57,238 bases of DNA from NCBI GenBank assembly GCA_001723645.1, contig MDLC01000015.1, positions 1 through 57,238 on the forward strand, written 5' to 3'. The DNA is from Candidatus Endobugula sertula. GTDB lineage: Bacteria; Pseudomonadota; Gammaproteobacteria; Pseudomonadales; Cellvibrionaceae. The number at the start of each line of letters is the position of its first letter. Positions within the stretch are counted from its first letter, which is position 1. This document shows, piece by piece, positions 1-57,238 of this stretch. The notes beneath the pieces are model-generated. The model saw only the letters and a list, made by a program, of their open reading frames with translations. It was not told the DNA's origin and did no database searches. A program made the translations under genes and the position numbers.

Positions 1-16
1 AGAACATTCTGAATGC

Positions 17-817
17 TTAGGAAGAAAAAGCGATCATGTTTAATCGTTGGCGGTGATCATCTTCAGTGGAATACGCAGCGAGTATATTTCCATTGAGATT
101 AGGTGTAAACACACCATCATCAGTCTCGACAAATATATTTGCAATGCTCGTCTCTTCAATATAAGTATGAGTAGCAGCATCAAGCCATAGTATTGCATCA
201 TACTGATCTTTATTTATTAACGAATTAGGGAGATGGGTATGACTATAATTGGCCGCTGTTTTAGCCACTCCAACACCATTTGGCGCTGTACGCCCGTAAT
301 GCATTTCTACCAGTAAGTTTTGCCCTTCTTCTTTATAGGGCCTTATAAATGGTGCACACAAAACAATAAACTCATATGCATTTGATGGCATTGGGATGAT
401 ATGTCCGCGGGAGCCAAAGACAATAGGGCGCAAATATAATATGCTTGAACAGAATGGTTTATTCCACTGTTCTTCGATTTCAGAGACCAATTTAAGCGCC
501 CGATAAAATAATGACTTATCGGGTGAAGGCATACACAGTCTATTGCAAGAAGTAACTAACCGCTGATAATAACGTTCTGGTCAAAAAAAATAAATTTCTC
601 CATTCAATTTTGTAGCAAAACACCCCTCAAAAATACTTTGCCCATACTGTATTCCAGACGCACCCACATCAATCATTCGCCTTGAGCCTTCACTCAAACC
701 TTTACTTATCCATTTATTATTTTGATGAGTTGCACTATAAGAAAAAGGAGACCAACCTGGCATTGTATGAAACAATGTAGATTTTTCTTTCTTCGGTATT
801 TTTTCTTCTAACTCCAT
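17..817 (-). pseudogene. Fold-type IV (branched-chain/IlvE-like) aminotransferase, interrupted by an in-frame TGA
   Basis: Track ORFs 581..817 and 17..532 share one frame: ...GEIYFF-TGA-PERYYQRLVTSCNRLCMPSPDK... Motifs QSIFEGCFA, LYLRPIVFG, AKTAANY and EETSIANIF fit BCAT-type enzymes. The TGA (581-583) sits where the family has Arg (F-R-P). The C-terminus after GNIL diverges and is short. Confidence 0.75.
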
Positions 818-829
818 GTCTATACCCTC

Positions 830-1300
830 TTACATTACTTTTTTCCATAGGAAAATAAATGGTAAATTTTTCCACATAACTATTATCGCCAATCCTAAAA
901 ATACAGCCAAAGACCCGACTAGTCTTATCGTACTAAATTGTTCACCCAATAAAATTGTTGCCAAAGTCATAGAAAAAACGGGAACTAATAATGTAAAAGG
1001 AGACACTATAGCCACAGAATATTTTTTAAGCAATTTACCCCATATAGCAAATGCCCAAATTGTTCCACATAAACCAGTATAAAGAAGTACACTAAAGCCT
1101 TCCCAGCCCATATTTTTAACTGCAGAGAATTGATCCTCTTCAAATATTATAGACAGTATTAAGAGTGGTAATGGAGGAATAACGCTAGCCCAAACCATAA
1201 GCCTCATTTGATTTGATGGCTTTGCGCTTCTCATCAAAATTTGTGTAACTCCCCAAAAAAAAGTAGCAAGAAATGCCCAAAATATATCTACTATCTTCAT
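830..1300 (-). CDS. EamA-domain (DMT superfamily) membrane protein, single 5-TM domain (half-size or truncated)
   Basis: 156 aa with about five hydrophobic helices. FWG motif near the N-terminus and a LLGE..S....G tail, typical of EamA repeats. Usual family members have two such domains. Confidence 0.6.
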   Translation of the reverse strand: MKIVDIFWAFLATFFWGVTQILMRSAKPSNQMRLMVWASVIPPLPLLILSIIFEEDQFSAVKNMGWEGFSVLLYTGLCGTIWAFAIWGKLLKKYSVAIVSPFTLLVPVFSMTLATILLGEQFSTIRLVGSLAVFLGLAIIVMWKNLPFIFLWKKVM

Positions 1301-1326
1301 AATTAATCCTATTGAAATCTTATCTT

Positions 1327-2720
1327 TTATCTTCCAGTTATCAACTTATTAGCTTTTATATTTTCATTATCTAAAATCATTTTATGCGGATCGTAAAAAC
1401 GCAATATCTTTAAACCATCTGAAGATCCACTTAATGAGATTAAGTTACAAGGCTCGTTAGAATGATTAGTAAGCTTATTAATATTTTTATTAGAAAAGCC
1501 AGAAAATCTACTAAGAATAGGCAAATTTTCGAATTTATTTTCAGCAACCATTTCAAGCTCTTCTTTAATCTGTATTATCAAACATTGATCATCCTGATGA
1601 CGCCATGCGAGATATTCATCTAGTCGTTCCATTCCGTTAATAAAAGGGCTGGCTACCATCATATATAAGTTATCTTCCGACAAATCAAAATTGTCTCTGG
1701 CAAATTCCTCGCTTGCTTTTTTTCTATCAAGAATGTCGTCATCGGTTTTGTAAGGGTGCAGAGCGGTTTTTATCATGCTTTCGCTATATGATTTTTTATC
1801 CATTAACTTAGTTACTAATGCCAAGTACTCCTTAATTCCGCAGATATATCCTCTACCCTCAAAGTCAGCCAGCAGACCTCTTAAATGAGCCATAAGCATG
1901 GGATTTTGACAATCTGACTCTGTAAAATTAAATGCATCGTCCCTCAAAGAAAAGCCCAAGAAGTTTTCCATAAATTCTTTATGTGAATCATAGCTATATT
2001 CAGTTTCATCAAAAACCGTAAAATATTGCGGCAGATTAATATTTGCTTTAGCCAAACTAGAAAAAGAGTAAAAATCATTTTCAGCATAATCGCCTTCCAT
2101 GATACTATCATAATAAGCTGTATTTATTTCGCTCAATTTATCAAATAAACCACCCCAGCTTGTATTCTTTTTATCAATTTTTCCTAGACCAAAATCTTTA
2201 CTTACCTTTTGAACCCATGTCCAATACCCAAGAATTTCAGAACTTGAATCTCCCGTAATAACAAAATCTATTTCGCCCTGGTTTTCTATCACATATTTAG
2301 CTATCACATTCATCAAGCCAAGGTTGCAACCATTACAAAATGTCTCTCTTCCATTCTCTTGAGAAAGATGACCAGATATAAGTATTTCCTCTTTAAAATA
2401 CTGGACTAAATCACCTGAAATAGAGCCTTTTTTAACTCAACATAGTGACCACCTCGTACAGCAGTACGCACACTTATATCTGAAGACTCGCGAACTGAAA
2501 GTGACTCAAAAACATTTTCTATATTCTCAAAAACACCTTGAGGGACACCTGGGTGAATCATTATCACAACATGAAGATGAAAGCTTTCCCCGTACTTCTT
2601 TTTTAAGATAAGCTGCATCAATCTTACATAAGCCAGTGTCCATGCAGAGTCTTTTCCGCCACCAAATGGTAAGAGGATATGCGCTTTTTGAAGAGGGCGG
2701 AAATTTGTTAACGACAACAA
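1327..2720 (-). pseudogene. PP-loop (GGGKDS) ATP-pyrophosphatase superfamily protein, frameshifted in an A6 run
   Basis: ORF 2406..2720 carries LLPFGGGKDSAW (PP-loop). The frame of ORF 1327..2316 stays open upstream to 2436 (VKKGSISGDLVQYFKEE...FCNGCNLGLMNVIAKY). Adding one A to the coding-strand A6 run (plus-strand T6 at 2428-2433) fuses both into one ORF of about 465 aa. Confidence 0.6.
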
Positions 2721-2891
2721 TTATCTTACGATTTTTCCGCAAGTTCTTTTTGTTCAATACCAATGTTTTTACTTAATTGTAAGTAAGTATATTCATCCGT
2801 AATAGAAAAATTCATAGCAATAATATTGTTTAGTTAAAATTAGCTATATTTATAACAAATTATAAATATAGCTGAAAAATTACTTATTAGA

Positions 2892-3878
2892 TTAAAAAGT
2901 AAATGGGGATTCTACGCTACGATCAAAGAGACAAACATCGGCAATGTTACGCTTACCCGTTATAAATTTAATTAGACGCTGAATCCCTAATCCACCGCCA
3001 GCTGTTTTGGGGATATGATTCAGCTTCGCTAGGGATAAATAATTTTCATAAGGCTCGAAATCCATACCCAACTCCTCCATTCTACGAACAATACTATTGT
3101 ATTCATATTCACGCTCAGCGCCTGATAGACTTTCACCATACCCCTCTGGATAAATAAGATCAAAGTTACGATAGATGCCCACCGCATTCGGATCTTCTAA
3201 GTCGTAAAATTCCTTCTTGAAGCTTGTTACAAAAGCTGGCGCACTAGAACTATTGGTAACTTCCTGACATATTTCGTCTTCACTCCTACTGTCACCAATT
3301 GTTGTAATTCTCTCAAACGGCTCATCCCAATCTAGCAGCTCCCTACCTAACAACTGCAGTTCACTTTCACATTGGGCTTTTACAGCCTTAATGGTATGCT
3401 TAAATAGCATTTCGACAAAATCCATTACTTCATGCATGCTGGCATTTTGTATTTCCATGTCAAATTGAGAAAACTCTAATAAATGGTTTGAGCTTGATTT
3501 AACTTTCCTTTTTTCTAAACGAATATTTGGTGAAACTATATATAGTTTTTCAATACTTGGAGACATTAAGGCTAACTGCTTGTGAAAAATCATACTTGCT
3601 GTCAACTTCAGATTTTTTTCTTCGTACTTTATATCTGCCGAATAAACTGAATGATTCAGAGGATCTGTAATTGGAGATAGCAAAAGGGGCATAATTTGTT
3701 TAAATCCATGCTGATTGGCATAATTTTGCAGCTCAGATAAAACAACAGATTGAATATGTTGTATGGCTCCCACTTCATAGCCCATTTCACCTAAAAGCAA
3801 TTGCATGAATATAAGATTCCGGCTGTGACTATCAGACGGCAAAGTCGTTAGCACAACAATACCTTTATGTTTTTGCAT
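2892..3878 (-). CDS. Class II aminoacyl-tRNA-synthetase-like catalytic core (AsnA/AspRS/AsnRS type, no anticodon-binding domain) preceded by a ~40-aa B12-binding-domain fragment
   Basis: Motif-2-like NHLLEFSQFDMEI and motif-3-like GGGLGIQRLIKFITG. SPNIRLEK and GESLSGAEREYEY also fit AspRS/AsnRS cores. The N-terminus KGIVVLTTLPSDSHSRNLI..GYEV resembles the start of glutamate mutase S (DxHxxG region) and then stops. An alternative upstream ATG lies at 3908. Confidence 0.65.
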   Translation of the reverse strand: MQKHKGIVVLTTLPSDSHSRNLIFMQLLLGEMGYEVGAIQHIQSVVLSELQNYANQHGFKQIMPLLLSPITDPLNHSVYSADIKYEEKNLKLTASMIFHKQLALMSPSIEKLYIVSPNIRLEKRKVKSSSNHLLEFSQFDMEIQNASMHEVMDFVEMLFKHTIKAVKAQCESELQLLGRELLDWDEPFERITTIGDSRSEDEICQEVTNSSSAPAFVTSFKKEFYDLEDPNAVGIYRNFDLIYPEGYGESLSGAEREYEYNSIVRRMEELGMDFEPYENYLSLAKLNHIPKTAGGGLGIQRLIKFITGKRNIADVCLFDRSVESPFTF

Positions 3879-3888
3879 GAGAAATTCC

Positions 3889-5148
3889 CTATACCATATT
3901 GAAATCATATTTGAATTTATTAAATGAAAGCATATTCAGCAGATCGGAGGACGATAGCAGTTTCTTTTTTTTATAGATGGTGTTTTTAAGGTAATCTGGA
4001 AAGGGTATCTTCCCGACTTCCGCCCATTGAATACTGCCTGCATGGTCAACCCAAGAGCTTGCCAATTTTTTATTGTCATTGTGTAAACAGTACGGGATAT
4101 CTAAGTAACCTTTTTTAAAAGACAACTCTATCGCGCTGCCTATATCAGATGATGTATTCAATACGGCGCTAACAATTGATCTTGCCTGCTGAAAAATAAT
4201 TTCACTATTCCAATGAATTTTAGACTCTTCAACAAAACACTTCTTATTTTCTGCATTTGAAGCCCACTCTATGGCCATGACATTATCTTGTATTGATGGA
4301 ATACCATGCGCTTCTGATGCAGTTTTTACAATTAATCGAGGTATACCTGCCCGCTTTGCAATCCATGTACTATCCTCAATAATGGATTTTGCACCTGACT
4401 CTGTTGCAGGGAACATCCCCATAAATGTATACATAACTATATGCCAAGTAGTGGGCTGCAAAAATTCTTCTGCTAGTAACTGTAACGCAGCTAGAGCTCC
4501 TAAATCCTGCTCCAAATTTGACCCTTGCGCATAACTCAATGAAACTGAGGACACTCCATTGGCCTGCATAAACATGCATTCCAAAACTGTTATGGCAACA
4601 AGCATTGATGGAGGGCATAACTGACCAAGTAAACAACCGCCAAAAGACTCGATATGCAGAGGACGCGTACTTGTTGAGTTCTCACCGAATAACTGACAGC
4701 TTTCCGCCCAAGCTTTAACACTTGCTTTCAATGGCTCCCTACCATAAGGCATACAATATGATATTGGTCCTCCTTCAGTTGCATCTAAACCCATTTCTAA
4801 AATAGATTTAAAAATTTCTATTGGCTTTGCACAACCATGCCGAACCTGTATAGAAAAATCAGAATCAAAAATACCGTCAATAAGCGAGGCATTTTCATTT
4901 TTTTCAAAAGAAACTATGGGATAACCATTCAACTCTTTTTTCATTTCTACTGCTTCTTTTGCTGTAGAAAATTTTAACTGCCTTGTAAAGCTATCTATGG
5001 TTATAGTTCCTACGGTAGAGAACCCACAATGCTTAACTGCCAATAAGCCTGTCCTCATTTGCTCCGGCGATGAAAAAACCATCCTCGGCTGAAGCAAAAG
5101 GTGACCCTTCTCAATAGCCGCAGTTATAAAGTTATGAAAACTACTCAT
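3889..5148 (-). CDS. Methylaspartate (glutamate) mutase E-subunit-like protein
   Basis: Colinear blocks recalled from clostridial GlmE/MutE: QPRMV.., TIDSFTRQ, LNGYPIV, RHGCAKP, EGGPISYCMPYG, CPPSM, FMGMFP..ESGA, LIVKTASEAHGIPS. Confidence 0.75.
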   Translation of the reverse strand: MSSFHNFITAAIEKGHLLLQPRMVFSSPEQMRTGLLAVKHCGFSTVGTITIDSFTRQLKFSTAKEAVEMKKELNGYPIVSFEKNENASLIDGIFDSDFSIQVRHGCAKPIEIFKSILEMGLDATEGGPISYCMPYGREPLKASVKAWAESCQLFGENSTSTRPLHIESFGGCLLGQLCPPSMLVAITVLECMFMQANGVSSVSLSYAQGSNLEQDLGALAALQLLAEEFLQPTTWHIVMYTFMGMFPATESGAKSIIEDSTWIAKRAGIPRLIVKTASEAHGIPSIQDNVMAIEWASNAENKKCFVEESKIHWNSEIIFQQARSIVSAVLNTSSDIGSAIELSFKKGYLDIPYCLHNDNKKLASSWVDHAGSIQWAEVGKIPFPDYLKNTIYKKKKLLSSSDLLNMLSFNKFKYDFNMV

Positions 5149-5604
5149 TTGGTCAAGTCTCTTTTACTGAAGCATTCGTAAACGGGCTAATCCAGACAGT
5201 GCTTAATTCAGAATTCTTATTTTCTGATCACTACTAAAGCGATAAGCAGTTTTTTGGCGCAAAAATAATTTCTTTATGGTATAGCGCTATCAAGTAGTAA
5301 TCTTGCATTATTCTATTCCTTTTCGCTCAGGCGAAATTTGCTTGCTGTATCGATAAACCTTATTTGATATTTTATACCACACATACCAAAACATTCAGTC
5401 AACTATACTGTGAGCACTTGGATTCAAACTGTTATAGATCTTATCTTCTTTGGATAACAGCCAATTTCTACAAGCACTCTTAGCTAAAATATTCTAAATA
5501 CTGTACTCTGAAAATACTTTAATGTCTTCCACCTAAACCATGCTTTTATAAACTTAGAGCAGCAGAGCGCATTATAAACAGCCCCCCAATCGTACGATTG
5601 TTAA

Positions 5605-5754
5605 AGCTGAGAGTGTTTGTTTAAATCAGTTTTGAGAATCGTCCTGAGAGGAGCGATATCCTATCCACAACAAGTTACCTGCTCGCACGACCATTAGCTG
5701 GGAGCTATTTGTTTAAATCAGCTTTGGGAATCGCCCTGAGAGGAACAACATCCC
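5605..5754. repeat. Two tandem copies (91-bp period) of a ~57-bp element in the intergenic region upstream of the mutase-like operon
   Basis: Copy 1, starting at 5605: agctgagagtgtttgtttaaatcagttttgagaatcgtcctgagaggagcgatatcc. Copy 2, starting at 5696: agctgggagctatttgtttaaatcagctttgggaatcgccctgagaggaacaacatcc. Confidence 0.8.
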
Positions 5755-5991
5755 AAATACACCAATGATTTGAGAACATGCTAATACAATTATTTATCGT
5801 ATTACAACTTCTCTTTTATGGAAATTGATATACATCACAGAAAATAAAATTATTTTTGTTCACAATAACAATGCGGTAAACCCAATTTTATTATATAGAT
5901 GAAAAATTCTTTAATAATAAATAATGGCGATAAATTCAATGAAATATGCCCTGCTTTTTTTTGCTATTGCCTTATCGTCTTGGCTAATTGC

Positions 5992-6291
5992 TTATTCAAG
6001 TAATCCAATAATGTCTTTTGGGAGATAATCTTGCGGATTGTTATAACCAAGCGTGTAGCCACTCTTCTCATCAGGCCAATATTTTATATTATCTTTTTTG
6101 ATGGAATAGATAATTGTATTATGTAATCCTCACTCTACAAGTTCAACTTTATAGCCTGCTTGTATCAGCACTGATTGCACTTGTCATGTTTCAATTTGAC
6201 CATCACCATTATTAAGTCCAAATTTATTAAAGGCTTCTTCCCATTGCCATTCATAGGAGCCTCCACAATTATCACATTCTGATATGGGCAT
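5992..6291 (-). pseudogene. 100-codon reading frame with two internal TGA codons (unknown small protein)
   Basis: Hand translation: MPISECDNCGGSYEWQWEEAFNKFGLNNGDGQIET-TGA-QVQSVLIQAGYKVELVE-TGA-GLHNTIIYSIKKDNIKYWPDEKSGYTLGYNNPQDYLPKDIIGLLE-TAA. Apart from the two TGAs the frame is uninterrupted. Confidence 0.4.
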
Positions 6292-6618
6292 GATTTTATT
6301 CCTTTCCAAATTTGTAAGTAATGTCATGAACCATGTACATAACGATGATTGCTGACTGCATCCAGTTTTTTATCTGAAATCCGGCATGGTTGATTGGTGA
6401 CTTGTATCGTTCCATACTTCAAACGTACAACACGGACATAGGACGATTTAAAATTGGTCGGATCATGGTCAATAACAACCTCTATGATCTTTCCATTTTC
6501 ATTTCCATCAGGAGTTGATCGTAGTGTAATAAGTTTCATGTCTTTCCCTATTGTTTAAATGATGCGACATTGCATCTTTGAAACCCGCCCAATTAAACGG
6601 GTTTCTACAGATACCATC

Positions 6619-6795
6619 ACGTATCACTGGTTGTCGGCACTGTTGACGCATGGGTATTTCCAGCGCTCTTGGCGTATCAGGTAAGCGAATAATAGGTTCA
6701 AGATAGCGATGGTTAACGCTGCGAATCTCGCAGCGTAATGTTCCCCAGGAAGCGTGTATTTCTTCACAAGCAAAGCCTGTCATACTATTTGGCAT
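6619..6795 (-). pseudogene. yicC: yicC N-terminal remnant
   Basis: Within ORF 6508..6858, MPNSMTGFA...EIRSVNHRYLEPIIRLPD matches the YicC-family N-terminus. Similarity ends after about 60 aa. The position, divergent from rph, matches the enterobacterial yicC-rph arrangement. Confidence 0.6.
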
Positions 6796-6914
6796 AGAGA
6801 ACCATTCTGCAGGTTGGTATTTGAAAACCATTAACCACAAAATAATAACACAGCACATCGACTTTTTGCGGTAAACTAGGCGTTATTTTCCCCATTATTA
6901 TCCGTAGGTTTATT

Positions 6915-7643
6915 ATGCAGCGTCCCAGTGGTAGAACCGCAGATCAAACTCGCCCTATCCGTTTAACCAAAAACTTTACCAAACATGCCGAAGGCTCTGT
7001 TCTCGTTGAATTTGGTGATACCAAGGTTATTTGTAATGCCAGTATTGATAATAGTGTTCCCGGCTTTTTACGTGGGCAGGGTTCAGGGTGGATTACTGCA
7101 GAATACGGTATGTTGCCACGCTCAACAGGTTCACGTATGGGACGCGAGGCAACGAGGGGCAAACAAACTGGACGTACCATAGAGATACAACGCTTAATCG
7201 GTCGCTCACTACGTGCAGCAGTCAATCTCAATATTCTTGGTGAACGCACAATTACTATCGATTGTGATGTTATTCAGGCGGATGGAGGTACACGCACCGC
7301 TTCTATAACTGGTGCTAGTGTTGCTTTAGCAGACGCATTGCAACGCTTAGTAGCCAATGGTACGTTAAAGAGTAATCCGCTAGTCCGTATGGTTGCTTCC
7401 ATCTCCGTAGGTATCTATGAAAATGAAGCAGTATTAGACTTGGACTATCTGGAAGATTCTGCTGCTGATACCGATATGAATATTGTCATGGCCGATGATG
7501 GCGGGATGATTGAAATTCAGGGTACGGCAGAGGGGAAGCCATTTAGTGAAGCTGAATTTGCGCAAATGCTGGCTTTAGCGAAGAAAGGCATTCAAGAATT
7601 GCGGACGCATCAACAGGCCTGTCTTCATAGTATGTCTGGATGA
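6915..7643 (+). CDS. rph: Ribonuclease PH
   Basis: [36 protein letters not shown], and the [19 protein letters not shown] motifs. 242 aa. Confidence 0.95.
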
Positions 7644-7699
7644 GTGAATTTAACCGAACGTCAAACAACCGGGAATAAAGCATTATAAAAAAACGGGAC

Positions 7700-7951
7700 T
7701 TATATTCCCATATTTTTCAATATTTCCATCACTTCGCGAATAACACCTGCGGCTTGTGGGTGTTGCCACTCTATATCCTTCAATAACAGATCCAGCGTTT
7801 CTTTAAAATCAGAGCCGACAGGGATTTCTTCGCCGGAATAATAAGTATAGTTTTTTAAGCTATCCATCAGTTGCTGTTGTTGGGGACTGGTGAAATCATC
7901 ACCAAAGCGTTCATGCAAGCTGCTGATTAAGTTTTCGATAGACTCTGACAT
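7700..7951 (-). CDS. Small acidic hypothetical protein
   Basis: 83-aa ORF with an ATG start between conserved genes. No family recognised. Confidence 0.5.
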   Translation of the reverse strand: MSESIENLISSLHERFGDDFTSPQQQQLMDSLKNYTYYSGEEIPVGSDFKETLDLLLKDIEWQHPQAAGVIREVMEILKNMGI

Positions 7952-8032
7952 AATATATTCCTATTAAATAAGTAATCGTTATCAAATACACACAAGCATG
8001 TAGCAACTGCCTCTTTAGTCATCAGTGCGGCA

Positions 8033-8881
8033 TTAGCTCAATAGGGCCTTGGCATGATAACGCAAGTGCTCTTCAATAAAGCTAGCAATAAAAAAGTAAC
8101 TGTGATCATAGTTAGGTTGCAAGCGTAAAGTCAGAGGATAGTTTGCTTCATCACAGGCTTGTTTCAGTGCGGACGGCTGCAGTTGCTCTATTAAAAACTC
8201 ATCGGCTTCTCCTTGGTCTACTAACAAAGGGAGTTTGGTCGTTGCTGTGGCGCTACTGGAAACCAATAGAGACGCATCATATTGTTCCCAATTGCGTTTA
8301 TCGTTACCTAGATAAATACTAAAAATTTTTTCACCCCAGGGGCATTGTGTAGGGTGACAAATAGGGGAAAAGGCTGAGACGGAACCATAACGGTCTGGGT
8401 TTTTCAATGCGATAGTTAAGGCCCCATGTCCACCCATAGAATGACCACTAATACTGCAACGATCAGTCACAAGGAAATGTGTTTTAATTAGTTGTGGCAA
8501 CTCATCTAACACATAATCATACATATTGTAGTGTTGATTCCATGGTGCTTGCGTGGCATTTAGATAAAATCCAGCGCCAGAACCGAAATCATAACTATCA
8601 TGCTCGCCAGGCAAATCAGTTCCTCGTGGACTGGTGTCAGGGCAAACAATGGCAATTCCCAGCTCAGCAGCAACTCGCTGAGCGCCGGCTTTCTGCATAA
8701 AGTTTTCATCTGTACAGGTTAAGCCTGATAGCCAATACAAAACGGGTACAGATTGGGTTTCTGCTTGAGGGGGAAGGTAGATAGCAAAAATCATATCACA
8801 GTTCAAGCAATCAGAATGATGCATATAACGTTTAAGCCAACCATCAAAAACACGACGTTGAGACAATAAATTCATATTCAT
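8033..8881 (-). CDS. frmB: S-formylglutathione hydrolase (esterase D family)
   Basis: [18 protein letters not shown] and the HDHSYFFI tail. Adjacent to frmA. Confidence 0.9.
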
Positions 8882-8913
8882 AAACCTTTACAGTGGCTTA
8901 GTGAGAACAGTGC

Positions 8914-10035
<1,122 letters not shown>

Positions 10036-10165
10036 TTATTTGCAATAATTAACTTGGATGAGTTTAACAGAAATCGCTTATTTCTGAATGGTACGAACGA
10101 CTAACACTATCGGTAATGCGAGTGGCTCACTGAAAACCATAAGGGTTCCCTTGGTTTTCTGTGCC

Positions 10166-10807
10166 TTAAGTTGGCGCTAATATCTTCGCCATATCTTCTG
10201 TAAATACGGGCCACTCATGCAAGGTATCGCTCCAACCTTGCTGGCGTAATTTAGCTAATGCTTTTTCGGTATTTTCCTGCTTAAAAATATCTTTTTCTTC
10301 TGCGGTCAACGTGGTATTAATCGTTTCCAGACGAACCAATACGGTTTGGTCTAGTTGGTTAGCATCGTTATCACCAATAATCGTGTGTACAATAATATTG
10401 ACGTAGGTATTGTCAGATGGGGCTAGTGGCCAGCAACGTTCTACACGGACTCTGTCATTGAGTTCCTCAAGCATACGATGACATAAATAAGCCCGACACA
10501 GATAAGCATGAACACCAGATAACTTGCTGATCACAATGTGGTTATCAAGAAAACAATGAATTGCCGCTTTGATAAAGGGCGTGGTGTAGATGTCGATGCC
10601 GCTTTTTTCCGCTAATTCATGGAACGCTTGTAAATAGCTGGGAACACTGTCTATATAACGACGAATAAAAGCTGTTAATCTATGCATATCGTCAGGGCTT
10701 GAAGATAACATGGCATAATAGAGACTATCCGATTCTGTCGAGGCAGCTTGCATGGCTTTAATATCATCTGCCAGTTTAGCTACATGAACGAGTAAAGACG
10801 ATTCCAT
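10166..10807 (-). CDS. Hypothetical protein
   Basis: 213-aa ORF. No family recognised. Confidence 0.5.
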   Translation of the reverse strand: MESSLLVHVAKLADDIKAMQAASTESDSLYYAMLSSSPDDMHRLTAFIRRYIDSVPSYLQAFHELAEKSGIDIYTTPFIKAAIHCFLDNHIVISKLSGVHAYLCRAYLCHRMLEELNDRVRVERCWPLAPSDNTYVNIIVHTIIGDNDANQLDQTVLVRLETINTTLTAEEKDIFKQENTEKALAKLRQQGWSDTLHEWPVFTEDMAKILAPT

Positions 10808-11338
10808 GGATATCTCAACATTAATGCATAGGTTTGATCGTAATTAACATAGCATTGTTTTAAATATTAGGCCATTTTGCTGATTAAATATCAATCGTTA
10901 ATCGCTGAAATAGCCACAGAAAAGACAAACCTGTTGACTTTAAGGGGCTTTTGTGGCCCCCTACGCACTGGGGAACTTCATGAAGGTATGGGCTTTGGTC
11001 AATATTCCCTAAAGTTGTGGCAAGTTATTAGCCGTAGTTGTTGGTAGTACCGCCTACAATAGGGGCATCAGCATTAGCCGCTTTACTTCCTTACTTATTC
11101 AATAGGCAAACGGTTTATCACTGTTCTGTTGCGGAAGCATGATGCTAGATATTTTGATTTGGAGCTAAAGATTTTTGGTAATTTAGTAGGTAGTAGGTCA
11201 ATACGGATGAAGCGACTGTCGGTGGTGTATTGGATAGATTGTAAGAGTAGTACAAATCACGATTAACAGATTTAGCCACAACATATGTTAGTAAAGTAAG
11301 TAATAACAAATGCAACGCTACATTGGAGATCTTGGGAG

Positions 11339-12481
11339 ATGTTAAAAACAACAAGTCGGCTTGTTGCCTGGTTGTCTGTTCCTACGTTATTGCTGACCAG
11401 TGGTCATGTTTTAGCGGAAGAGAATGGGCGCTCTACAGTCAATATGCCACAGGGGGTAACCTCTACCAGTCAAGATATTTATGGGCTGCACATGGATATC
11501 TTTTGGTGGTGTGTAGGTATTGGTGTCGTCGTTTTTGGCGTCATGTTTTACTCGATGATTGTTCACCGTAAGGCCAATGGGGCTAAAGCGGCTAATTTCC
11601 ATGAGAGTACAATGCTGGAAATTGTGTGGACTGTCGTGCCATTCCTTATTTTGATTCTTATGGCTTGGCCAGCAACAAAATCGCTGGTAAAGCTTTATGA
11701 TACGTCTGAGTCTGATGTTGATATTGTAATCACTGGTTACCAGTGGTTCTGGAAGTACGAATATCTGGATCAGGGGGTCAGCTTTTTTAGCCGCCTAAGT
11801 ACTCCCGAAGAGCAGATTCGCAACCAAGCACCAAAGGGTGATAACTATCTACTAGAGGTTGATGAACCTTTACTCATCCCCACCAATAAAAAAGTTCGTT
11901 TCTTAGTGACATCCAATGATGTGATTCATTCTTGGTGGGTCCCTGATTTGGCGGTTAAGCGCGATGCAATTCCCGGTTATGTGAATGAAAGTTGGACTTA
12001 TGTGAATGAGCCAGGAACCTTCCGCGGTGTGTGTGCTGAATTGTGCGGTAAAGACCATGGATTTATGCCCGTTGTTGTTAAAGCGGTAGAAGAAGGCGAG
12101 TACAATACTTGGTTAGCTGATCGCCGAGCTCAAGCGGAAAAAGAAAAAGAGCTAGCCAACAAAACATTTACTTTTGATGAACTGATGGTTCAGGGTGAAC
12201 AAGTCTATGGCAAGGCCTGTGCGGCCTGTCATGGTGCCAACGGTGAAGGGGGGGTCGGTAAAGCGATTGCCGGTAGTCCTATTGCCACTGGCGATCTGTC
12301 TGGGCATCTAGACATAGTGATTAACGGTAGTCAGGTGAACCCTGCAATGGCCGCTTTCAGAGAGACGTTGTCTGAAGTGGATACTGCTGCTGTTATCACT
12401 TATCAGCGTAATGCGTTTGGTAATAGCACGGGTGATGCAGTGCAACCAATCGATATCCTCAAATTTAAGCAAGGCAATTAA
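11339..12481 (+). CDS. coxB: Cytochrome c oxidase subunit II with C-terminal cytochrome c domain
   Basis: Signal/TM N-terminus, the CuA site DVIHSWWVP...CAELCGKDHGFM, and a C-terminal CAACH heme-c motif. Confidence 0.95.
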   Translation: MLKTTSRLVAWLSVPTLLLTSGHVLAEENGRSTVNMPQGVTSTSQDIYGLHMDIFWWCVGIGVVVFGVMFYSMIVHRKANGAKAANFHESTMLEIVWTVVPFLILILMAWPATKSLVKLYDTSESDVDIVITGYQWFWKYEYLDQGVSFFSRLSTPEEQIRNQAPKGDNYLLEVDEPLLIPTNKKVRFLVTSNDVIHSWWVPDLAVKRDAIPGYVNESWTYVNEPGTFRGVCAELCGKDHGFMPVVVKAVEEGEYNTWLADRRAQAEKEKELANKTFTFDELMVQGEQVYGKACAACHGANGEGGVGKAIAGSPIATGDLSGHLDIVINGSQVNPAMAAFRETLSEVDTAAVITYQRNAFGNSTGDAVQPIDILKFKQGN

Positions 12482-12507
12482 GTCGCAAGAATAAGAGAGA
12501 GAATATT

Positions 12508-14058
12508 ATGGCCCACGGTCCTGCTAAAGGTTTTACACGGTGGTTATATACTACTAACCACAAAGACATTGGTTCAATGTATCTTTGGTTCAGTTTTGCA
12601 ATGTTTCTTTTGGGTGGTGTATTTGCCCTGGTGATTCGTGCAGAGTTATTTGAGCCAGGGTTACAGATTGTTGAGCCAGGATTTTTTAACCAAATGACAA
12701 CCATGCATGGTCTAGTTATGGTTTTTGGTGCGGTGATGCCAGCGTTTGTCGGTCTTGCTAACTGGATGATTCCCATGATGGTGGGTGCTCCTGATATGGC
12801 ACTGCCGAGGATGAATAACTGGAGTTTCTGGATTCTTCCATTTGCCTTTGCCATGATGGTGGCTACCTTGTTTATGGAAGGTGGTGGTCCTAACTTTGGT
12901 TGGACTTTCTACGCTCCGTTGTCTACGACTTATGCACCACCTAGTGTTACCTTCTTTATTTTTGCTGTGCACATTATGGGGGCCAGTTCGATCATGGGCT
13001 CCATTAATATTATTGCAACCATTTTAAATATGCGTGCCCCTGGCATGACCTTAATGAAAATGCCATTGTTTGTTTGGACTTGGTTGATTACAGCTTATCT
13101 ATTGATTGCGGTCATGCCAGTATTGGCGGGTGTGGTTACCATGATGTTGATGGATATTCACTTTGGTACGAGTTTCTTTGATGCGGCTGGTGGTGGTGAT
13201 CCAGTGTTATTCCAGCATGTTTTCTGGTTCTTTGGTCACCCTGAAGTATATATCATGATCTTACCTGCCTTTGGTATTGTGAGTGCCATTATTCCTACGT
13301 TCGCACGTAAGCCATTGTTTGGTTACTCTTCTATGGTATATGCAACCGCTTCCATTGCATTCTTAAGTTTTATCGTTTGGGCTCACCACATGTTTACGGT
13401 GGGGATGCCAATTGCAGGTGAGTTGTTCTTTATGTATGCCACCATGTTGATCGCTGTGCCTACGGGTGTGAAAGTATTTAACTGGGTTACAACTATGTTC
13501 CGTGGTGCCATGACATTCGAAACCCCCATGCTATTTTCTATTGCCTTTGTCATCTTATTTACCATTGGTGGTTTCTCTGGCTTAATGCTGGCGATTGCTC
13601 CAGCAGACTTCCAGTATCACGATACCTACTTTGTGGTGGCTCACTTCCATTATGTATTAGTGCCAGGAGCCATTTTCTCGATCACAGCGGGTGTGTACTA
13701 CTGGCTGCCTAAGTGGTGCGGCAATATGTATAACGAAACCATGGGTAAAACTCAGTTCTGGATGGCGTTTATTGGTTTGAACCTAACATTCTTCCCAATG
13801 CATTTTGTAGGCTTGGCGGGAATGCAACGCCGAGTACCAGATTACAACCAGTTTTTCGCAGACTTCAATATGATTTCTAGTTGTGGTGCCTTCTTGTTTG
13901 GCGCTGCACAAATCATGTTGCTCTATAATGTTATTTCAACAATTCGTGGTGGCAAAAAAGCAACCGATGAAGTGTGGGAAAATCCAGAAGGTTTGGAGTG
14001 GACCGTGGCATCGCCTGCCCCTTACCATACCTTTAGTACTCCGCCAGCAGTGAAATAG
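12508..14058 (+). CDS. coxA: Cytochrome c oxidase subunit I
   Basis: WLYTTNHKDIG, WFFGHPEVY and HHMF..G motifs. 516 aa. Confidence 0.97.
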   Translation: MAHGPAKGFTRWLYTTNHKDIGSMYLWFSFAMFLLGGVFALVIRAELFEPGLQIVEPGFFNQMTTMHGLVMVFGAVMPAFVGLANWMIPMMVGAPDMALPRMNNWSFWILPFAFAMMVATLFMEGGGPNFGWTFYAPLSTTYAPPSVTFFIFAVHIMGASSIMGSINIIATILNMRAPGMTLMKMPLFVWTWLITAYLLIAVMPVLAGVVTMMLMDIHFGTSFFDAAGGGDPVLFQHVFWFFGHPEVYIMILPAFGIVSAIIPTFARKPLFGYSSMVYATASIAFLSFIVWAHHMFTVGMPIAGELFFMYATMLIAVPTGVKVFNWVTTMFRGAMTFETPMLFSIAFVILFTIGGFSGLMLAIAPADFQYHDTYFVVAHFHYVLVPGAIFSITAGVYYWLPKWCGNMYNETMGKTQFWMAFIGLNLTFFPMHFVGLAGMQRRVPDYNQFFADFNMISSCGAFLFGAAQIMLLYNVISTIRGGKKATDEVWENPEGLEWTVASPAPYHTFSTPPAVK

Positions 14059-14131
14059 GTAAAATAGACAGTTAAATAAATAGTCATCAACAGTTATTTT
14101 TGCTGCTGATGACTACTTTGGGGCGTAGTTT

Positions 14132-14746
14132 ATGACTAAGCGTTTTTGGCAAGATAATTCAACACCTCTATTGTGCGTCAAGTTAGGTGCAATAGTCGTT
14201 ATGATGTTTGCCTTCGCTATTTTTATTATGCCCCCTTTGTATGATTTGTTTTGTGATATTACCGGTCTAAACGGAAAAACCGGAGGGCCTTTTGTTACGG
14301 GAAATGCAGAGAATGAGCTTGGTGTGGATACATCAAGAACGGTTAAAGTGCAATTTTTAGCAACCAATAATGAAAATATGCCGTGGGAGTTTCGCCCGCA
14401 GATAAAAACCATTACCGTACACCCTGGAGAGCCTACAGTAGTTAATTATCTTGCGGTCAATAATACCCGCTTTGACATGGTGGCTCAGGCAGTGCCTAGT
14501 TTAGTGCCATTTAAGGCAGCGAATTATTTTCATAAAACAGAGTGTTTTTGCTTTAATCAGCAGCCATTAGCTGCGGGTGAAAGTGCAGAGCTAGGTCTAA
14601 GTTTTATTGTTGATGTTGATATTCCTAAAAACATTAACACCATTACCTTATCTTACACTTTGTTTGATATTACAGAATCACAAAAGAAAAAAACGACACT
14701 CAATGTGATTAACAGTCATCAACAGCTGGCGGTAAATCAATTATGA
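14132..14746 (+). CDS. ctaG: Cytochrome c oxidase assembly protein CtaG/Cox11
   Basis: N-terminal TM helix, PLYDLFC and the CFCF copper motif. Position between coxA and coxC. Confidence 0.9.
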   Translation: MTKRFWQDNSTPLLCVKLGAIVVMMFAFAIFIMPPLYDLFCDITGLNGKTGGPFVTGNAENELGVDTSRTVKVQFLATNNENMPWEFRPQIKTITVHPGEPTVVNYLAVNNTRFDMVAQAVPSLVPFKAANYFHKTECFCFNQQPLAAGESAELGLSFIVDVDIPKNINTITLSYTLFDITESQKKKTTLNVINSHQQLAVNQL

Positions 14747-14784
14747 TTACCGTCAATAATGAATAAAAACAACGGAGAAATCCT

Positions 14785-15693
14785 ATGTCCGCCGAAGGCA
14801 ATTACTACGTTCCCGATCAGAGTAGGTTACCTATTTTTGCATCTTTAGGTTTATTTCTGACAGTCTATGGCGCGGCAACTAAACTGAATGGTGGCGGCTG
14901 GACGATCTTTATGTTGGGTGCGGTGGTCATGGCTGTTGTCCTATGGTCATGGTTTAGCACCGTCATCAGTGAAAATATTGCGGGCTTGAACAGTAACCAG
15001 CTTAAGAAATCCTACGTATGGGGCATGGGCTGGTTTATTTTTAGTGAGGTGATGTTCTTTGCGGCTTTCTTTGGCGCATTGTTTTATATCCGTAACTTTG
15101 CCTTACCCTGGTTAAGTGGTGAAGGTGATACATCGACAACCAACGCCATTTTATGGAGTGGTTTTGAAGCACAGTGGCCATTAATGGTCACACCAGATAT
15201 GGCGGCTAATGGTGATGCGGCAAAAGTCGTTGGTCCAGGTCAAAATATGAGTATTACCACGGCAGAATCGATTTGGAGTTGGTTACCACTGTGGAATACC
15301 ATTGTGTTATTAACATCGAGTGTGACAGTACACTTCGCTCACACAGCGTTAAAAAATAATAACAAGAAAGGCTTTAATATTTGGTTAGGCATAACGGTTG
15401 CCTTAGGTATTCTTTTCTTGGTCCTACAAGCAGAAGAATACATTCATGCCTACAGTGTTGACCTTACTTTAGATTCTGGTGTGTATGGCACTACCTTTTT
15501 TATGCTAACAGGTTTCCATGGTGCGCACGTGACCTTAGGAACCTTTATGTTATTAGTGATGTGGTTGCGTTCAGTATTAAAAGGTCATTTCAAACATGAA
15601 GACTGTTTTGGTTTTGAAGCGGCTAGTTGGTATTGGCACTTCGTTGACGTGGTGTGGGTTGGCTTATTTATCTTTGTTTATATCTTAGGATAA
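14785..15693 (+). CDS. coxC: Cytochrome c oxidase subunit III
   Basis: TGFHGAHV and WYWHFVDVVW motifs. 302 aa. Confidence 0.93.
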   Translation: MSAEGNYYVPDQSRLPIFASLGLFLTVYGAATKLNGGGWTIFMLGAVVMAVVLWSWFSTVISENIAGLNSNQLKKSYVWGMGWFIFSEVMFFAAFFGALFYIRNFALPWLSGEGDTSTTNAILWSGFEAQWPLMVTPDMAANGDAAKVVGPGQNMSITTAESIWSWLPLWNTIVLLTSSVTVHFAHTALKNNNKKGFNIWLGITVALGILFLVLQAEEYIHAYSVDLTLDSGVYGTTFFMLTGFHGAHVTLGTFMLLVMWLRSVLKGHFKHEDCFGFEAASWYWHFVDVVWVGLFIFVYILG

Positions 15694-15754
15694 TCAATAA
15701 GAGACACTATTTTTTAGCGTTTAACAGAGAGGGCTGTAGCCCTCTCTCAACGTC

Positions 15755-16009
15755 TTACTGATTATTTAACTGCTGTAGCTGTTCCTTCGTTAACTTTCTA
15801 TCCCAGGGTGCGCCACTTCCTAGTTGGCCTGTATACAAACCATAAAAAATGGTTGCCATTAACAATGATGCTAAGGTAATGCGAATACCTAAAGTATAGA
15901 GTGTACGCTTACTGGGAGAGTTCATGTCTTTTAATAAAAATACCAGCCCACTGGTTAAACTAATGAGTAAAGCGATAAATAATAAAACAACAATAATTTT
16001 TAATACCAC
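15755..16009 (-). CDS. Small two-TM membrane protein commonly found in proteobacterial cox clusters
   Basis: 84 aa with two hydrophobic helices. Same position and orientation as the small gene in Pseudomonas-type cox clusters (recalled synteny). Confidence 0.55.
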   Translation of the reverse strand: MVLKIIVVLLFIALLISLTSGLVFLLKDMNSPSKRTLYTLGIRITLASLLMATIFYGLYTGQLGSGAPWDRKLTKEQLQQLNNQ

Positions 16010-16036
16010 GATAAACTCCTAAATTAGGTTGTTAGA

Positions 16037-16786
16037 GTGCTGACTAATTTCCGTCTAGCTACGATGACACAACAATGGAAGTTGACATTGTTTGTGTTGT
16101 TTTTTTTGCCTCTGTTGCTGCGACTGGGTTTTTGGCAGTTGGAGAGAGCGGAAGAAAAACGGCAGTTGTGGATAGTGTATCAAGAACAGAAGCGCTTGCC
16201 AGCAGTACCATTGGATATTGATCAAAAACAAACCGTTACTCACTATCAAACGGTGATTGTTGAAGGCCATTATGATCGCCAACGCTATTGGTTGCTGGAT
16301 AATCAGCCACGTAATGGTCAAGTGGGCTATGAAGTGATTATGCCATTGCAAGTGGGTAAGCAATGGTTACTGGTTAACAGGGGCTGGGTAGCGGCTCCCG
16401 CTAGAAGAGATCAGTTGCCAGTATTGAAGACACCAGAAGGAAAGGTAACATTGCAGGGATATTTGCACCAACCTTCGCAAAATGCAGTGTTAAAACAGTT
16501 AGAAAGTGATTTACTCGTTGACTGGCCCAAGCGAGTATTGCAAATTAACCATTTTGCCGCACAGTCTGTGTTAAAGGCTGATGTGTATCCCACTCAATTA
16601 AGGATTAAAGACGATAGTCCTGGTGCTTTGATTACACAGTGGCCTGTGATGAGTACACAACCAGAAAAGCATCAGGGTTATGCGGTGCAATGGTTTACTA
16701 TGGCGCTGGTGTTGTTTTTGCTTTATGGTTGGGTGCTATTGTTTAGAACCGAAAGTAAAACATTAGAAAATAATAGAGAGAAATAA
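16037..16786 (+). CDS. SURF1-family cytochrome oxidase biogenesis protein
   Basis: N- and C-terminal TM helices, the GFWQL.R motif and YA.QWF near the C-terminus. GTG start. Confidence 0.85.
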   Translation: MLTNFRLATMTQQWKLTLFVLFFLPLLLRLGFWQLERAEEKRQLWIVYQEQKRLPAVPLDIDQKQTVTHYQTVIVEGHYDRQRYWLLDNQPRNGQVGYEVIMPLQVGKQWLLVNRGWVAAPARRDQLPVLKTPEGKVTLQGYLHQPSQNAVLKQLESDLLVDWPKRVLQINHFAAQSVLKADVYPTQLRIKDDSPGALITQWPVMSTQPEKHQGYAVQWFTMALVLFLLYGWVLLFRTESKTLENNREK

Positions 16787-16793
16787 ACCGACA

Positions 16794-17411
16794 ATGAATG
16801 ATTCACAAGATCCAGCATTAATAAAGCGTCATCGTTTTTATGGCGTGCTGATAGTGCTAATGATAGTAGCGCCTATGGTCATTGCTTACATCATGTTTCA
16901 GACGGGTTGGGGAGTCTCTGGCGGTACAACCAATAAAGGGCAGTTATTAACACCACCATTGGCCATTAAATCGCTCCCTTTAGTGGATGGATCAACTTAT
17001 CTTGAGGATTTAGTGAATGATCAATCGATCGGTAAAAAATGGCGTATCTTAGTTCCTGTGAAAGCAGATTGTAATGAAACGTGTAGGCGGCACTTGTATT
17101 TAACCCGACAAGTGCATATTCGTTTAGCAGAGAAGGCCTATCGTGTTGAAAGAATTTTTCTGGCGCTTGATACACTCCCTGAAAGTTTGAAACAAGAGCT
17201 AAATACAGAGCATCCCAATGTGCGTTGGGCAAAGTCCACTGCAAGCCATTTTGCTCAATGGTTAGTGCCAGCAGTGCTAGAAAATTCAGATCAATACTTT
17301 TATTTGGTAGATCAAACAGGTTTTATGATGATGCGCTATGATAGACATCATTCAGGACAAGACTTACTAGACGACGTAAAGAAGTTATTGAAGTTTACCT
17401 ATGATAAATGA
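16794..17411 (+). CDS. Membrane-anchored hypothetical protein of the cox cluster
   Basis: 205 aa with a single N-terminal TM helix. Sits between SURF1 and ctaA, as in other gammaproteobacterial cox clusters. Confidence 0.55.
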   Translation: MNDSQDPALIKRHRFYGVLIVLMIVAPMVIAYIMFQTGWGVSGGTTNKGQLLTPPLAIKSLPLVDGSTYLEDLVNDQSIGKKWRILVPVKADCNETCRRHLYLTRQVHIRLAEKAYRVERIFLALDTLPESLKQELNTEHPNVRWAKSTASHFAQWLVPAVLENSDQYFYLVDQTGFMMMRYDRHHSGQDLLDDVKKLLKFTYDK

Positions 17412-17474
17412 AGAGAGGTGTTAGATGTCTAGTGTGAAACGCATCGTATTGAATATCTCAGGTCTCACAAAGAT

Positions 17475-18524
17475 ATGTTATTTAGATCAACTCCAAAACA
17501 CACAGCACTTTTTCGCTTAACCCTGTCGGCTTTTCTATTAGCTATTGTGGTTGTCGTTTTAGGTGCCTTTACTCGCTTGGTGGATGCTGGCTTAGGTTGT
17601 CCTGACTGGCCGGGTTGTTATGGACATTTATTATGGCCTAATGAAAGCCATGAAATTGCTAAAGCCGAGGAGGCTTTTCCTTCCACTCCTGTTAAAACAG
17701 ACAAAACCTGGCCCGAGATGGTGCATCGGTATTTTGCAGGTGCGTTAGTGTTATTTATTCTTGCTATTTTTATTATTTCTTTACGCCAGAGTAAAGCAAT
17801 GGTTCTCATGGGGCTAGAGAGGTTACCTGTAAAATTACCGCTATTTTTGTTGTGCTTGGTTATGTTGCAAGCGGCATTTGGTATGTGGACAGTGACGTTG
17901 AAATTATGGCCTCAAGTGGTGACTGCACACTTGTTGGGCGGTTTTTCTACACTGTCGTTTTTATGGTTGCTTAATCAGCGGCTTGGAGGACAGCGTTGGG
18001 TGTTGATGGGTAGAGAGCTGGAGTTAATTCAAAAACTCAAACCTTTATTGTTACTGTCCTTGATCGTTGTGATTGTACAGATTGCACTAGGTGGTTGGGT
18101 CAGTTCTAATTATGCTGCACTAGCTTGCCCAGATTTTCCACAGTGCTTGGGGCAGTGGATTCCACCGATGGATGTACAAACTGGCTTTAATATTAGCCAA
18201 GATATTGGCCCGAATTATCTGGGAGGTCAATTGGATAACCATAGTCGTACAGCAATACATTTTTTCCATAGAATTGGAGCCTTAACAGTGCTTGTCGTAT
18301 TCTCAGCATTGAGTGCTATGTTGTGGCGAACTGGCGCTAAAGTTGTTCGGTCTTGGGCATTATTACTACTATGTGTTCTAGGGCTGCAACTCGTTTTAGG
18401 AATGAGTAATATTGTTTGGGCTCTGCCATTAGTTGTTGCGGTAGCTCATCATGCGGTAGGTGCTTTACTGCTGTTGGTTATGGTATCGATTTGTTACCGT
18501 GTATATACTGCAAGCATTAAGTAA
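17475..18524 (+). CDS. ctaA: Heme A synthase (COX15/CtaA)
   Basis: Multi-TM protein with GCPDWPGC and CPDFPQC motifs and conserved His in the TM helices. Confidence 0.85.
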   Translation: MLFRSTPKHTALFRLTLSAFLLAIVVVVLGAFTRLVDAGLGCPDWPGCYGHLLWPNESHEIAKAEEAFPSTPVKTDKTWPEMVHRYFAGALVLFILAIFIISLRQSKAMVLMGLERLPVKLPLFLLCLVMLQAAFGMWTVTLKLWPQVVTAHLLGGFSTLSFLWLLNQRLGGQRWVLMGRELELIQKLKPLLLLSLIVVIVQIALGGWVSSNYAALACPDFPQCLGQWIPPMDVQTGFNISQDIGPNYLGGQLDNHSRTAIHFFHRIGALTVLVVFSALSAMLWRTGAKVVRSWALLLLCVLGLQLVLGMSNIVWALPLVVAVAHHAVGALLLLVMVSICYRVYTASIK

Positions 18525-18560
18525 TCATTATTAGATGATAAAAAATTAAGAGCCATTACC

Positions 18561-19466
18561 ATGAGTGTTCATCAAGAAGTATTAGGCAAACCCTGTCCAT
18601 TATGGCGTGATTATTTGGAGCTTTGTAAGCCTAAGGTGGTTGCCTTGATGTTACTGACATCACTCATAGGCATGTTGCTCGCTGTGCCTGGTATGGTGCC
18701 TCTGGATATTCTCATTTTCGGCAATCTGGGTATTGCTTTGTGTGCAGGGAGTGCCGCAACCGTTAATCATTTAGTTGATCGTCGTATTGATATGAAAATG
18801 CAGCGCACTCACAATAGACCCGTTGCTAAAGGCCGTATTGAGTCGTATAACGCTTTAGTATTTGCCGTGGTCATCGGTGCAATAGGCATGGCAGTATTGT
18901 TTTTTTTCGTCAATGCCTTAACCGCTTGGTTAACTCTCGCATCTCTTATAGGTTATGCGCTGATTTATACGATGTTTTTAAAACGTGCCTCCCCGCAGAA
19001 TATTGTGATTGGTGGGTTGGCTGGTGCCACACCTCCTTTATTAGGCTGGACATCGGTGACGAATAATATCGATGCTTATGGTCTGTTATTGGTATTAATT
19101 ATCTTTGCTTGGACACCACCGCATTTCTGGGCTTTGGCTGTACATCGTAAAGATGACTATGCCAAAGCTGATATTCCTATGTTGCCAGTGACTCATGGTG
19201 AGCGCTACACCAAAATTCATATTCTACTCTATACCATCATTATGGTAATCATCTCTTTGCTACCTTATGTCATTGGTATGTTCCACTGGTTGTATTTATC
19301 AAGCGCCTTATTATTGGGGGCAGGCTTTATTTATTGGAGCCTGATGATGCTTTTCAATAAACATCCTAATGCACCAATGGAAACCTTTAAATATTCTATT
19401 ATCTATTTAATGGCCTTGTTTGCCATTATGCTATTGGATCACTATCTATTACCTATGAGCTTTTAA
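18561..19466 (+). CDS. cyoE: Protoheme IX farnesyltransferase (heme O synthase)
   Basis: UbiA-family motifs NH..DR.ID..M.RT..RP and [10 protein letters not shown]. Confidence 0.93.
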
Positions 19467-19487
19467 TAAACTGACGATTCCTATTTT

Positions 19488-19922
19488 ATGGATACACAAC
19501 AGAAAAATATTAAAAAAACAGTTTTTCTTCTTATTGTTGCCATGGTAACGATTCTGGCTTTGTTTTTACATAAAATAACAACACCACGATATCTATCGAA
19601 TATAGAGTTAAAAATTAATGGGTTAGTGATGCTTGAAGACAAACAGAAGCTGAATTTTGTCTCAGACAAGCTTAATGAATCTTGGATACTGATAGCGGCC
19701 GACAAAGAAGATAGGCAACGACTTGAAGCCTTGCTACAAATGCTTAAACCTTATTTAAGAAAAAAGGTAACCATTGTTGATCGATCTGAGGTTGTCGCGA
19801 CTTTCACCGATGATATTATCCCTGTTGTAAGGCCATCAGGTAAATACCTAGCCTATTTCAAGCCTCCTTATGAACAACATAAAATGTTACTCACATTGTC
19901 CTCACTACTCGCGCATCATTAA
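19488..19922 (+). CDS. Membrane-anchored protein at the SCO1/SenC position, lacking any cysteine
   Basis: 144 aa with an N-terminal TM helix. Occupies the slot of senC/SCO1 after ctaB, but has no CxxxC and no Cys at all. Confidence 0.45.
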   Translation: MDTQQKNIKKTVFLLIVAMVTILALFLHKITTPRYLSNIELKINGLVMLEDKQKLNFVSDKLNESWILIAADKEDRQRLEALLQMLKPYLRKKVTIVDRSEVVATFTDDIIPVVRPSGKYLAYFKPPYEQHKMLLTLSSLLAHH

Positions 19923-19939
19923 TCAAGTGTTGTTCATAT

Positions 19940-20734
19940 TCATAAAGCTCTGACTTTAGCACTAAACAATAATAGGCATACAAAGGCACTACTGGCACAA
20001 ACCACAATGGATGGGCCTGCAGGAGTGTCCCATAGTAATGAAGTGGTTAAGCCTCCTATCACCGATAGACAACCAAGAATACCTGACCATAGCACCATTT
20101 TTTCCGGTGAGTCAGCTAAATAACGTGCCGTAGCTGCTGGGATGATGAGTAGAGCAGTGATTAATAGAACGCCAACCATTTTAATCGATATAGCGATAGT
20201 TAAGGCTAACAACAGAAATAATAATAAGCGTATTTTATTAACCTGAATACCTTCAACGGCTGCCAGTGATTCGTTAACAGTTATAAATAACAAAAAGTGC
20301 CAATATCGCCAGATAGTAAAGCCAATGATGCTGCCTAGACCAATAATGAACACAACATCTGCAATCGTCGTAGATAGTAAGTCACCCAATAAGTAGGTGC
20401 TAAGGTCTACTCTCCCAGTATCAAATACACTGACTAAAATAAGTCCTAACGCAAGGCTTGAATGGGACAAAATACCTAATAGCGTATCGGTAGACAGCTG
20501 TTTTTGATTTTGCCAGCCGACTAACAATAGGGCAATGACGATACCACTAAGCACAATAGCAAGCTGAATATTAATTGTCAGTAATAAGCCAAAAGCGACG
20601 CCCAATAGTGACGAATGCGCTAATGTATCGCCAAAATACACTAATCGTTGCCAGACAATTAATGAACCTAAGGGTGCTGCGATGATAGCAACCCCGAGAC
20701 CTGCAATCAGAGCGGGTGCTAAAAACTCAATCAT
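19940..20734 (-). CDS. znuB: Zinc ABC transporter permease
   Basis: Multi-TM ABC-3 family protein. The likely start is MIEFLAPAL (20734), overlapping the znuC stop. The track ORF extends to 20782. Confidence 0.9.
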   Translation of the reverse strand: MIEFLAPALIAGLGVAIIAAPLGSLIVWQRLVYFGDTLAHSSLLGVAFGLLLTINIQLAIVLSGIVIALLLVGWQNQKQLSTDTLLGILSHSSLALGLILVSVFDTGRVDLSTYLLGDLLSTTIADVVFIIGLGSIIGFTIWRYWHFLLFITVNESLAAVEGIQVNKIRLLLFLLLALTIAISIKMVGVLLITALLIIPAATARYLADSPEKMVLWSGILGCLSVIGGLTTSLLWDTPAGPSIVVCASSAFVCLLLFSAKVRAL

Positions 20735-21524
20735 GGTGTTGGTCTTGATGTTTTTTATGAAGATAACCACCCTCTTTATCATTCACATCTAATACATCAC
20801 CATGTACATCATGGCTGTGGTCATGATGGTGGGTATAAATCGCCACATTGGTTCCGGTAGCGTGACCAAACATTTCTAGATAAGCTGGATGATTGGATAT
20901 CTTATCCGGGTGCCCATGACAGCAAATATGTTGATTAAGACAAATAACCCGGTCTGTTGCTGCCATCACAATATGTAAGTCGTGAGAGACCATTAAAACG
21001 CCACATTTCAACTCACTTCTAAGCTGGGCAATGAGATCATAGAGTTGGCTTTGGCCAGTGATATCCACTCCTTGTGCAGGTTCATCCAGAACCAATAGTT
21101 GTGGCTGTCGAAGTAAAGCCCGAGATAATAAAACCCGTTGGGTTTCTCCTCCTGATAAATGGTGCATGGAGGTTTTTTTTAATCCTTGAACACCGGTTTT
21201 TTCTAGAGCCTGTTCAATATGTAATGTGCCATGGTGGGTTAATGATAAGAAACGCTCTACGGTAAGAGGCATCTGAGGATTAAGCTGCAAACGTTGAGGC
21301 ATATAGCCAATAGTCAGCTCTGGTGAGCGGATTACCTTTCCCCTAGTCGGTTTGCGTAACCCCAACAGAATATTAAGTAAACTGCTTTTTCCTGCTCCAT
21401 TGGGGCCAATAATAGTGACTATTTCATTGGCTGATACCGTTAAATCAATGTCTTGCAGTAAAGTACGTTGTCGATCTCGAAGAGAGATTTCTTGAGCTTG
21501 TAACAGAGGTTCGGTAGATAACAT
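20727..21524 (-). CDS. znuC: Zinc ABC transporter ATPase with His-rich C-terminal tail
   Basis: Walker A GPNGAGKSS, signature LSGGETQR, Walker B LLVLDEP. C-terminal HHHDHSHDVHGD. Confidence 0.92.
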   Translation of the reverse strand: MLSTEPLLQAQEISLRDRQRTLLQDIDLTVSANEIVTIIGPNGAGKSSLLNILLGLRKPTRGKVIRSPELTIGYMPQRLQLNPQMPLTVERFLSLTHHGTLHIEQALEKTGVQGLKKTSMHHLSGGETQRVLLSRALLRQPQLLVLDEPAQGVDITGQSQLYDLIAQLRSELKCGVLMVSHDLHIVMAATDRVICLNQHICCHGHPDKISNHPAYLEMFGHATGTNVAIYTHHHDHSHDVHGDVLDVNDKEGGYLHKKHQDQHHD

Positions 21525-21531
21525 ATTTATT

Positions 21532-21996
21532 TTATAATTTTTGGCAGTTTTGGCATAGGCCTAATACCTCCAGCCATTGTTGTTGGATACGAAATCCAGT
21601 TTGAGTTCCGATATGACTTACTTGCTGGCGGAGAGAGTCATTATGACATTCTGTGGCAGTTTGACATTCGGTACAAATTAAAAAATAGCTGGGGTGCCTA
21701 GTTGAAGGGTCCGTGCAGCCAATAAAGGCATTTAAAGAATTGATACGGTGTATTAAACCGACGTTTAATAAAAAGTTGAGCGTTCTATAAACCGTTGGTG
21801 GTGCAATACAGCGTTCTGACACTTCCGCCAGCATTTCTATTAAATCATAGGCCCCTAAAGGCTGGTGACTTTTCCAAATAAGCTTCAGCAGTTGCTCGCG
21901 TAAAGGAGTCAGGCGTACATTCGCTTCCTGACAAGCTAACAGAGCATTACTGATGGCGGTATCGATACAATGCTGATGATTCTTGCATTGACTCAT
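21532..21996 (-). CDS. zur: Zinc uptake regulator (Fur family)
   Basis: Fur-like winged helix plus CxxC...CxxC pairs (CTECQ, CQNCQ). Divergent from znuA. Confidence 0.85.
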   Translation of the reverse strand: MSQCKNHQHCIDTAISNALLACQEANVRLTPLREQLLKLIWKSHQPLGAYDLIEMLAEVSERCIAPPTVYRTLNFLLNVGLIHRINSLNAFIGCTDPSTRHPSYFLICTECQTATECHNDSLRQQVSHIGTQTGFRIQQQWLEVLGLCQNCQKL

Positions 21997-22026
21997 GAAT
22001 CTGTCTTTTCTCTATTTACAAAAAAC

Positions 22027-22051
22027 ATTTTCGTTATAATATAACACTATT
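22027..22051. promoter_or_regulatory. Candidate Zur box in the zur-znuCB / znuA divergent promoter
   Basis: Perfect palindrome GTTATAATATAAC (22033-22045), matching the remembered Zur consensus core GTTATA-N-TATAAC. It lies between the divergent zinc genes. Confidence 0.6.
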
Positions 22052-22085
22052 GTTTTTTATGCATTACTTAACTCTGAGTTTCTCT

Positions 22086-22997
22086 ATGAACGTTCGTCGC
22101 TTCCTATTATGGCTTTTATTGTTTATGGCTTTATTTCCTGCTTTTGCCGAGCAGACGGGCGTTTCAACTCCAATCCCTGTCGCAGCCACAACCCCAACGA
22201 TAATAACCAGTATTCGACCTTTGGGCTTGTTGGCAAAGGCGGTTGTGGGACAATACGCTAAGGTCGATATATTGATGGAAACGTCTTTTTCGGCCCATCA
22301 TTACTCACTGACTGTATCAGATCGACAGAATATATTATCTGCAGATATTGTGCTATGGGTGGGAGATGCATTAGAAACCGTATTGAAAAAGCCTTTACAT
22401 CAACGCCAGAAAACGACTATTCAGGCGATGAAACTATCCGGGATAACATGGCCTGATCGTCAGGAACATCATCATGGCCCTGACGAGTATCACAGTGATC
22501 ATGACCCTCATATATGGCTAAATCCATTAAATAATATTGTCGTTATTGATGCCTTGCTTAAACAGTTGTCCCTAGATTTTCCGCAGTATGCTGATATGTA
22601 TCAGCACAATGCCAATACCTTAAAGCAAGGACTAGTGAATTTGGATAAACGGTTACAACACACTATGTTGCCTCTTCAAGAACGTAGCTTCATCGTAGCT
22701 CATCCGGCTTATTCTCACTTTGTTGAGCGATATAATCTACAACAATTAGCCTATATTACTTTGACCCCAGAGCGCATGGTGGGGGCAAGGCATCTTTATC
22801 GGTTACGTCAGCAATCACGCGTTCGATGTGTTTTTCAGGATTATGGTATTCAATCACCCAGTGTAAAAAAACTGGCTAAGGACCTCAGTGTCCCTTTATT
22901 AAGGCTTGATCCATTGGGCTTTAAAAGTGCTACGTTAATCCAGCTTATTGAACAGCTTGGAATCGATTTTCATCATTGTCTCGCAGAGACTAGGTAA
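22086..22997 (+). CDS. znuA: Periplasmic zinc-binding protein with His-rich loop
   Basis: Signal peptide MNVRRFLLWLLLFMALFPAFA, a His-rich loop RQEHHHGPDEYHSDHDPHIW, and HPAYSHF. The track ORF starts at an upstream TTG (22050). Confidence 0.9.
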   Translation: MNVRRFLLWLLLFMALFPAFAEQTGVSTPIPVAATTPTIITSIRPLGLLAKAVVGQYAKVDILMETSFSAHHYSLTVSDRQNILSADIVLWVGDALETVLKKPLHQRQKTTIQAMKLSGITWPDRQEHHHGPDEYHSDHDPHIWLNPLNNIVVIDALLKQLSLDFPQYADMYQHNANTLKQGLVNLDKRLQHTMLPLQERSFIVAHPAYSHFVERYNLQQLAYITLTPERMVGARHLYRLRQQSRVRCVFQDYGIQSPSVKKLAKDLSVPLLRLDPLGFKSATLIQLIEQLGIDFHHCLAETR

Positions 22998-23495
22998 TAC
23001 AATACGCTTGCTTTGTCGATAAACGCACTCAGTGCATTGTATCTGCAGTATCAAGTGATCTAAATGATCATTGAACTTTCGCAGAACACGAATAGGAGGA
23101 CGGGAAAACGGAAAAAAGCCCTGTACTTAATCTGCTTTATTTAAAGATAAAAGCGTAATCAAGTACAGGGAAAAGGGGTTCACTTAACCAATTAGCAATC
23201 ATGCTAATATGTTACCTATGGTAACAATAAATATATTTAGCAGCAATAGATTTCTTGGGTCTATAAATAATTTTGTGTAATCAGTCATGATTAAATAGAA
23301 ATAAAACTATAGCTATAACGTGAGATCTTAACAAGCGATCTGAATTGATCAAAGACGATATTTTTAGAGAAGAAAGACCCATTGAACTAGGGCTTGTCCA
23401 CACTCAATGACGGCCTAGTTTTATCCAAATGTTGATCTATACCTAGCCTTTTCTTTATGATCAACAGCCCTTTACCCATTTAAGAAGTATACCCT

Positions 23496-26201
23496 ATGAC
23501 CGCTCCCCTTATTCTTGTCGATGGTTCCTCTTATCTTTACCGTGCGTTTCATGCCATGTTTAAGGCAGACTTGCGCAATTCCCAGGGTGAGCCTACAGGA
23601 GCCATACGCACGGTTACCAGTATGTTACGGCGCCTACAGAAAGATTATCCCGATAGCGTGGTGGCTGTTATTTTTGATGCCAAAGGTAAGACATTTCGAG
23701 ATGATATTTTTCCCGAATATAAGGCTAATCGTCCATCAATGCCCGATGATTTAAAGTCACAGGTTGAACCAGTACATCAAATTATTCGCAATATGGGTTT
23801 ATCCCTGTTAGTGGTTGATGGCGTTGAAGCAGATGATGTGATTGGAACACTGGCTCATCAAGCAACACAACAAGGTATGAACGTGATTGTTTCTACTGGC
23901 GATAAAGATATGGCCCAACTGGTTAACGAGCATGTGATGTTGGTGAATACTATGACTGAAACGATGATGGATGTTGCTGGAGTCGAGGATAAATTCGGTA
24001 TTCCACCTGCGCTAATTATCGATTTTCTTGCATTAACGGGAGATAAAGTCGATAACATTCCTGGTGTTCCTGGTGTCGGAGAAAAAACAGCATTGGCTTT
24101 GCTGCGGAATATTGGTGGTATTGAGGCGATTTATCAAAATCTTGAGAGTATTCGTGAGCTGGATTTCCGTGGTGCAAAGACTATACATAAAAAACTCGAA
24201 GAGCACGAAGAGATGGTACGTCTCTCCTACACCCTAGCGACAATTAAAACGGATGTTGCTCTGGGTTTGGGTCCTAAGGATTTAGTGCAGGAAGAGGAAA
24301 ATGTTGAGGCTTTACGCGAGCTTTATGAGCGCTATGAATTTAAACCTTGGCTCCAGGAACTGAATGGTAATGATTTAGAAAAAGCGTCTAGCCCTATCGA
24401 TTATGACACTGTGCTGACCGAAGGTGCTTTACAGCAATGGATTAATCACTTGGAGCAGGCAGAGTTATTTGCTTTTGATACAGAAACGACCAGCCTGGAC
24501 TATATGGAAGCCCGTGTTGTGGGGGTTTCTTTTGCGGTTGAATCTGGCAAGGCCGCCTATGTACCATGTGGCCATGACTACCTGGATGCACCTGAGCAGC
24601 TGTCTTTAGATTACGTTTTAGAGAAATTGAAACCTTTGCTGGAAAACCCCAACAAAGCTAAAGTTGGACAAAATCTTAAATACGATCGCAATGTGTTGCT
24701 CAATCACGAAGTAGAGCTACAAGGGATCGCTTTCGACACCATGTTAGAATCCTATATTTATCACTCTACAGCTACCCGCCACGATATGGATAGCTTGGCG
24801 TGCTTTTATCTGGATAAATCGACGATCCATTTTGAAGATATTGCGGGGAAAGGAGCCAAGCAACTCACCTTTAACCAGATCCCCCTTGAACAGGCAGCTC
24901 CCTACGCTGCGGAAGACGCGGACATTACTTTGCAGTTGCATCAAACATTGTGGCCAAAATTACAGCAGAAAGCGAGTTTGGGGAATGTATTTAGATCGAT
25001 AGAGCTACCCCTGATACCCGTTATTTCCAGAATGGAACGTCAGGGAGCACTTATTGATGCAGCCCTGCTGGGTGAGCACAGCCTTGAACTTGATAATCGA
25101 TTAAATATCTTGCAAAAAACAGCCTTTGATTTGGCGGGAGAAGCATTTAATTTAAGTTCTCCCAAACAATTGGGGGCTATTTTATTTGAGAAGCTGGCAT
25201 TACCTGTTATTAAGAAAACGCCCAAAGGGGCACCCTCAACGGCAGAAGAAGTATTGCAAGAATTGGCCTTGGATTACCCTTTACCAAAAGTGTTGATTGA
25301 ATATCGTAGTTTAGCCAAATTGAAGTCCACTTATACCGATAAATTACCGCAAATGATTAAGCCCCAAACGGGAAGGATCCATACATCATACCATCAGGCG
25401 GTAACAGCGACCGGACGTTTATCGTCTTCAGACCCTAATTTACAAAATATCCCCATTCGCAATCCGGAGGGTCGACGTATTCGACAGGCTTTCATTGCAC
25501 CCGATGGGTATCAGATAGTCGCGGCTGATTATTCACAGATTGAATTGCGTATTATGGCTCATCTATCAGGGGATAAAGGGTTAACAGAGGCCTTTAATCA
25601 TGGGTTGGATGTCCATAGAGCGACTGCGGCGGAAGTGTTTGATGTGGCACTTGATCATGTAACAGATGAGCAGCGTCGCAGTGCAAAGGCCATCAACTTC
25701 GGATTAATTTATGGTATGTCGGCTTTTGGGCTTGGTAAACAATTGGGCTTAGGGCGCAATGATGCTCAGCAATATATCGACTTGTATTTTGAACGCTACC
25801 CTGGTGTAAAAGATTATATGGACTGCATTCGGCAGCAGGCGGCAAAACAGGGTTATGTAGAAACCTTAATGGGGCGCCGCTTATACTTGCCTGATATTAG
25901 TGCCAATAACAATGTGCGTAAACAGGCGACTGAGCGCACAGCCATTAACGCACCAATGCAGGGGACTGCTGCAGATATTATAAAAACAGCGATGATACGC
26001 GTGGATCAATGGTTGATGGCAGAAAAGGTGAATGCCTGTATGATTATGCAGGTTCACGATGAGTTAGTTCTTGAGGTGAAAACCTCTGATACTATGCGAG
26101 TGAGCCAACAGTTGGCTAAAATCATGTCTGAAGCGGTAACATTATCCGTTCCCCTTGTGGTTGATGTAGGTTTTGGAGATAATTGGGACCAAGCGCACTA
26201 A
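23496..26201 (+). CDS. polA: DNA polymerase I
   Basis: 5'-nuclease N-terminus ([16 protein letters not shown]), a 3'-5' exonuclease block ([11 protein letters not shown]), and polymerase motifs DYSQIELR and QVHDELV. 901 aa. Confidence 0.98.
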
Positions 26202-26393
26202 CTGTTAGCCGATTGACTTTTTTAAAGTTAACAGCTCCTATGTAAAAATAGTTCAAAAAAAATTGTATTTTTTTGAACTTCTGCAAAAAAGCATAGTCAT
26301 ACACTATGTCCTTAACCCCAACTGCTCTTCAGGCCCCTAAGCAAAAGAGCAAATATTAGCCACAACAACGTAGAATTTGTTATCTCTATGGCA

Positions 26394-26421
26394 CCCCAGC
26401 TTTTTAGCTGGGGTTTTCTTT
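26394..26421 (+). terminator. Rho-independent terminator not attached to any ORF (possible sRNA 3' end downstream of polA)
   Basis: ccccagc-ttttta-gctgggg followed by ttttcttt. Confidence 0.6.
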
Positions 26422-26663
26422 ATGTTCTCAATGTATTAGAGTCATTTATTAAGGTTAGTTCGAGTAAAAACATAGAAATAGGTAGACTACGTTAGATATC
26501 AAGGGATTCACGTATCATTACTTGTTTTGTGCAAAAAGCAGCCAAACTTCACGAATTTTGCTATTTATAGCGCCTTTACAGAAAAAAAATTTGACTTCTC
26601 ATGCCTGTAACTATATAAAAAGCGCTCTTCATACACTAACCAATAATATTAGGGGGCAAAATA

Positions 26664-27737
26664 ATGAAGAAAGCTCTTTTAGCATTAGCAGTTGCGGGTG
26701 CAGCTGTGTCGGCACAGGCTGACGTAAAACTATCGGGTCATGTACAAACGTCTTTTGGTGACATCGAAGAATTTGGTCAAACTGTTGATACAGCAACTGG
26801 TGCGGTTTCTAATACCAACGAAGAAAGTTTTTCTGTAAATAATACAGCCACGTCACAATCGCGATTCCGTATTACGTCTAGCAAAGAAGCTGGCGGTATT
26901 ACTTATGGTACTAATATAGAAGTTGGTTTGCGTGAAGGTGGTGGTACTAACTTACGTACTCGTAAGAACGAAGTAACCATGGCGGGTAGTTTTGGTAAGG
27001 TAAGTATTGGTCACGGTTCTGAATCATCTGATGGTGCTGTTGAAAGCTCATTCAGTTCTACGTGGGTAACCTGGGATGATCTCAGTAACTATGAAGTTGG
27101 TTATGCGGACCTTAGTACAACTACGAATGAATTCGGCATCTATGAAGTGATTGATGGTAATCGTACTAATCGTATTCGCTATGACTCTCCAAAAATTGCT
27201 GGCGTATTAACGTTCTCCGGTGATATACAGGATGATGATGATCTTGTTTTTGCTGCTCGTGCCGGAAATAGCAATTTCGCTGGTGCTTTGTATCATTTAG
27301 CAAGAGATGCTGATAATGCTGATGAGTTTGGTGGTTCTATCGCTATTAAATCGGGTATTTTTGTTGCGTCATACGGTTTTGCGGAGCGTGATGCTGCCAA
27401 TACTCCTGGTACGGCTGTAGCAGCAGGTGGTGCAGTGTCTGGGGCTGATGAGTCAGAAGCCGAATATAGTGTATTTAATATCGGTATTGAAACAGCCACC
27501 TATGGCTTAACCCTTGATATGCAAAACATTGAGTTAGATAACAATCGTGCTGATAATGTGGCTGGTGAAGTTTCTACTGTTGGTTTAAATTTTACTTACA
27601 AGCCAACCTCTGGTGTTACACTTTTTGCGGACATTCATAGGATTGAAGCGGACACTACTTCTGTAAATGCACAGCTTGCTGGTGTGAATGGTGTTAGTGG
27701 TAATGGTGCTACAGCCGGTGCTCGCATCACTTTCTAA
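26664..27737 (+). CDS. Outer-membrane porin (general Gram-negative porin family)
   Basis: Signal peptide MKKALLALAVAGAAVSAQA, beta-strand-like alternating pattern, and a C-terminal ...ARITF with terminal Phe. Confidence 0.8.
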   Translation: MKKALLALAVAGAAVSAQADVKLSGHVQTSFGDIEEFGQTVDTATGAVSNTNEESFSVNNTATSQSRFRITSSKEAGGITYGTNIEVGLREGGGTNLRTRKNEVTMAGSFGKVSIGHGSESSDGAVESSFSSTWVTWDDLSNYEVGYADLSTTTNEFGIYEVIDGNRTNRIRYDSPKIAGVLTFSGDIQDDDDLVFAARAGNSNFAGALYHLARDADNADEFGGSIAIKSGIFVASYGFAERDAANTPGTAVAAGGAVSGADESEAEYSVFNIGIETATYGLTLDMQNIELDNNRADNVAGEVSTVGLNFTYKPTSGVTLFADIHRIEADTTSVNAQLAGVNGVSGNGATAGARITF

Positions 27738-27786
27738 TTGTAAGTAGTTTTGATAACCAAAAGTTAGAGAGATATTATATAGAAAA

Positions 27787-27819
27787 AGCGCATCATTCTT
27801 TGAGTGGTGCGCTTTTTTG
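27787..27819 (+). terminator. Rho-independent terminator of the porin gene
   Basis: agcgcatca-ttctttgag-tggtgcgct (8 of 9 bp) followed by tttttg. Confidence 0.75.
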
Positions 27820-27915
27820 TCGATTACCGCTCAGGTTGCAGTGCTTATAAAAACCTATTACAATAGTCGGCCTTGGTAATACTCTCACTTAACAAACCAT
27901 TGCTGCTCTCTTTTT

Positions 27916-28272
27916 ATGCCATCTATTGTTGTATTTTTTTTAATCGTTATGACTTCTTTTATGATCGGTTGTTCCGGTGGCGTTGCTACCGATAATGAAT
28001 TAGCGGCACCTCAGGATCGAATCGCTCCTGGAGTTTTTACGGGCTCTAGTGGTGAGTTTTCGGTGACTAAGTATTTTAGTGATGAAGCCAAACGCAAGAA
28101 AAGCGGTGGGTATTATATTCTCGATCTTAAAGGTGCTCCTCCAATGTCTGAGGAAGAGTTTAAAGAGTTTGAAAGCTTCCGTGCATGGTTACGTTCAAAA
28201 GAAAAAGAATCTTCCGAATATAAAGAATACCAACAATGGCGAGCTACTCAGCAATCGTCTCCATCGAGCTAG
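27916..28272 (+). CDS. Small lipoprotein, function unknown
   Basis: Lipobox-like FMIGC after a hydrophobic N-terminus. 118 aa. Confidence 0.55.
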   Translation: MPSIVVFFLIVMTSFMIGCSGGVATDNELAAPQDRIAPGVFTGSSGEFSVTKYFSDEAKRKKSGGYYILDLKGAPPMSEEEFKEFESFRAWLRSKEKESSEYKEYQQWRATQQSSPSS

Positions 28273-28352
28273 TCTGCACATAATAGCTACAATGAAGCTT
28301 CAGCTTCTTTCTGTATAGAGGTCTATTATTTTAAGTGCTATTTATTGGCTTT

Positions 28353-28386
28353 TGGTCATAAAAGTGTCATATTTTGTGGCTATCAT
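28353..28386 (+). promoter_or_regulatory. Candidate Pho box upstream of pstC
   Basis: Repeats with 11-bp phasing: tGGTCATaaaa-gTGTCATattt-tGTGGCTatca. They resemble the remembered CTGTCAT-N4 repeat consensus. tataat lies at 28399-28404. Confidence 0.55.
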
Positions 28387-28449
28387 CTTCCCATTCTTTA
28401 TAATATAGATCCACTGCGTTACCCAGCGAGTCTTATTCTGGTATAAACG

Positions 28450-29862
28450 ATGAATTTTTCTACATTATTTACCTTTATTCTGCTGGGTGTGGCCGTTGTC
28501 TATTATCTGTGCCAGTATCGCTCTCTCAGCATTGCTAAACAAATGGGAGGACTTAAACACCTACACTCCTTACCAGTATTTTATGGTATGCAAGCTGCCA
28601 TATGGTGCGCTATTCCCTGTATCATTATTTTTACGTTATGGACAATTCTTGACGATTCAATAATCCGTCAACTTACCTTACAGTACTTGACCGAAGAGCA
28701 GCAGCGTCTTCCACAGGGGGAGCTGATATTATTACTAAGCTCTATTGAGAACATAGCTCAAGGTACATCACTCCAGCAAGACCCACAAATGTTGGCTATC
28801 GCTGAGCGAGTTAATGATTTCCAACGAATTAGTCAACTTGCGTTAACGGTTATTGTGCTTTGCGCCGTTATTATCCTAGGTTCCTGGCGTTGGATGCGAG
28901 TTAGCGCGGCTAACAACGCGCGTAATAGTGTTGAGCGTACTTTTATGGTGTCTTTGTTCGTCTGTTCAATGATCGCTATTATCACCACTATTGGTATTGT
29001 ATTTTCCGTTTTATTTGAGTCTATTCGTTTTTTCCAAATCATACCCATCCATGAGTTTGTTTTTGGCGCCCAATGGAGCCCTCAGTTGTCTATTCGTGAA
29101 GATCAGGTGGGCAGCTCAGGTGCATTTGGTGCTGTGCCCCTATTTACAGGGACATTGTTGATTTCGGCTATCGCCATGTTAGTTGCAGTACCTACTGGTT
29201 TAATGACAGCCATTTATTTATCGGAATATGCCAATGCTAAACTAAGAGGTATTGTTAAGCCATTATTAGAAATATTGGCAGGTATTCCTACGGTCGTTTA
29301 TGGTTTTTTTGCGGCTTTAACCATTGCGCCAATGATTAAAAATAGTTTGCATGGTTTTGACCTTTCTTTATTGGGTATAAGTTTGGGGGTGTTGGACGTT
29401 TCAGGGGAAAGTGCTTTGGCAGCGGGTTTGGTAATGGGAGTGATGATTATTCCATTTGTTTCTTCGCTTTCTGATGATGTCATTAATGCGGTTCCCCAGT
29501 CGTTGCGTGATGGTGCTTATGGTTTGGGCTCAACCCAATCGGAAACCGTTAAAAAAGTGGTTTTTCCCGCTGCTTTACCGGGTATCGTCGGCGCCATACT
29601 GTTGGCAGTATCCCGTGCTATTGGAGAAACTATGATTGTCGTGATGGCTGTCGGTACGGCAGCGAAGCTGACATTCAATCCGCTAGAGTCGGTAACCACG
29701 GTGACAGTGCAAATGACAACCTTGCTCATTGGTGACCATGAATTTGATAGTGCAAAAACGTTAGCTGCTTTTGCTTTGGGTCTGGTACTGTTTATCCTAA
29801 CGTTGGGACTTAACTTCATTGCGCTTCGCATCGTAAAAAAATATCGTGAGCAATATGACTAA
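28450..29862 (+). CDS. pstC: Phosphate ABC transporter permease PstC (long form)
   Basis: Multi-TM protein with the EAA-like motif RDGAYGLGSTQSETVKKVVFPAALPG. 470 aa. Confidence 0.92.
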   Translation: MNFSTLFTFILLGVAVVYYLCQYRSLSIAKQMGGLKHLHSLPVFYGMQAAIWCAIPCIIIFTLWTILDDSIIRQLTLQYLTEEQQRLPQGELILLLSSIENIAQGTSLQQDPQMLAIAERVNDFQRISQLALTVIVLCAVIILGSWRWMRVSAANNARNSVERTFMVSLFVCSMIAIITTIGIVFSVLFESIRFFQIIPIHEFVFGAQWSPQLSIREDQVGSSGAFGAVPLFTGTLLISAIAMLVAVPTGLMTAIYLSEYANAKLRGIVKPLLEILAGIPTVVYGFFAALTIAPMIKNSLHGFDLSLLGISLGVLDVSGESALAAGLVMGVMIIPFVSSLSDDVINAVPQSLRDGAYGLGSTQSETVKKVVFPAALPGIVGAILLAVSRAIGETMIVVMAVGTAAKLTFNPLESVTTVTVQMTTLLIGDHEFDSAKTLAAFALGLVLFILTLGLNFIALRIVKKYREQYD

Positions 29863-31147
29863 TCAAACAATAAAAACGATTGATCGCGTTAACTTAACGC
29901 TGAAAACACGCCATCGTGCAGAAAAGCGTTTCCGTTTATATGGTATGGTTTCTATTGCGTTTGGTTTACTTTGCTTATTGTTTTTATTTAGTAATATTAT
30001 TGGCAAAGGTATGCGAGGTTTTACTTATCACTATCTCATTTTATCGGTTGAACTTGATGCATCGGTTCTCGGTATTACCGATCCTAATGATTTAGATCAA
30101 ATCTTAGCAGCCAATTATTCAGGGCTTATTAAAAAAGCGGCGTATCGCTATTTTCAAGTGAATGAGCGCAAAGCTAAAAAGAAAGTGCGTAAATTGTTGG
30201 CCATTGATGGAACTGGATATCTGTTACAGAATAAACTCAAGCAAGGTAACGTGTCTGAATTATTGGGCACAAAAGTAACCATATTAGCTCTGGTTGATGA
30301 TAAAGTGGATTATTACCTGAAGCGTTTGGGGGAACCTGATGAGCCTGGAAAGCAAGCGTTTGATGATCAGCAGTTACGGTGGATAGACACTGCAAAAGAA
30401 GCCGGAGATCTTAAACACAAAATCAATTGGGCATTTTTTAGTACCGGCGACTCATCACACTCCGAAGAGGCGGGCATTCGTGGTGCGGTCATGGGATCAT
30501 TCTATCTGTTGTTGGTAACTTTTCTATTGTCGTTTCCGATTGGCATTGCCGCTGCCATTTATCTGGAGGAGTATGCGCCTACAAACAGATGGACTGATTT
30601 GATTGAGGTGAATATTAATAATCTGGCGGCGGTACCTTCTATTATTTTCGGTCTGCTTGGTTTAGCGATATTTTTATCGTTTTTTGGTTTTCCTCGCTCA
30701 ACACCTCTGGTAGGCGGTTTTGTATTAACACTGATGACTTTGCCGACAATTATTATTTCTAGTCGGGCAGCGATTAAAGCGGTTCCCCCTTCTATTCGTC
30801 AGGCAGCTTATGGAATAGGAGCCTCCAAGATGCAAGTGACGTTACACCATGTATTACCTTTGGCAATGCCGGGCATGTTAACGGGAACCATTATTGGTCT
30901 GGCTCAAGCGTTAGGTGAAAGCGCTCCACTATTAATGATTGGTATGGCAGCATTTATTCCAGAAGTTCCAAATGGTGTTAGCGATCCAGCAACGGCCCTA
31001 CCAATGCAGATTTTCCAATGGTTTAGGAATGCTGATGCTGGTTTTAATGAAAAAGCGTCAGCTGCCATTTTAGTATTATTGATGTTTTTAATTTCTATGA
31101 ATATATTGGCTGTTTGGGCGCGTCGCCGCCTTGAAAGGCGTTGGTAG
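29846..31147 (+). CDS. pstA: Phosphate ABC transporter permease PstA (long form)
   Basis: IRQAAYGIGASKMQVTLHHVLPLAMPG motif. GTG at 29846 or ATG at 29855. Overlaps the pstC stop. Confidence 0.92.
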   Translation: MSNMTNQTIKTIDRVNLTLKTRHRAEKRFRLYGMVSIAFGLLCLLFLFSNIIGKGMRGFTYHYLILSVELDASVLGITDPNDLDQILAANYSGLIKKAAYRYFQVNERKAKKKVRKLLAIDGTGYLLQNKLKQGNVSELLGTKVTILALVDDKVDYYLKRLGEPDEPGKQAFDDQQLRWIDTAKEAGDLKHKINWAFFSTGDSSHSEEAGIRGAVMGSFYLLLVTFLLSFPIGIAAAIYLEEYAPTNRWTDLIEVNINNLAAVPSIIFGLLGLAIFLSFFGFPRSTPLVGGFVLTLMTLPTIIISSRAAIKAVPPSIRQAAYGIGASKMQVTLHHVLPLAMPGMLTGTIIGLAQALGESAPLLMIGMAAFIPEVPNGVSDPATALPMQIFQWFRNADAGFNEKASAAILVLLMFLISMNILAVWARRRLERRW

Positions 31148-31230
31148 TCAGTAATAATTAAGCATTTATTTTGCAATATGACGAAAAGCGATAACGATAA
31201 TATTAGGCATGATTGATAAACGACATCACA

Positions 31231-32100
31231 ATGACAGAAATAAAGGGTGATATAGTGGTAGACCAAAAAACGACAATGACAACAAATAACAAGGTCGTGT
31301 TAGACGGTGATAACGATAAAACAGTCGGTGAGCCTTTTGTTGAAAATGCAAAAATGTCGATGCGTCACGTTAATGTATTTTATGGTGAAAAGCAGGCAAT
31401 TTTTGATGTTAATTTAGATATTGCCTCCAATCAAGTGGTTGCGATGATTGGTCCATCCGGGTGTGGTAAGTCGACGTTTTTACGTTGCTTAAACCGCATG
31501 AATGACACCATTAGTATTTGCCGTGTTGATGGAAAATTATTCTTGGAAGAACAAGACATTAACGACAAGAAAATGGATGTAGTGCCACTTCGTGCTCGTG
31601 TAGGAATGGTTTTTCAAAAACCGAATCCATTTCCAAAATCTATTTACGACAATGTAGCTTACGGGCCCCGTATCCACGGTCTAGCTGATCGTCGCTCCGA
31701 CTTGGATGAAATAGTGGAAACTAGTTTGCAAAAAGCAGGTTTATGGGATGAGGTCAAAGACCGTTTACACCAACCAGGAATCGGTCTATCAGGTGGCCAG
31801 CAGCAACGTTTATGTATTGCCCGAACCATTGCAGTGAGCCCAGAAGTTATTTTGATGGATGAACCCTGTTCGGCATTAGACCCTATTGCAACCGCAAAGA
31901 TTGAAGAACTCATTGATGAACTCAGCCAAAATTATACGATTGCCATCGTAACACACTCAATGCAACAGGCAGCTCGGGTTTCCCACAGAACAGCCTACTT
32001 TCATTTGGGTAAACTCATTGAAGTCAACGAAACTGAAAAAGTATTTACCAACCCAGATCACTCATTAACAGAAGCTTATATTACTGGACGTTTTGGTTGA
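31231..32100 (+). CDS. pstB: Phosphate ABC transporter ATPase
   Basis: Walker [35 protein letters not shown] and the AYITGRFG tail. The first ATG is 31231 (the track ORF starts at TTG 31213). Confidence 0.95.
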
Positions 32101-32135
32101 TTGCTGAAAATTTCTGGTAAGGCTTGGAGAAGACA

Positions 32136-32852
32136 ATGGATAAATTAAATATTAATCAACATATCTCACAACAATATAACTCAGCATTAGATGACTTAAA
32201 GACGGAATTTTTAGCTCTAGGTGGTATTGTCGAGCAACAAATTATTAAAGCAGTAAAGTCAATTACTGATGTGGATGTTGATTTAGCAGCAGAGGTGATG
32301 GCGGTAGAAAAAGAGGTTGATAAGCGTGAAATAGTATTGGATGACCTATGTACACAGATTATTGCTCGTCGTCAGCCAACTGCTTCTGACTTGCGTTTGG
32401 TCATGGCAATATCGAAAGCTACACGAGACCTAGAACGTATGGGGGATGAAGCGAATAAGATTGCTAAAATGGCGATTGCTATTTCAGAATCTGAAACACT
32501 CCCACATGGCTTTAGTGAGCTGCGTAATCTGGGTCGTCAAGTACAAGATGAAGTTAATATTACATTAACTGCATTTGCTCGTTATGATGTGGATATGGCT
32601 CTTCAGGTTGTTGACAAGGATGAAGAAATCGATCGCGAGTATGCTACGGCTATGCGTGAGTTGATTACTTATATGATGGAAGATCCACGCAATATCAGTC
32701 GTGCAATGAGTATTATATGGTCATTGCGCTCTTTAGAGCGTATTGGTGACCATGCTGGTAATATTTCAGAGCAAGTGATTTATTTGGTAAAAGGTTTGGA
32801 TATTCGTCACAAAACAGCAGACGAAGTAGCCGAACAGGTTAGCCAGGATTGA
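32136..32852 (+). CDS. phoU: Phosphate signalling regulator PhoU
   Basis: Two PhoU repeats with DLERMGDEA and SLERIGDHA motifs. ATG at 32136. Confidence 0.93.
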   Translation: MDKLNINQHISQQYNSALDDLKTEFLALGGIVEQQIIKAVKSITDVDVDLAAEVMAVEKEVDKREIVLDDLCTQIIARRQPTASDLRLVMAISKATRDLERMGDEANKIAKMAIAISESETLPHGFSELRNLGRQVQDEVNITLTAFARYDVDMALQVVDKDEEIDREYATAMRELITYMMEDPRNISRAMSIIWSLRSLERIGDHAGNISEQVIYLVKGLDIRHKTADEVAEQVSQD

Positions 32853-32936
32853 TAGGATCACCTGTTATTTTTCAAAAGGTATCTACCCTATCTTGCTATC
32901 GCTCCTGCTTCGGCGCAGTGTCAGTGGTCAACGGAG

Positions 32937-34193
32937 TTATTGTACACCCAGTGTTTTTAGTTTCTCCACAGCGGCTTTTCCTACATTTCCACCTGTCTGC
33001 GAGGCTTTTCGGTAGTAGTTGATAGCTGATGAGCGTTGATTATTTATGAGTGCAATTTCACCGAGATAATAGTTAGCAATACCAGTTTCCAGTAAACGGT
33101 TACTAGCAATTAAATCTTTTTGTGCAGCCTTGTATTGCTGATTCTGCTGGTGACTTAAACCGCGATAGAAAAAGGGAGCAAAATAACTCGGTTCGAGTTT
33201 TTCAGCACGATTGTAAGATTGTATTGCTCCATGATAATCTTTGGTTTCATTGAGTAAGCGACCAAGAGTAATATGAAAGCGTGCTTCATTGGATTGTTGT
33301 TTAATAGCGAGGCTAGTCAGTGTTTGTGCTTTAGCCCAGTCTTTCTTTTTTGCTACTTTTAAGGCATTAGCATGTAATTGATAGGCGGGTTGATCGTTTT
33401 TAAGCTGGCGAATGGCATTTTGGTAAGCGGCTTTATTGCGTTTTCCTTTAGGCAATTGCTTAGCGCGTTGCTGATTTTTGTTCACGCGTTCTGCAGAAGG
33501 AGGGTGACTGGCCAGTAGCCCATCAAGCCATCCCCCTTGTCCCCCCTTTTGAGAAAGTTTTAGAAAGGTTTGTTGTAACTCCACAGCCGCCTGAGGATCA
33601 TACCCTGCCTTCACCATATAATTAATACCATAGAAATCGGCTTCCAGCTCATCGTCTCGACCATACCGGGCATTGACGGCTGATGCTCCCAGTCCTGCGA
33701 GGGTGCCATAGAGGTTATTATCAGAGGTTTGAGAAATAATATCGACACCGAATTGTAGCAAACTATTGCGGGACAACTGATTGGCACCATGTCGAGCTGC
33801 TGCATGAACTATTTCGTGCCCAAGCACTGCAGCGAGCTGAGCTTCGTCTTCTAACAGCACCAGTAAACCACGGTTTATAGCAATTTTACCGCCCGGCAAG
33901 GCCCAAGCATTGGGTACATCATTATTGAGAACCACAAATTCATACGGTAATTCAGGACGATCACTGAGTTTGGCTAAGGTTTGTCCAACGCTATCAATAT
34001 ACGTGTTTAGTTCAGGGGCAATCATATACCGCCCGCCTTGGGACTGTTGGCTGGATTTATATTGTTGTGTTCCTATAGCTAACTCTTGTTGAGTACTAAC
34101 CAGAGAAAGCTCTCTTTTGCCGGTGACTGGGTTCATTTCACAGCCGGCAAACACAACAGTGCTTAATAGCGTAATAAATAATCTTTTATACAT
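32937..34193 (-). CDS. M48-family zinc metalloprotease lipoprotein with C-terminal TPR repeats
   Basis: Lipobox VFAGC, HEIVHAAARH (HExxH) and EADFYG. The C-terminal half is rich in TPR-like repeats. Confidence 0.85.
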   Translation of the reverse strand: MYKRLFITLLSTVVFAGCEMNPVTGKRELSLVSTQQELAIGTQQYKSSQQSQGGRYMIAPELNTYIDSVGQTLAKLSDRPELPYEFVVLNNDVPNAWALPGGKIAINRGLLVLLEDEAQLAAVLGHEIVHAAARHGANQLSRNSLLQFGVDIISQTSDNNLYGTLAGLGASAVNARYGRDDELEADFYGINYMVKAGYDPQAAVELQQTFLKLSQKGGQGGWLDGLLASHPPSAERVNKNQQRAKQLPKGKRNKAAYQNAIRQLKNDQPAYQLHANALKVAKKKDWAKAQTLTSLAIKQQSNEARFHITLGRLLNETKDYHGAIQSYNRAEKLEPSYFAPFFYRGLSHQQNQQYKAAQKDLIASNRLLETGIANYYLGEIALINNQRSSAINYYRKASQTGGNVGKAAVEKLKTLGVQ

Positions 34194-34311
34194 ATAAGAT
34201 CCCCTTCTTGTTGACGTATAATAATGCCTATTCTTGTCTTATGTCACAAGCTATTATAACCAAACGATCCGAATAGATGATTATCATCACCGTAAAAAAA
34301 CAATATTGAAT

Positions 34312-34797
34312 ATGGCTGCATTACAAGTTATTGAGTTATTCGCCGGAAACGATCCTCAGGGGCGAGCTATCGTTGAACGTTTATCCGTTCGACAAAACGA
34401 AGATAATAGCGTTCAATTAGTCAAATCTCCCGCTTTTATTCGGGGTCTTGCCAGTGGTGGTGATAAGATTCAGCTGGTTCCAGATACGAAAGAGTTTATT
34501 ATCAAACAACATAGTGGTAATTTGTGTATTCGCGTTTATGCGAAACAGGGCCTGGAAGCGATTAATGAGCAATTAACCCCAGAATTTGAAAAGCTCGGTG
34601 GTGAGTTGGATACCGAAACACCTCGCTTTCTTGTTTATAGTATCCATGTCAGCTGCGGGTTTAAAACCATTGAATTACTCTTAAATCGACATGTTGGCAA
34701 TAACCATCAAGCGATGTGGGCCTACGGTAATGTGTATGACCCTGTCGATGGTGTTACCCCTCTGAATTGGTGGAATAAAATTCTACAGCCAGAGTAG
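34312..34797 (+). CDS. Hypothetical protein
   Basis: ORF from the first in-frame ATG (MAALQVIELF...). No family recognised with confidence. Confidence 0.5.
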   Translation: MAALQVIELFAGNDPQGRAIVERLSVRQNEDNSVQLVKSPAFIRGLASGGDKIQLVPDTKEFIIKQHSGNLCIRVYAKQGLEAINEQLTPEFEKLGGELDTETPRFLVYSIHVSCGFKTIELLLNRHVGNNHQAMWAYGNVYDPVDGVTPLNWWNKILQPE

Positions 34798-34847
34798 TCG
34801 TCGCGTGCTAAACACTCAATATTTGATTCAGTAAACAGGTATATATT

Positions 34848-35621
34848 ATGTTAATGGTAATTTCTCCCGCTAAGAAGTTAGAGGTTGAAGGCCCGTCTGC
34901 AACCCAACAAAAATCTCAGGCAGCCTTATTGAATGATGCGCAAATACTGATCGATGAATTAAAACAATTGGCCCCCCAGGATATCTCATCGTTGATGAGC
35001 ATCAGTGATAAATTAGGTCTCTTAAATTATGATCGTTATCAAGCATGGCAATTACCATTCTCACTCGACAATGCAAAACAGGCAATACTTGCATTTAAAG
35101 GAGATGTTTATGTGGGTTTAGAGGCCGAGTCTTTTAGCGTTGATGATTATACCTTTGCCCAACAACATTTACGTATTCTATCAGGCCTTTATGGTGTATT
35201 ACGCCCATTGGACTTAATGCAGGCCTATCGTTTGGAAATGGGAACTCGGTTTGAAAATAGTCGTGGTAAAAACCTTTATGAATTCTGGGGGGAGAAGATT
35301 ACCGGAGAACTCAATAGGCAGCTAAAAAAGAATAAAAGTGATATCTTAATTAATTTGGCATCAACGGAATATTTTAAGTCAGTGAAACCTGCCTCCTTAC
35401 ATGCTGATATTGTTACTCCTCTTTTTAAAGATAAGAAAAGCGGTCAGTATAAAACCATTAGCTTCTACGCCAAGAAAGCAAGGGGCCTAATGGCGGCTTA
35501 TGCGATTCGTAATAAAATAACCGATGCTAGGAAGCTAAAGAAGTTTGATGTGCAAGGGTACTCTTATAATGCGGAGATGTCGAAAGAAAATGAATGGGTG
35601 TTTACCCGAGAGGAGATATAG
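34848..35621 (+). CDS. yaaA: Peroxide stress protein YaaA (UPF0246)
   Basis: N-terminal MLMVISPAKKL, SGLYGVLRPLDLMQAYRLEM and FYAKKARG motifs. Confidence 0.9.
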   Translation: MLMVISPAKKLEVEGPSATQQKSQAALLNDAQILIDELKQLAPQDISSLMSISDKLGLLNYDRYQAWQLPFSLDNAKQAILAFKGDVYVGLEAESFSVDDYTFAQQHLRILSGLYGVLRPLDLMQAYRLEMGTRFENSRGKNLYEFWGEKITGELNRQLKKNKSDILINLASTEYFKSVKPASLHADIVTPLFKDKKSGQYKTISFYAKKARGLMAAYAIRNKITDARKLKKFDVQGYSYNAEMSKENEWVFTREEI

Positions 35622-35637
35622 CGTTGTCGGCTCCAAC

Positions 35638-35730
35638 AAGAGTTATCCGTGTACGTTTGAGTTTTATAGTCTCGATCTCAACCCCATTGAGTATCAATGG
35701 GCACAGGCTAAAGCCATAAAACAACATTGA
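35638..35730 (+). mobile_element. IS630-family transposase C-terminal remnant
   Basis: ...FYSLDLNPIEYQWAQAKAIKQH* matches the conserved YSPDLNPIE..W..LK tail of IS630/Tc1-type transposases. No upstream catalytic domain is present. Confidence 0.55.
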
Positions 35731-36316
35731 TGCTCTATGGACGTCTCTATTCGCATGAAATATGACAAATGATAAGTGAATAGCTGGAGAAGCCTCCTTT
35801 TATTTTGCACAATAAATCCACTTTCTTTCGCTATCAAAAAACATAACGTAAAGTTAGTTAAACAATTTTAGCAACGCCATGATTTTTCAGTATATAGTCG
35901 TTTTATGGTTGCGCTTTAATTGGAAGTGTAATGTGATATAGTTCAGGTACTGGCATGTGGTATTCGTCGATAATACATCCCAGAAGCAGAGAGTGAATAA
36001 ACAGGTGAATACCAGTAAATAATAACAATAGTCATTCTGCATTCTATTTTTATGCAGACATTTGGCAGTAAACAGAGGTCCATCATGAAATTTGATGTTC
36101 TAACAGTCACCGCACTATTATTTATAGTGGGTGTTTTAATGAGTAGCTTAGGCATTACAGAAGATTTAGTCAGCCAAAGCAATATGGCTCCGCCATCGGC
36201 GCTACAGCAAGGCATTTCAACGCATTAAAACACCATAGAGCATCGTTAATAGGAAATGAATTAATAGTGCTTTATTCAACTCGCCGTTAAATTATCGTAA
36301 CGAGGGTCGATTAACA

Positions 36317-36862
36317 TTAATTAGTTACCACGCAATCCAGGGGTACATCCCAAGGTTCTGGAGTAATTTTACGCACTTGTTGAAAATAATAGGCCACCCC
36401 CATCATCAGTGCACGACGTTTAGAACCACCCCTTTCAAAGGTTTTATCATAGTAGCCCCCTCCCATACCAATACGGTGATTGTACTTATCAAAAGCAACT
36501 AATGGTGTTAGTACCAGATCCAAACTGCAGGCTGCAATAATACTGCCAGAGACTGGCTCTAAAATTCCATATTTATTAGACTCTAGTGGTGTGGTGGGCG
36601 TGTAGTTGACGAAAGCCAAACGCTCCTTTTCTATAACGGGCAAATAACAGGTTTTTCCTTGACTCCAGGCTTTTTTCAACAGAAAACCAAGACCAATTTC
36701 ACCTTCGTTAGCTAGGTAAAAAGCAATATGACGACTTTCTCGATAAATCTCAGTCTGTAATATGTTCATAGCCAACTCATAAGAGGCTCGTTTTTGAGCA
36801 CCCTGGCCTACAGCACAACGTCGCCGACGCATATTTTGTCGAATAGCATTAGCTGGCAACAC
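36317..36862 (-). CDS. ygfA: 5-formyltetrahydrofolate cyclo-ligase
   Basis: IRQ..R.RR N-terminus, a GMGGGYYD motif, and synteny downstream of ssrS. Confidence 0.88.
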   Translation of the reverse strand: MLPANAIRQNMRRRRCAVGQGAQKRASYELAMNILQTEIYRESRHIAFYLANEGEIGLGFLLKKAWSQGKTCYLPVIEKERLAFVNYTPTTPLESNKYGILEPVSGSIIAACSLDLVLTPLVAFDKYNHRIGMGGGYYDKTFERGGSKRRALMMGVAYYFQQVRKITPEPWDVPLDCVVTN

Positions 36863-36964
36863 AAAAACTACCCTTTGTCAATGATAAATCACACGTTTTT
36901 GAAAACACTCCTGATAAAGAATAATGAACTAGGCCGCTAGCCTTGTCCATATAGGAGATAAGAA

Positions 36965-37145
36965 ACAGGAAAGTATCCCAAGAATGCCGCTGTCATAATG
37001 GCCTTGAACCGTGAAGTTCAAGTGGTGGTCTCTGGCAAGCATTAGGCTTTCCGTAGTACGGACATGCACACCAACAAGCACGAGAAACCTCCGGAAGTTG
37101 TAATATCGGCTCAAGGACGATGACTGGCAAACACCTCAGGACTCA
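36965..37145 (-). ncRNA. ssrS: 6S RNA
   Basis: The minus strand contains blocks matching remembered E. coli 6S RNA: CCTTGAGCCGATATT, GTTGGTGTGCATG, GGAAAGCCTAA and CTTGAAC..GGTTCAAGG. The termini are complementary. The conserved zapA-ssrS-ygfA synteny holds. Ends are approximate. Confidence 0.85.
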
Positions 37146-37189
37146 TGACTATTATAGACAACTAACGCCAACAATAAAATGGAAGGCAT

Positions 37190-37471
37190 TTAAAGAGAGA
37201 GAATCTTTTCCACTCGATTGCACATGTCGTTAACCAGCTCTTGGTCCAGAGGTTCATTGCGCTGAGATAAATGTAACACCTCGTGGGCAAGATTCAATGC
37301 TGCCATTACCGCGATTCGCTCAACACCAATAACATTACCAGACTGGCGGATAGTTCTCATGCGATTATCAAGCTCAGTGGCCGCTTTCAACAAAGAATCA
37401 CGCTCTTCGCTGGGACAGGCAACTTGGTAATCTTTATCCAAAATATGTACAGAAAGAGTTTCTCTTGACAT
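37190..37471 (-). CDS. zapA: Cell division protein ZapA
   Basis: 93 aa. VHILDKDYQVACPSEERDSLLKAA..LD..M is typical of ZapA. Lies upstream of ssrS. Confidence 0.88.
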   Translation of the reverse strand: MSRETLSVHILDKDYQVACPSEERDSLLKAATELDNRMRTIRQSGNVIGVERIAVMAALNLAHEVLHLSQRNEPLDQELVNDMCNRVEKILSL

Positions 37472-37472
37472 A

Positions 37473-37694
37473 CTAATTCACCCCTTCTTTCAGACTTTTA
37501 AGGTGCTGAATCATGGATTCCACACGTTTACGCACTAACTCATTTTTTTCGATGAGGTGAGCGCGCTCATTCAGCCATTGCTGCTCACGCTTAAGTAGGG
37601 ACTGATTATCCTCATGCAACTGCGAGCAGTGCCTGATAAGTTCATCCAGTTTCTGAGAAAGGTCTTGTAAGTTATGCTCTGTCATAGGCGACAA
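37473..37694 (-). CDS. Small coiled-coil protein (ZapB-like / zapA-associated)
   Basis: 73 aa with a heptad-rich sequence. Immediately upstream of zapA, with a 1-nt gap. Confidence 0.55.
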   Translation of the reverse strand: MSPMTEHNLQDLSQKLDELIRHCSQLHEDNQSLLKREQQWLNERAHLIEKNELVRKRVESMIQHLKSLKEGVN

Positions 37695-38330
37695 TTAAAC
37701 GATGATCTTGAAAAAACTGCAAGTTATTCAACCAGAATCTTTTGCAACAAAAAGTTCGAGGTGTCATTTTTACCACCCAGTAGATAGAAATCAGGGTTCA
37801 ACAGGTTATCCCTGCCATTGTAATTCAATTGGCTGAAACATCAAATCGACGTTGACCATAGTTCTCACGATGTTGATCAAACACGTTTTTCAACATGGTG
37901 AATTCAATGGGTCATTGCAACACTTAAATGGTAAATGCCCATTATTTGAGATTGTCTACGTGTTCCCACCAAACCAAAAGAAATTTTACCATCGGTCATG
38001 TGGGCTTTATAGTCGCAGGGTAAATCACTCAGTGATGTTAGGATACGGATTCATTGCAAAAGACAGGAGGTATACAACCTAAACCAGTCACCAGAACGAA
38101 ATGGGACGAATTTCTGATCGATAGTTCTTTGGTAACGACTCAATCAGCAACTCCTTGTTTAAATTCTTCTGTATAGCATTGTTTACTACTCGTAGTTTCA
38201 CCTCATTAAGTGGTGTATTTTCTCTTAATTAAGAGTCTCGTGCTATTACAAAAGTGACTGACTCGCTATTATCTCACCTGACAAGCTGCCATAATATTAT
38301 ATATTGAAACATCGGTAACATGACGAAAAC

Positions 38331-38987
38331 ATGACAATAGTTAACTGGAACAAGATTGATACGGTTATGCTAGACATGGATGGCACACTGTTGGATCTGC
38401 ATTATGATACATACTTTTGGACGAATCATTTGCCTCAACGTTACGCTGAACTTAAACAGATTCCCGAAACCGAAGCAAGACATCGTTTAAATACTCATAT
38501 CCGTTCATTGAAAGGCACTTTAAACTGGTACTGCCTCGACTATTGGGCAACAGAGCTAGACATTAATATTCTCACCCTCAAAAGGGAGATCAAAGAACGC
38601 CCTTATACAAAGGAATTTTTGCAATTTTTGCAGGTCCAAAAAAAGCAGGTGGTATTAGTCACTAATGCCCATCCGGTTGGTCTTAATATAAAGCTGGGTG
38701 AAACGTGCATTGGAGATTATCTCGATCATATTATTTCATCTCATCAGTTTAGTGAACCCAAAGAAGCCCAGGCATTTTGGCATCACTTACGAAACCACTT
38801 CCCCTTCAATAGCCAACGCACTTTGTTTATTGATGACAATCTGACTATTCTAGAATCAGCTAAAGCCTATGGTATTGCTTATATACTGGGTATCCATCAA
38901 CCTGACAGTCAAATTGAGCGCCAACTTGAAGGGATACCTGCCATCTATCACTTTAATGAAATCATGCCCGATAAGGCTATCGACTAA
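38331..38987 (+). CDS. HAD-superfamily hydrolase (YrfG-like nucleotidase)
   Basis: Motif I MLDMDGTLLD, VLVTNAH and FIDDN. 218 aa. Confidence 0.8.
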   Translation: MTIVNWNKIDTVMLDMDGTLLDLHYDTYFWTNHLPQRYAELKQIPETEARHRLNTHIRSLKGTLNWYCLDYWATELDINILTLKREIKERPYTKEFLQFLQVQKKQVVLVTNAHPVGLNIKLGETCIGDYLDHIISSHQFSEPKEAQAFWHHLRNHFPFNSQRTLFIDDNLTILESAKAYGIAYILGIHQPDSQIERQLEGIPAIYHFNEIMPDKAID

Positions 38988-39161
38988 CGGGTTGTGCACC
39001 TCATGATTATGCTTTTCACTTGGTGCTTACGTAAGTATTGTGGCAAGCGATTTATTTTGTTACGAACTAATATGGATGCTCTCGCTAAAGACGTTGATTC
39101 ATCCCCCGATGATTACCAGTGGGAAAGGGCTGACCGCTTTAAAGTCGTTATCACTAAGGCG

Positions 39162-39326
39162 TTAAGACGACTTGAGATTAAAAACCAGTGCTCGAATGCC
39201 TACCTGAAATTGCACTTTCTTTAAATCTCGATAACGAACGTGTTTGTTGCGATGCGCAAACACATGTTCATAAGATGATCGCATCGCAGAAAACCAGCCA
39301 TCCTTACGACGATCTTTTCCTTTCAT
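39162..39326 (-). mobile_element. IS5/IS1182-type (DDE) transposase C-terminal remnant
   Basis: Hand translation ...MKGKDRRKDGWFSAMRSSYEHVFAHRNKHVRYRDLKKVQFQVGIRALVFNLKSS* fits the R..vEhvF...K.....RyRgL.K.......l.a...NL tail of these transposases. No catalytic domain lies upstream. Confidence 0.5.
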
Positions 39327-39440
39327 ATTGTTCTTTTGGGTCGTCGCGTTGTGGCAGCCTTTGTGCTTGAGTGCTCATAACCGTTCTCCTTTTTGTGTCG
39401 CTTTTTTGATACGGTAGAAAGTTGGATACTGCTTATTTAT

Positions 39441-40397
39441 CTATACGTTTATGCAATACCATTGAGGTGTTTTAATCGCCTGTAAATATCGCTTCGACTG
39501 CTTATCCCTTTGTAGAAACATGGGTGATTCATTCGTCACTTCAAAACCAAACTGTTTCGGTAAGCTGGTATACATTGACTTTGGCGGCAAGTCATAAATT
39601 TTTTTAATCTTTCGTCCTGTATCAAAGGTATGATAATAAATGATAGAAATTCCCAGTTCATTGCGAATAAAACGAATGGCTGCCGCTAATGATAATTCAG
39701 CCCAAAGCGTTTTATAAGGTTTTAGAATGACCTCTGCATATTCTTTAATATCTCCATATTCACAATGAATGCCATTAATCACATCGCCGGGTTTTGCCGT
39801 GTTTTCCTTGGAGAGATGTTTGTTTACGTGCTCCAGATCTCTATTGACGTCGCGTAACCAATCATTTTGCACCTCCTCAATTAATGCTTCCCCAGTAGAT
39901 AAATCTGCATCGATTCTTACCCATGACAAGGTTTTACGATAGCCCCTTCTAATAGGGTGACCTCTAAACTCAAATGGACCGTAGTTATCTGAAGGCTTTA
40001 ATAAGCGGTGATACTCCTGATTGTGCTTATTATCAAAATTAATTTGCAACACCAAATTCTGCTGATTTCTCGAAGTCTGGTCGTAGTCTCTGTCACCCTC
40101 CCCCCAGCGATCCAATGTTAGAGTAAAGGCCAGCGTGCCTTCATTCCAGTAAAGTGACACATCATCCTTGGTCAACATACCGTTACCACAACGTTTAGTA
40201 ATATTTTTCACTATAGGCTTGGTGGAAAAGCGTTGTAAAGGCGGCTTGTTTAACTCGCGTACTTGTAAGCTTTGCCTTTTGTTGTTTTCCATATACCAAT
40301 TAATCATATCTAAACAATAGCGGTCTTTAAGATAATAAAAGACTCTTCTTTCGTCACCTAAGCAATCGAGTATTTCGTCTAATTCTTTCTGTTTCAT
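39441..40397 (-). CDS. Uncharacterised protein, paralog A of the rtcB-prfH-linked gene
   Basis: 318 aa. Colinear with ORF 41581..42474: [104 protein letters not shown]. Confidence 0.7.
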   Translation of the reverse strand: MKQKELDEILDCLGDERRVFYYLKDRYCLDMINWYMENNKRQSLQVRELNKPPLQRFSTKPIVKNITKRCGNGMLTKDDVSLYWNEGTLAFTLTLDRWGEGDRDYDQTSRNQQNLVLQINFDNKHNQEYHRLLKPSDNYGPFEFRGHPIRRGYRKTLSWVRIDADLSTGEALIEEVQNDWLRDVNRDLEHVNKHLSKENTAKPGDVINGIHCEYGDIKEYAEVILKPYKTLWAELSLAAAIRFIRNELGISIIYYHTFDTGRKIKKIYDLPPKSMYTSLPKQFGFEVTNESPMFLQRDKQSKRYLQAIKTPQWYCINV

Positions 40398-40677
40398 AAT
40401 AGTACTTCTGATAGGAACATCTGATTAACCGATAAATATTTACTGAAGTATTTGTAAATGGGTCAATCTAGATAGTATTACATTCAATGTTTCACATTTT
40501 CTTATCGCTACTCAAGCGATAAGTCATTTTAGACAATTCTCACCTTTTAAACTGATAACAAATAGCGTTTAGTCAGTACTCAATTGGCTAAAGAGCACTT
40601 CATAAATACCGCCTGCGCATTTTTAGCCAAATTGTTATAGCGCACTTTCCGATATCCAAATGGTGACGTTCCATTAA

Positions 40678-41022
40678 ATGACAAAATTTACAAATGGTCG
40701 TCTCATCAGCGACTATCTCGCGCTGAGGCTTTGGGATAAAAAGGTTCAATGGTTTTACAAAGTGCTGACCAAGATAGAATCTCGTTCATTGGCTCCAGAA
40801 ACATCTCTTTGCGAGTCTTCTTACGACATTTTTCAAATTCTTGGTAAAATTGGCGGGCATAAAAAACACCGTAATTTAATGCGAATGATTTCAGAGCAAC
40901 AAAAAGCTATTGCTGAAATAAAAGCGGCGATGATTGCCGATGAGGATTTCGCGGAGAAATTCGCGGCTGAATTATTGGATGAACAAACCTATAAAAAAGT
41001 CATGTCTATCTTTGTACCGTGA
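40678..41022 (+). CDS. Hypothetical protein
   Basis: 114-aa ORF. Its stop overlaps the next ORF's start. No family recognised. Confidence 0.4.
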   Translation: MTKFTNGRLISDYLALRLWDKKVQWFYKVLTKIESRSLAPETSLCESSYDIFQILGKIGGHKKHRNLMRMISEQQKAIAEIKAAMIADEDFAEKFAAELLDEQTYKKVMSIFVP

Positions 41023-41255
41023 GAGGGCTTTTTGCTAACCCCCTTCATAGTGAACCAGAAGAATTAAAGGATCGGAGTTTGCCTGAAAGTCCTTTGGTGG
41101 AGGAGGATGATCCTGCCTTGGCACATTTGACCTATGAGAAAAAGGTCGAGGTGATTAAATCGTTATGGAAGATGATGTCATTGATGGTTGATATGGCGTG
41201 GGGCCTGGATAGTACACAACAATCTTTAACCGAAACCTTCCGTGGAACTGGGTAA
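41019..41255 (+). CDS. Hypothetical acidic protein
   Basis: 78-aa ORF, coupled to the preceding ORF. Confidence 0.35.
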   Translation: MRGLFANPLHSEPEELKDRSLPESPLVEEDDPALAHLTYEKKVEVIKSLWKMMSLMVDMAWGLDSTQQSLTETFRGTG

Positions 41256-41306
41256 GATTCTGGAAGTGTGGTACGACTAAAAGATAGCAAAAGGAGGGTA
41301 AAGAAT

Positions 41307-41390
41307 ATGGCAGAAGTCACAAAAGCATTAATTTATTGCCGTGTATCCAGTAAGAAGCAAAAGCAAGGGGACGGCTTGGAGTCAGGAACA
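41307..41390 (+). pseudogene. Serine recombinase N-terminal remnant
   Basis: A strong RBS aaggaggg precedes MAEVTKALIYCRVSSKKQKQGDGLES, which carries the catalytic-Ser motif Y.RVSS..Q of resolvase/large serine recombinases. Similarity ends after about 28 aa. Confidence 0.5.
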
Positions 41391-41580
41391 CCGCCGCCAG
41401 ACCTTACAAAAAATGAAAGCTTGTTATTGAGGAAAAAGCGGCGAATTCGGTCAAACCGCAGCGAGGTCGTGACGATACTTATATGTTCATGGCACCATAA
41501 GTTGGCCACCTTTTGACACCATAGATTGGCCGTTTTGTATAATATTTGTTCATTTGGTGCGTTTGTCTCCTGATCATACT

Positions 41581-42474
41581 CTAAATTGATAGGCGATACC
41601 ATTGGGTATTTTTAATAGCCTTTAGATATCTCCTAGCTTTTTTGTGTTGTTCTAAAAACCTAGGACTTTGACTGGTTACTTCAAATCCAAATTGCTTTGG
41701 TAACTTTGTGTACATAGATTTGGGCAGCAATCCGTAGATTTTCTTAATTTTTCGCCCTGTGTCAAAAGTATGATAATAGATGGTCGAAATACCCAGCTTG
41801 TTGCGGATAAATTGAATAGCCGCTAGTAGTGAGAGTTCCGCCCATAATCTCTTATAAGGCTCTAATATGACTTCAGCATAGTGTTTAAATTCATTATACT
41901 CACAGTCAATACCATGGATAATATCGCCGGGTTTTACTGTGTTTTTCCCAGCATAGCACCTTGTAACACGCTGCATATCCCAGGTAACTCTACGGATCCA
42001 ATCATTTTGTACCTCTTCAATTAATGCTTCTCCTGTCGTAGGATCAAAATCTATTCTTACCCAAGATAATGTTTTGCGGTTATTTTGCCTAATAGGATGC
42101 CCTCTATATTCAAATGGGCCATAGCTATCATAAGGTTTTAGTAAACTATGGTAGTGTTGGTTATGTTCATTGCCAAAATTGATTTGTAAAACCAGATTTT
42201 GCTGATTTCTAGGTGTTTGATCATAACCTCTTTCGCTGTCACCCCACCGATCAAGTGTTAATGTAAAAGTTAATACATCATTGGGCCAGTAAGATTTAAG
42301 ATTATCTATTGGTAAATAACCATTGCCGCATCGTTTGATAATGTTTTTAACAATCGGTTTTGCGGCAAATAACTCTAAATAATAGCGATCCTTAAAATAA
42401 TGAAAGCCCCTTCTTTCATTACCTAAGCAATACAGTACATCCTCTAAATATTTACTCGTTAAAATCTCTACCAT
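41581..42474 (-). CDS. Uncharacterised protein, third gene of the rtcB-prfH operon (paralog B)
   Basis: 297 aa. The start overlaps the prfH stop by 23 nt. Shares long identical blocks with 39441..40397 but lacks about 25 aa near the N-terminus. Confidence 0.75.
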
Positions 42475-43135
42475 AAAAAGTACGTATAGGTTTACCCCTT
42501 TGCACTTCGTAGTGCTGTGACCATCGTGAACGTTCGAGTGATTTATTTTCTAAATCGTTTTGATTTGCCAGCAATAGTTGCAAACGCTCTAATGCGATTT
42601 GCTTATTTCTATGCTGGGAACGGTCTGATTCAACACGCACTTTTAAACCAGTTGTGCGATGAGTGATACGAACCGCACTATTGGTCTTATTGACATGTTG
42701 ACCACCTGGCCCTTTTGACCGCATAGTCTCCATATCGACTTCCTTCACTAATTCGTTGAACGTCTTCATACTATTACTAGGCATTGATAATGTCGCAATA
42801 CCCACGAACCAGTTGATGCGTTTATGCTTAGGTCGATAAGGGCTTTCACCTTGCCATTTAATAGTTCCTTGCCATTTATGAGCAAACCCATCAACCCCTT
42901 TGCCTTCTAAGCGGATCAATATCGACAAAAATGCATCAGGCTCAATCAATGTCTGATTTCGCAATAACTTATCAAATGCTAAGCTCTCAACGATTTCAGC
43001 AGACAGATTTTCTCTGTATGCTTCATCCAATAGAACTCGACTGAGCTGAGCAATAACCCAGCCGCATTCTTTAGGGCCTTGACCAGCCGTCAGTTGTAGC
43101 CATACAACTGACGATTTTTTATGCTTTGTTTCCAT
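42452..43135 (-). CDS. prfH: Peptide chain release factor H (PrfH)
   Basis: 227 aa. The RF-like GGQ domain reads [20 protein letters not shown] without a codon-recognition domain of RF1/2 size. Lies 2 nt downstream of rtcB, as in known rtcB2-prfH pairs. Confidence 0.88.
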
Positions 43136-43137
43136 AT

Positions 43138-44373
43138 TTATGTTCTCCGTGTTTTATAGGTGAGTAATGGTTTAAAGGTTGCAACGATATCAACCATACC
43201 GGCTTCCGCTAAGTCGCTCACCACCTGACTAATATTTTTGTAGGCTTGTGGGGCCTCTTCATAAAGTAGATCTCTTTGCTTACAAATAACACGGCTACCT
43301 AGTGAAGTTTTCTCTAAGTCTTTTACCTTAAAACGCTTTTCTAAGCGGCCTCGAGCATCACTGCGTTTCCATTTTCGGCCTGCACCATGTGCTAGAGAAA
43401 AACCTCCAAGAGCCAATGCACTTAGCTCATTAACTCTAGGTTTAACAAGATAACTTAAACTACCTCGAGATCCAGGTATCATTACTAAGCCCTTATTCGT
43501 TGGGCTTGCACCTTTACGGTGTATCCAATAACGTCTTTCTGAATCGATGTCTGACTTTGCGGCTGATTTTGCAGAAAGCCCCATTAGCTCAGTCTCAACA
43601 CTTGATAAAGCTTCAACCATATTGTGGGTGACATCGAACAAATAGCGTTGCTTTGTCTTTAACTGCTGACAAAAACGTTCTGCAATAAGTTCTCGATTTG
43701 CTTCAGCCCAACGGATAGCGTAATTGTGACGTTTTTGATACTGTTCATACTGATATTCATCTTGTATGGTTTCTAATGATTTTGAACCTAGGTTATCAAC
43801 ATGATCGCGAAGTATTTTTTGCCCTAAACCTCTAGAGCCGCTATGTACGAGTAAAAACACATGCTTTTTATCAATACCTAATCCATCAAATACATCACTA
43901 TCAATAATCTCATGAATCTGTTGCAATTCAGCAAAGTGATTATCGCCACCTATTGTTCCTAACTTGTGATGCTCTGTTAATGAAAAATCACCTTCAATTA
44001 TTAGACTGCGATCGCCCAACCATTCTTCCCTATTGCCATTCCATAGTTCATCAAGCCCAACAAGTTGTTTTTCCCATTTGTCTAATTTGACCTTTCTGGT
44101 CGGAATATCTAATTGCCATAAACCCATGCCACAACCAATATCACTACCCACCATATGGGGGTAGATACAGTTTTCCGTTACAAAAGCGGCGCCAATGGGT
44201 TGCCCTTTTCCTGGGTGTAGATCTGGCATACCAATACCGATACGCATACCCGGTAATTCCATTGTTTTTTTCAGCTGCGTAATGGCAGCGTCTTCTAACC
44301 AATTTTTGTCAGAGCTAATAATGCTCGTTCGACGATCCTCAGCTGTTTCGATATTTTTAAATAAAGTACTCAT
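43138..44373 (-). CDS. rtcB: RNA 3'-phosphate/5'-OH ligase RtcB (PrfH-associated type)
   Basis: [35 protein letters not shown] and HGAGR motifs. 411 aa. Confidence 0.93.
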
Positions 44374-44486
44374 ACAATTTACTTGTTCTATTTTTTCCTA
44401 TATGTCATCTTTCGGCGCAAGTTCGCCCCTCCTGAATCATACATTCAAGTTAAAAAATGACAGGCAATAAGTCTTAACAGTTAATA

Positions 44487-44612
44487 GCGGTGCAAGGATG
44501 CGCCGCCACTGGTCGACAGACCAGTGCGAACCCCTTAAAAACAAGGAGCTTCACATAGCTTCGCCAGTTTTTAAGGGGTGACAGTTAAATAGGTTAGGAT
44601 GACCTATTTAAC
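44487..44612 (-). ncRNA. Candidate structured RNA / leader: four consecutive hairpins upstream of rtcB-prfH
   Basis: Four stems on the plus strand: gcggtgca/tgcgccgc (44487-44506, 7 of 8 bp), cactggtc/gaccagtg (44507-44526), ccccttaaaaac/gtttttaagggg (44531-44578, 12 bp) and gttaaataggt/acctatttaac (44584-44612, 11 bp). No ORF and no U-tract. Strand is not determined from sequence. Confidence 0.35.
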
Positions 44613-44725
44613 TATATAATTAGTAACTGCAATAAATTTTAAATATGCAAAGCTAAACTAAAGCTTCAATAAAGAGCCAGAGATTAAAAATGTTTGTCTG
44701 AATGGATATAGCAGTAAGAAAAAAT

Positions 44726-44938
44726 TTAGCTATAAGAAGCTTGGCGCCCGCCTTCCGGTACCTTTGTTCGCATTTTATGGACTTGTGAATAAGCATATCC
44801 CTTAAATTTCGCCCAGCAGCCTTTATGCAAGAATAATTGTCTTTTCTCTCTTACCATTTCGCCAACCGCTGTACTGTATAAAACACAGTTTCGAGGTACA
44901 AATAAAGAATCGATAATATATTGTGTTTTACTACCCAT
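44726..44938 (-). CDS. Small basic hypothetical protein downstream of cca
   Basis: 70-aa ORF. No family recognised. Confidence 0.3.
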   Translation of the reverse strand: MGSKTQYIIDSLFVPRNCVLYSTAVGEMVREKRQLFLHKGCWAKFKGYAYSQVHKMRTKVPEGGRQASYS

Positions 44939-44978
44939 TGTCTTTCATCCTGTTGAGTACTATTCCTCTAAAGTCTTT

Positions 44979-46241
44979 CTATTGAGGAGCTATCTTATAC
45001 TGTGCCATATACCGCTTAATACTACCCAAACGTAACCGACGAATTTTCTCTGCTAATTTAAGGCCTTCATAGCCTTCACTTAGTAATGGCTTGATATTGG
45101 TATCTATAGCAACCTGGTTGTATTCGATTAACAATTGAGATTGAGGGTAATCTCTTTGCTCTAATCCTAAACGACCCCTAGCATCCGCTTCACAGGCTTG
45201 CGCAAAGTAACGTACACGTTCTGGTCGCCTGAACCCATCTAGTGCTTCCAATAGCTTTAATACCGATTTGGGACGCATTTCTAATAACTTATGACAACGT
45301 AAATGATGCTCTGACACTAGTTTTGCCAAGGTGCGAAAGTCTTTCGGTACTTTATAACACTCACATACTTTCTCAACTAAAGGTACACCTTTAATTTCAT
45401 GGCGAATATGACGAGGCCACTCTTCTTCAGGGGTAAGACCTTTACCCAAATCATGCATTAGTGCAGCCCAGGTCACGATTAGATCATCAAAACGCTCTCT
45501 GGCAATGTCCACGACCATCATCACATGATCACCCGTATCCACTTCTGGGTGATGCTGTGGGGGTTGCGGAACACCAAATAAACAGTCTAATTCTGGCATT
45601 AAAACCTCCAATGCACCACAGGCACGGAGCACTCGGAAAAACTCACTGGGCCGAGGCTCGGTTAATGCTCGAGACATTTCCTTCCAAACACGTTCCGGTG
45701 TTAATTCAGCAAGCTCGCCATTGTTAACCAAGTGCTTCATTAATTCTAATGTATTGGGATGCACTTGAAAATCTAACGTGGCATAACGTGCAGCAAAACG
45801 GGCTACTCTTAATACTCTCAATGGGTCATCAGAGAATGATTCTGAAACATGTCGTAAGACTTTATTATTTAAATCGGCTCTACCGTTAAACGGATCAACA
45901 TATTTACCTTCTAATGTCAGCGCAATGGCATTAATCGTAAGGTCTCTCCGAGATAGATCTTCTTCAAGTGTAACCTCGGGGCTAAAATCACAAACAAAGC
46001 CAGTGTGCCCCTTACCTGATTTTCTTTCAGTACGAGCGAGAGCATATTCATCCTTAGTTTCTGGGTGTAAAAAACAGGGAAAGTCGTTACCTATTTGTTG
46101 ATAGCCTTGCTCTATAAGCATTTCTGGAGTCGCACCGATGACTACCCAGTCATGATCTGCAACTGGGCGACCTAATAGCTTATCGCGTACCGCTCCACCG
46201 ACTAAATAAGCCTGAACACCAGTATTCTGTATATTTTCCAT
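44979..46241 (-). CDS. cca: Multifunctional CCA-adding enzyme (class II nucleotidyltransferase with HD domain)
   Basis: YLVGGAVRDKLLGRP..D.DWVV, ARTERK and RDLTINA, plus a C-terminal HD-domain region (LMHDLGK). 420 aa, like E. coli Cca. Confidence 0.92.
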   Translation of the reverse strand: MENIQNTGVQAYLVGGAVRDKLLGRPVADHDWVVIGATPEMLIEQGYQQIGNDFPCFLHPETKDEYALARTERKSGKGHTGFVCDFSPEVTLEEDLSRRDLTINAIALTLEGKYVDPFNGRADLNNKVLRHVSESFSDDPLRVLRVARFAARYATLDFQVHPNTLELMKHLVNNGELAELTPERVWKEMSRALTEPRPSEFFRVLRACGALEVLMPELDCLFGVPQPPQHHPEVDTGDHVMMVVDIARERFDDLIVTWAALMHDLGKGLTPEEEWPRHIRHEIKGVPLVEKVCECYKVPKDFRTLAKLVSEHHLRCHKLLEMRPKSVLKLLEALDGFRRPERVRYFAQACEADARGRLGLEQRDYPQSQLLIEYNQVAIDTNIKPLLSEGYEGLKLAEKIRRLRLGSIKRYMAQYKIAPQ

Positions 46242-46987
46242 TATATTGTTACGACTAAGTTCTCATTAAAGTTTGGGTTATAGCTATCTGGATAACCTCT
46301 TGGATTACAAATAATACGGCAGTTACCTATGGAGTAATCATAACTTTGGTGCAAATGACCGTGAATCCAAAGATTTGGACTGTACTCCAAAATAAAATCA
46401 TCTAAATCAGATACATAGGCAGCGCTCGTCATATCGCTTGCCTTTTTCTCTGAAAGAGACATTCTACTAGGGCCGTGGTGACTTATAACAACATTTTTAT
46501 ACCCTTTATAAGTGGTTAGTTCACGTTCAAGCCAATGAAGTGAATGTTTATGGATAATAGCCGTATCTATCGACCTTAATTTTGAGTACTTGGGAGAAAC
46601 TCGAATCTTCTTGTAGTCATTCATTATCTGTTGACAGTGAAAACCTGCAATCCGAGGATCGCCAAAAAGCTCAAAATCTGTCCATAATGTACAGCCAAAG
46701 AAATTAATATTACCTAAAGTAACCAACTCTTTTTCTAAAATATGAATGTTTGTGTCTTTAGCCATCGCTTTCATTTCATGAATATATTTCGGATACGCTT
46801 TACCGTAAAATTCATGGTTGCCTAGTACATATAAGACGGGTTTATCAGGTATATTTTTTAATGCCCACTCTATTCCTTTTCCTTTTACATGGATATCACC
46901 AGCAAGAATGACAATGTCACACTCCGGCAAGGTTAGTTCCAAATTAGCAAACTCTATATGTAGATCACTTAATATTAATAACTTCAC
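46241..46987 (-). CDS. Calcineurin-like metallophosphoesterase
   Basis: LSDLHIE, AGDI, GNHEFY, HHGP and GHLH motifs. The stop overlaps the cca start (TAATG). Confidence 0.85.
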   Translation of the reverse strand: MKLLILSDLHIEFANLELTLPECDIVILAGDIHVKGKGIEWALKNIPDKPVLYVLGNHEFYGKAYPKYIHEMKAMAKDTNIHILEKELVTLGNINFFGCTLWTDFELFGDPRIAGFHCQQIMNDYKKIRVSPKYSKLRSIDTAIIHKHSLHWLERELTTYKGYKNVVISHHGPSRMSLSEKKASDMTSAAYVSDLDDFILEYSPNLWIHGHLHQSYDYSIGNCRIICNPRGYPDSYNPNFNENLVVTI

Positions 46988-47023
46988 GTTATACTTCTGA
47001 TAGTTTTTTCATATGTAAAGGGT

Positions 47024-47048
47024 AAAACCGCCAGCAAGCTGACGGTTA
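47024..47048 (-). terminator. Probable terminator after the SPFH gene
   Basis: aaccgccag-caag-ctgacggtt hairpin (8 of 9 bp), followed on the minus strand by a short TTTT run. Confidence 0.5.
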
Positions 47049-47052
47049 TCGG

Positions 47053-48207
47053 TTAAGCCTTTTTAGGGGCTAGAGTTACAAGCTCGTTAAGCACACCGCC
47101 TAAACCACCGTAAACAGAAATCTTATCGATTTGACCGGTAATTTTTTCGAGTGCTTCTAACTCTTTCAAGCGAAGCAATACTGGATTATTTTCCATCATC
47201 TTAGCAGTATTATGTAACGAACGCATAGCTTGAGTTTCCTCGCGGCGTTTGATCAAGTTAGCTTCAGCTTCTTTTTGTGCTTCAACCACTTGATTCAAGA
47301 TTTGCTTCATATCACCCGGCAAGATAATGTCTTTAACACCAACATTGACCAGCTCAATACCATAGTTAGCTAATTTTTCGCGAGTCGCTTGGGTAATCAC
47401 TGTGTTAAGTGTATCTTTATCTTCCAACAAAGTATCCAGTGATTGTGTACCCACCGCTTCACGCAGGCTTAACTGCAGCTCGCGATAGATAAAACCAGCA
47501 TAATCATTCACTTTTAAAGCGACGATTTCTGGATCTTTCACTTTATAGCTAGCGCTTAAGTTAATACGCAGGCTCACACGATCCTTTGTTAAAATTTTTT
47601 GACCACTTACCTCAACAGCTTGTAAGCGTAGATCTAATAGCTTAACACCAACAGAACGATTGTATTTCCAGAAGCCATAATTTCCAGGCTTTAAAATACT
47701 CTCGAGCTTACCATTAACGTTTAGAAGGCCGACGTGTTCATCTGGCACTTCTGCGTAAAGAATGGCATTAACTACTTCTCGGCTTTGACCTACTGTTAGG
47801 CCTCGACCTAGTAGATTAATCAACGACTTATCGATTTGGTAGTTCTCACTGATATCAATAATATCAACACGAACATCCTCTACATTTTTCCAAACGGTTA
47901 AAACAGAACCTGGTGCGAGCACACTAGCCAGCTTGTTATCTCGATACAGCAAACCGACTTCAGAGTCTTTAAGGTTAAACTGTTCAAGATAAGGTGCTAA
48001 TTTATCTGCATATTGAGTCATTAGGAACTGTGCTTTACGGTTCTTAAATAACACGTCGGTAATGTCATGAACGTCTACTGCCACTCGGCCTTGTGGGGTC
48101 GATACTCGGTGTCGACCTGGACCTAGTACACGTTTAAATTGATCACGCACATACAATAGAGCACGTTGATGATCAGCAATATCAATTGTCTTCCAGAAAA
48201 TCATCAT
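47053..48207 (-). CDS. SPFH/band-7 domain protein (slipin-like)
   Basis: 384 aa. A central SPFH-type region and a C-terminal coiled-coil QKEAEANLIKRREETQA. Confidence 0.85.
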   Translation of the reverse strand: MMIFWKTIDIADHQRALLYVRDQFKRVLGPGRHRVSTPQGRVAVDVHDITDVLFKNRKAQFLMTQYADKLAPYLEQFNLKDSEVGLLYRDNKLASVLAPGSVLTVWKNVEDVRVDIIDISENYQIDKSLINLLGRGLTVGQSREVVNAILYAEVPDEHVGLLNVNGKLESILKPGNYGFWKYNRSVGVKLLDLRLQAVEVSGQKILTKDRVSLRINLSASYKVKDPEIVALKVNDYAGFIYRELQLSLREAVGTQSLDTLLEDKDTLNTVITQATREKLANYGIELVNVGVKDIILPGDMKQILNQVVEAQKEAEANLIKRREETQAMRSLHNTAKMMENNPVLLRLKELEALEKITGQIDKISVYGGLGGVLNELVTLAPKKA

Positions 48208-48494
48208 TTTCTCCTTATAGCTGGCATCATAAAGATGCCTTTTATGAATAGGCGAGGCCCACTTGGTTTTAACGCGGTCGATAATTTGAATAGCCTAGGT
48301 CACTTATCTCAGCGGCTTGTTGCGCGGTTATCTTCACCCTGAAGAACAACATCCGTGTATGCTTTCCTTAGCGAATAACCGTGGTTCAAGCATAAAATAA
48401 TGACGTAAACGATTAACCCATCATCAACGGTATTAAAACCATTGCTAGCTAATCTATAGAAGCCTTAACCAGCAGTGAGCCTCTAGTGTTTTAT

Positions 48495-48541
48495 TGGTAA
48501 CAAACCAAGGGGATTCGAACCCCAGACTTTCGTCTTACCCA
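48495..48541 (-). other. tRNA 3'-half-like fragment (T-arm plus ..ACCA), no 5' half
   Basis: The minus strand reads TGGGTAAGACGAAAGTCTGGGGTTCGAATCCCCTTGGTTTGTTACCA. It directly abuts the CCA end of tRNA-Met. No complementary 5' acceptor strand was found. Confidence 0.45.
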
Positions 48542-48618
48542 TGGTGTTTTTGGCAGGATTCGAACCTGCTACCCATCGATTATGAATCGATTGCTCTACC
48601 CGTATGAGCTACAAAAAC
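48542..48618 (-). tRNA. tRNA with CAT anticodon (Met, or Ile if lysidine-modified), CCA encoded
   Basis: Hand fold: GTTTTTG TA GCTC ATACGGGTA GAGC A ATCGA TTCATAA TCGAT GGGTA GCAGG TTCGAAT CCTGC CAAAAAC A CCA. Confidence 0.85.
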
Positions 48619-48984
48619 CTATGCGTTGGAGGCATAGTTGTTTAGCGGGCTAGCGAATCGGTACACAGGACATTAAAAATGGCTGTGCCAGCCTGGCATA
48701 CGGAACCAGAGACACTGTTTCGTTAACTTGCGCATAAACATCGGTATGGAGTTAGACGCCAAAAAAGCGCCAAACTCCAAATACTTATCATCGAATATCG
48801 GAAACAACACTAAGGTGTTTGCCTTTTTCCTTATCGTACTCGGCAATTTCCATTTCTCCGTCAATTGGCGCTATTGTTACCAAATGATCAATTCGTGAAT
48901 ACATCTCTCCATGGTAGGCTTTTAGCTCGCCTTTTCCATTTTCATATCCTCATTGCTTATGAACTAAAGCCAATACAGTTTGGT

Positions 48985-49536
48985 TTAGCCACTCTTCCAT
49001 TTTCGTTGACTAGAAAATTGTTTAGTCAGATAGTCCATTTGATCGGCAATAATATGCCGATTAGTTAAATACAAATATTCAAAAGGATTCGGCGTAAACG
49101 GAACCGCTAATAAAAGCATATTTGCTTGTTCCGGTGTACGATTGCCTTTTGCATGATTGCAGCGCTTGCAGGCGGCCACGACATTTGTCCAACTATCGGC
49201 TCCACCTTGAGCACGCGGTACCACATGGTCACGGGTTAGTTCCTGTGCAAAAAATATTTGGCCGCAATATAAGCACACATAATTATCTCGACGAAATAAC
49301 ATAGCATTGCTAAATGAACGGACCTTCATACTTTTTCCGTGACCTTTAGTCGCAATCACTGGAGAAATATCAAGCATAGAACGTTCGCCATCGCGGTTGT
49401 AACCGCCCCGCATTAAGGCACCTTGTTCACCCATTTCCCACAGCACAAGTTTTTTGCTGTAAAGGGTTGTAGCAGCCTCCACTAATAGCCAATGCATCGG
49501 CATACCAGAGGGATTTAGGCGTAGTACTTTTTTCAT
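48985..49536 (-). CDS. HNH endonuclease
   Basis: CLYCG...TRDHVVPRAQGG..SW.NVVAACKRCNHAKGNRTP is a classic HNH-Cys4 motif. 183 aa. Confidence 0.88.
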   Translation of the reverse strand: MKKVLRLNPSGMPMHWLLVEAATTLYSKKLVLWEMGEQGALMRGGYNRDGERSMLDISPVIATKGHGKSMKVRSFSNAMLFRRDNYVCLYCGQIFFAQELTRDHVVPRAQGGADSWTNVVAACKRCNHAKGNRTPEQANMLLLAVPFTPNPFEYLYLTNRHIIADQMDYLTKQFSSQRKWKSG

Positions 49537-49578
49537 TACCTTGCGCCAAAAAATAAATCCATATGTGAATACACCAGC

Positions 49579-49875
49579 CTAATAGTATTTAATAAAGTTC
49601 ATACCATCAGCCGAGCGATAACCATTTGTTTCTAACAAATGGATCATCGCTTGTCGTTTTTGTAATTGCCTTTCTGTAACAACTACATAAAGCGGCATCA
49701 ATTGTTGATGGAGTGCCCATGTCAACAATTGGTGCCCATTTTCGCGACCAACTAAATAGTGATCCACATATAGCTGGGTTACACTATTTTTAAGCAATTG
49801 CTTTTTTGCTTTTCTTGCATCGTCACAGAAAACATCTGCGAAACGGTTTTGATTTTTGCTAACAGATAAACGCAT
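49579..49875 (-). CDS. Hypothetical protein inside the tRNA array
   Basis: 98-aa ORF, 33 nt downstream of tRNA-His. No family recognised. Confidence 0.45.
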   Translation of the reverse strand: MRLSVSKNQNRFADVFCDDARKAKKQLLKNSVTQLYVDHYLVGRENGHQLLTWALHQQLMPLYVVVTERQLQKRQAMIHLLETNGYRSADGMNFIKYY

Positions 49876-49908
49876 AATCCCTCCTGTGAGCTAGTGAGAA
49901 TATTTAGG

Positions 49909-49980
49909 GGTGACCGATGGGACTCGAACCCATATATACTTGAGCCACATTCAAGCGCATTACCGATCTGCCACGGCCAC
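49909..49980 (-). tRNA. tRNA-His (GTG), no encoded CCA (CCT) and no G-1
   Basis: Hand fold: GTGGCCG TG GCAG ATCGGTA ATGC G CTTGA ATGTGGC TCAAG TATAT ATGGG TTCGAGT CCCAT CGGTCAC C. Followed by CCT, and position -1 is T. Confidence 0.75.
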
Positions 49981-50011
49981 ACCTAAATATTCTGGGTAAT
50001 AAGAAATAATT

Positions 50012-50086
50012 TGGTCCGCCCGGTAGGATTTGAACCCACACCTGTCGGCTTAAAAGGCCGATGCGCTACCATTACGCCACGAACGG
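50012..50086 (-). tRNA. tRNA-Lys (TTT), CCA encoded
   Basis: Hand fold: CCGTTCG TG GCGT AATGGTA GCGC A TCGGC CTTTTAA GCCGA CAGGT GTGGG TTCAAAT CCTAC CGGGCGG A CCA. Confidence 0.85.
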
Positions 50087-50091
50087 AAAAT

Positions 50092-50170
50092 TGGCACCTG
50101 ACACAGGACTCGAACCTGCATCTCCCCGCTTCGTAGGCGGGTGCTCTAAATCCAATTGAGCTAATCAGGC
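50092..50170 (-). tRNA. tRNA-Arg (ACG), CCA encoded
   Basis: Hand fold: GCCTGAT TA GCTC AATTGGATTTA GAGC A CCCGC CTACGAA GCGGG GAGAT GCAGG TTCGAGT CCTGT GTCAGGT G CCA. Confidence 0.85.
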
Positions 50171-50176
50171 AAAATT

Positions 50177-50250
50177 TGGAGCCCAATACAGGACTCGAAC
50201 CTGTCTCTACTGCTTACAAGGCAGTTGCACAGCCGCTATGCCAATCGGGC
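50177..50250 (-). tRNA. tRNA-Thr (TGT), CCA encoded
   Basis: Hand fold: GCCCGAT TG GCAT AGCGGCT GTGC A ACTGC CTTGTAA GCAGT AGAG ACAGG TTCGAGT CCTGT ATTGGGC T CCA. Confidence 0.85.
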
Positions 50251-50290
50251 AAGTTAAGAAATTTTGTGAAATAAAAGACTGGAATCCTTT

Positions 50291-51487
50291 CTAGCCTTTT
50301 ACGTTGACGATTTGACGAAGCGTATGAACAACGTCAACAAGATCAGTTTGGTTATCCATAACATCATCAATTGGCTTATACGCCATGGGAATCTCATCGA
50401 TTACACCTTTGTCTTTACGGCATTCAATCCCCTCTGTTGCAGATACAAGATCACTTACAGAATAGGTTTTTGCAGCCGCAGTTCGACTTAGGCGACGTCC
50501 AGCGCCGTGAGAGCAAGAACAGAACGATTCTGATTCACCTTTACCACGAACAATAAAACTTTTATCGCCCATAGACCCAGGAATAATACCCAAATCATCT
50601 TTTCTTGCGCGGATAGCGCCTTTACGTGTAACCCATACGTTTTTACCAAAATGGTTTTCCTTTTCCACATAGTTATGATGACAATTGATGGCTTCTTGAG
50701 TGACCGCAAACGCTGGAAGATGTTTACGTAGCTCCATCATCACTGCATTCATCATATGTGTACGATTCAATGCAGCATAATCTTGCCCCCAAGATACTGC
50801 TTCGATGTAATCATCGTAATATTCTGATCCTTCAGATAGATAAGCCAAATCTTTATCGGGCAAATGGATCATCCATTTTTCCATTTCACGTTTCGCGATC
50901 TCGATAAAATGCATTCCAATTTTATTACCGATACCACGGCTTCCTGAATGCAGCATAATCCATACGTCTTGATTTTCATCCAAACACAACTCGATAAAGT
51001 GATTCCCTGAACCTAGCGTACCTAACTGCTTTGCAAAGGCATCATACTTAATACGTTTACTTATTTGAGGATGCTTCTCGAAGATAGTACTTAAACGCAT
51101 TGAAATATCATGGCCACCTGCAATTTTAGGGTCACGATGTTTTCCGCCTGCCCCCAAAGGCACAACAGATTCAATACGACTGCGAATAGCTTTCAAATTA
51201 TCAGGCAGATCTTTTGCCTTTAGCGATAGACGCACGGCATTCATACCACAACCAATATCCACGCCTACTGCAGCAGGGATAATCGCTTTATCGGTCGCGA
51301 TTACTGAACCCACAGTCGCTCCTTTACCCAAATGAACATCTGGCATTGCTGCTACATGTTTATAGACAAAGGGTAAATTCGCTACTCGGCTTAATTGTGC
51401 CTGTGTGTTGTAATCAATATCATCTGTCCAGATTTTTACAGGCACACGCTGATCTTTATGCGTTGCCAATACTTTTTTAATGGTCAT
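50291..51487 (-). CDS. rtcB: RNA ligase RtcB embedded in the tRNA array
   Basis: MPDVHLGKG, GVDIGCGM, GSGNHFIELC, HSGSRGIGN, HNY and HGAGR motifs. 398 aa. Lies 30 nt downstream of an oversized tRNA-like gene and 40 nt upstream of tRNA-Thr. Confidence 0.95.
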   Translation of the reverse strand: MTIKKVLATHKDQRVPVKIWTDDIDYNTQAQLSRVANLPFVYKHVAAMPDVHLGKGATVGSVIATDKAIIPAAVGVDIGCGMNAVRLSLKAKDLPDNLKAIRSRIESVVPLGAGGKHRDPKIAGGHDISMRLSTIFEKHPQISKRIKYDAFAKQLGTLGSGNHFIELCLDENQDVWIMLHSGSRGIGNKIGMHFIEIAKREMEKWMIHLPDKDLAYLSEGSEYYDDYIEAVSWGQDYAALNRTHMMNAVMMELRKHLPAFAVTQEAINCHHNYVEKENHFGKNVWVTRKGAIRARKDDLGIIPGSMGDKSFIVRGKGESESFCSCSHGAGRRLSRTAAAKTYSVSDLVSATEGIECRKDKGVIDEIPMAYKPIDDVMDNQTDLVDVVHTLRQIVNVKG

Positions 51488-51517
51488 AATTGCCTCCTTT
51501 AGTTATTTTATAATGAC

Positions 51518-51658
51518 TGGTTGGAGGTATAGGAATAACCTAAGCGCGTCCTGCGCTTAGCCTTTCAGATGCAAAGCAGTTCAAAATGCTCCCGGCATTT
51601 TGTCGAACCCATCTCGCCGGGGCAAAAACCCGGTGCTCAGCCACTAAGCCAACCTCCA
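51518..51658 (-). tRNA. Oversized (141 nt) tRNA-like gene with a 74-nt T-loop. The 7-nt anticodon loop reads TTTTTGC (UUU). CCA encoded.
   Basis: Hand fold: TGGAGGT TG GCT TAGTGGCTG AGC A CCGGG TTTTTGC CCCGG CGAG ATGGG [TTCGA CAAAATGC-CGGGA-GCATTTTG AACTGCTTTGCATCTGAAAGG CTAAGCGC-AGGAC-GCGCTTAG GTTATT] CCTAT ACCTCCA A CCA. Acceptor pairs 7/7 and T-stem 5/5. Confidence 0.6.
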
Positions 51659-51668
51659 GTTAAGTAAT

Positions 51669-51818
51669 TGGAGCGATGTATGGGAATCGAACCCATTTCC
51701 TCTGCTTGGACTGCTTTGCAGGAGCAAAAGCAGGACATCATGTAGTGGTGGTTGCGAAGCAATTGTGTATAGGGATATACACAACAACGCAGGTACCTCA
51801 CCATTCGGTTAACATCGC
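51669..51818 (-). tRNA. Oversized (150 nt) tRNA-like gene with an ~80-90 nt insertion in the anticodon arm. Anticodon undetermined. CCA encoded.
   Basis: 5' part: GCGATGT TA ACC GAATGGTGA GGT A CCTGC. 3' part: GCAGA GGAA ATGGG TTCGATT CCCAT ACATCGC T CCA. Acceptor pairs 7/7. The insert holds the hairpins TTGTGTATA-TCCC-TATACACAA and CTGCTTTTGC-TCCT-GCAAAGCAG. Confidence 0.55.
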
Positions 51819-51824
51819 ATAAAT

Positions 51825-51902
51825 TGGTCTGGGTGGTAGGGTTTGAACCTACGACCTTTGGGTTCCAAACCCAACACGCTAACCAAACTGCGCTACACCC
51901 AG
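51825..51902 (-). tRNA. tRNA-Pro (TGG), CCA encoded
   Basis: Hand fold: CTGGGTG TA GCGC AGTTTGGTTA GCGT G TTGGG TTTGGAA CCCAA AGGTC GTAGG TTCAAAC CCTAC CACCCAG A CCA. Confidence 0.9.
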
Positions 51903-51910
51903 AATAAATT

Positions 51911-52052
51911 TGGCGGTTCATACCACTTCCCATAAATAGAGAGGGAACCGGTGATCTCTCGGCTTATTCACATGAATGTAATGTATGCCGATTTTGCAGG
52001 AGCAAAAATCGGTGACAACCGAGCGCATTAAACCTGACTATGCTAATGAACC
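51911..52052 (-). tRNA. Oversized (142 nt) tRNA-Asp(GTC)-like gene with a 49-nt insertion after the anticodon loop and an expanded T-loop. CCA encoded.
   Basis: Hand fold: GGTTCAT TA GCAT AGTCAGGTTTA ATGC G CTCGG TTGTCAC [CGATTTTTGC-TCCT-GCAAAATCGG CATACATTACATTCATGTGAATAAG] CCGAG AGATC ACCGG [TTCCC TCTCTATTTAT GGGAA] GTGGT ATGAACC G CCA. Acceptor pairs 7/7. Confidence 0.6.
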
Positions 52053-52057
52053 TTAAT

Positions 52058-52133
52058 TGGTGGAGACCGTGGGAATCGAACCCACCACACAGTGCTTGCA
52101 AAGCATCGTCGCCCCCTTGATACATGGGCCCCC
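52058..52133 (-). tRNA. tRNA-Ala (TGC) with G3:U70, a poorly paired D-arm, CCA encoded
   Basis: Hand fold: GGGGGCC CA TGTATCAAGGGGGCGAC GATGC TTTGCAA GCACT GTGTG GTGGG TTCGATT CCCAC GGTCTCC A CCA. The G3-T70 wobble is present. No convincing D-stem. Confidence 0.7.
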
Positions 52134-52138
52134 AATTT

Positions 52139-52293
52139 TGGAGTGCGAGGCTGGGTGAAAGAAGTGTTGTTAGCAAAGCACTGCTTTGTACTTCTTGAAC
52201 GCCCAAAACTTATAATTTTTGGCCGGCCCGCTTGCGGCAAACCAGCGTATACGGAGGTTGCAGCTCCGCGCATCGTCTCTCTGCCACTCGCAC
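52139..52293 (-). tRNA. Oversized (155 nt) tRNA-Cys(GCA)-like gene with an 87-nt T-loop. U73, CCA encoded.
   Basis: Hand fold: GTGCGAG TG GCAG AGAGACG ATGC G CGGAG CTGCAAC CTCCG TATAC GCTGG [87 nt, including AAGAAGT..ACTTCTT and AAAGC-AGT-GCTTT hairpins] CCAGC CTCGCAC T CCA. Acceptor, anticodon and T stems all pair perfectly. Confidence 0.6.
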
Positions 52294-52310
52294 AAAATAG
52301 TTATTCAGAT

Positions 52311-52384
52311 TGGCAACAGCGTCAGGATTCGAACCTGGAATACCGGAGTCAAAGTCCAGTGTGTTACCGTTACACCACGCTGCT
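52311..52384 (-). tRNA. tRNA-Gln (TTG), G73, CCA encoded
   Basis: Hand fold: AGCAGCG TG GTGT AACGGTA ACAC A CTGGA CTTTGAC TCCGG TATT CCAGG TTCGAAT CCTGA CGCTGTT G CCA. One T-stem mismatch. Confidence 0.8.
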
Positions 52385-52392
52385 ATATTTTT

Positions 52393-52481
52393 TGGTCGTG
52401 AGGAGCGGGTTTGAACTCTCGCAGCACTCTTGTTACTGTGCGGATTAGCAATCCGCTGCCTTACCACTCGGCCACATTTCC
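52393..52481 (-). tRNA. tRNA-Ser(GCT)-like, probably defective (acceptor and T stems do not pair)
   Basis: Type II D-arm GCCGAGTGGTAAGGC, anticodon arm GCGGA TTGCTAA TCCGC, and a long variable arm. The 5' strand GGAAATG pairs at only 3 of 7 positions with CCTCACG, and the T-stem GAGAG/CCGCT is poor. Confidence 0.5.
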
Positions 52482-52487
52482 AATAAT

Positions 52488-52629
52488 TGGTTGCGGTGGC
52501 TGGAATAACCAAAGTACTTTCTGTACTTTGCTCTGCGAGTGCTTCGCTGCTCAAAATGCTCCAGGCATTTTGTCGAACCAACAAGTTCGGGCATATGAAA
52601 CCCGCGAGTAGCCATAGCTCAACACCGCT
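52488..52629 (-). tRNA. Oversized (142 nt) initiator-like tRNA (CAT) with the same 74-nt T-loop architecture as 51518..51658. CCA encoded.
   Basis: Hand fold: AGCGGTG TT GAGC TATGGCT A CTC G CGGGT TTCATAT GCCCG AACTT GTTGG [TTCGA CAAAATGC-CTGGA-GCATTTTG AGCAGCGAAGCACTCGCAGAG CAAAGTAC-AGAAA-GTACTTTG GTTATT] CCAGC CACCGCA A CCA. There is a 1:72 A-A mismatch, and the 3' end CCGCAACCA resembles remembered E. coli tRNA-fMet. Confidence 0.6.
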
Positions 52630-52640
52630 TCAAATAGTAG

Positions 52641-52715
52641 TAGGCCAAGGCGGATTCGAACCGCTCCTTATCCCGCTTATGAGGCGGGTGCATTCACCGA
52701 TTATGCTATTGGCCT
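52641..52715 (-). tRNA. tRNA with CAT anticodon (Met/Ile2 type), no CCA encoded
   Basis: Hand fold: AGGCCAA TA GCAT AATCGGTGA ATGC A CCCGC CTCATAA GCGGG ATAAGG AGCGG TTCGAAT CCGCC TTGGCCT A. Followed by CTA. Confidence 0.75.
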
Positions 52716-52725
52716 AATTTAAAAT

Positions 52726-52809
52726 TGGTGTAGGCAGATGGAGTTGAACCACCAAAGCTTTCGCGACCGGGTTACAACCGGCTAGAGTCACCACGTCTCT
52801 TCTGTGTAC
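52726..52809 (-). tRNA. tRNA-Tyr (GTA), type II, with two central acceptor mismatches. CCA encoded.
   Basis: Hand fold: GTACACA GA AGAG ACGTGGTGA CTCT A GCCGG TTGTAAC CCGGT CGCGAAAGCTTT GGTGG TTCAACT CCATC TGCCTAC A CCA. An alternative 5' strand GCAGGTA (to 52813) pairs 6/7 but leaves a 6-nt connector. Confidence 0.65.
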
Positions 52810-52818
52810 CTGCATAAT

Positions 52819-52895
52819 TGGCTCCGGCAGTTGGGATCGAACCAACGAACTCCTGATTAACAGTCAGGCGCATTACCACTCTGCTTCACACCGGA
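52819..52895 (-). tRNA. tRNA-Asn (GTT), CCA encoded
   Basis: Hand fold: TCCGGTG TGAAGCAGAGTGGTAATGC G CCTGA CTGTTAA TCAGG AGTTC GTTGG TTCGATC CCAAC TGCCGGA G CCA. The D-stem is shifted (GCA/TGC). Confidence 0.8.
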
Positions 52896-52902
52896 ATAAA
52901 AT

Positions 52903-52979
52903 TGGTACAGTGAGCTGGACTCGAACCAGCACTCTCCTGATCTTCAATCAAGCGCTCTACCAATTGGAGCTATCACTGC
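52903..52979 (-). tRNA. tRNA-Phe (GAA), CCA encoded
   Basis: Hand fold: GCAGTGA TA GCTC CAATTGGTA GAGC G CTTGA TTGAAGA TCAGG AGAGT GCTGG TTCGAGT CCAGC TCACTGT A CCA. Confidence 0.9.
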
Positions 52980-52987
52980 CGTTTTAT

Positions 52988-53173
52988 TTGGCACGCGGTG
53001 AAAGAAAAGTATCAAACCTCATCGAGGAGTGGAACGACAGCAATAAAATTGATCCTGAACGGCTAGAAGACCAGCTCACACCAGAGCGTTATAGGGCGCT
53101 ATTTGATACCCTCGTAGATTGGAATGACTATCTTGACAACCATGCACCGGATATCAAGGAGTTGTTGCTATGA
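52988..53173 (+). CDS. Small hypothetical protein upstream of mobC (start uncertain, TTG)
   Basis: The part of track ORF 52910..53173 that lies outside tRNA-Phe. Its stop overlaps the mobC-like start (ATGA). Confidence 0.3.
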   Translation: MARGERKVSNLIEEWNDSNKIDPERLEDQLTPERYRALFDTLVDWNDYLDNHAPDIKELLL

Positions 53174-53598
53174 ACAATTCTGCGAACCTCAAACAAGCGT
53201 TTGAAACCTCTAGCGCTCAAAATACCATCAAACCTAAAAAGCAGTATGCACGAACATTTTCTATGCGTCTTACGGATGGTGAACGTGATTTCTTAGACCA
53301 GCATAGCGGCTCTTTGTCATGGTCTGGCTATATCCGCAAGCGTGTCTTTGGTGAAAAAGCCGAAAAACGTCGCCCTGTAAAACGAGCTGTGCCAGATACG
53401 GCGCTACTAGCTCAAGTTCTCGCAGAGCTAGGCGCTTCCCGTTTATCTGCCAATATCAACCAACTGGCAAAACACGCCAATATGGGAACGCTGGACGTTT
53501 CGCCTGAAACTGAGCGCGAGATTGAAAGCGCCTGCCGTGAAATCCATACCCTGCGTATGCTGTTGATTGCTGCCTTGGGTGTTCAGCCAGAGGATTAG
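53170..53598 (+). CDS. MobC-like relaxosome accessory protein
   Basis: RHH-like N-terminal part (FSMRLTDGERDFL) and the ELGASRLSANINQLAKHANMG motif typical of MobC-family mobilisation proteins. Immediately upstream of the relaxase. Confidence 0.8.
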   Translation: MNNSANLKQAFETSSAQNTIKPKKQYARTFSMRLTDGERDFLDQHSGSLSWSGYIRKRVFGEKAEKRRPVKRAVPDTALLAQVLAELGASRLSANINQLAKHANMGTLDVSPETEREIESACREIHTLRMLLIAALGVQPED

Positions 53599-53600
53599 AG

Positions 53601-54734
53601 ATGATATTGCACGGCAATCAACGCGGCGGCGCTAAAGATATGGCGCTTCATCTTATGAAAGATGAAAACGAACATATTGAGGTGTACGAGATCAGAGGCT
53701 TTGCTTCTGAAAACCTCATAGGGGCTTTTAACGAAGCCTATGCCATTAGCCGCGCCACACGTTGTAAGCAATTCCTATACTCTCTAAGCTTAAACCCGCC
53801 ACCGGATGAGCAGGTATCTACTGAAAGCTTTAAAAAAGCCATTAATCAGGCTGAACAACGGCTAGGGCTGGATAATCAGCCCCGCGTTATTGTTTTCCAT
53901 GAAAAGCAGGGGCGTAGGCATTGCCATGTTGTCTGGTCACGAATTGATAGCTCTGAATTAAAGGCCATACGGCTTCCTTTTACCAAGTTGAAATTACGGG
54001 AGTTATCCCGCGAATTATTCCTAGAGCATGGCTGGGCTATGCCCGAAGGTTTGCGGGATTCCCACAACCGTGACCCGCGTAATTTTACCTTGGCAGAATG
54101 GCAGCAAGCCAAACGCACAGGCAAGAACCCCAAGCAGGTTAAGGCCGTATTCCAAGAATGCTGGAATATTAGCGATACACAAAGCGCTTTTGCCAATGCC
54201 CTAAAAGAGCATGGTTATATCTTGGCGCGTGGTGATCGGCGCGGCTTTGTTGCGGTGGATTTTAAAGGTGAAGCTTTCGCCGTGTCTAAATGGGTTGGCA
54301 TTAAAGCAAAAGACGTTAAAGCCAAACTCAACGAAGCGGATAAGTTGCTTCCATTTGCAGACGCTAAAGCACACATGGCAAATGCTATGGCGGCAACATT
54401 GCAAAAGGCTCAAGAGCAGCAAAATACCGCTATTCGTGAGCGCCAAAATCAGCTTGAGGCAAGACTTGAAGCCATGGCCATGCAACATAAGCAAGAACGC
54501 CAAAATCTGGAACAAACACAAGATATACGCCGTATTGAAGAAACCAAAACCCGCCAAGCCAGATACAGCAAAGGCTTACGAGGCCTATGGCAACGCCTGG
54601 ATAAGTTCAGGGAACAGGGGCAAAAGCATATCACTCAAGACATACAACAATACCGCGAAATCCAACAACATAAGCGGGATACGTTCAGCATGACAGACCC
54701 ACAAAAACATAGGGGTAGAGGGCTTGAGCGTTAA
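53601..54734 (+). CDS. Relaxase / mobilisation nuclease (MobA/VirD2-type)
   Basis: N-terminal relaxase domain with HCHVVWSRI (His-triad region), then a long Q/E-rich coiled-coil tail. 377 aa. Confidence 0.88.
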   Translation: MILHGNQRGGAKDMALHLMKDENEHIEVYEIRGFASENLIGAFNEAYAISRATRCKQFLYSLSLNPPPDEQVSTESFKKAINQAEQRLGLDNQPRVIVFHEKQGRRHCHVVWSRIDSSELKAIRLPFTKLKLRELSRELFLEHGWAMPEGLRDSHNRDPRNFTLAEWQQAKRTGKNPKQVKAVFQECWNISDTQSAFANALKEHGYILARGDRRGFVAVDFKGEAFAVSKWVGIKAKDVKAKLNEADKLLPFADAKAHMANAMAATLQKAQEQQNTAIRERQNQLEARLEAMAMQHKQERQNLEQTQDIRRIEETKTRQARYSKGLRGLWQRLDKFREQGQKHITQDIQQYREIQQHKRDTFSMTDPQKHRGRGLER

Positions 54735-54822
54735 TTAATTGGTTAAATTTGACTCAAACAGCAAAAAAGTTGTATGCTTAAACATATATGTGTTTATACG
54801 CTTATTTATAGAGGTAACTATC

Positions 54823-55059
54823 ATGACACGTTGGAGTCTTGTTGTTAATAACGAAACCGATCAAAGCTTACGTGCTTTTCTGGGTCAGAAAGGTGCGAAA
54901 AAAGGTGATTTATCCAAATTCGTAGAAGAAGCCGTACTGGATAAATTACTGGCTGAAACAGCAGAAATGATTAAAGAGCGTAATGCTGCCGATGATCAAA
55001 TGAATATTATGAGTACAGTAAATGAAGCATTAGAGGCTGTACGTGCGCATAGTTCTTGA
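54823..55059 (+). CDS. Ribbon-helix-helix antitoxin
   Basis: An RBS gaggt precedes ATG 54823. 78 aa with an MTRWSLVVNNETDQSLRAFL beta-strand start. Its end overlaps the PIN gene. Confidence 0.7.
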   Translation: MTRWSLVVNNETDQSLRAFLGQKGAKKGDLSKFVEEAVLDKLLAETAEMIKERNAADDQMNIMSTVNEALEAVRAHSS

Positions 55060-55459
55060 TACAGGCATTTTAGTTAGCGCATTAATCACCAAAGATACGC
55101 CGCCTGATTGGTTGTACCAATCATGGTGTAAACAAGCCTTTACGCTTGTCACCTCTGAAGAGCAACTGGAAGAAATAAAGCGTGTACTGTCTTATAAAAA
55201 GCTCGAACGTTTTATCAATCAGTCCGAAGCACAAATTCTGCTAGAAGCTCTCCACCGAAAAGCAGATATTGCAACAGACCTACCTTTTGTTGAACTATCA
55301 CCTGACCCTGATGATAACCGTATTATTGCCACGGCGCTGGCTGGGCAAGCGGATTATCTGGTATCAGGCGATAAGGCGGATTTATTGAGCCTTGGCATGG
55401 CTCATGATATTCCCATTCTTACTGCTCGGCAGATGGCAGAACGCTTGAAACTGGGTTAA
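55043..55459 (+). CDS. PIN-domain toxin
   Basis: IVLDTGILVSALI (the first acidic residue), D...D in DPDDNRIIATA and SGD. 138 aa, GTG start. Confidence 0.8.
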   Translation: MRIVLDTGILVSALITKDTPPDWLYQSWCKQAFTLVTSEEQLEEIKRVLSYKKLERFINQSEAQILLEALHRKADIATDLPFVELSPDPDDNRIIATALAGQADYLVSGDKADLLSLGMAHDIPILTARQMAERLKLG

Positions 55460-55475
55460 ATAACAAAGCCATTTA

Positions 55476-56027
55476 TCAATTGAAAAAGTCTCGAATGTCC
55501 ATAATTGCACCTTTCCCGTTAAGGTGCTGGCGCATTTGATTTAGCTTTTCATAAATTGTGACAGTATATATTCCGTTAAAGCTGCCATATATCTTATGGT
55601 CTTCCCCCGTTTCACAATATTTAGGGTTATCCAATGTGTGAAAAGTTCTACAGTGAAATGGCCTTACCTCATATATCGTACATTCGCCTTCATCACCAAG
55701 AAAAGGACAAGGGCTAGTATGTCCGGTAGAAGCAATTAATTGTCTGGGCTTTCTCTTTCGACGGGTCTCTTCCTCTATAAGTTTTGCTTCTAATTCAGTG
55801 ATCGTGACATCAATTTTGCAGCAGTGAGAACATCCTTTCGAGCAAACAGAGAAGGTTTTAACAAAGTCACCATAATCTTCTAAATATTTGTAAATATCTT
55901 TTAGCTTCAAAATAGCTCTTTTATTTTTAGATTGAAGTGTGCTCAGTAACTTCTTGCACTTAATAGCTAATTCATTAGGGATAGCAGGTAATACCGTTTC
56001 TTCACTTTTATCTTTAAACTTTATCAT
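55476..56027 (-). CDS. YkgJ-family cysteine-cluster (Zn/Fe-chelating) protein
   Basis: CSKGCSHCCK (CxxCxxCC) plus a second C-rich block CPFLGDEGECTIYEVRPFHCR. Confidence 0.8.
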   Translation of the reverse strand: MIKFKDKSEETVLPAIPNELAIKCKKLLSTLQSKNKRAILKLKDIYKYLEDYGDFVKTFSVCSKGCSHCCKIDVTITELEAKLIEEETRRKRKPRQLIASTGHTSPCPFLGDEGECTIYEVRPFHCRTFHTLDNPKYCETGEDHKIYGSFNGIYTVTIYEKLNQMRQHLNGKGAIMDIRDFFN

Positions 56028-56147
56028 TATACGACCTCTGATAACCTCTACGATTAAATCATGATGATATTGATGCCAAAAAAGTGGCTAGTTACACCTT
56101 AGCTGAGAGTAACAAAATAAGTGAACAAAGACGACGATAAGAGGAAC

Positions 56148-56336
56148 CTAAAATGAGGTATTAGGTACTTTTTTAATATAATCACGAACGGCGATGAGTA
56201 TAGGGCTTAGATCTTCGTCTTTGCTATGAATCATCTTCAAAACCGTATCCTCGCTATCGGCTAGATCACAAAGCATAGAGCCATACATTTTCATGTAGCT
56301 GCGGTATTTGCGTTTAAGCTGTGCTGGTGTTGTCAT
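56148..56336 (-). CDS. Small hypothetical protein downstream of the resolvase
   Basis: ORF from an internal ATG (MTTPAQLKRKY...). Overlaps the resolvase 3' end. Confidence 0.35.
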   Translation of the reverse strand: MTTPAQLKRKYRSYMKMYGSMLCDLADSEDTVLKMIHSKDEDLSPILIAVRDYIKKVPNTSF

Positions 56337-56925
56337 TGCTGGAAGTCCTTTTTTTCTGAGGGGTATATTCATTTAAGATGCGGCTGAGAGTGCGGGTAGA
56401 GATGCCAAATTCTTTGGCTATCTCTTTATGAGTGTATTGCTGTTGGGCTTTCATTTTGAGGAGTGCGCGGGTTTTACGCTGTGATAGTTTACGCCGCCGC
56501 CCAAGGTGTTTGCCGTTTTGTCGGGCGATTTCCAACCCTGCTTTGGTTCGCTCTGAAATAATATCGCGCTCAAGCTCTGCAAAGGCATTGCGGATGGTAT
56601 ACATGCACTTACCCATCGGGGTTGTTGTGTCGATAGCTTCCGTCAAACATTTAAACTCAAGGCCGCGTTGCTGAAATAAATCTAATACGTCTAGTGCGTT
56701 TCTAACCGAACGGAAGGCACGGTCAAATTTCCAAATCACCAGCACATCACCATACTGCATAGACGCAATAGCGCTGTCGAAGCCTGGGCGTGATTTAGCG
56801 ATAGCGGACACGCCCAAGTCTTCGAAGATATTATTCTGCTCACACCCTGCTAATATCAGGGCTTTGCGTTGTAGGTCTAAATTCTGTTCACTGGTGCTAA
56901 CCCGCGCATAACCAATCAAGGCCAT
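56314..56925 (-). CDS. Serine recombinase (resolvase/invertase family)
   Basis: MALIGYARVSTSEQNLDLQ (catalytic Ser), VWKFDRAFRS, and a C-terminal HTH HKEIAKEFGISTRTLSRIL. Confidence 0.92.
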   Translation of the reverse strand: MALIGYARVSTSEQNLDLQRKALILAGCEQNNIFEDLGVSAIAKSRPGFDSAIASMQYGDVLVIWKFDRAFRSVRNALDVLDLFQQRGLEFKCLTEAIDTTTPMGKCMYTIRNAFAELERDIISERTKAGLEIARQNGKHLGRRRKLSQRKTRALLKMKAQQQYTHKEIAKEFGISTRTLSRILNEYTPQKKRTSSNDNTSTA

Positions 56926-57238
56926 AAATCCTCCCATAAAATAATGTCTTCCCTATAACGGTAGACAAAACCGAACGTTTCTGTCTTATAGCCATAAGAT
57001 CACCCAGTCAATAAAAAAGAGAGAAAAAGGCGTTAAAAACGGGCGTAAACAGCCATTTTTTAAGCACAAAATAATCTTATGGAATTATGACGAAATCCTT
57101 CGATTGCGGCGGCTATTAATCTATTGATATTGCTTACTTTTTCTTGTTCTGTATGGGCAGATGCATATTCCACTCCAAGATGAACACCTTCTCCAATTGA
57201 AAATGATCACCCCCTGCGATTAAACGTGATCAGTCTCT

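Follow-up and report, generated by a model that had tools for sequence, protein, structure and literature searches.

Results

A long tRNA array within an RNA-repair island

The window analysed here, a stretch of 57,238 nucleotides from Candidatus Endobugula sertula (contig MDLC01000015.1), carries on its minus strand a chromosomal tRNA array (48495..52979) made up of 12 uninterrupted tRNA genes called by ARAGORN, a tRNA-Ser(GCT) called by Rfam (52481..52393, minus) and five interrupted tRNA genes, with an RtcB gene, a 98-aa open reading frame and an HNH gene embedded among them. This region is a long tRNA array (L-array) with rtcB. The RtcB RNA ligase gene lies inside the array (50291..51487, minus; Pfam RtcB, E=1.7e-129), and its closest relatives are chromosomal Cellvibrionaceae genes at 91-93% identity; the remainder of the window is ordinary chromosome, including cytochrome oxidase, Pol I and Pst. 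We compared the window with 16 syntenic Cellvibrionaceae loci (L123-L138), across which RtcB is conserved and the island keeps the order tRNA array, RtcB, more tRNAs, an open reading frame of about 98 aa, HNH, tRNA(CAT), an SPFH protein, a CCA-adding/repair enzyme and a second RtcB (RtcB2) with PrfH. The interrupted tRNAs of the window array are fMet-like, Cys, Asp, Gly and Lys, or about a quarter of its tRNA genes (5 of about 18).

An initiator-like tRNA gene interrupted in its T-loop

The fMet-like gene occupies 52629..52488 on the minus strand, spans 142 nt including the insert and encodes its own CCA. Read along that strand, it runs AGCGGTG-TT-GAGC..CTC-G-CGGGT-TTCATAT-GCCCG-AACTT-GTTGG-TTCGA / 67-nt insert / TT-CCAGC-CACCGCA-A-CCA. 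Exon 1 (52573..52629, minus) thus contains the acceptor 5' strand, the D arm, the anticodon arm CGGGT-TTCATAT-GCCCG, the variable loop, the 5' strand of the T stem and T-loop nucleotides 54-58 (TTCGA), and exon 2 (52488..52505, minus) contains T-loop nucleotides 59-60 (TT), the T-stem 3' strand CCAGC, the acceptor 3' strand CACCGCA, A73 and the encoded CCA. The insert (52572..52506) sits directly after T-loop nucleotide A58. As encoded, 52629..52488 drew no tRNA call from ARAGORN or Rfam; after removal of 52572..52506, ARAGORN returned a 75-nt tRNA-Met(CAT) cloverleaf with A1 opposite A72, and a brute-force scan of single deletions of 8-159 nt across this gap yielded T-loop deletions of 65-68 nt as its sole solution. 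The initial annotation had described a T-loop interrupted by a 74-nt module shared with a second tRNA. The loop is indeed broken as encoded (TTCGA, then the insert, then TT), and the other copy lies at the same position in the T-loop of tRNA-Lys(TTT), but the length required correction to 67 nt when measured against uninterrupted orthologs, the placement of one A at the junction being ambiguous.

The initiator-like features that had been proposed for this gene withstood closer inspection. The anticodon loop is TTCATAT, the anticodon stem is rich in G-C pairs (CGGGT/GCCCG), positions 1 and 72 are unpaired (A1xA72, as in the L123 and L124 orthologs), and the 3' end is CACCGCAACCA, identical to that of E. 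coli tRNAfMet over CCGCAACCA. The acceptor pairs G2-C71, C3-G70 and G4-C69 are likewise those of E. coli tRNAfMet, A73 is present, and the D stem (G10-A11-G12-C13 / ..C23-T24-C25) provides A11:U24, a purine at 11 facing a pyrimidine at 24. In the anticodon stem the G-C pairs fall at 28:42, 29:41 and 30:40, with U.G at 31:39; among the strict initiator positions, G29:C41 and G30:C40 are therefore present and the third consecutive G:C pair is G28:C42, not G31:C39. In an alignment to reference tRNAs of E. coli, sequence identity was highest with the initiator (67%) and lower with Ile2 (51%) and elongator Met (47%). Each reference was confirmed by matches of 100% identity in genomes of E. coli, the initiator with four copies per genome (annotated tRNA-Met), elongator Met with two (tRNA-Met) and Ile2 with about two (tRNA-Ile).

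The U.G at 31:39 leaves the canonical set of three G-C pairs (29-31:39-41) incomplete and position 1 is A instead of the usual C, which could signify an elongator tRNA-Met or a tRNA-Ile2(CAU) with a weak first base pair. We judge that assignment very improbable: it is at odds with the A1xA72 mismatch, the three acceptor pairs, A11:U24, A73, the shared 3' end and the alignment identities, and other tRNAs with a 1:72 mismatch in metagenomes share the same anticodon arm. Furthermore, the array already contains two other CAT tRNAs (52715..52640 and 48618..48542, both minus) that have a paired 1:72 and C11:G24 (Y11:R24) and resemble Ile2 and elongator Met, so that with the interrupted gene the array holds the usual CAT trio. 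From its sequence features we class the interrupted gene as initiator-type, with the reservation of the U.G at 31:39.

Uninterrupted orthologs reveal a lineage-specific insertion

Two of the syntenic loci, L123 and L124, carry the same tRNA uninterrupted and at the same array position, in the order Asn, Tyr, Met, CAT tRNA, Ser. Exon 1 (52573..52629) aligns without gaps to these orthologs (L123 9125-9199 and L124 9072-9146), the three-way alignment contains a single clean 67-nt gap, and the window tRNA without its insert is 92% identical to them. Their T-loop, TTCGATT, is exactly the sequence predicted from deletion of the insert. Because both orthologs are uninterrupted and show the predicted T-loop, the insert is a lineage-specific insertion. 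The window gene differs from the orthologs by six substitutions, including A14T and G22A, which are unpolarised because there are only two orthologs and these are identical to each other. L123 and L124 were the only loci with further orthologs of the CAT tRNA among 153 loci searched, and a metagenome scan with its anticodon arm returned unrelated tRNAs only.

The insert belongs to a widespread family of structured repeats

In the tRNA-sense orientation the module (52506..52572, minus; 67 nt) folds into a chain of hairpins. P1 (52572..52552) reads CAAAATGC-CTGGA-GCATTTTG and fits the family pattern exactly, P2 takes the reduced form of a mini-hairpin, GCGAAGC (within 52551..52539), P3 is CTC-GCA-GAG (52539..52531), P4 is AAAGTAC-AGAAA-GTACTTT (52529..52511) with an AGAAA loop lacking GGA, and a tail, GGTTA (52510..52506), completes the element, all on the minus strand. 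The window contains two copies of the 5' hairpin CAAAATGCCNGGAGCATTTTGA, where 0.01 would be expected, and the P4 loop of the tRNA-Lys copy is AGGAC where the CAT tRNA copy has AGAAA.

Members of the wider family share this architecture of four consecutive hairpins in units of 67-80 nt. The unit opens with (G)A^CA (caret, junction), followed by P1, an A/T stem with a C-NGGA-G loop (G/R after NGGA), a TGAAC linker, a variable P2, a P3 that forms a short G/C stem closed by a GNA triloop (CCC-GNA-GGG), a P4 with a variable stem and usually an NGGA loop, and a short tail ending in A. A covariance model (R1) seeded with 18 modules from other genera, none of them from the window, recovered the CAT tRNA copy (52508-52574, minus; 28.3 bits, E=1.6e-4) and the tRNA-Lys copy (37.1 bits, E=1.2e-6). 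Across the four helices of these 18 seeds the covariation score was 0.251, compared with 0.080 for shuffled alignments and at most 0.106 when pairing partners were slid, and the sense strand folded slightly better than the antisense strand in 39 of 46 module instances. Among the matches listed, with one genome per species, the exact P1 motif occurs at more than 120 loci, against about 17 expected by chance on our own estimate; these listed loci lie mostly in Gammaproteobacteria, often in multiple copies or in tandem, and their hosts include Serratia, Brenneria, Pantoea, Pectobacterium, Pseudomonas, Bowmanella, Cellvibrio, Microbulbifer and many metagenome-assembled genomes.

The module matched no Rfam family, either in a scan of 47000-57238 at E<=1 or in a scan of the 18 module loci at gathering thresholds, which returned tRNAs only. 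The terminal inverted repeats and target-site duplication of a classical MITE were not found at its ends, where the junctions show only a 1-2-nt A/AC ambiguity. Two conserved motifs, GA..GA and TGAAC, were examined by eye as possible parts of a hammerhead, a K-turn or an attC site; we rejected these interpretations, the core motifs of such elements being absent. A phage origin was also rejected, as the phage collection contained no near match and its distant matches were solely to rtcB, the module is absent from viral contigs and the window is chromosomal; a plasmid origin found no match. Our literature search found no report of T-loop insertions in bacterial tRNA arrays or of the module sequence.

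The family extends to E. coli, where 687 of 5426 complete genomes carry the module in one to four copies each, none of them annotated. There it sits inside ERIC repeats as an extra block of about 77 bp whose flank matches the ERIC2 PCR primer, a sequence given in 365 papers, and R1 scores these inserts at 67-80 bits. The queA-acpH locus exists in three states among E. coli strains, without an ERIC, with an ERIC alone (ATCC 25922) and with an ERIC containing the module (strain 104), the last with the junction GAGTGA^CAAATC...GAGTA. We take this block to be the internal insertion of about 70 bp present in 'long' ERIC/IRU copies of enterobacteria; such internal insertions of long ERIC/IRU repeats were reportedly described by Sharp in 1997 and by Wilson and Sharp in 2006. 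The ERIC inserts and the window copies are matched by one covariance model, share the P1-P4 order of hairpins and the ..GA^CA.. junction, lack a target duplication and are present or absent at a single site. They differ in that the host site of the window copy is a tRNA T-loop in a Cellvibrionaceae bacterium, in the sequence of P1 (AAAATGCC-NGGA-GCATTTT in the window versus AAATCTG(C/T)C-(C/G)GGA-(A/G)CAG(A/T)TTT in ERIC), and in the shorter P2 and P3 and the AGAAA loop of P4, without GGA, in the window copy.

Modules occupy hairpin loops of many tRNAs in either orientation

The window array holds two further complete copies with uninterrupted counterparts elsewhere. The tRNA-Lys(TTT) gene (51518..51658, minus) contains the second copy (51602..51536) in its T-loop in sense orientation, and L123, L124 and L125 carry uninterrupted orthologs; the tRNA-Gly(TCC) gene (51669..51818, minus) contains a complete antisense module (51786..51711) in its anticodon loop, and its orthologs in L123 and L124 are uninterrupted. 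The reverse complement of the Gly insert folds into P1-P4 with a GGGA loop in P4. In the related arrays, modules lie in the T-loop in sense orientation in tRNA-Phe of L123 and L124, in tRNA-Tyr, tRNA-His and tRNA-Phe of L125 and in tRNA-Leu(TAG) of L126; after nucleotide 37 in sense orientation in tRNA-Arg(ACG) of L123, L124 and L125; between nucleotides 33 and 34 in antisense orientation in tRNA-Pro of L124 and L125; and in the D-loop of tRNA-His of L124. For most interrupted tRNAs an uninterrupted ortholog is available in another genome, and the modules of the window tRNA-Lys and the L125 tRNA-His are near-identical variants.

These insertions follow consistent rules. All junctions, viewed in module orientation, lie 3' of ..(G/C)A (after TTCGA, ACGA, TGGA, TCCA or GTGA), with a 1-2-nt ambiguity and without target duplication in the arrays. 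T-loop insertions are tRNA-sense in all six tRNA species concerned and always fall directly after A58. The module stems retain their pairing through compensatory changes, even at what appears to be the same site (Arg-ACG in L123/L124 compared with L125), from which we infer that something selects for module structure. Outside the arrays, a deletion scan placed none of 139 module instances in a complete tRNA; chromosomal matches with apparent 'T-loop context', which we examined as possible interrupted housekeeping tRNAs, proved to be tRNA 3'-end fragments downstream of intact genes. Units consisting of a tRNA 3' fragment plus a module occur downstream of chromosomal tRNA genes.

The family targets hairpin-loop sequences in either orientation, with a hotspot of insertion in the accessory tRNA array. 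That modules occur in both orientations and in many targets, and are present or absent at orthologous sites, points to a DNA-level mobile element and away from a classical, sense-transcribed intron. The initial annotation had implied a module dedicated to this tRNA and processed with it, an idea left unsupported by the absence of the insert from the orthologs in two relatives and by the presence of the family in unrelated tRNAs and in ERIC DNA, in both orientations.

Discussion

We consider it probable that the locus is an accessory initiator tRNA(CAU) gene split by a non-autonomous mobile repeat, most likely inactivated by the insertion. The ancestral locus would have been an accessory initiator-type tRNA(CAU) in the array of an RNA-repair island, into which a small mobile repeat, represented by a copy of 67 bp, appears to have inserted in this lineage between T-loop nucleotides 58 and 59. 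Movement presumably took place at the DNA level, perhaps as single-stranded hairpin DNA acted on by a recombinase supplied in trans; as a counterpoint to a mobile element, we identified no transposase or other mobilising function. The resulting gene most likely yields no working initiator tRNA and may be regarded as a young pseudogene. The interrupted gene would be dispensable given the housekeeping initiator genes located elsewhere.

The condition of the interrupted genes bears on this interpretation. The window CAT tRNA has T14 and a C13.A22 mismatch where its orthologs have the universal A14 and C13-G22, and the energy of its cloverleaf is -23.5 kcal/mol compared with -25.3 for the ortholog. 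Other interrupted genes show further defects: the window tRNA-Lys has an aberrant anticodon loop, TTTTTGC, where three orthologs have CTTTTAA; the 31:39 pair is broken in all interrupted Arg-ACG genes; and in L124 the interrupted tRNA-Arg has lost one nucleotide and contains a mismatch in its T stem, and the interrupted tRNA-Phe is badly damaged, without a proper D/anticodon region. The exons of the CAT tRNA are otherwise intact, and decay of this gene is not demonstrated, because its 8.0% divergence from the orthologs falls within the range of uninterrupted pairs (3.9-12.2%). Divergence of interrupted versus uninterrupted pairs shows a trend in the expected direction, with overlapping ranges. 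Also weighing against the preferred reading are the uniformly sense-oriented T-loop insertions after A58, the RtcB gene within the array, the compensatory changes that preserve the module stems and the slightly better folding of the sense strand. A thermodynamic fold of the 142-nt precursor did not predict the T stem, a result to which we attach no weight because this approach predicts tRNA folds poorly. Overall, we find the gene more likely to be disabled than specially processed.

A rescue at the RNA level would give the module a different meaning. It could be a true bacterial tRNA intron, in which self-cleavage or an endonuclease leaves a 2',3'-cyclic phosphate and a 5'-OH and the RtcB of the array joins the exons into a working initiator. 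The setting lends itself to such a pathway, with RtcB inside the array and conserved in all syntenic islands, a CCA-adding/repair enzyme in the island, an exact insertion whose removal restores the ortholog T-loop TTCGATT, T-loop copies that are all sense-oriented, a module structure conserved by covariation, and a dense population of interrupted tRNAs (5 of about 18 in the window array). Nevertheless, members of the same family interrupt tRNA-Gly and tRNA-Pro in the antisense direction, sit in a D-loop and occur outside tRNAs, for example in ERIC and intergenic repeats; none of the 139 instances outside the arrays falls within a housekeeping tRNA, and the interrupted genes carry the defects described above. 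By inspection and on the minimum-free-energy fold, the 5' junction coincides with the foot of P1 and the junctions accommodate no bulge-helix-bulge, Rfam gave no ribozyme or group I family match at E<=1, and small self-cleaving ribozymes (hammerhead, twister, pistol, hatchet, HDV-like) had no Rfam family match in 47000-57238 or at the 18 module loci. Moreover, the related loci L127, L128, L134 and L137 retain this RtcB but have few or no interrupted tRNAs, and the linkage of rtcB to tRNA arrays has already been described and interpreted as repair (PMC8421152). We therefore regard splicing into a working initiator as quite unlikely.

Alternatively, the mature RNA could retain the module, which would project after A58 as an additional arm, giving a tRNA-like molecule that is not an initiator and serves, for example, as a ribotoxin decoy or sensor, or binds a protein or the ribosome through its GGAG/AGGA loops. 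The T-loop motif has nucleotides 59-60 in a bulged-out position, and the spot after A58 is the one place where it could tolerate an excursion; the insertion lies exactly after nucleotide 58, and the hairpin chain of the module folds independently. The island is moreover devoted to the repair of damaged translation RNAs, with a PrfH-RtcB ribosome-repair pair and a CCA repair enzyme, and bacterial RtcB operons with tRNA-like Y RNAs provide a precedent. The arrangement, however, is not conserved, as the orthologs have no module, and the module enters a variety of tRNAs and loops, antisense as well as sense, which makes a retained arm highly improbable in our estimation. A broader proposal, that the sense T-loop modules after A58 are functional, being either excised and sealed by RtcB or kept as an arm that makes an otherwise L-shaped tRNA a decoy or sensor for the RNA-repair island, with antisense and non-tRNA copies as failed landings, also strikes us as quite unlikely. 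Taken together, the forms of RNA-level rescue, whether RtcB-dependent splicing or a tolerated extra arm, are unlikely, if far from negligible.

Insertion of a mobile repeat, the reading we prefer, turns this odd interrupted initiator tRNA into one of the sites colonised by a repeat family that has received little study and is common in Gammaproteobacteria, E. coli among them, and it casts RtcB-linked accessory tRNA arrays as hotspots or graveyards of module insertions. There are practical consequences for genome annotation: tRNA finders miss the interrupted genes, with the result that array content is under-counted, and gene predictors call spurious open reading frames across interrupted tRNAs. 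RNA-level rescue would be important if shown. Should any sense copy be removed from RNA, bacteria would have a first case of tRNA splicing that depends on protein, and RtcB a native bacterial substrate; this would be, if splicing proved true, a pathway fed by a mobile mini-intron.

Comparison with known systems places the module among short mobile elements. Group I introns occur in bacterial tRNA genes, namely tRNA-Leu(UAA) and, in some cyanobacteria, tRNA-fMet, and the likeness is evident, since there too a bacterial tRNA, once an initiator, is split by a structured element that is sporadic among relatives. These introns, however, exceed 200 nt, lie in the anticodon loop, are invariably sense-oriented and contain a P1-P9 ribozyme core, whereas the module is 67 nt long, interrupts the T-loop, matches no intron or ribozyme family in Rfam and has antisense relatives, and so is not a group I intron. 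Archaeal bulge-helix-bulge introns, which are cut by EndA and joined by RtcB, resemble the module in that a short insert can lie in the T-loop and RtcB is encoded nearby; they differ in that no helix connects the two module junctions, one at the foot of P1 and the other past the P4 tail, and in that the module family also occurs outside tRNAs and in both orientations. We know of no splicing endonuclease in these bacteria.

Rickettsia palindromic elements, found within the genes for tmRNA and RNase P RNA (Ogata et al., 2002, as cited in PMC2229807), are also short, non-autonomous and hairpin-forming and lie inside a structured RNA gene with its flanks preserved. They are unrelated to the module in sequence and of larger size, and the mature RNA reportedly tolerates them, while the target of the module is a tRNA loop. 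The closest parallel to the array as a whole is provided by the cyanobacterial L-arrays, which share with it a cluster of about 18 or more accessory tRNA genes, some of them pseudogenes, beside genes for RNA processing and repair that include rtcB (PMC8421152). Loop insertions are not mentioned in the passages of that account consulted here, and the window array differs from the cyanobacterial arrays described there in being a hotspot for a mobile repeat.

Further interrupted and fragmentary tRNAs in the array

The module, a four-hairpin mobile repeat, is one of two kinds of T-loop insert in these arrays. The second, which we call class B, is a structured element of about 82 nt, unrelated to the module, that splits the T-loop of tRNA-Cys(GCA) in the window (52139-52293, minus strand; insert about 52156-52237) and that of tRNA-Glu(TTC) in the syntenic island L124 of a related genome (about 8384-8538). 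Its sequence reads CCGCAAGCGG-NCCGG..TTATAA..CGTTCAAGAA..CAAAGCAnTGCTTTGCT..TTCTTTCA, and its stems covary between these two copies (n=2), beyond which we found no further copy among 153 loci.

Other array tRNAs are aberrant or fragmentary. The tRNA-Asp(GTC) gene at 51911-52052 (minus strand) carries a 49-nt insert after nucleotide 38 (51963-52011) that contains a single antisense P1-type hairpin, CCGA-TTTTTGC-TCCT-GCAAAA-TCGG; its T arm, ACCGG-TTCCCTCTCTATTTATGGGAAG-TGGT, is long and abnormal, and in a single-deletion scan of this gene no deletion gave back a tRNA. An interrupted tRNA-Lys (51518-51658, minus strand) has the anticodon loop TTTTTGC, with G37 and C38, whereas three uninterrupted orthologs have CTTTTAA, and relative to these orthologs its positions 3:70 and 31:39 have changed in compensatory fashion. 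Immediately following tRNA-Met (48618..48542) lies a tRNA 3'-end fragment, ..GGGGTTCGAATCCCC..TTACCA (48495-48527, minus strand), whose matching 5' half is absent.

Recurrence of the initiator-like anticodon arm and CCA ends

The exact anticodon arm of the initiator-like tRNA(CAT), CGGGT-TTCATAT-GCCCG, was found again in tRNAs of four metagenomic loci (L139, L141, L142 and L146), which also lack a 1:72 pair and are located in tRNA clusters. These occurrences suggest that the accessory-initiator design is recurrent. CCA is encoded in most array tRNAs and is not encoded in the Ile2-like tRNA(CAT) at 52640-52715 (minus strand), which ends ..GGCCTAC; the same island contains a multifunctional CCA addition/repair enzyme (44979-46241, minus strand; NCBIfam, 609 bits).

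Protein genes and the upstream flank

A PrfH (release factor H)-RtcB pair, known as a ribosome rescue-and-repair module, is encoded at 42452-44373 (minus strand; PrfH 209 bits, 'release_rtcB' 438 bits), roughly 6 kb away from the RtcB gene of the array itself; the window thus contains two RtcB paralogs. A 183-aa HNH protein (48985-49536, minus strand), whose nearest HNH domains are those of IscB and Cas9, and an ORF of about 98 aa with a weak cREC_REC match (49579-49875, minus strand) are kept within the arrays of most related genomes. In the flank immediately upstream of the array (53170-56937), inspection by eye gave ORFs resembling MobC and a relaxase, a toxin-antitoxin pair of the PIN type and a resolvase. 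Since the island has different neighbours in related genomes, this flank may be an integrated mobilisable element in its own right.

Module units outside the arrays and resemblance to known motifs

In other genera (L014, 6895-7082; L077, 6540-6900; L060, L069 and L090; L047, L072 and L099), the module occurs in units composed of the T-stem 5' strand and TTCGA, the module, and then AATCC, T-stem, acceptor 3' strand and CCA. These units of tRNA 3' end plus module sit shortly downstream of intact tRNA genes, in some cases in tandem, and in Pantoea the module lies within 166-168-bp tandem units adjoining an inverted tRNA 3' end. In the module, the loops of hairpins P1 and P4 carry GGAG, AGGA, GGGA or TGGA (for example, at window positions 52560-52564 and 51549-51553), making them Shine-Dalgarno-like in sequence and similar to the binding hairpins of CsrA/RsmA, both as resemblances only.
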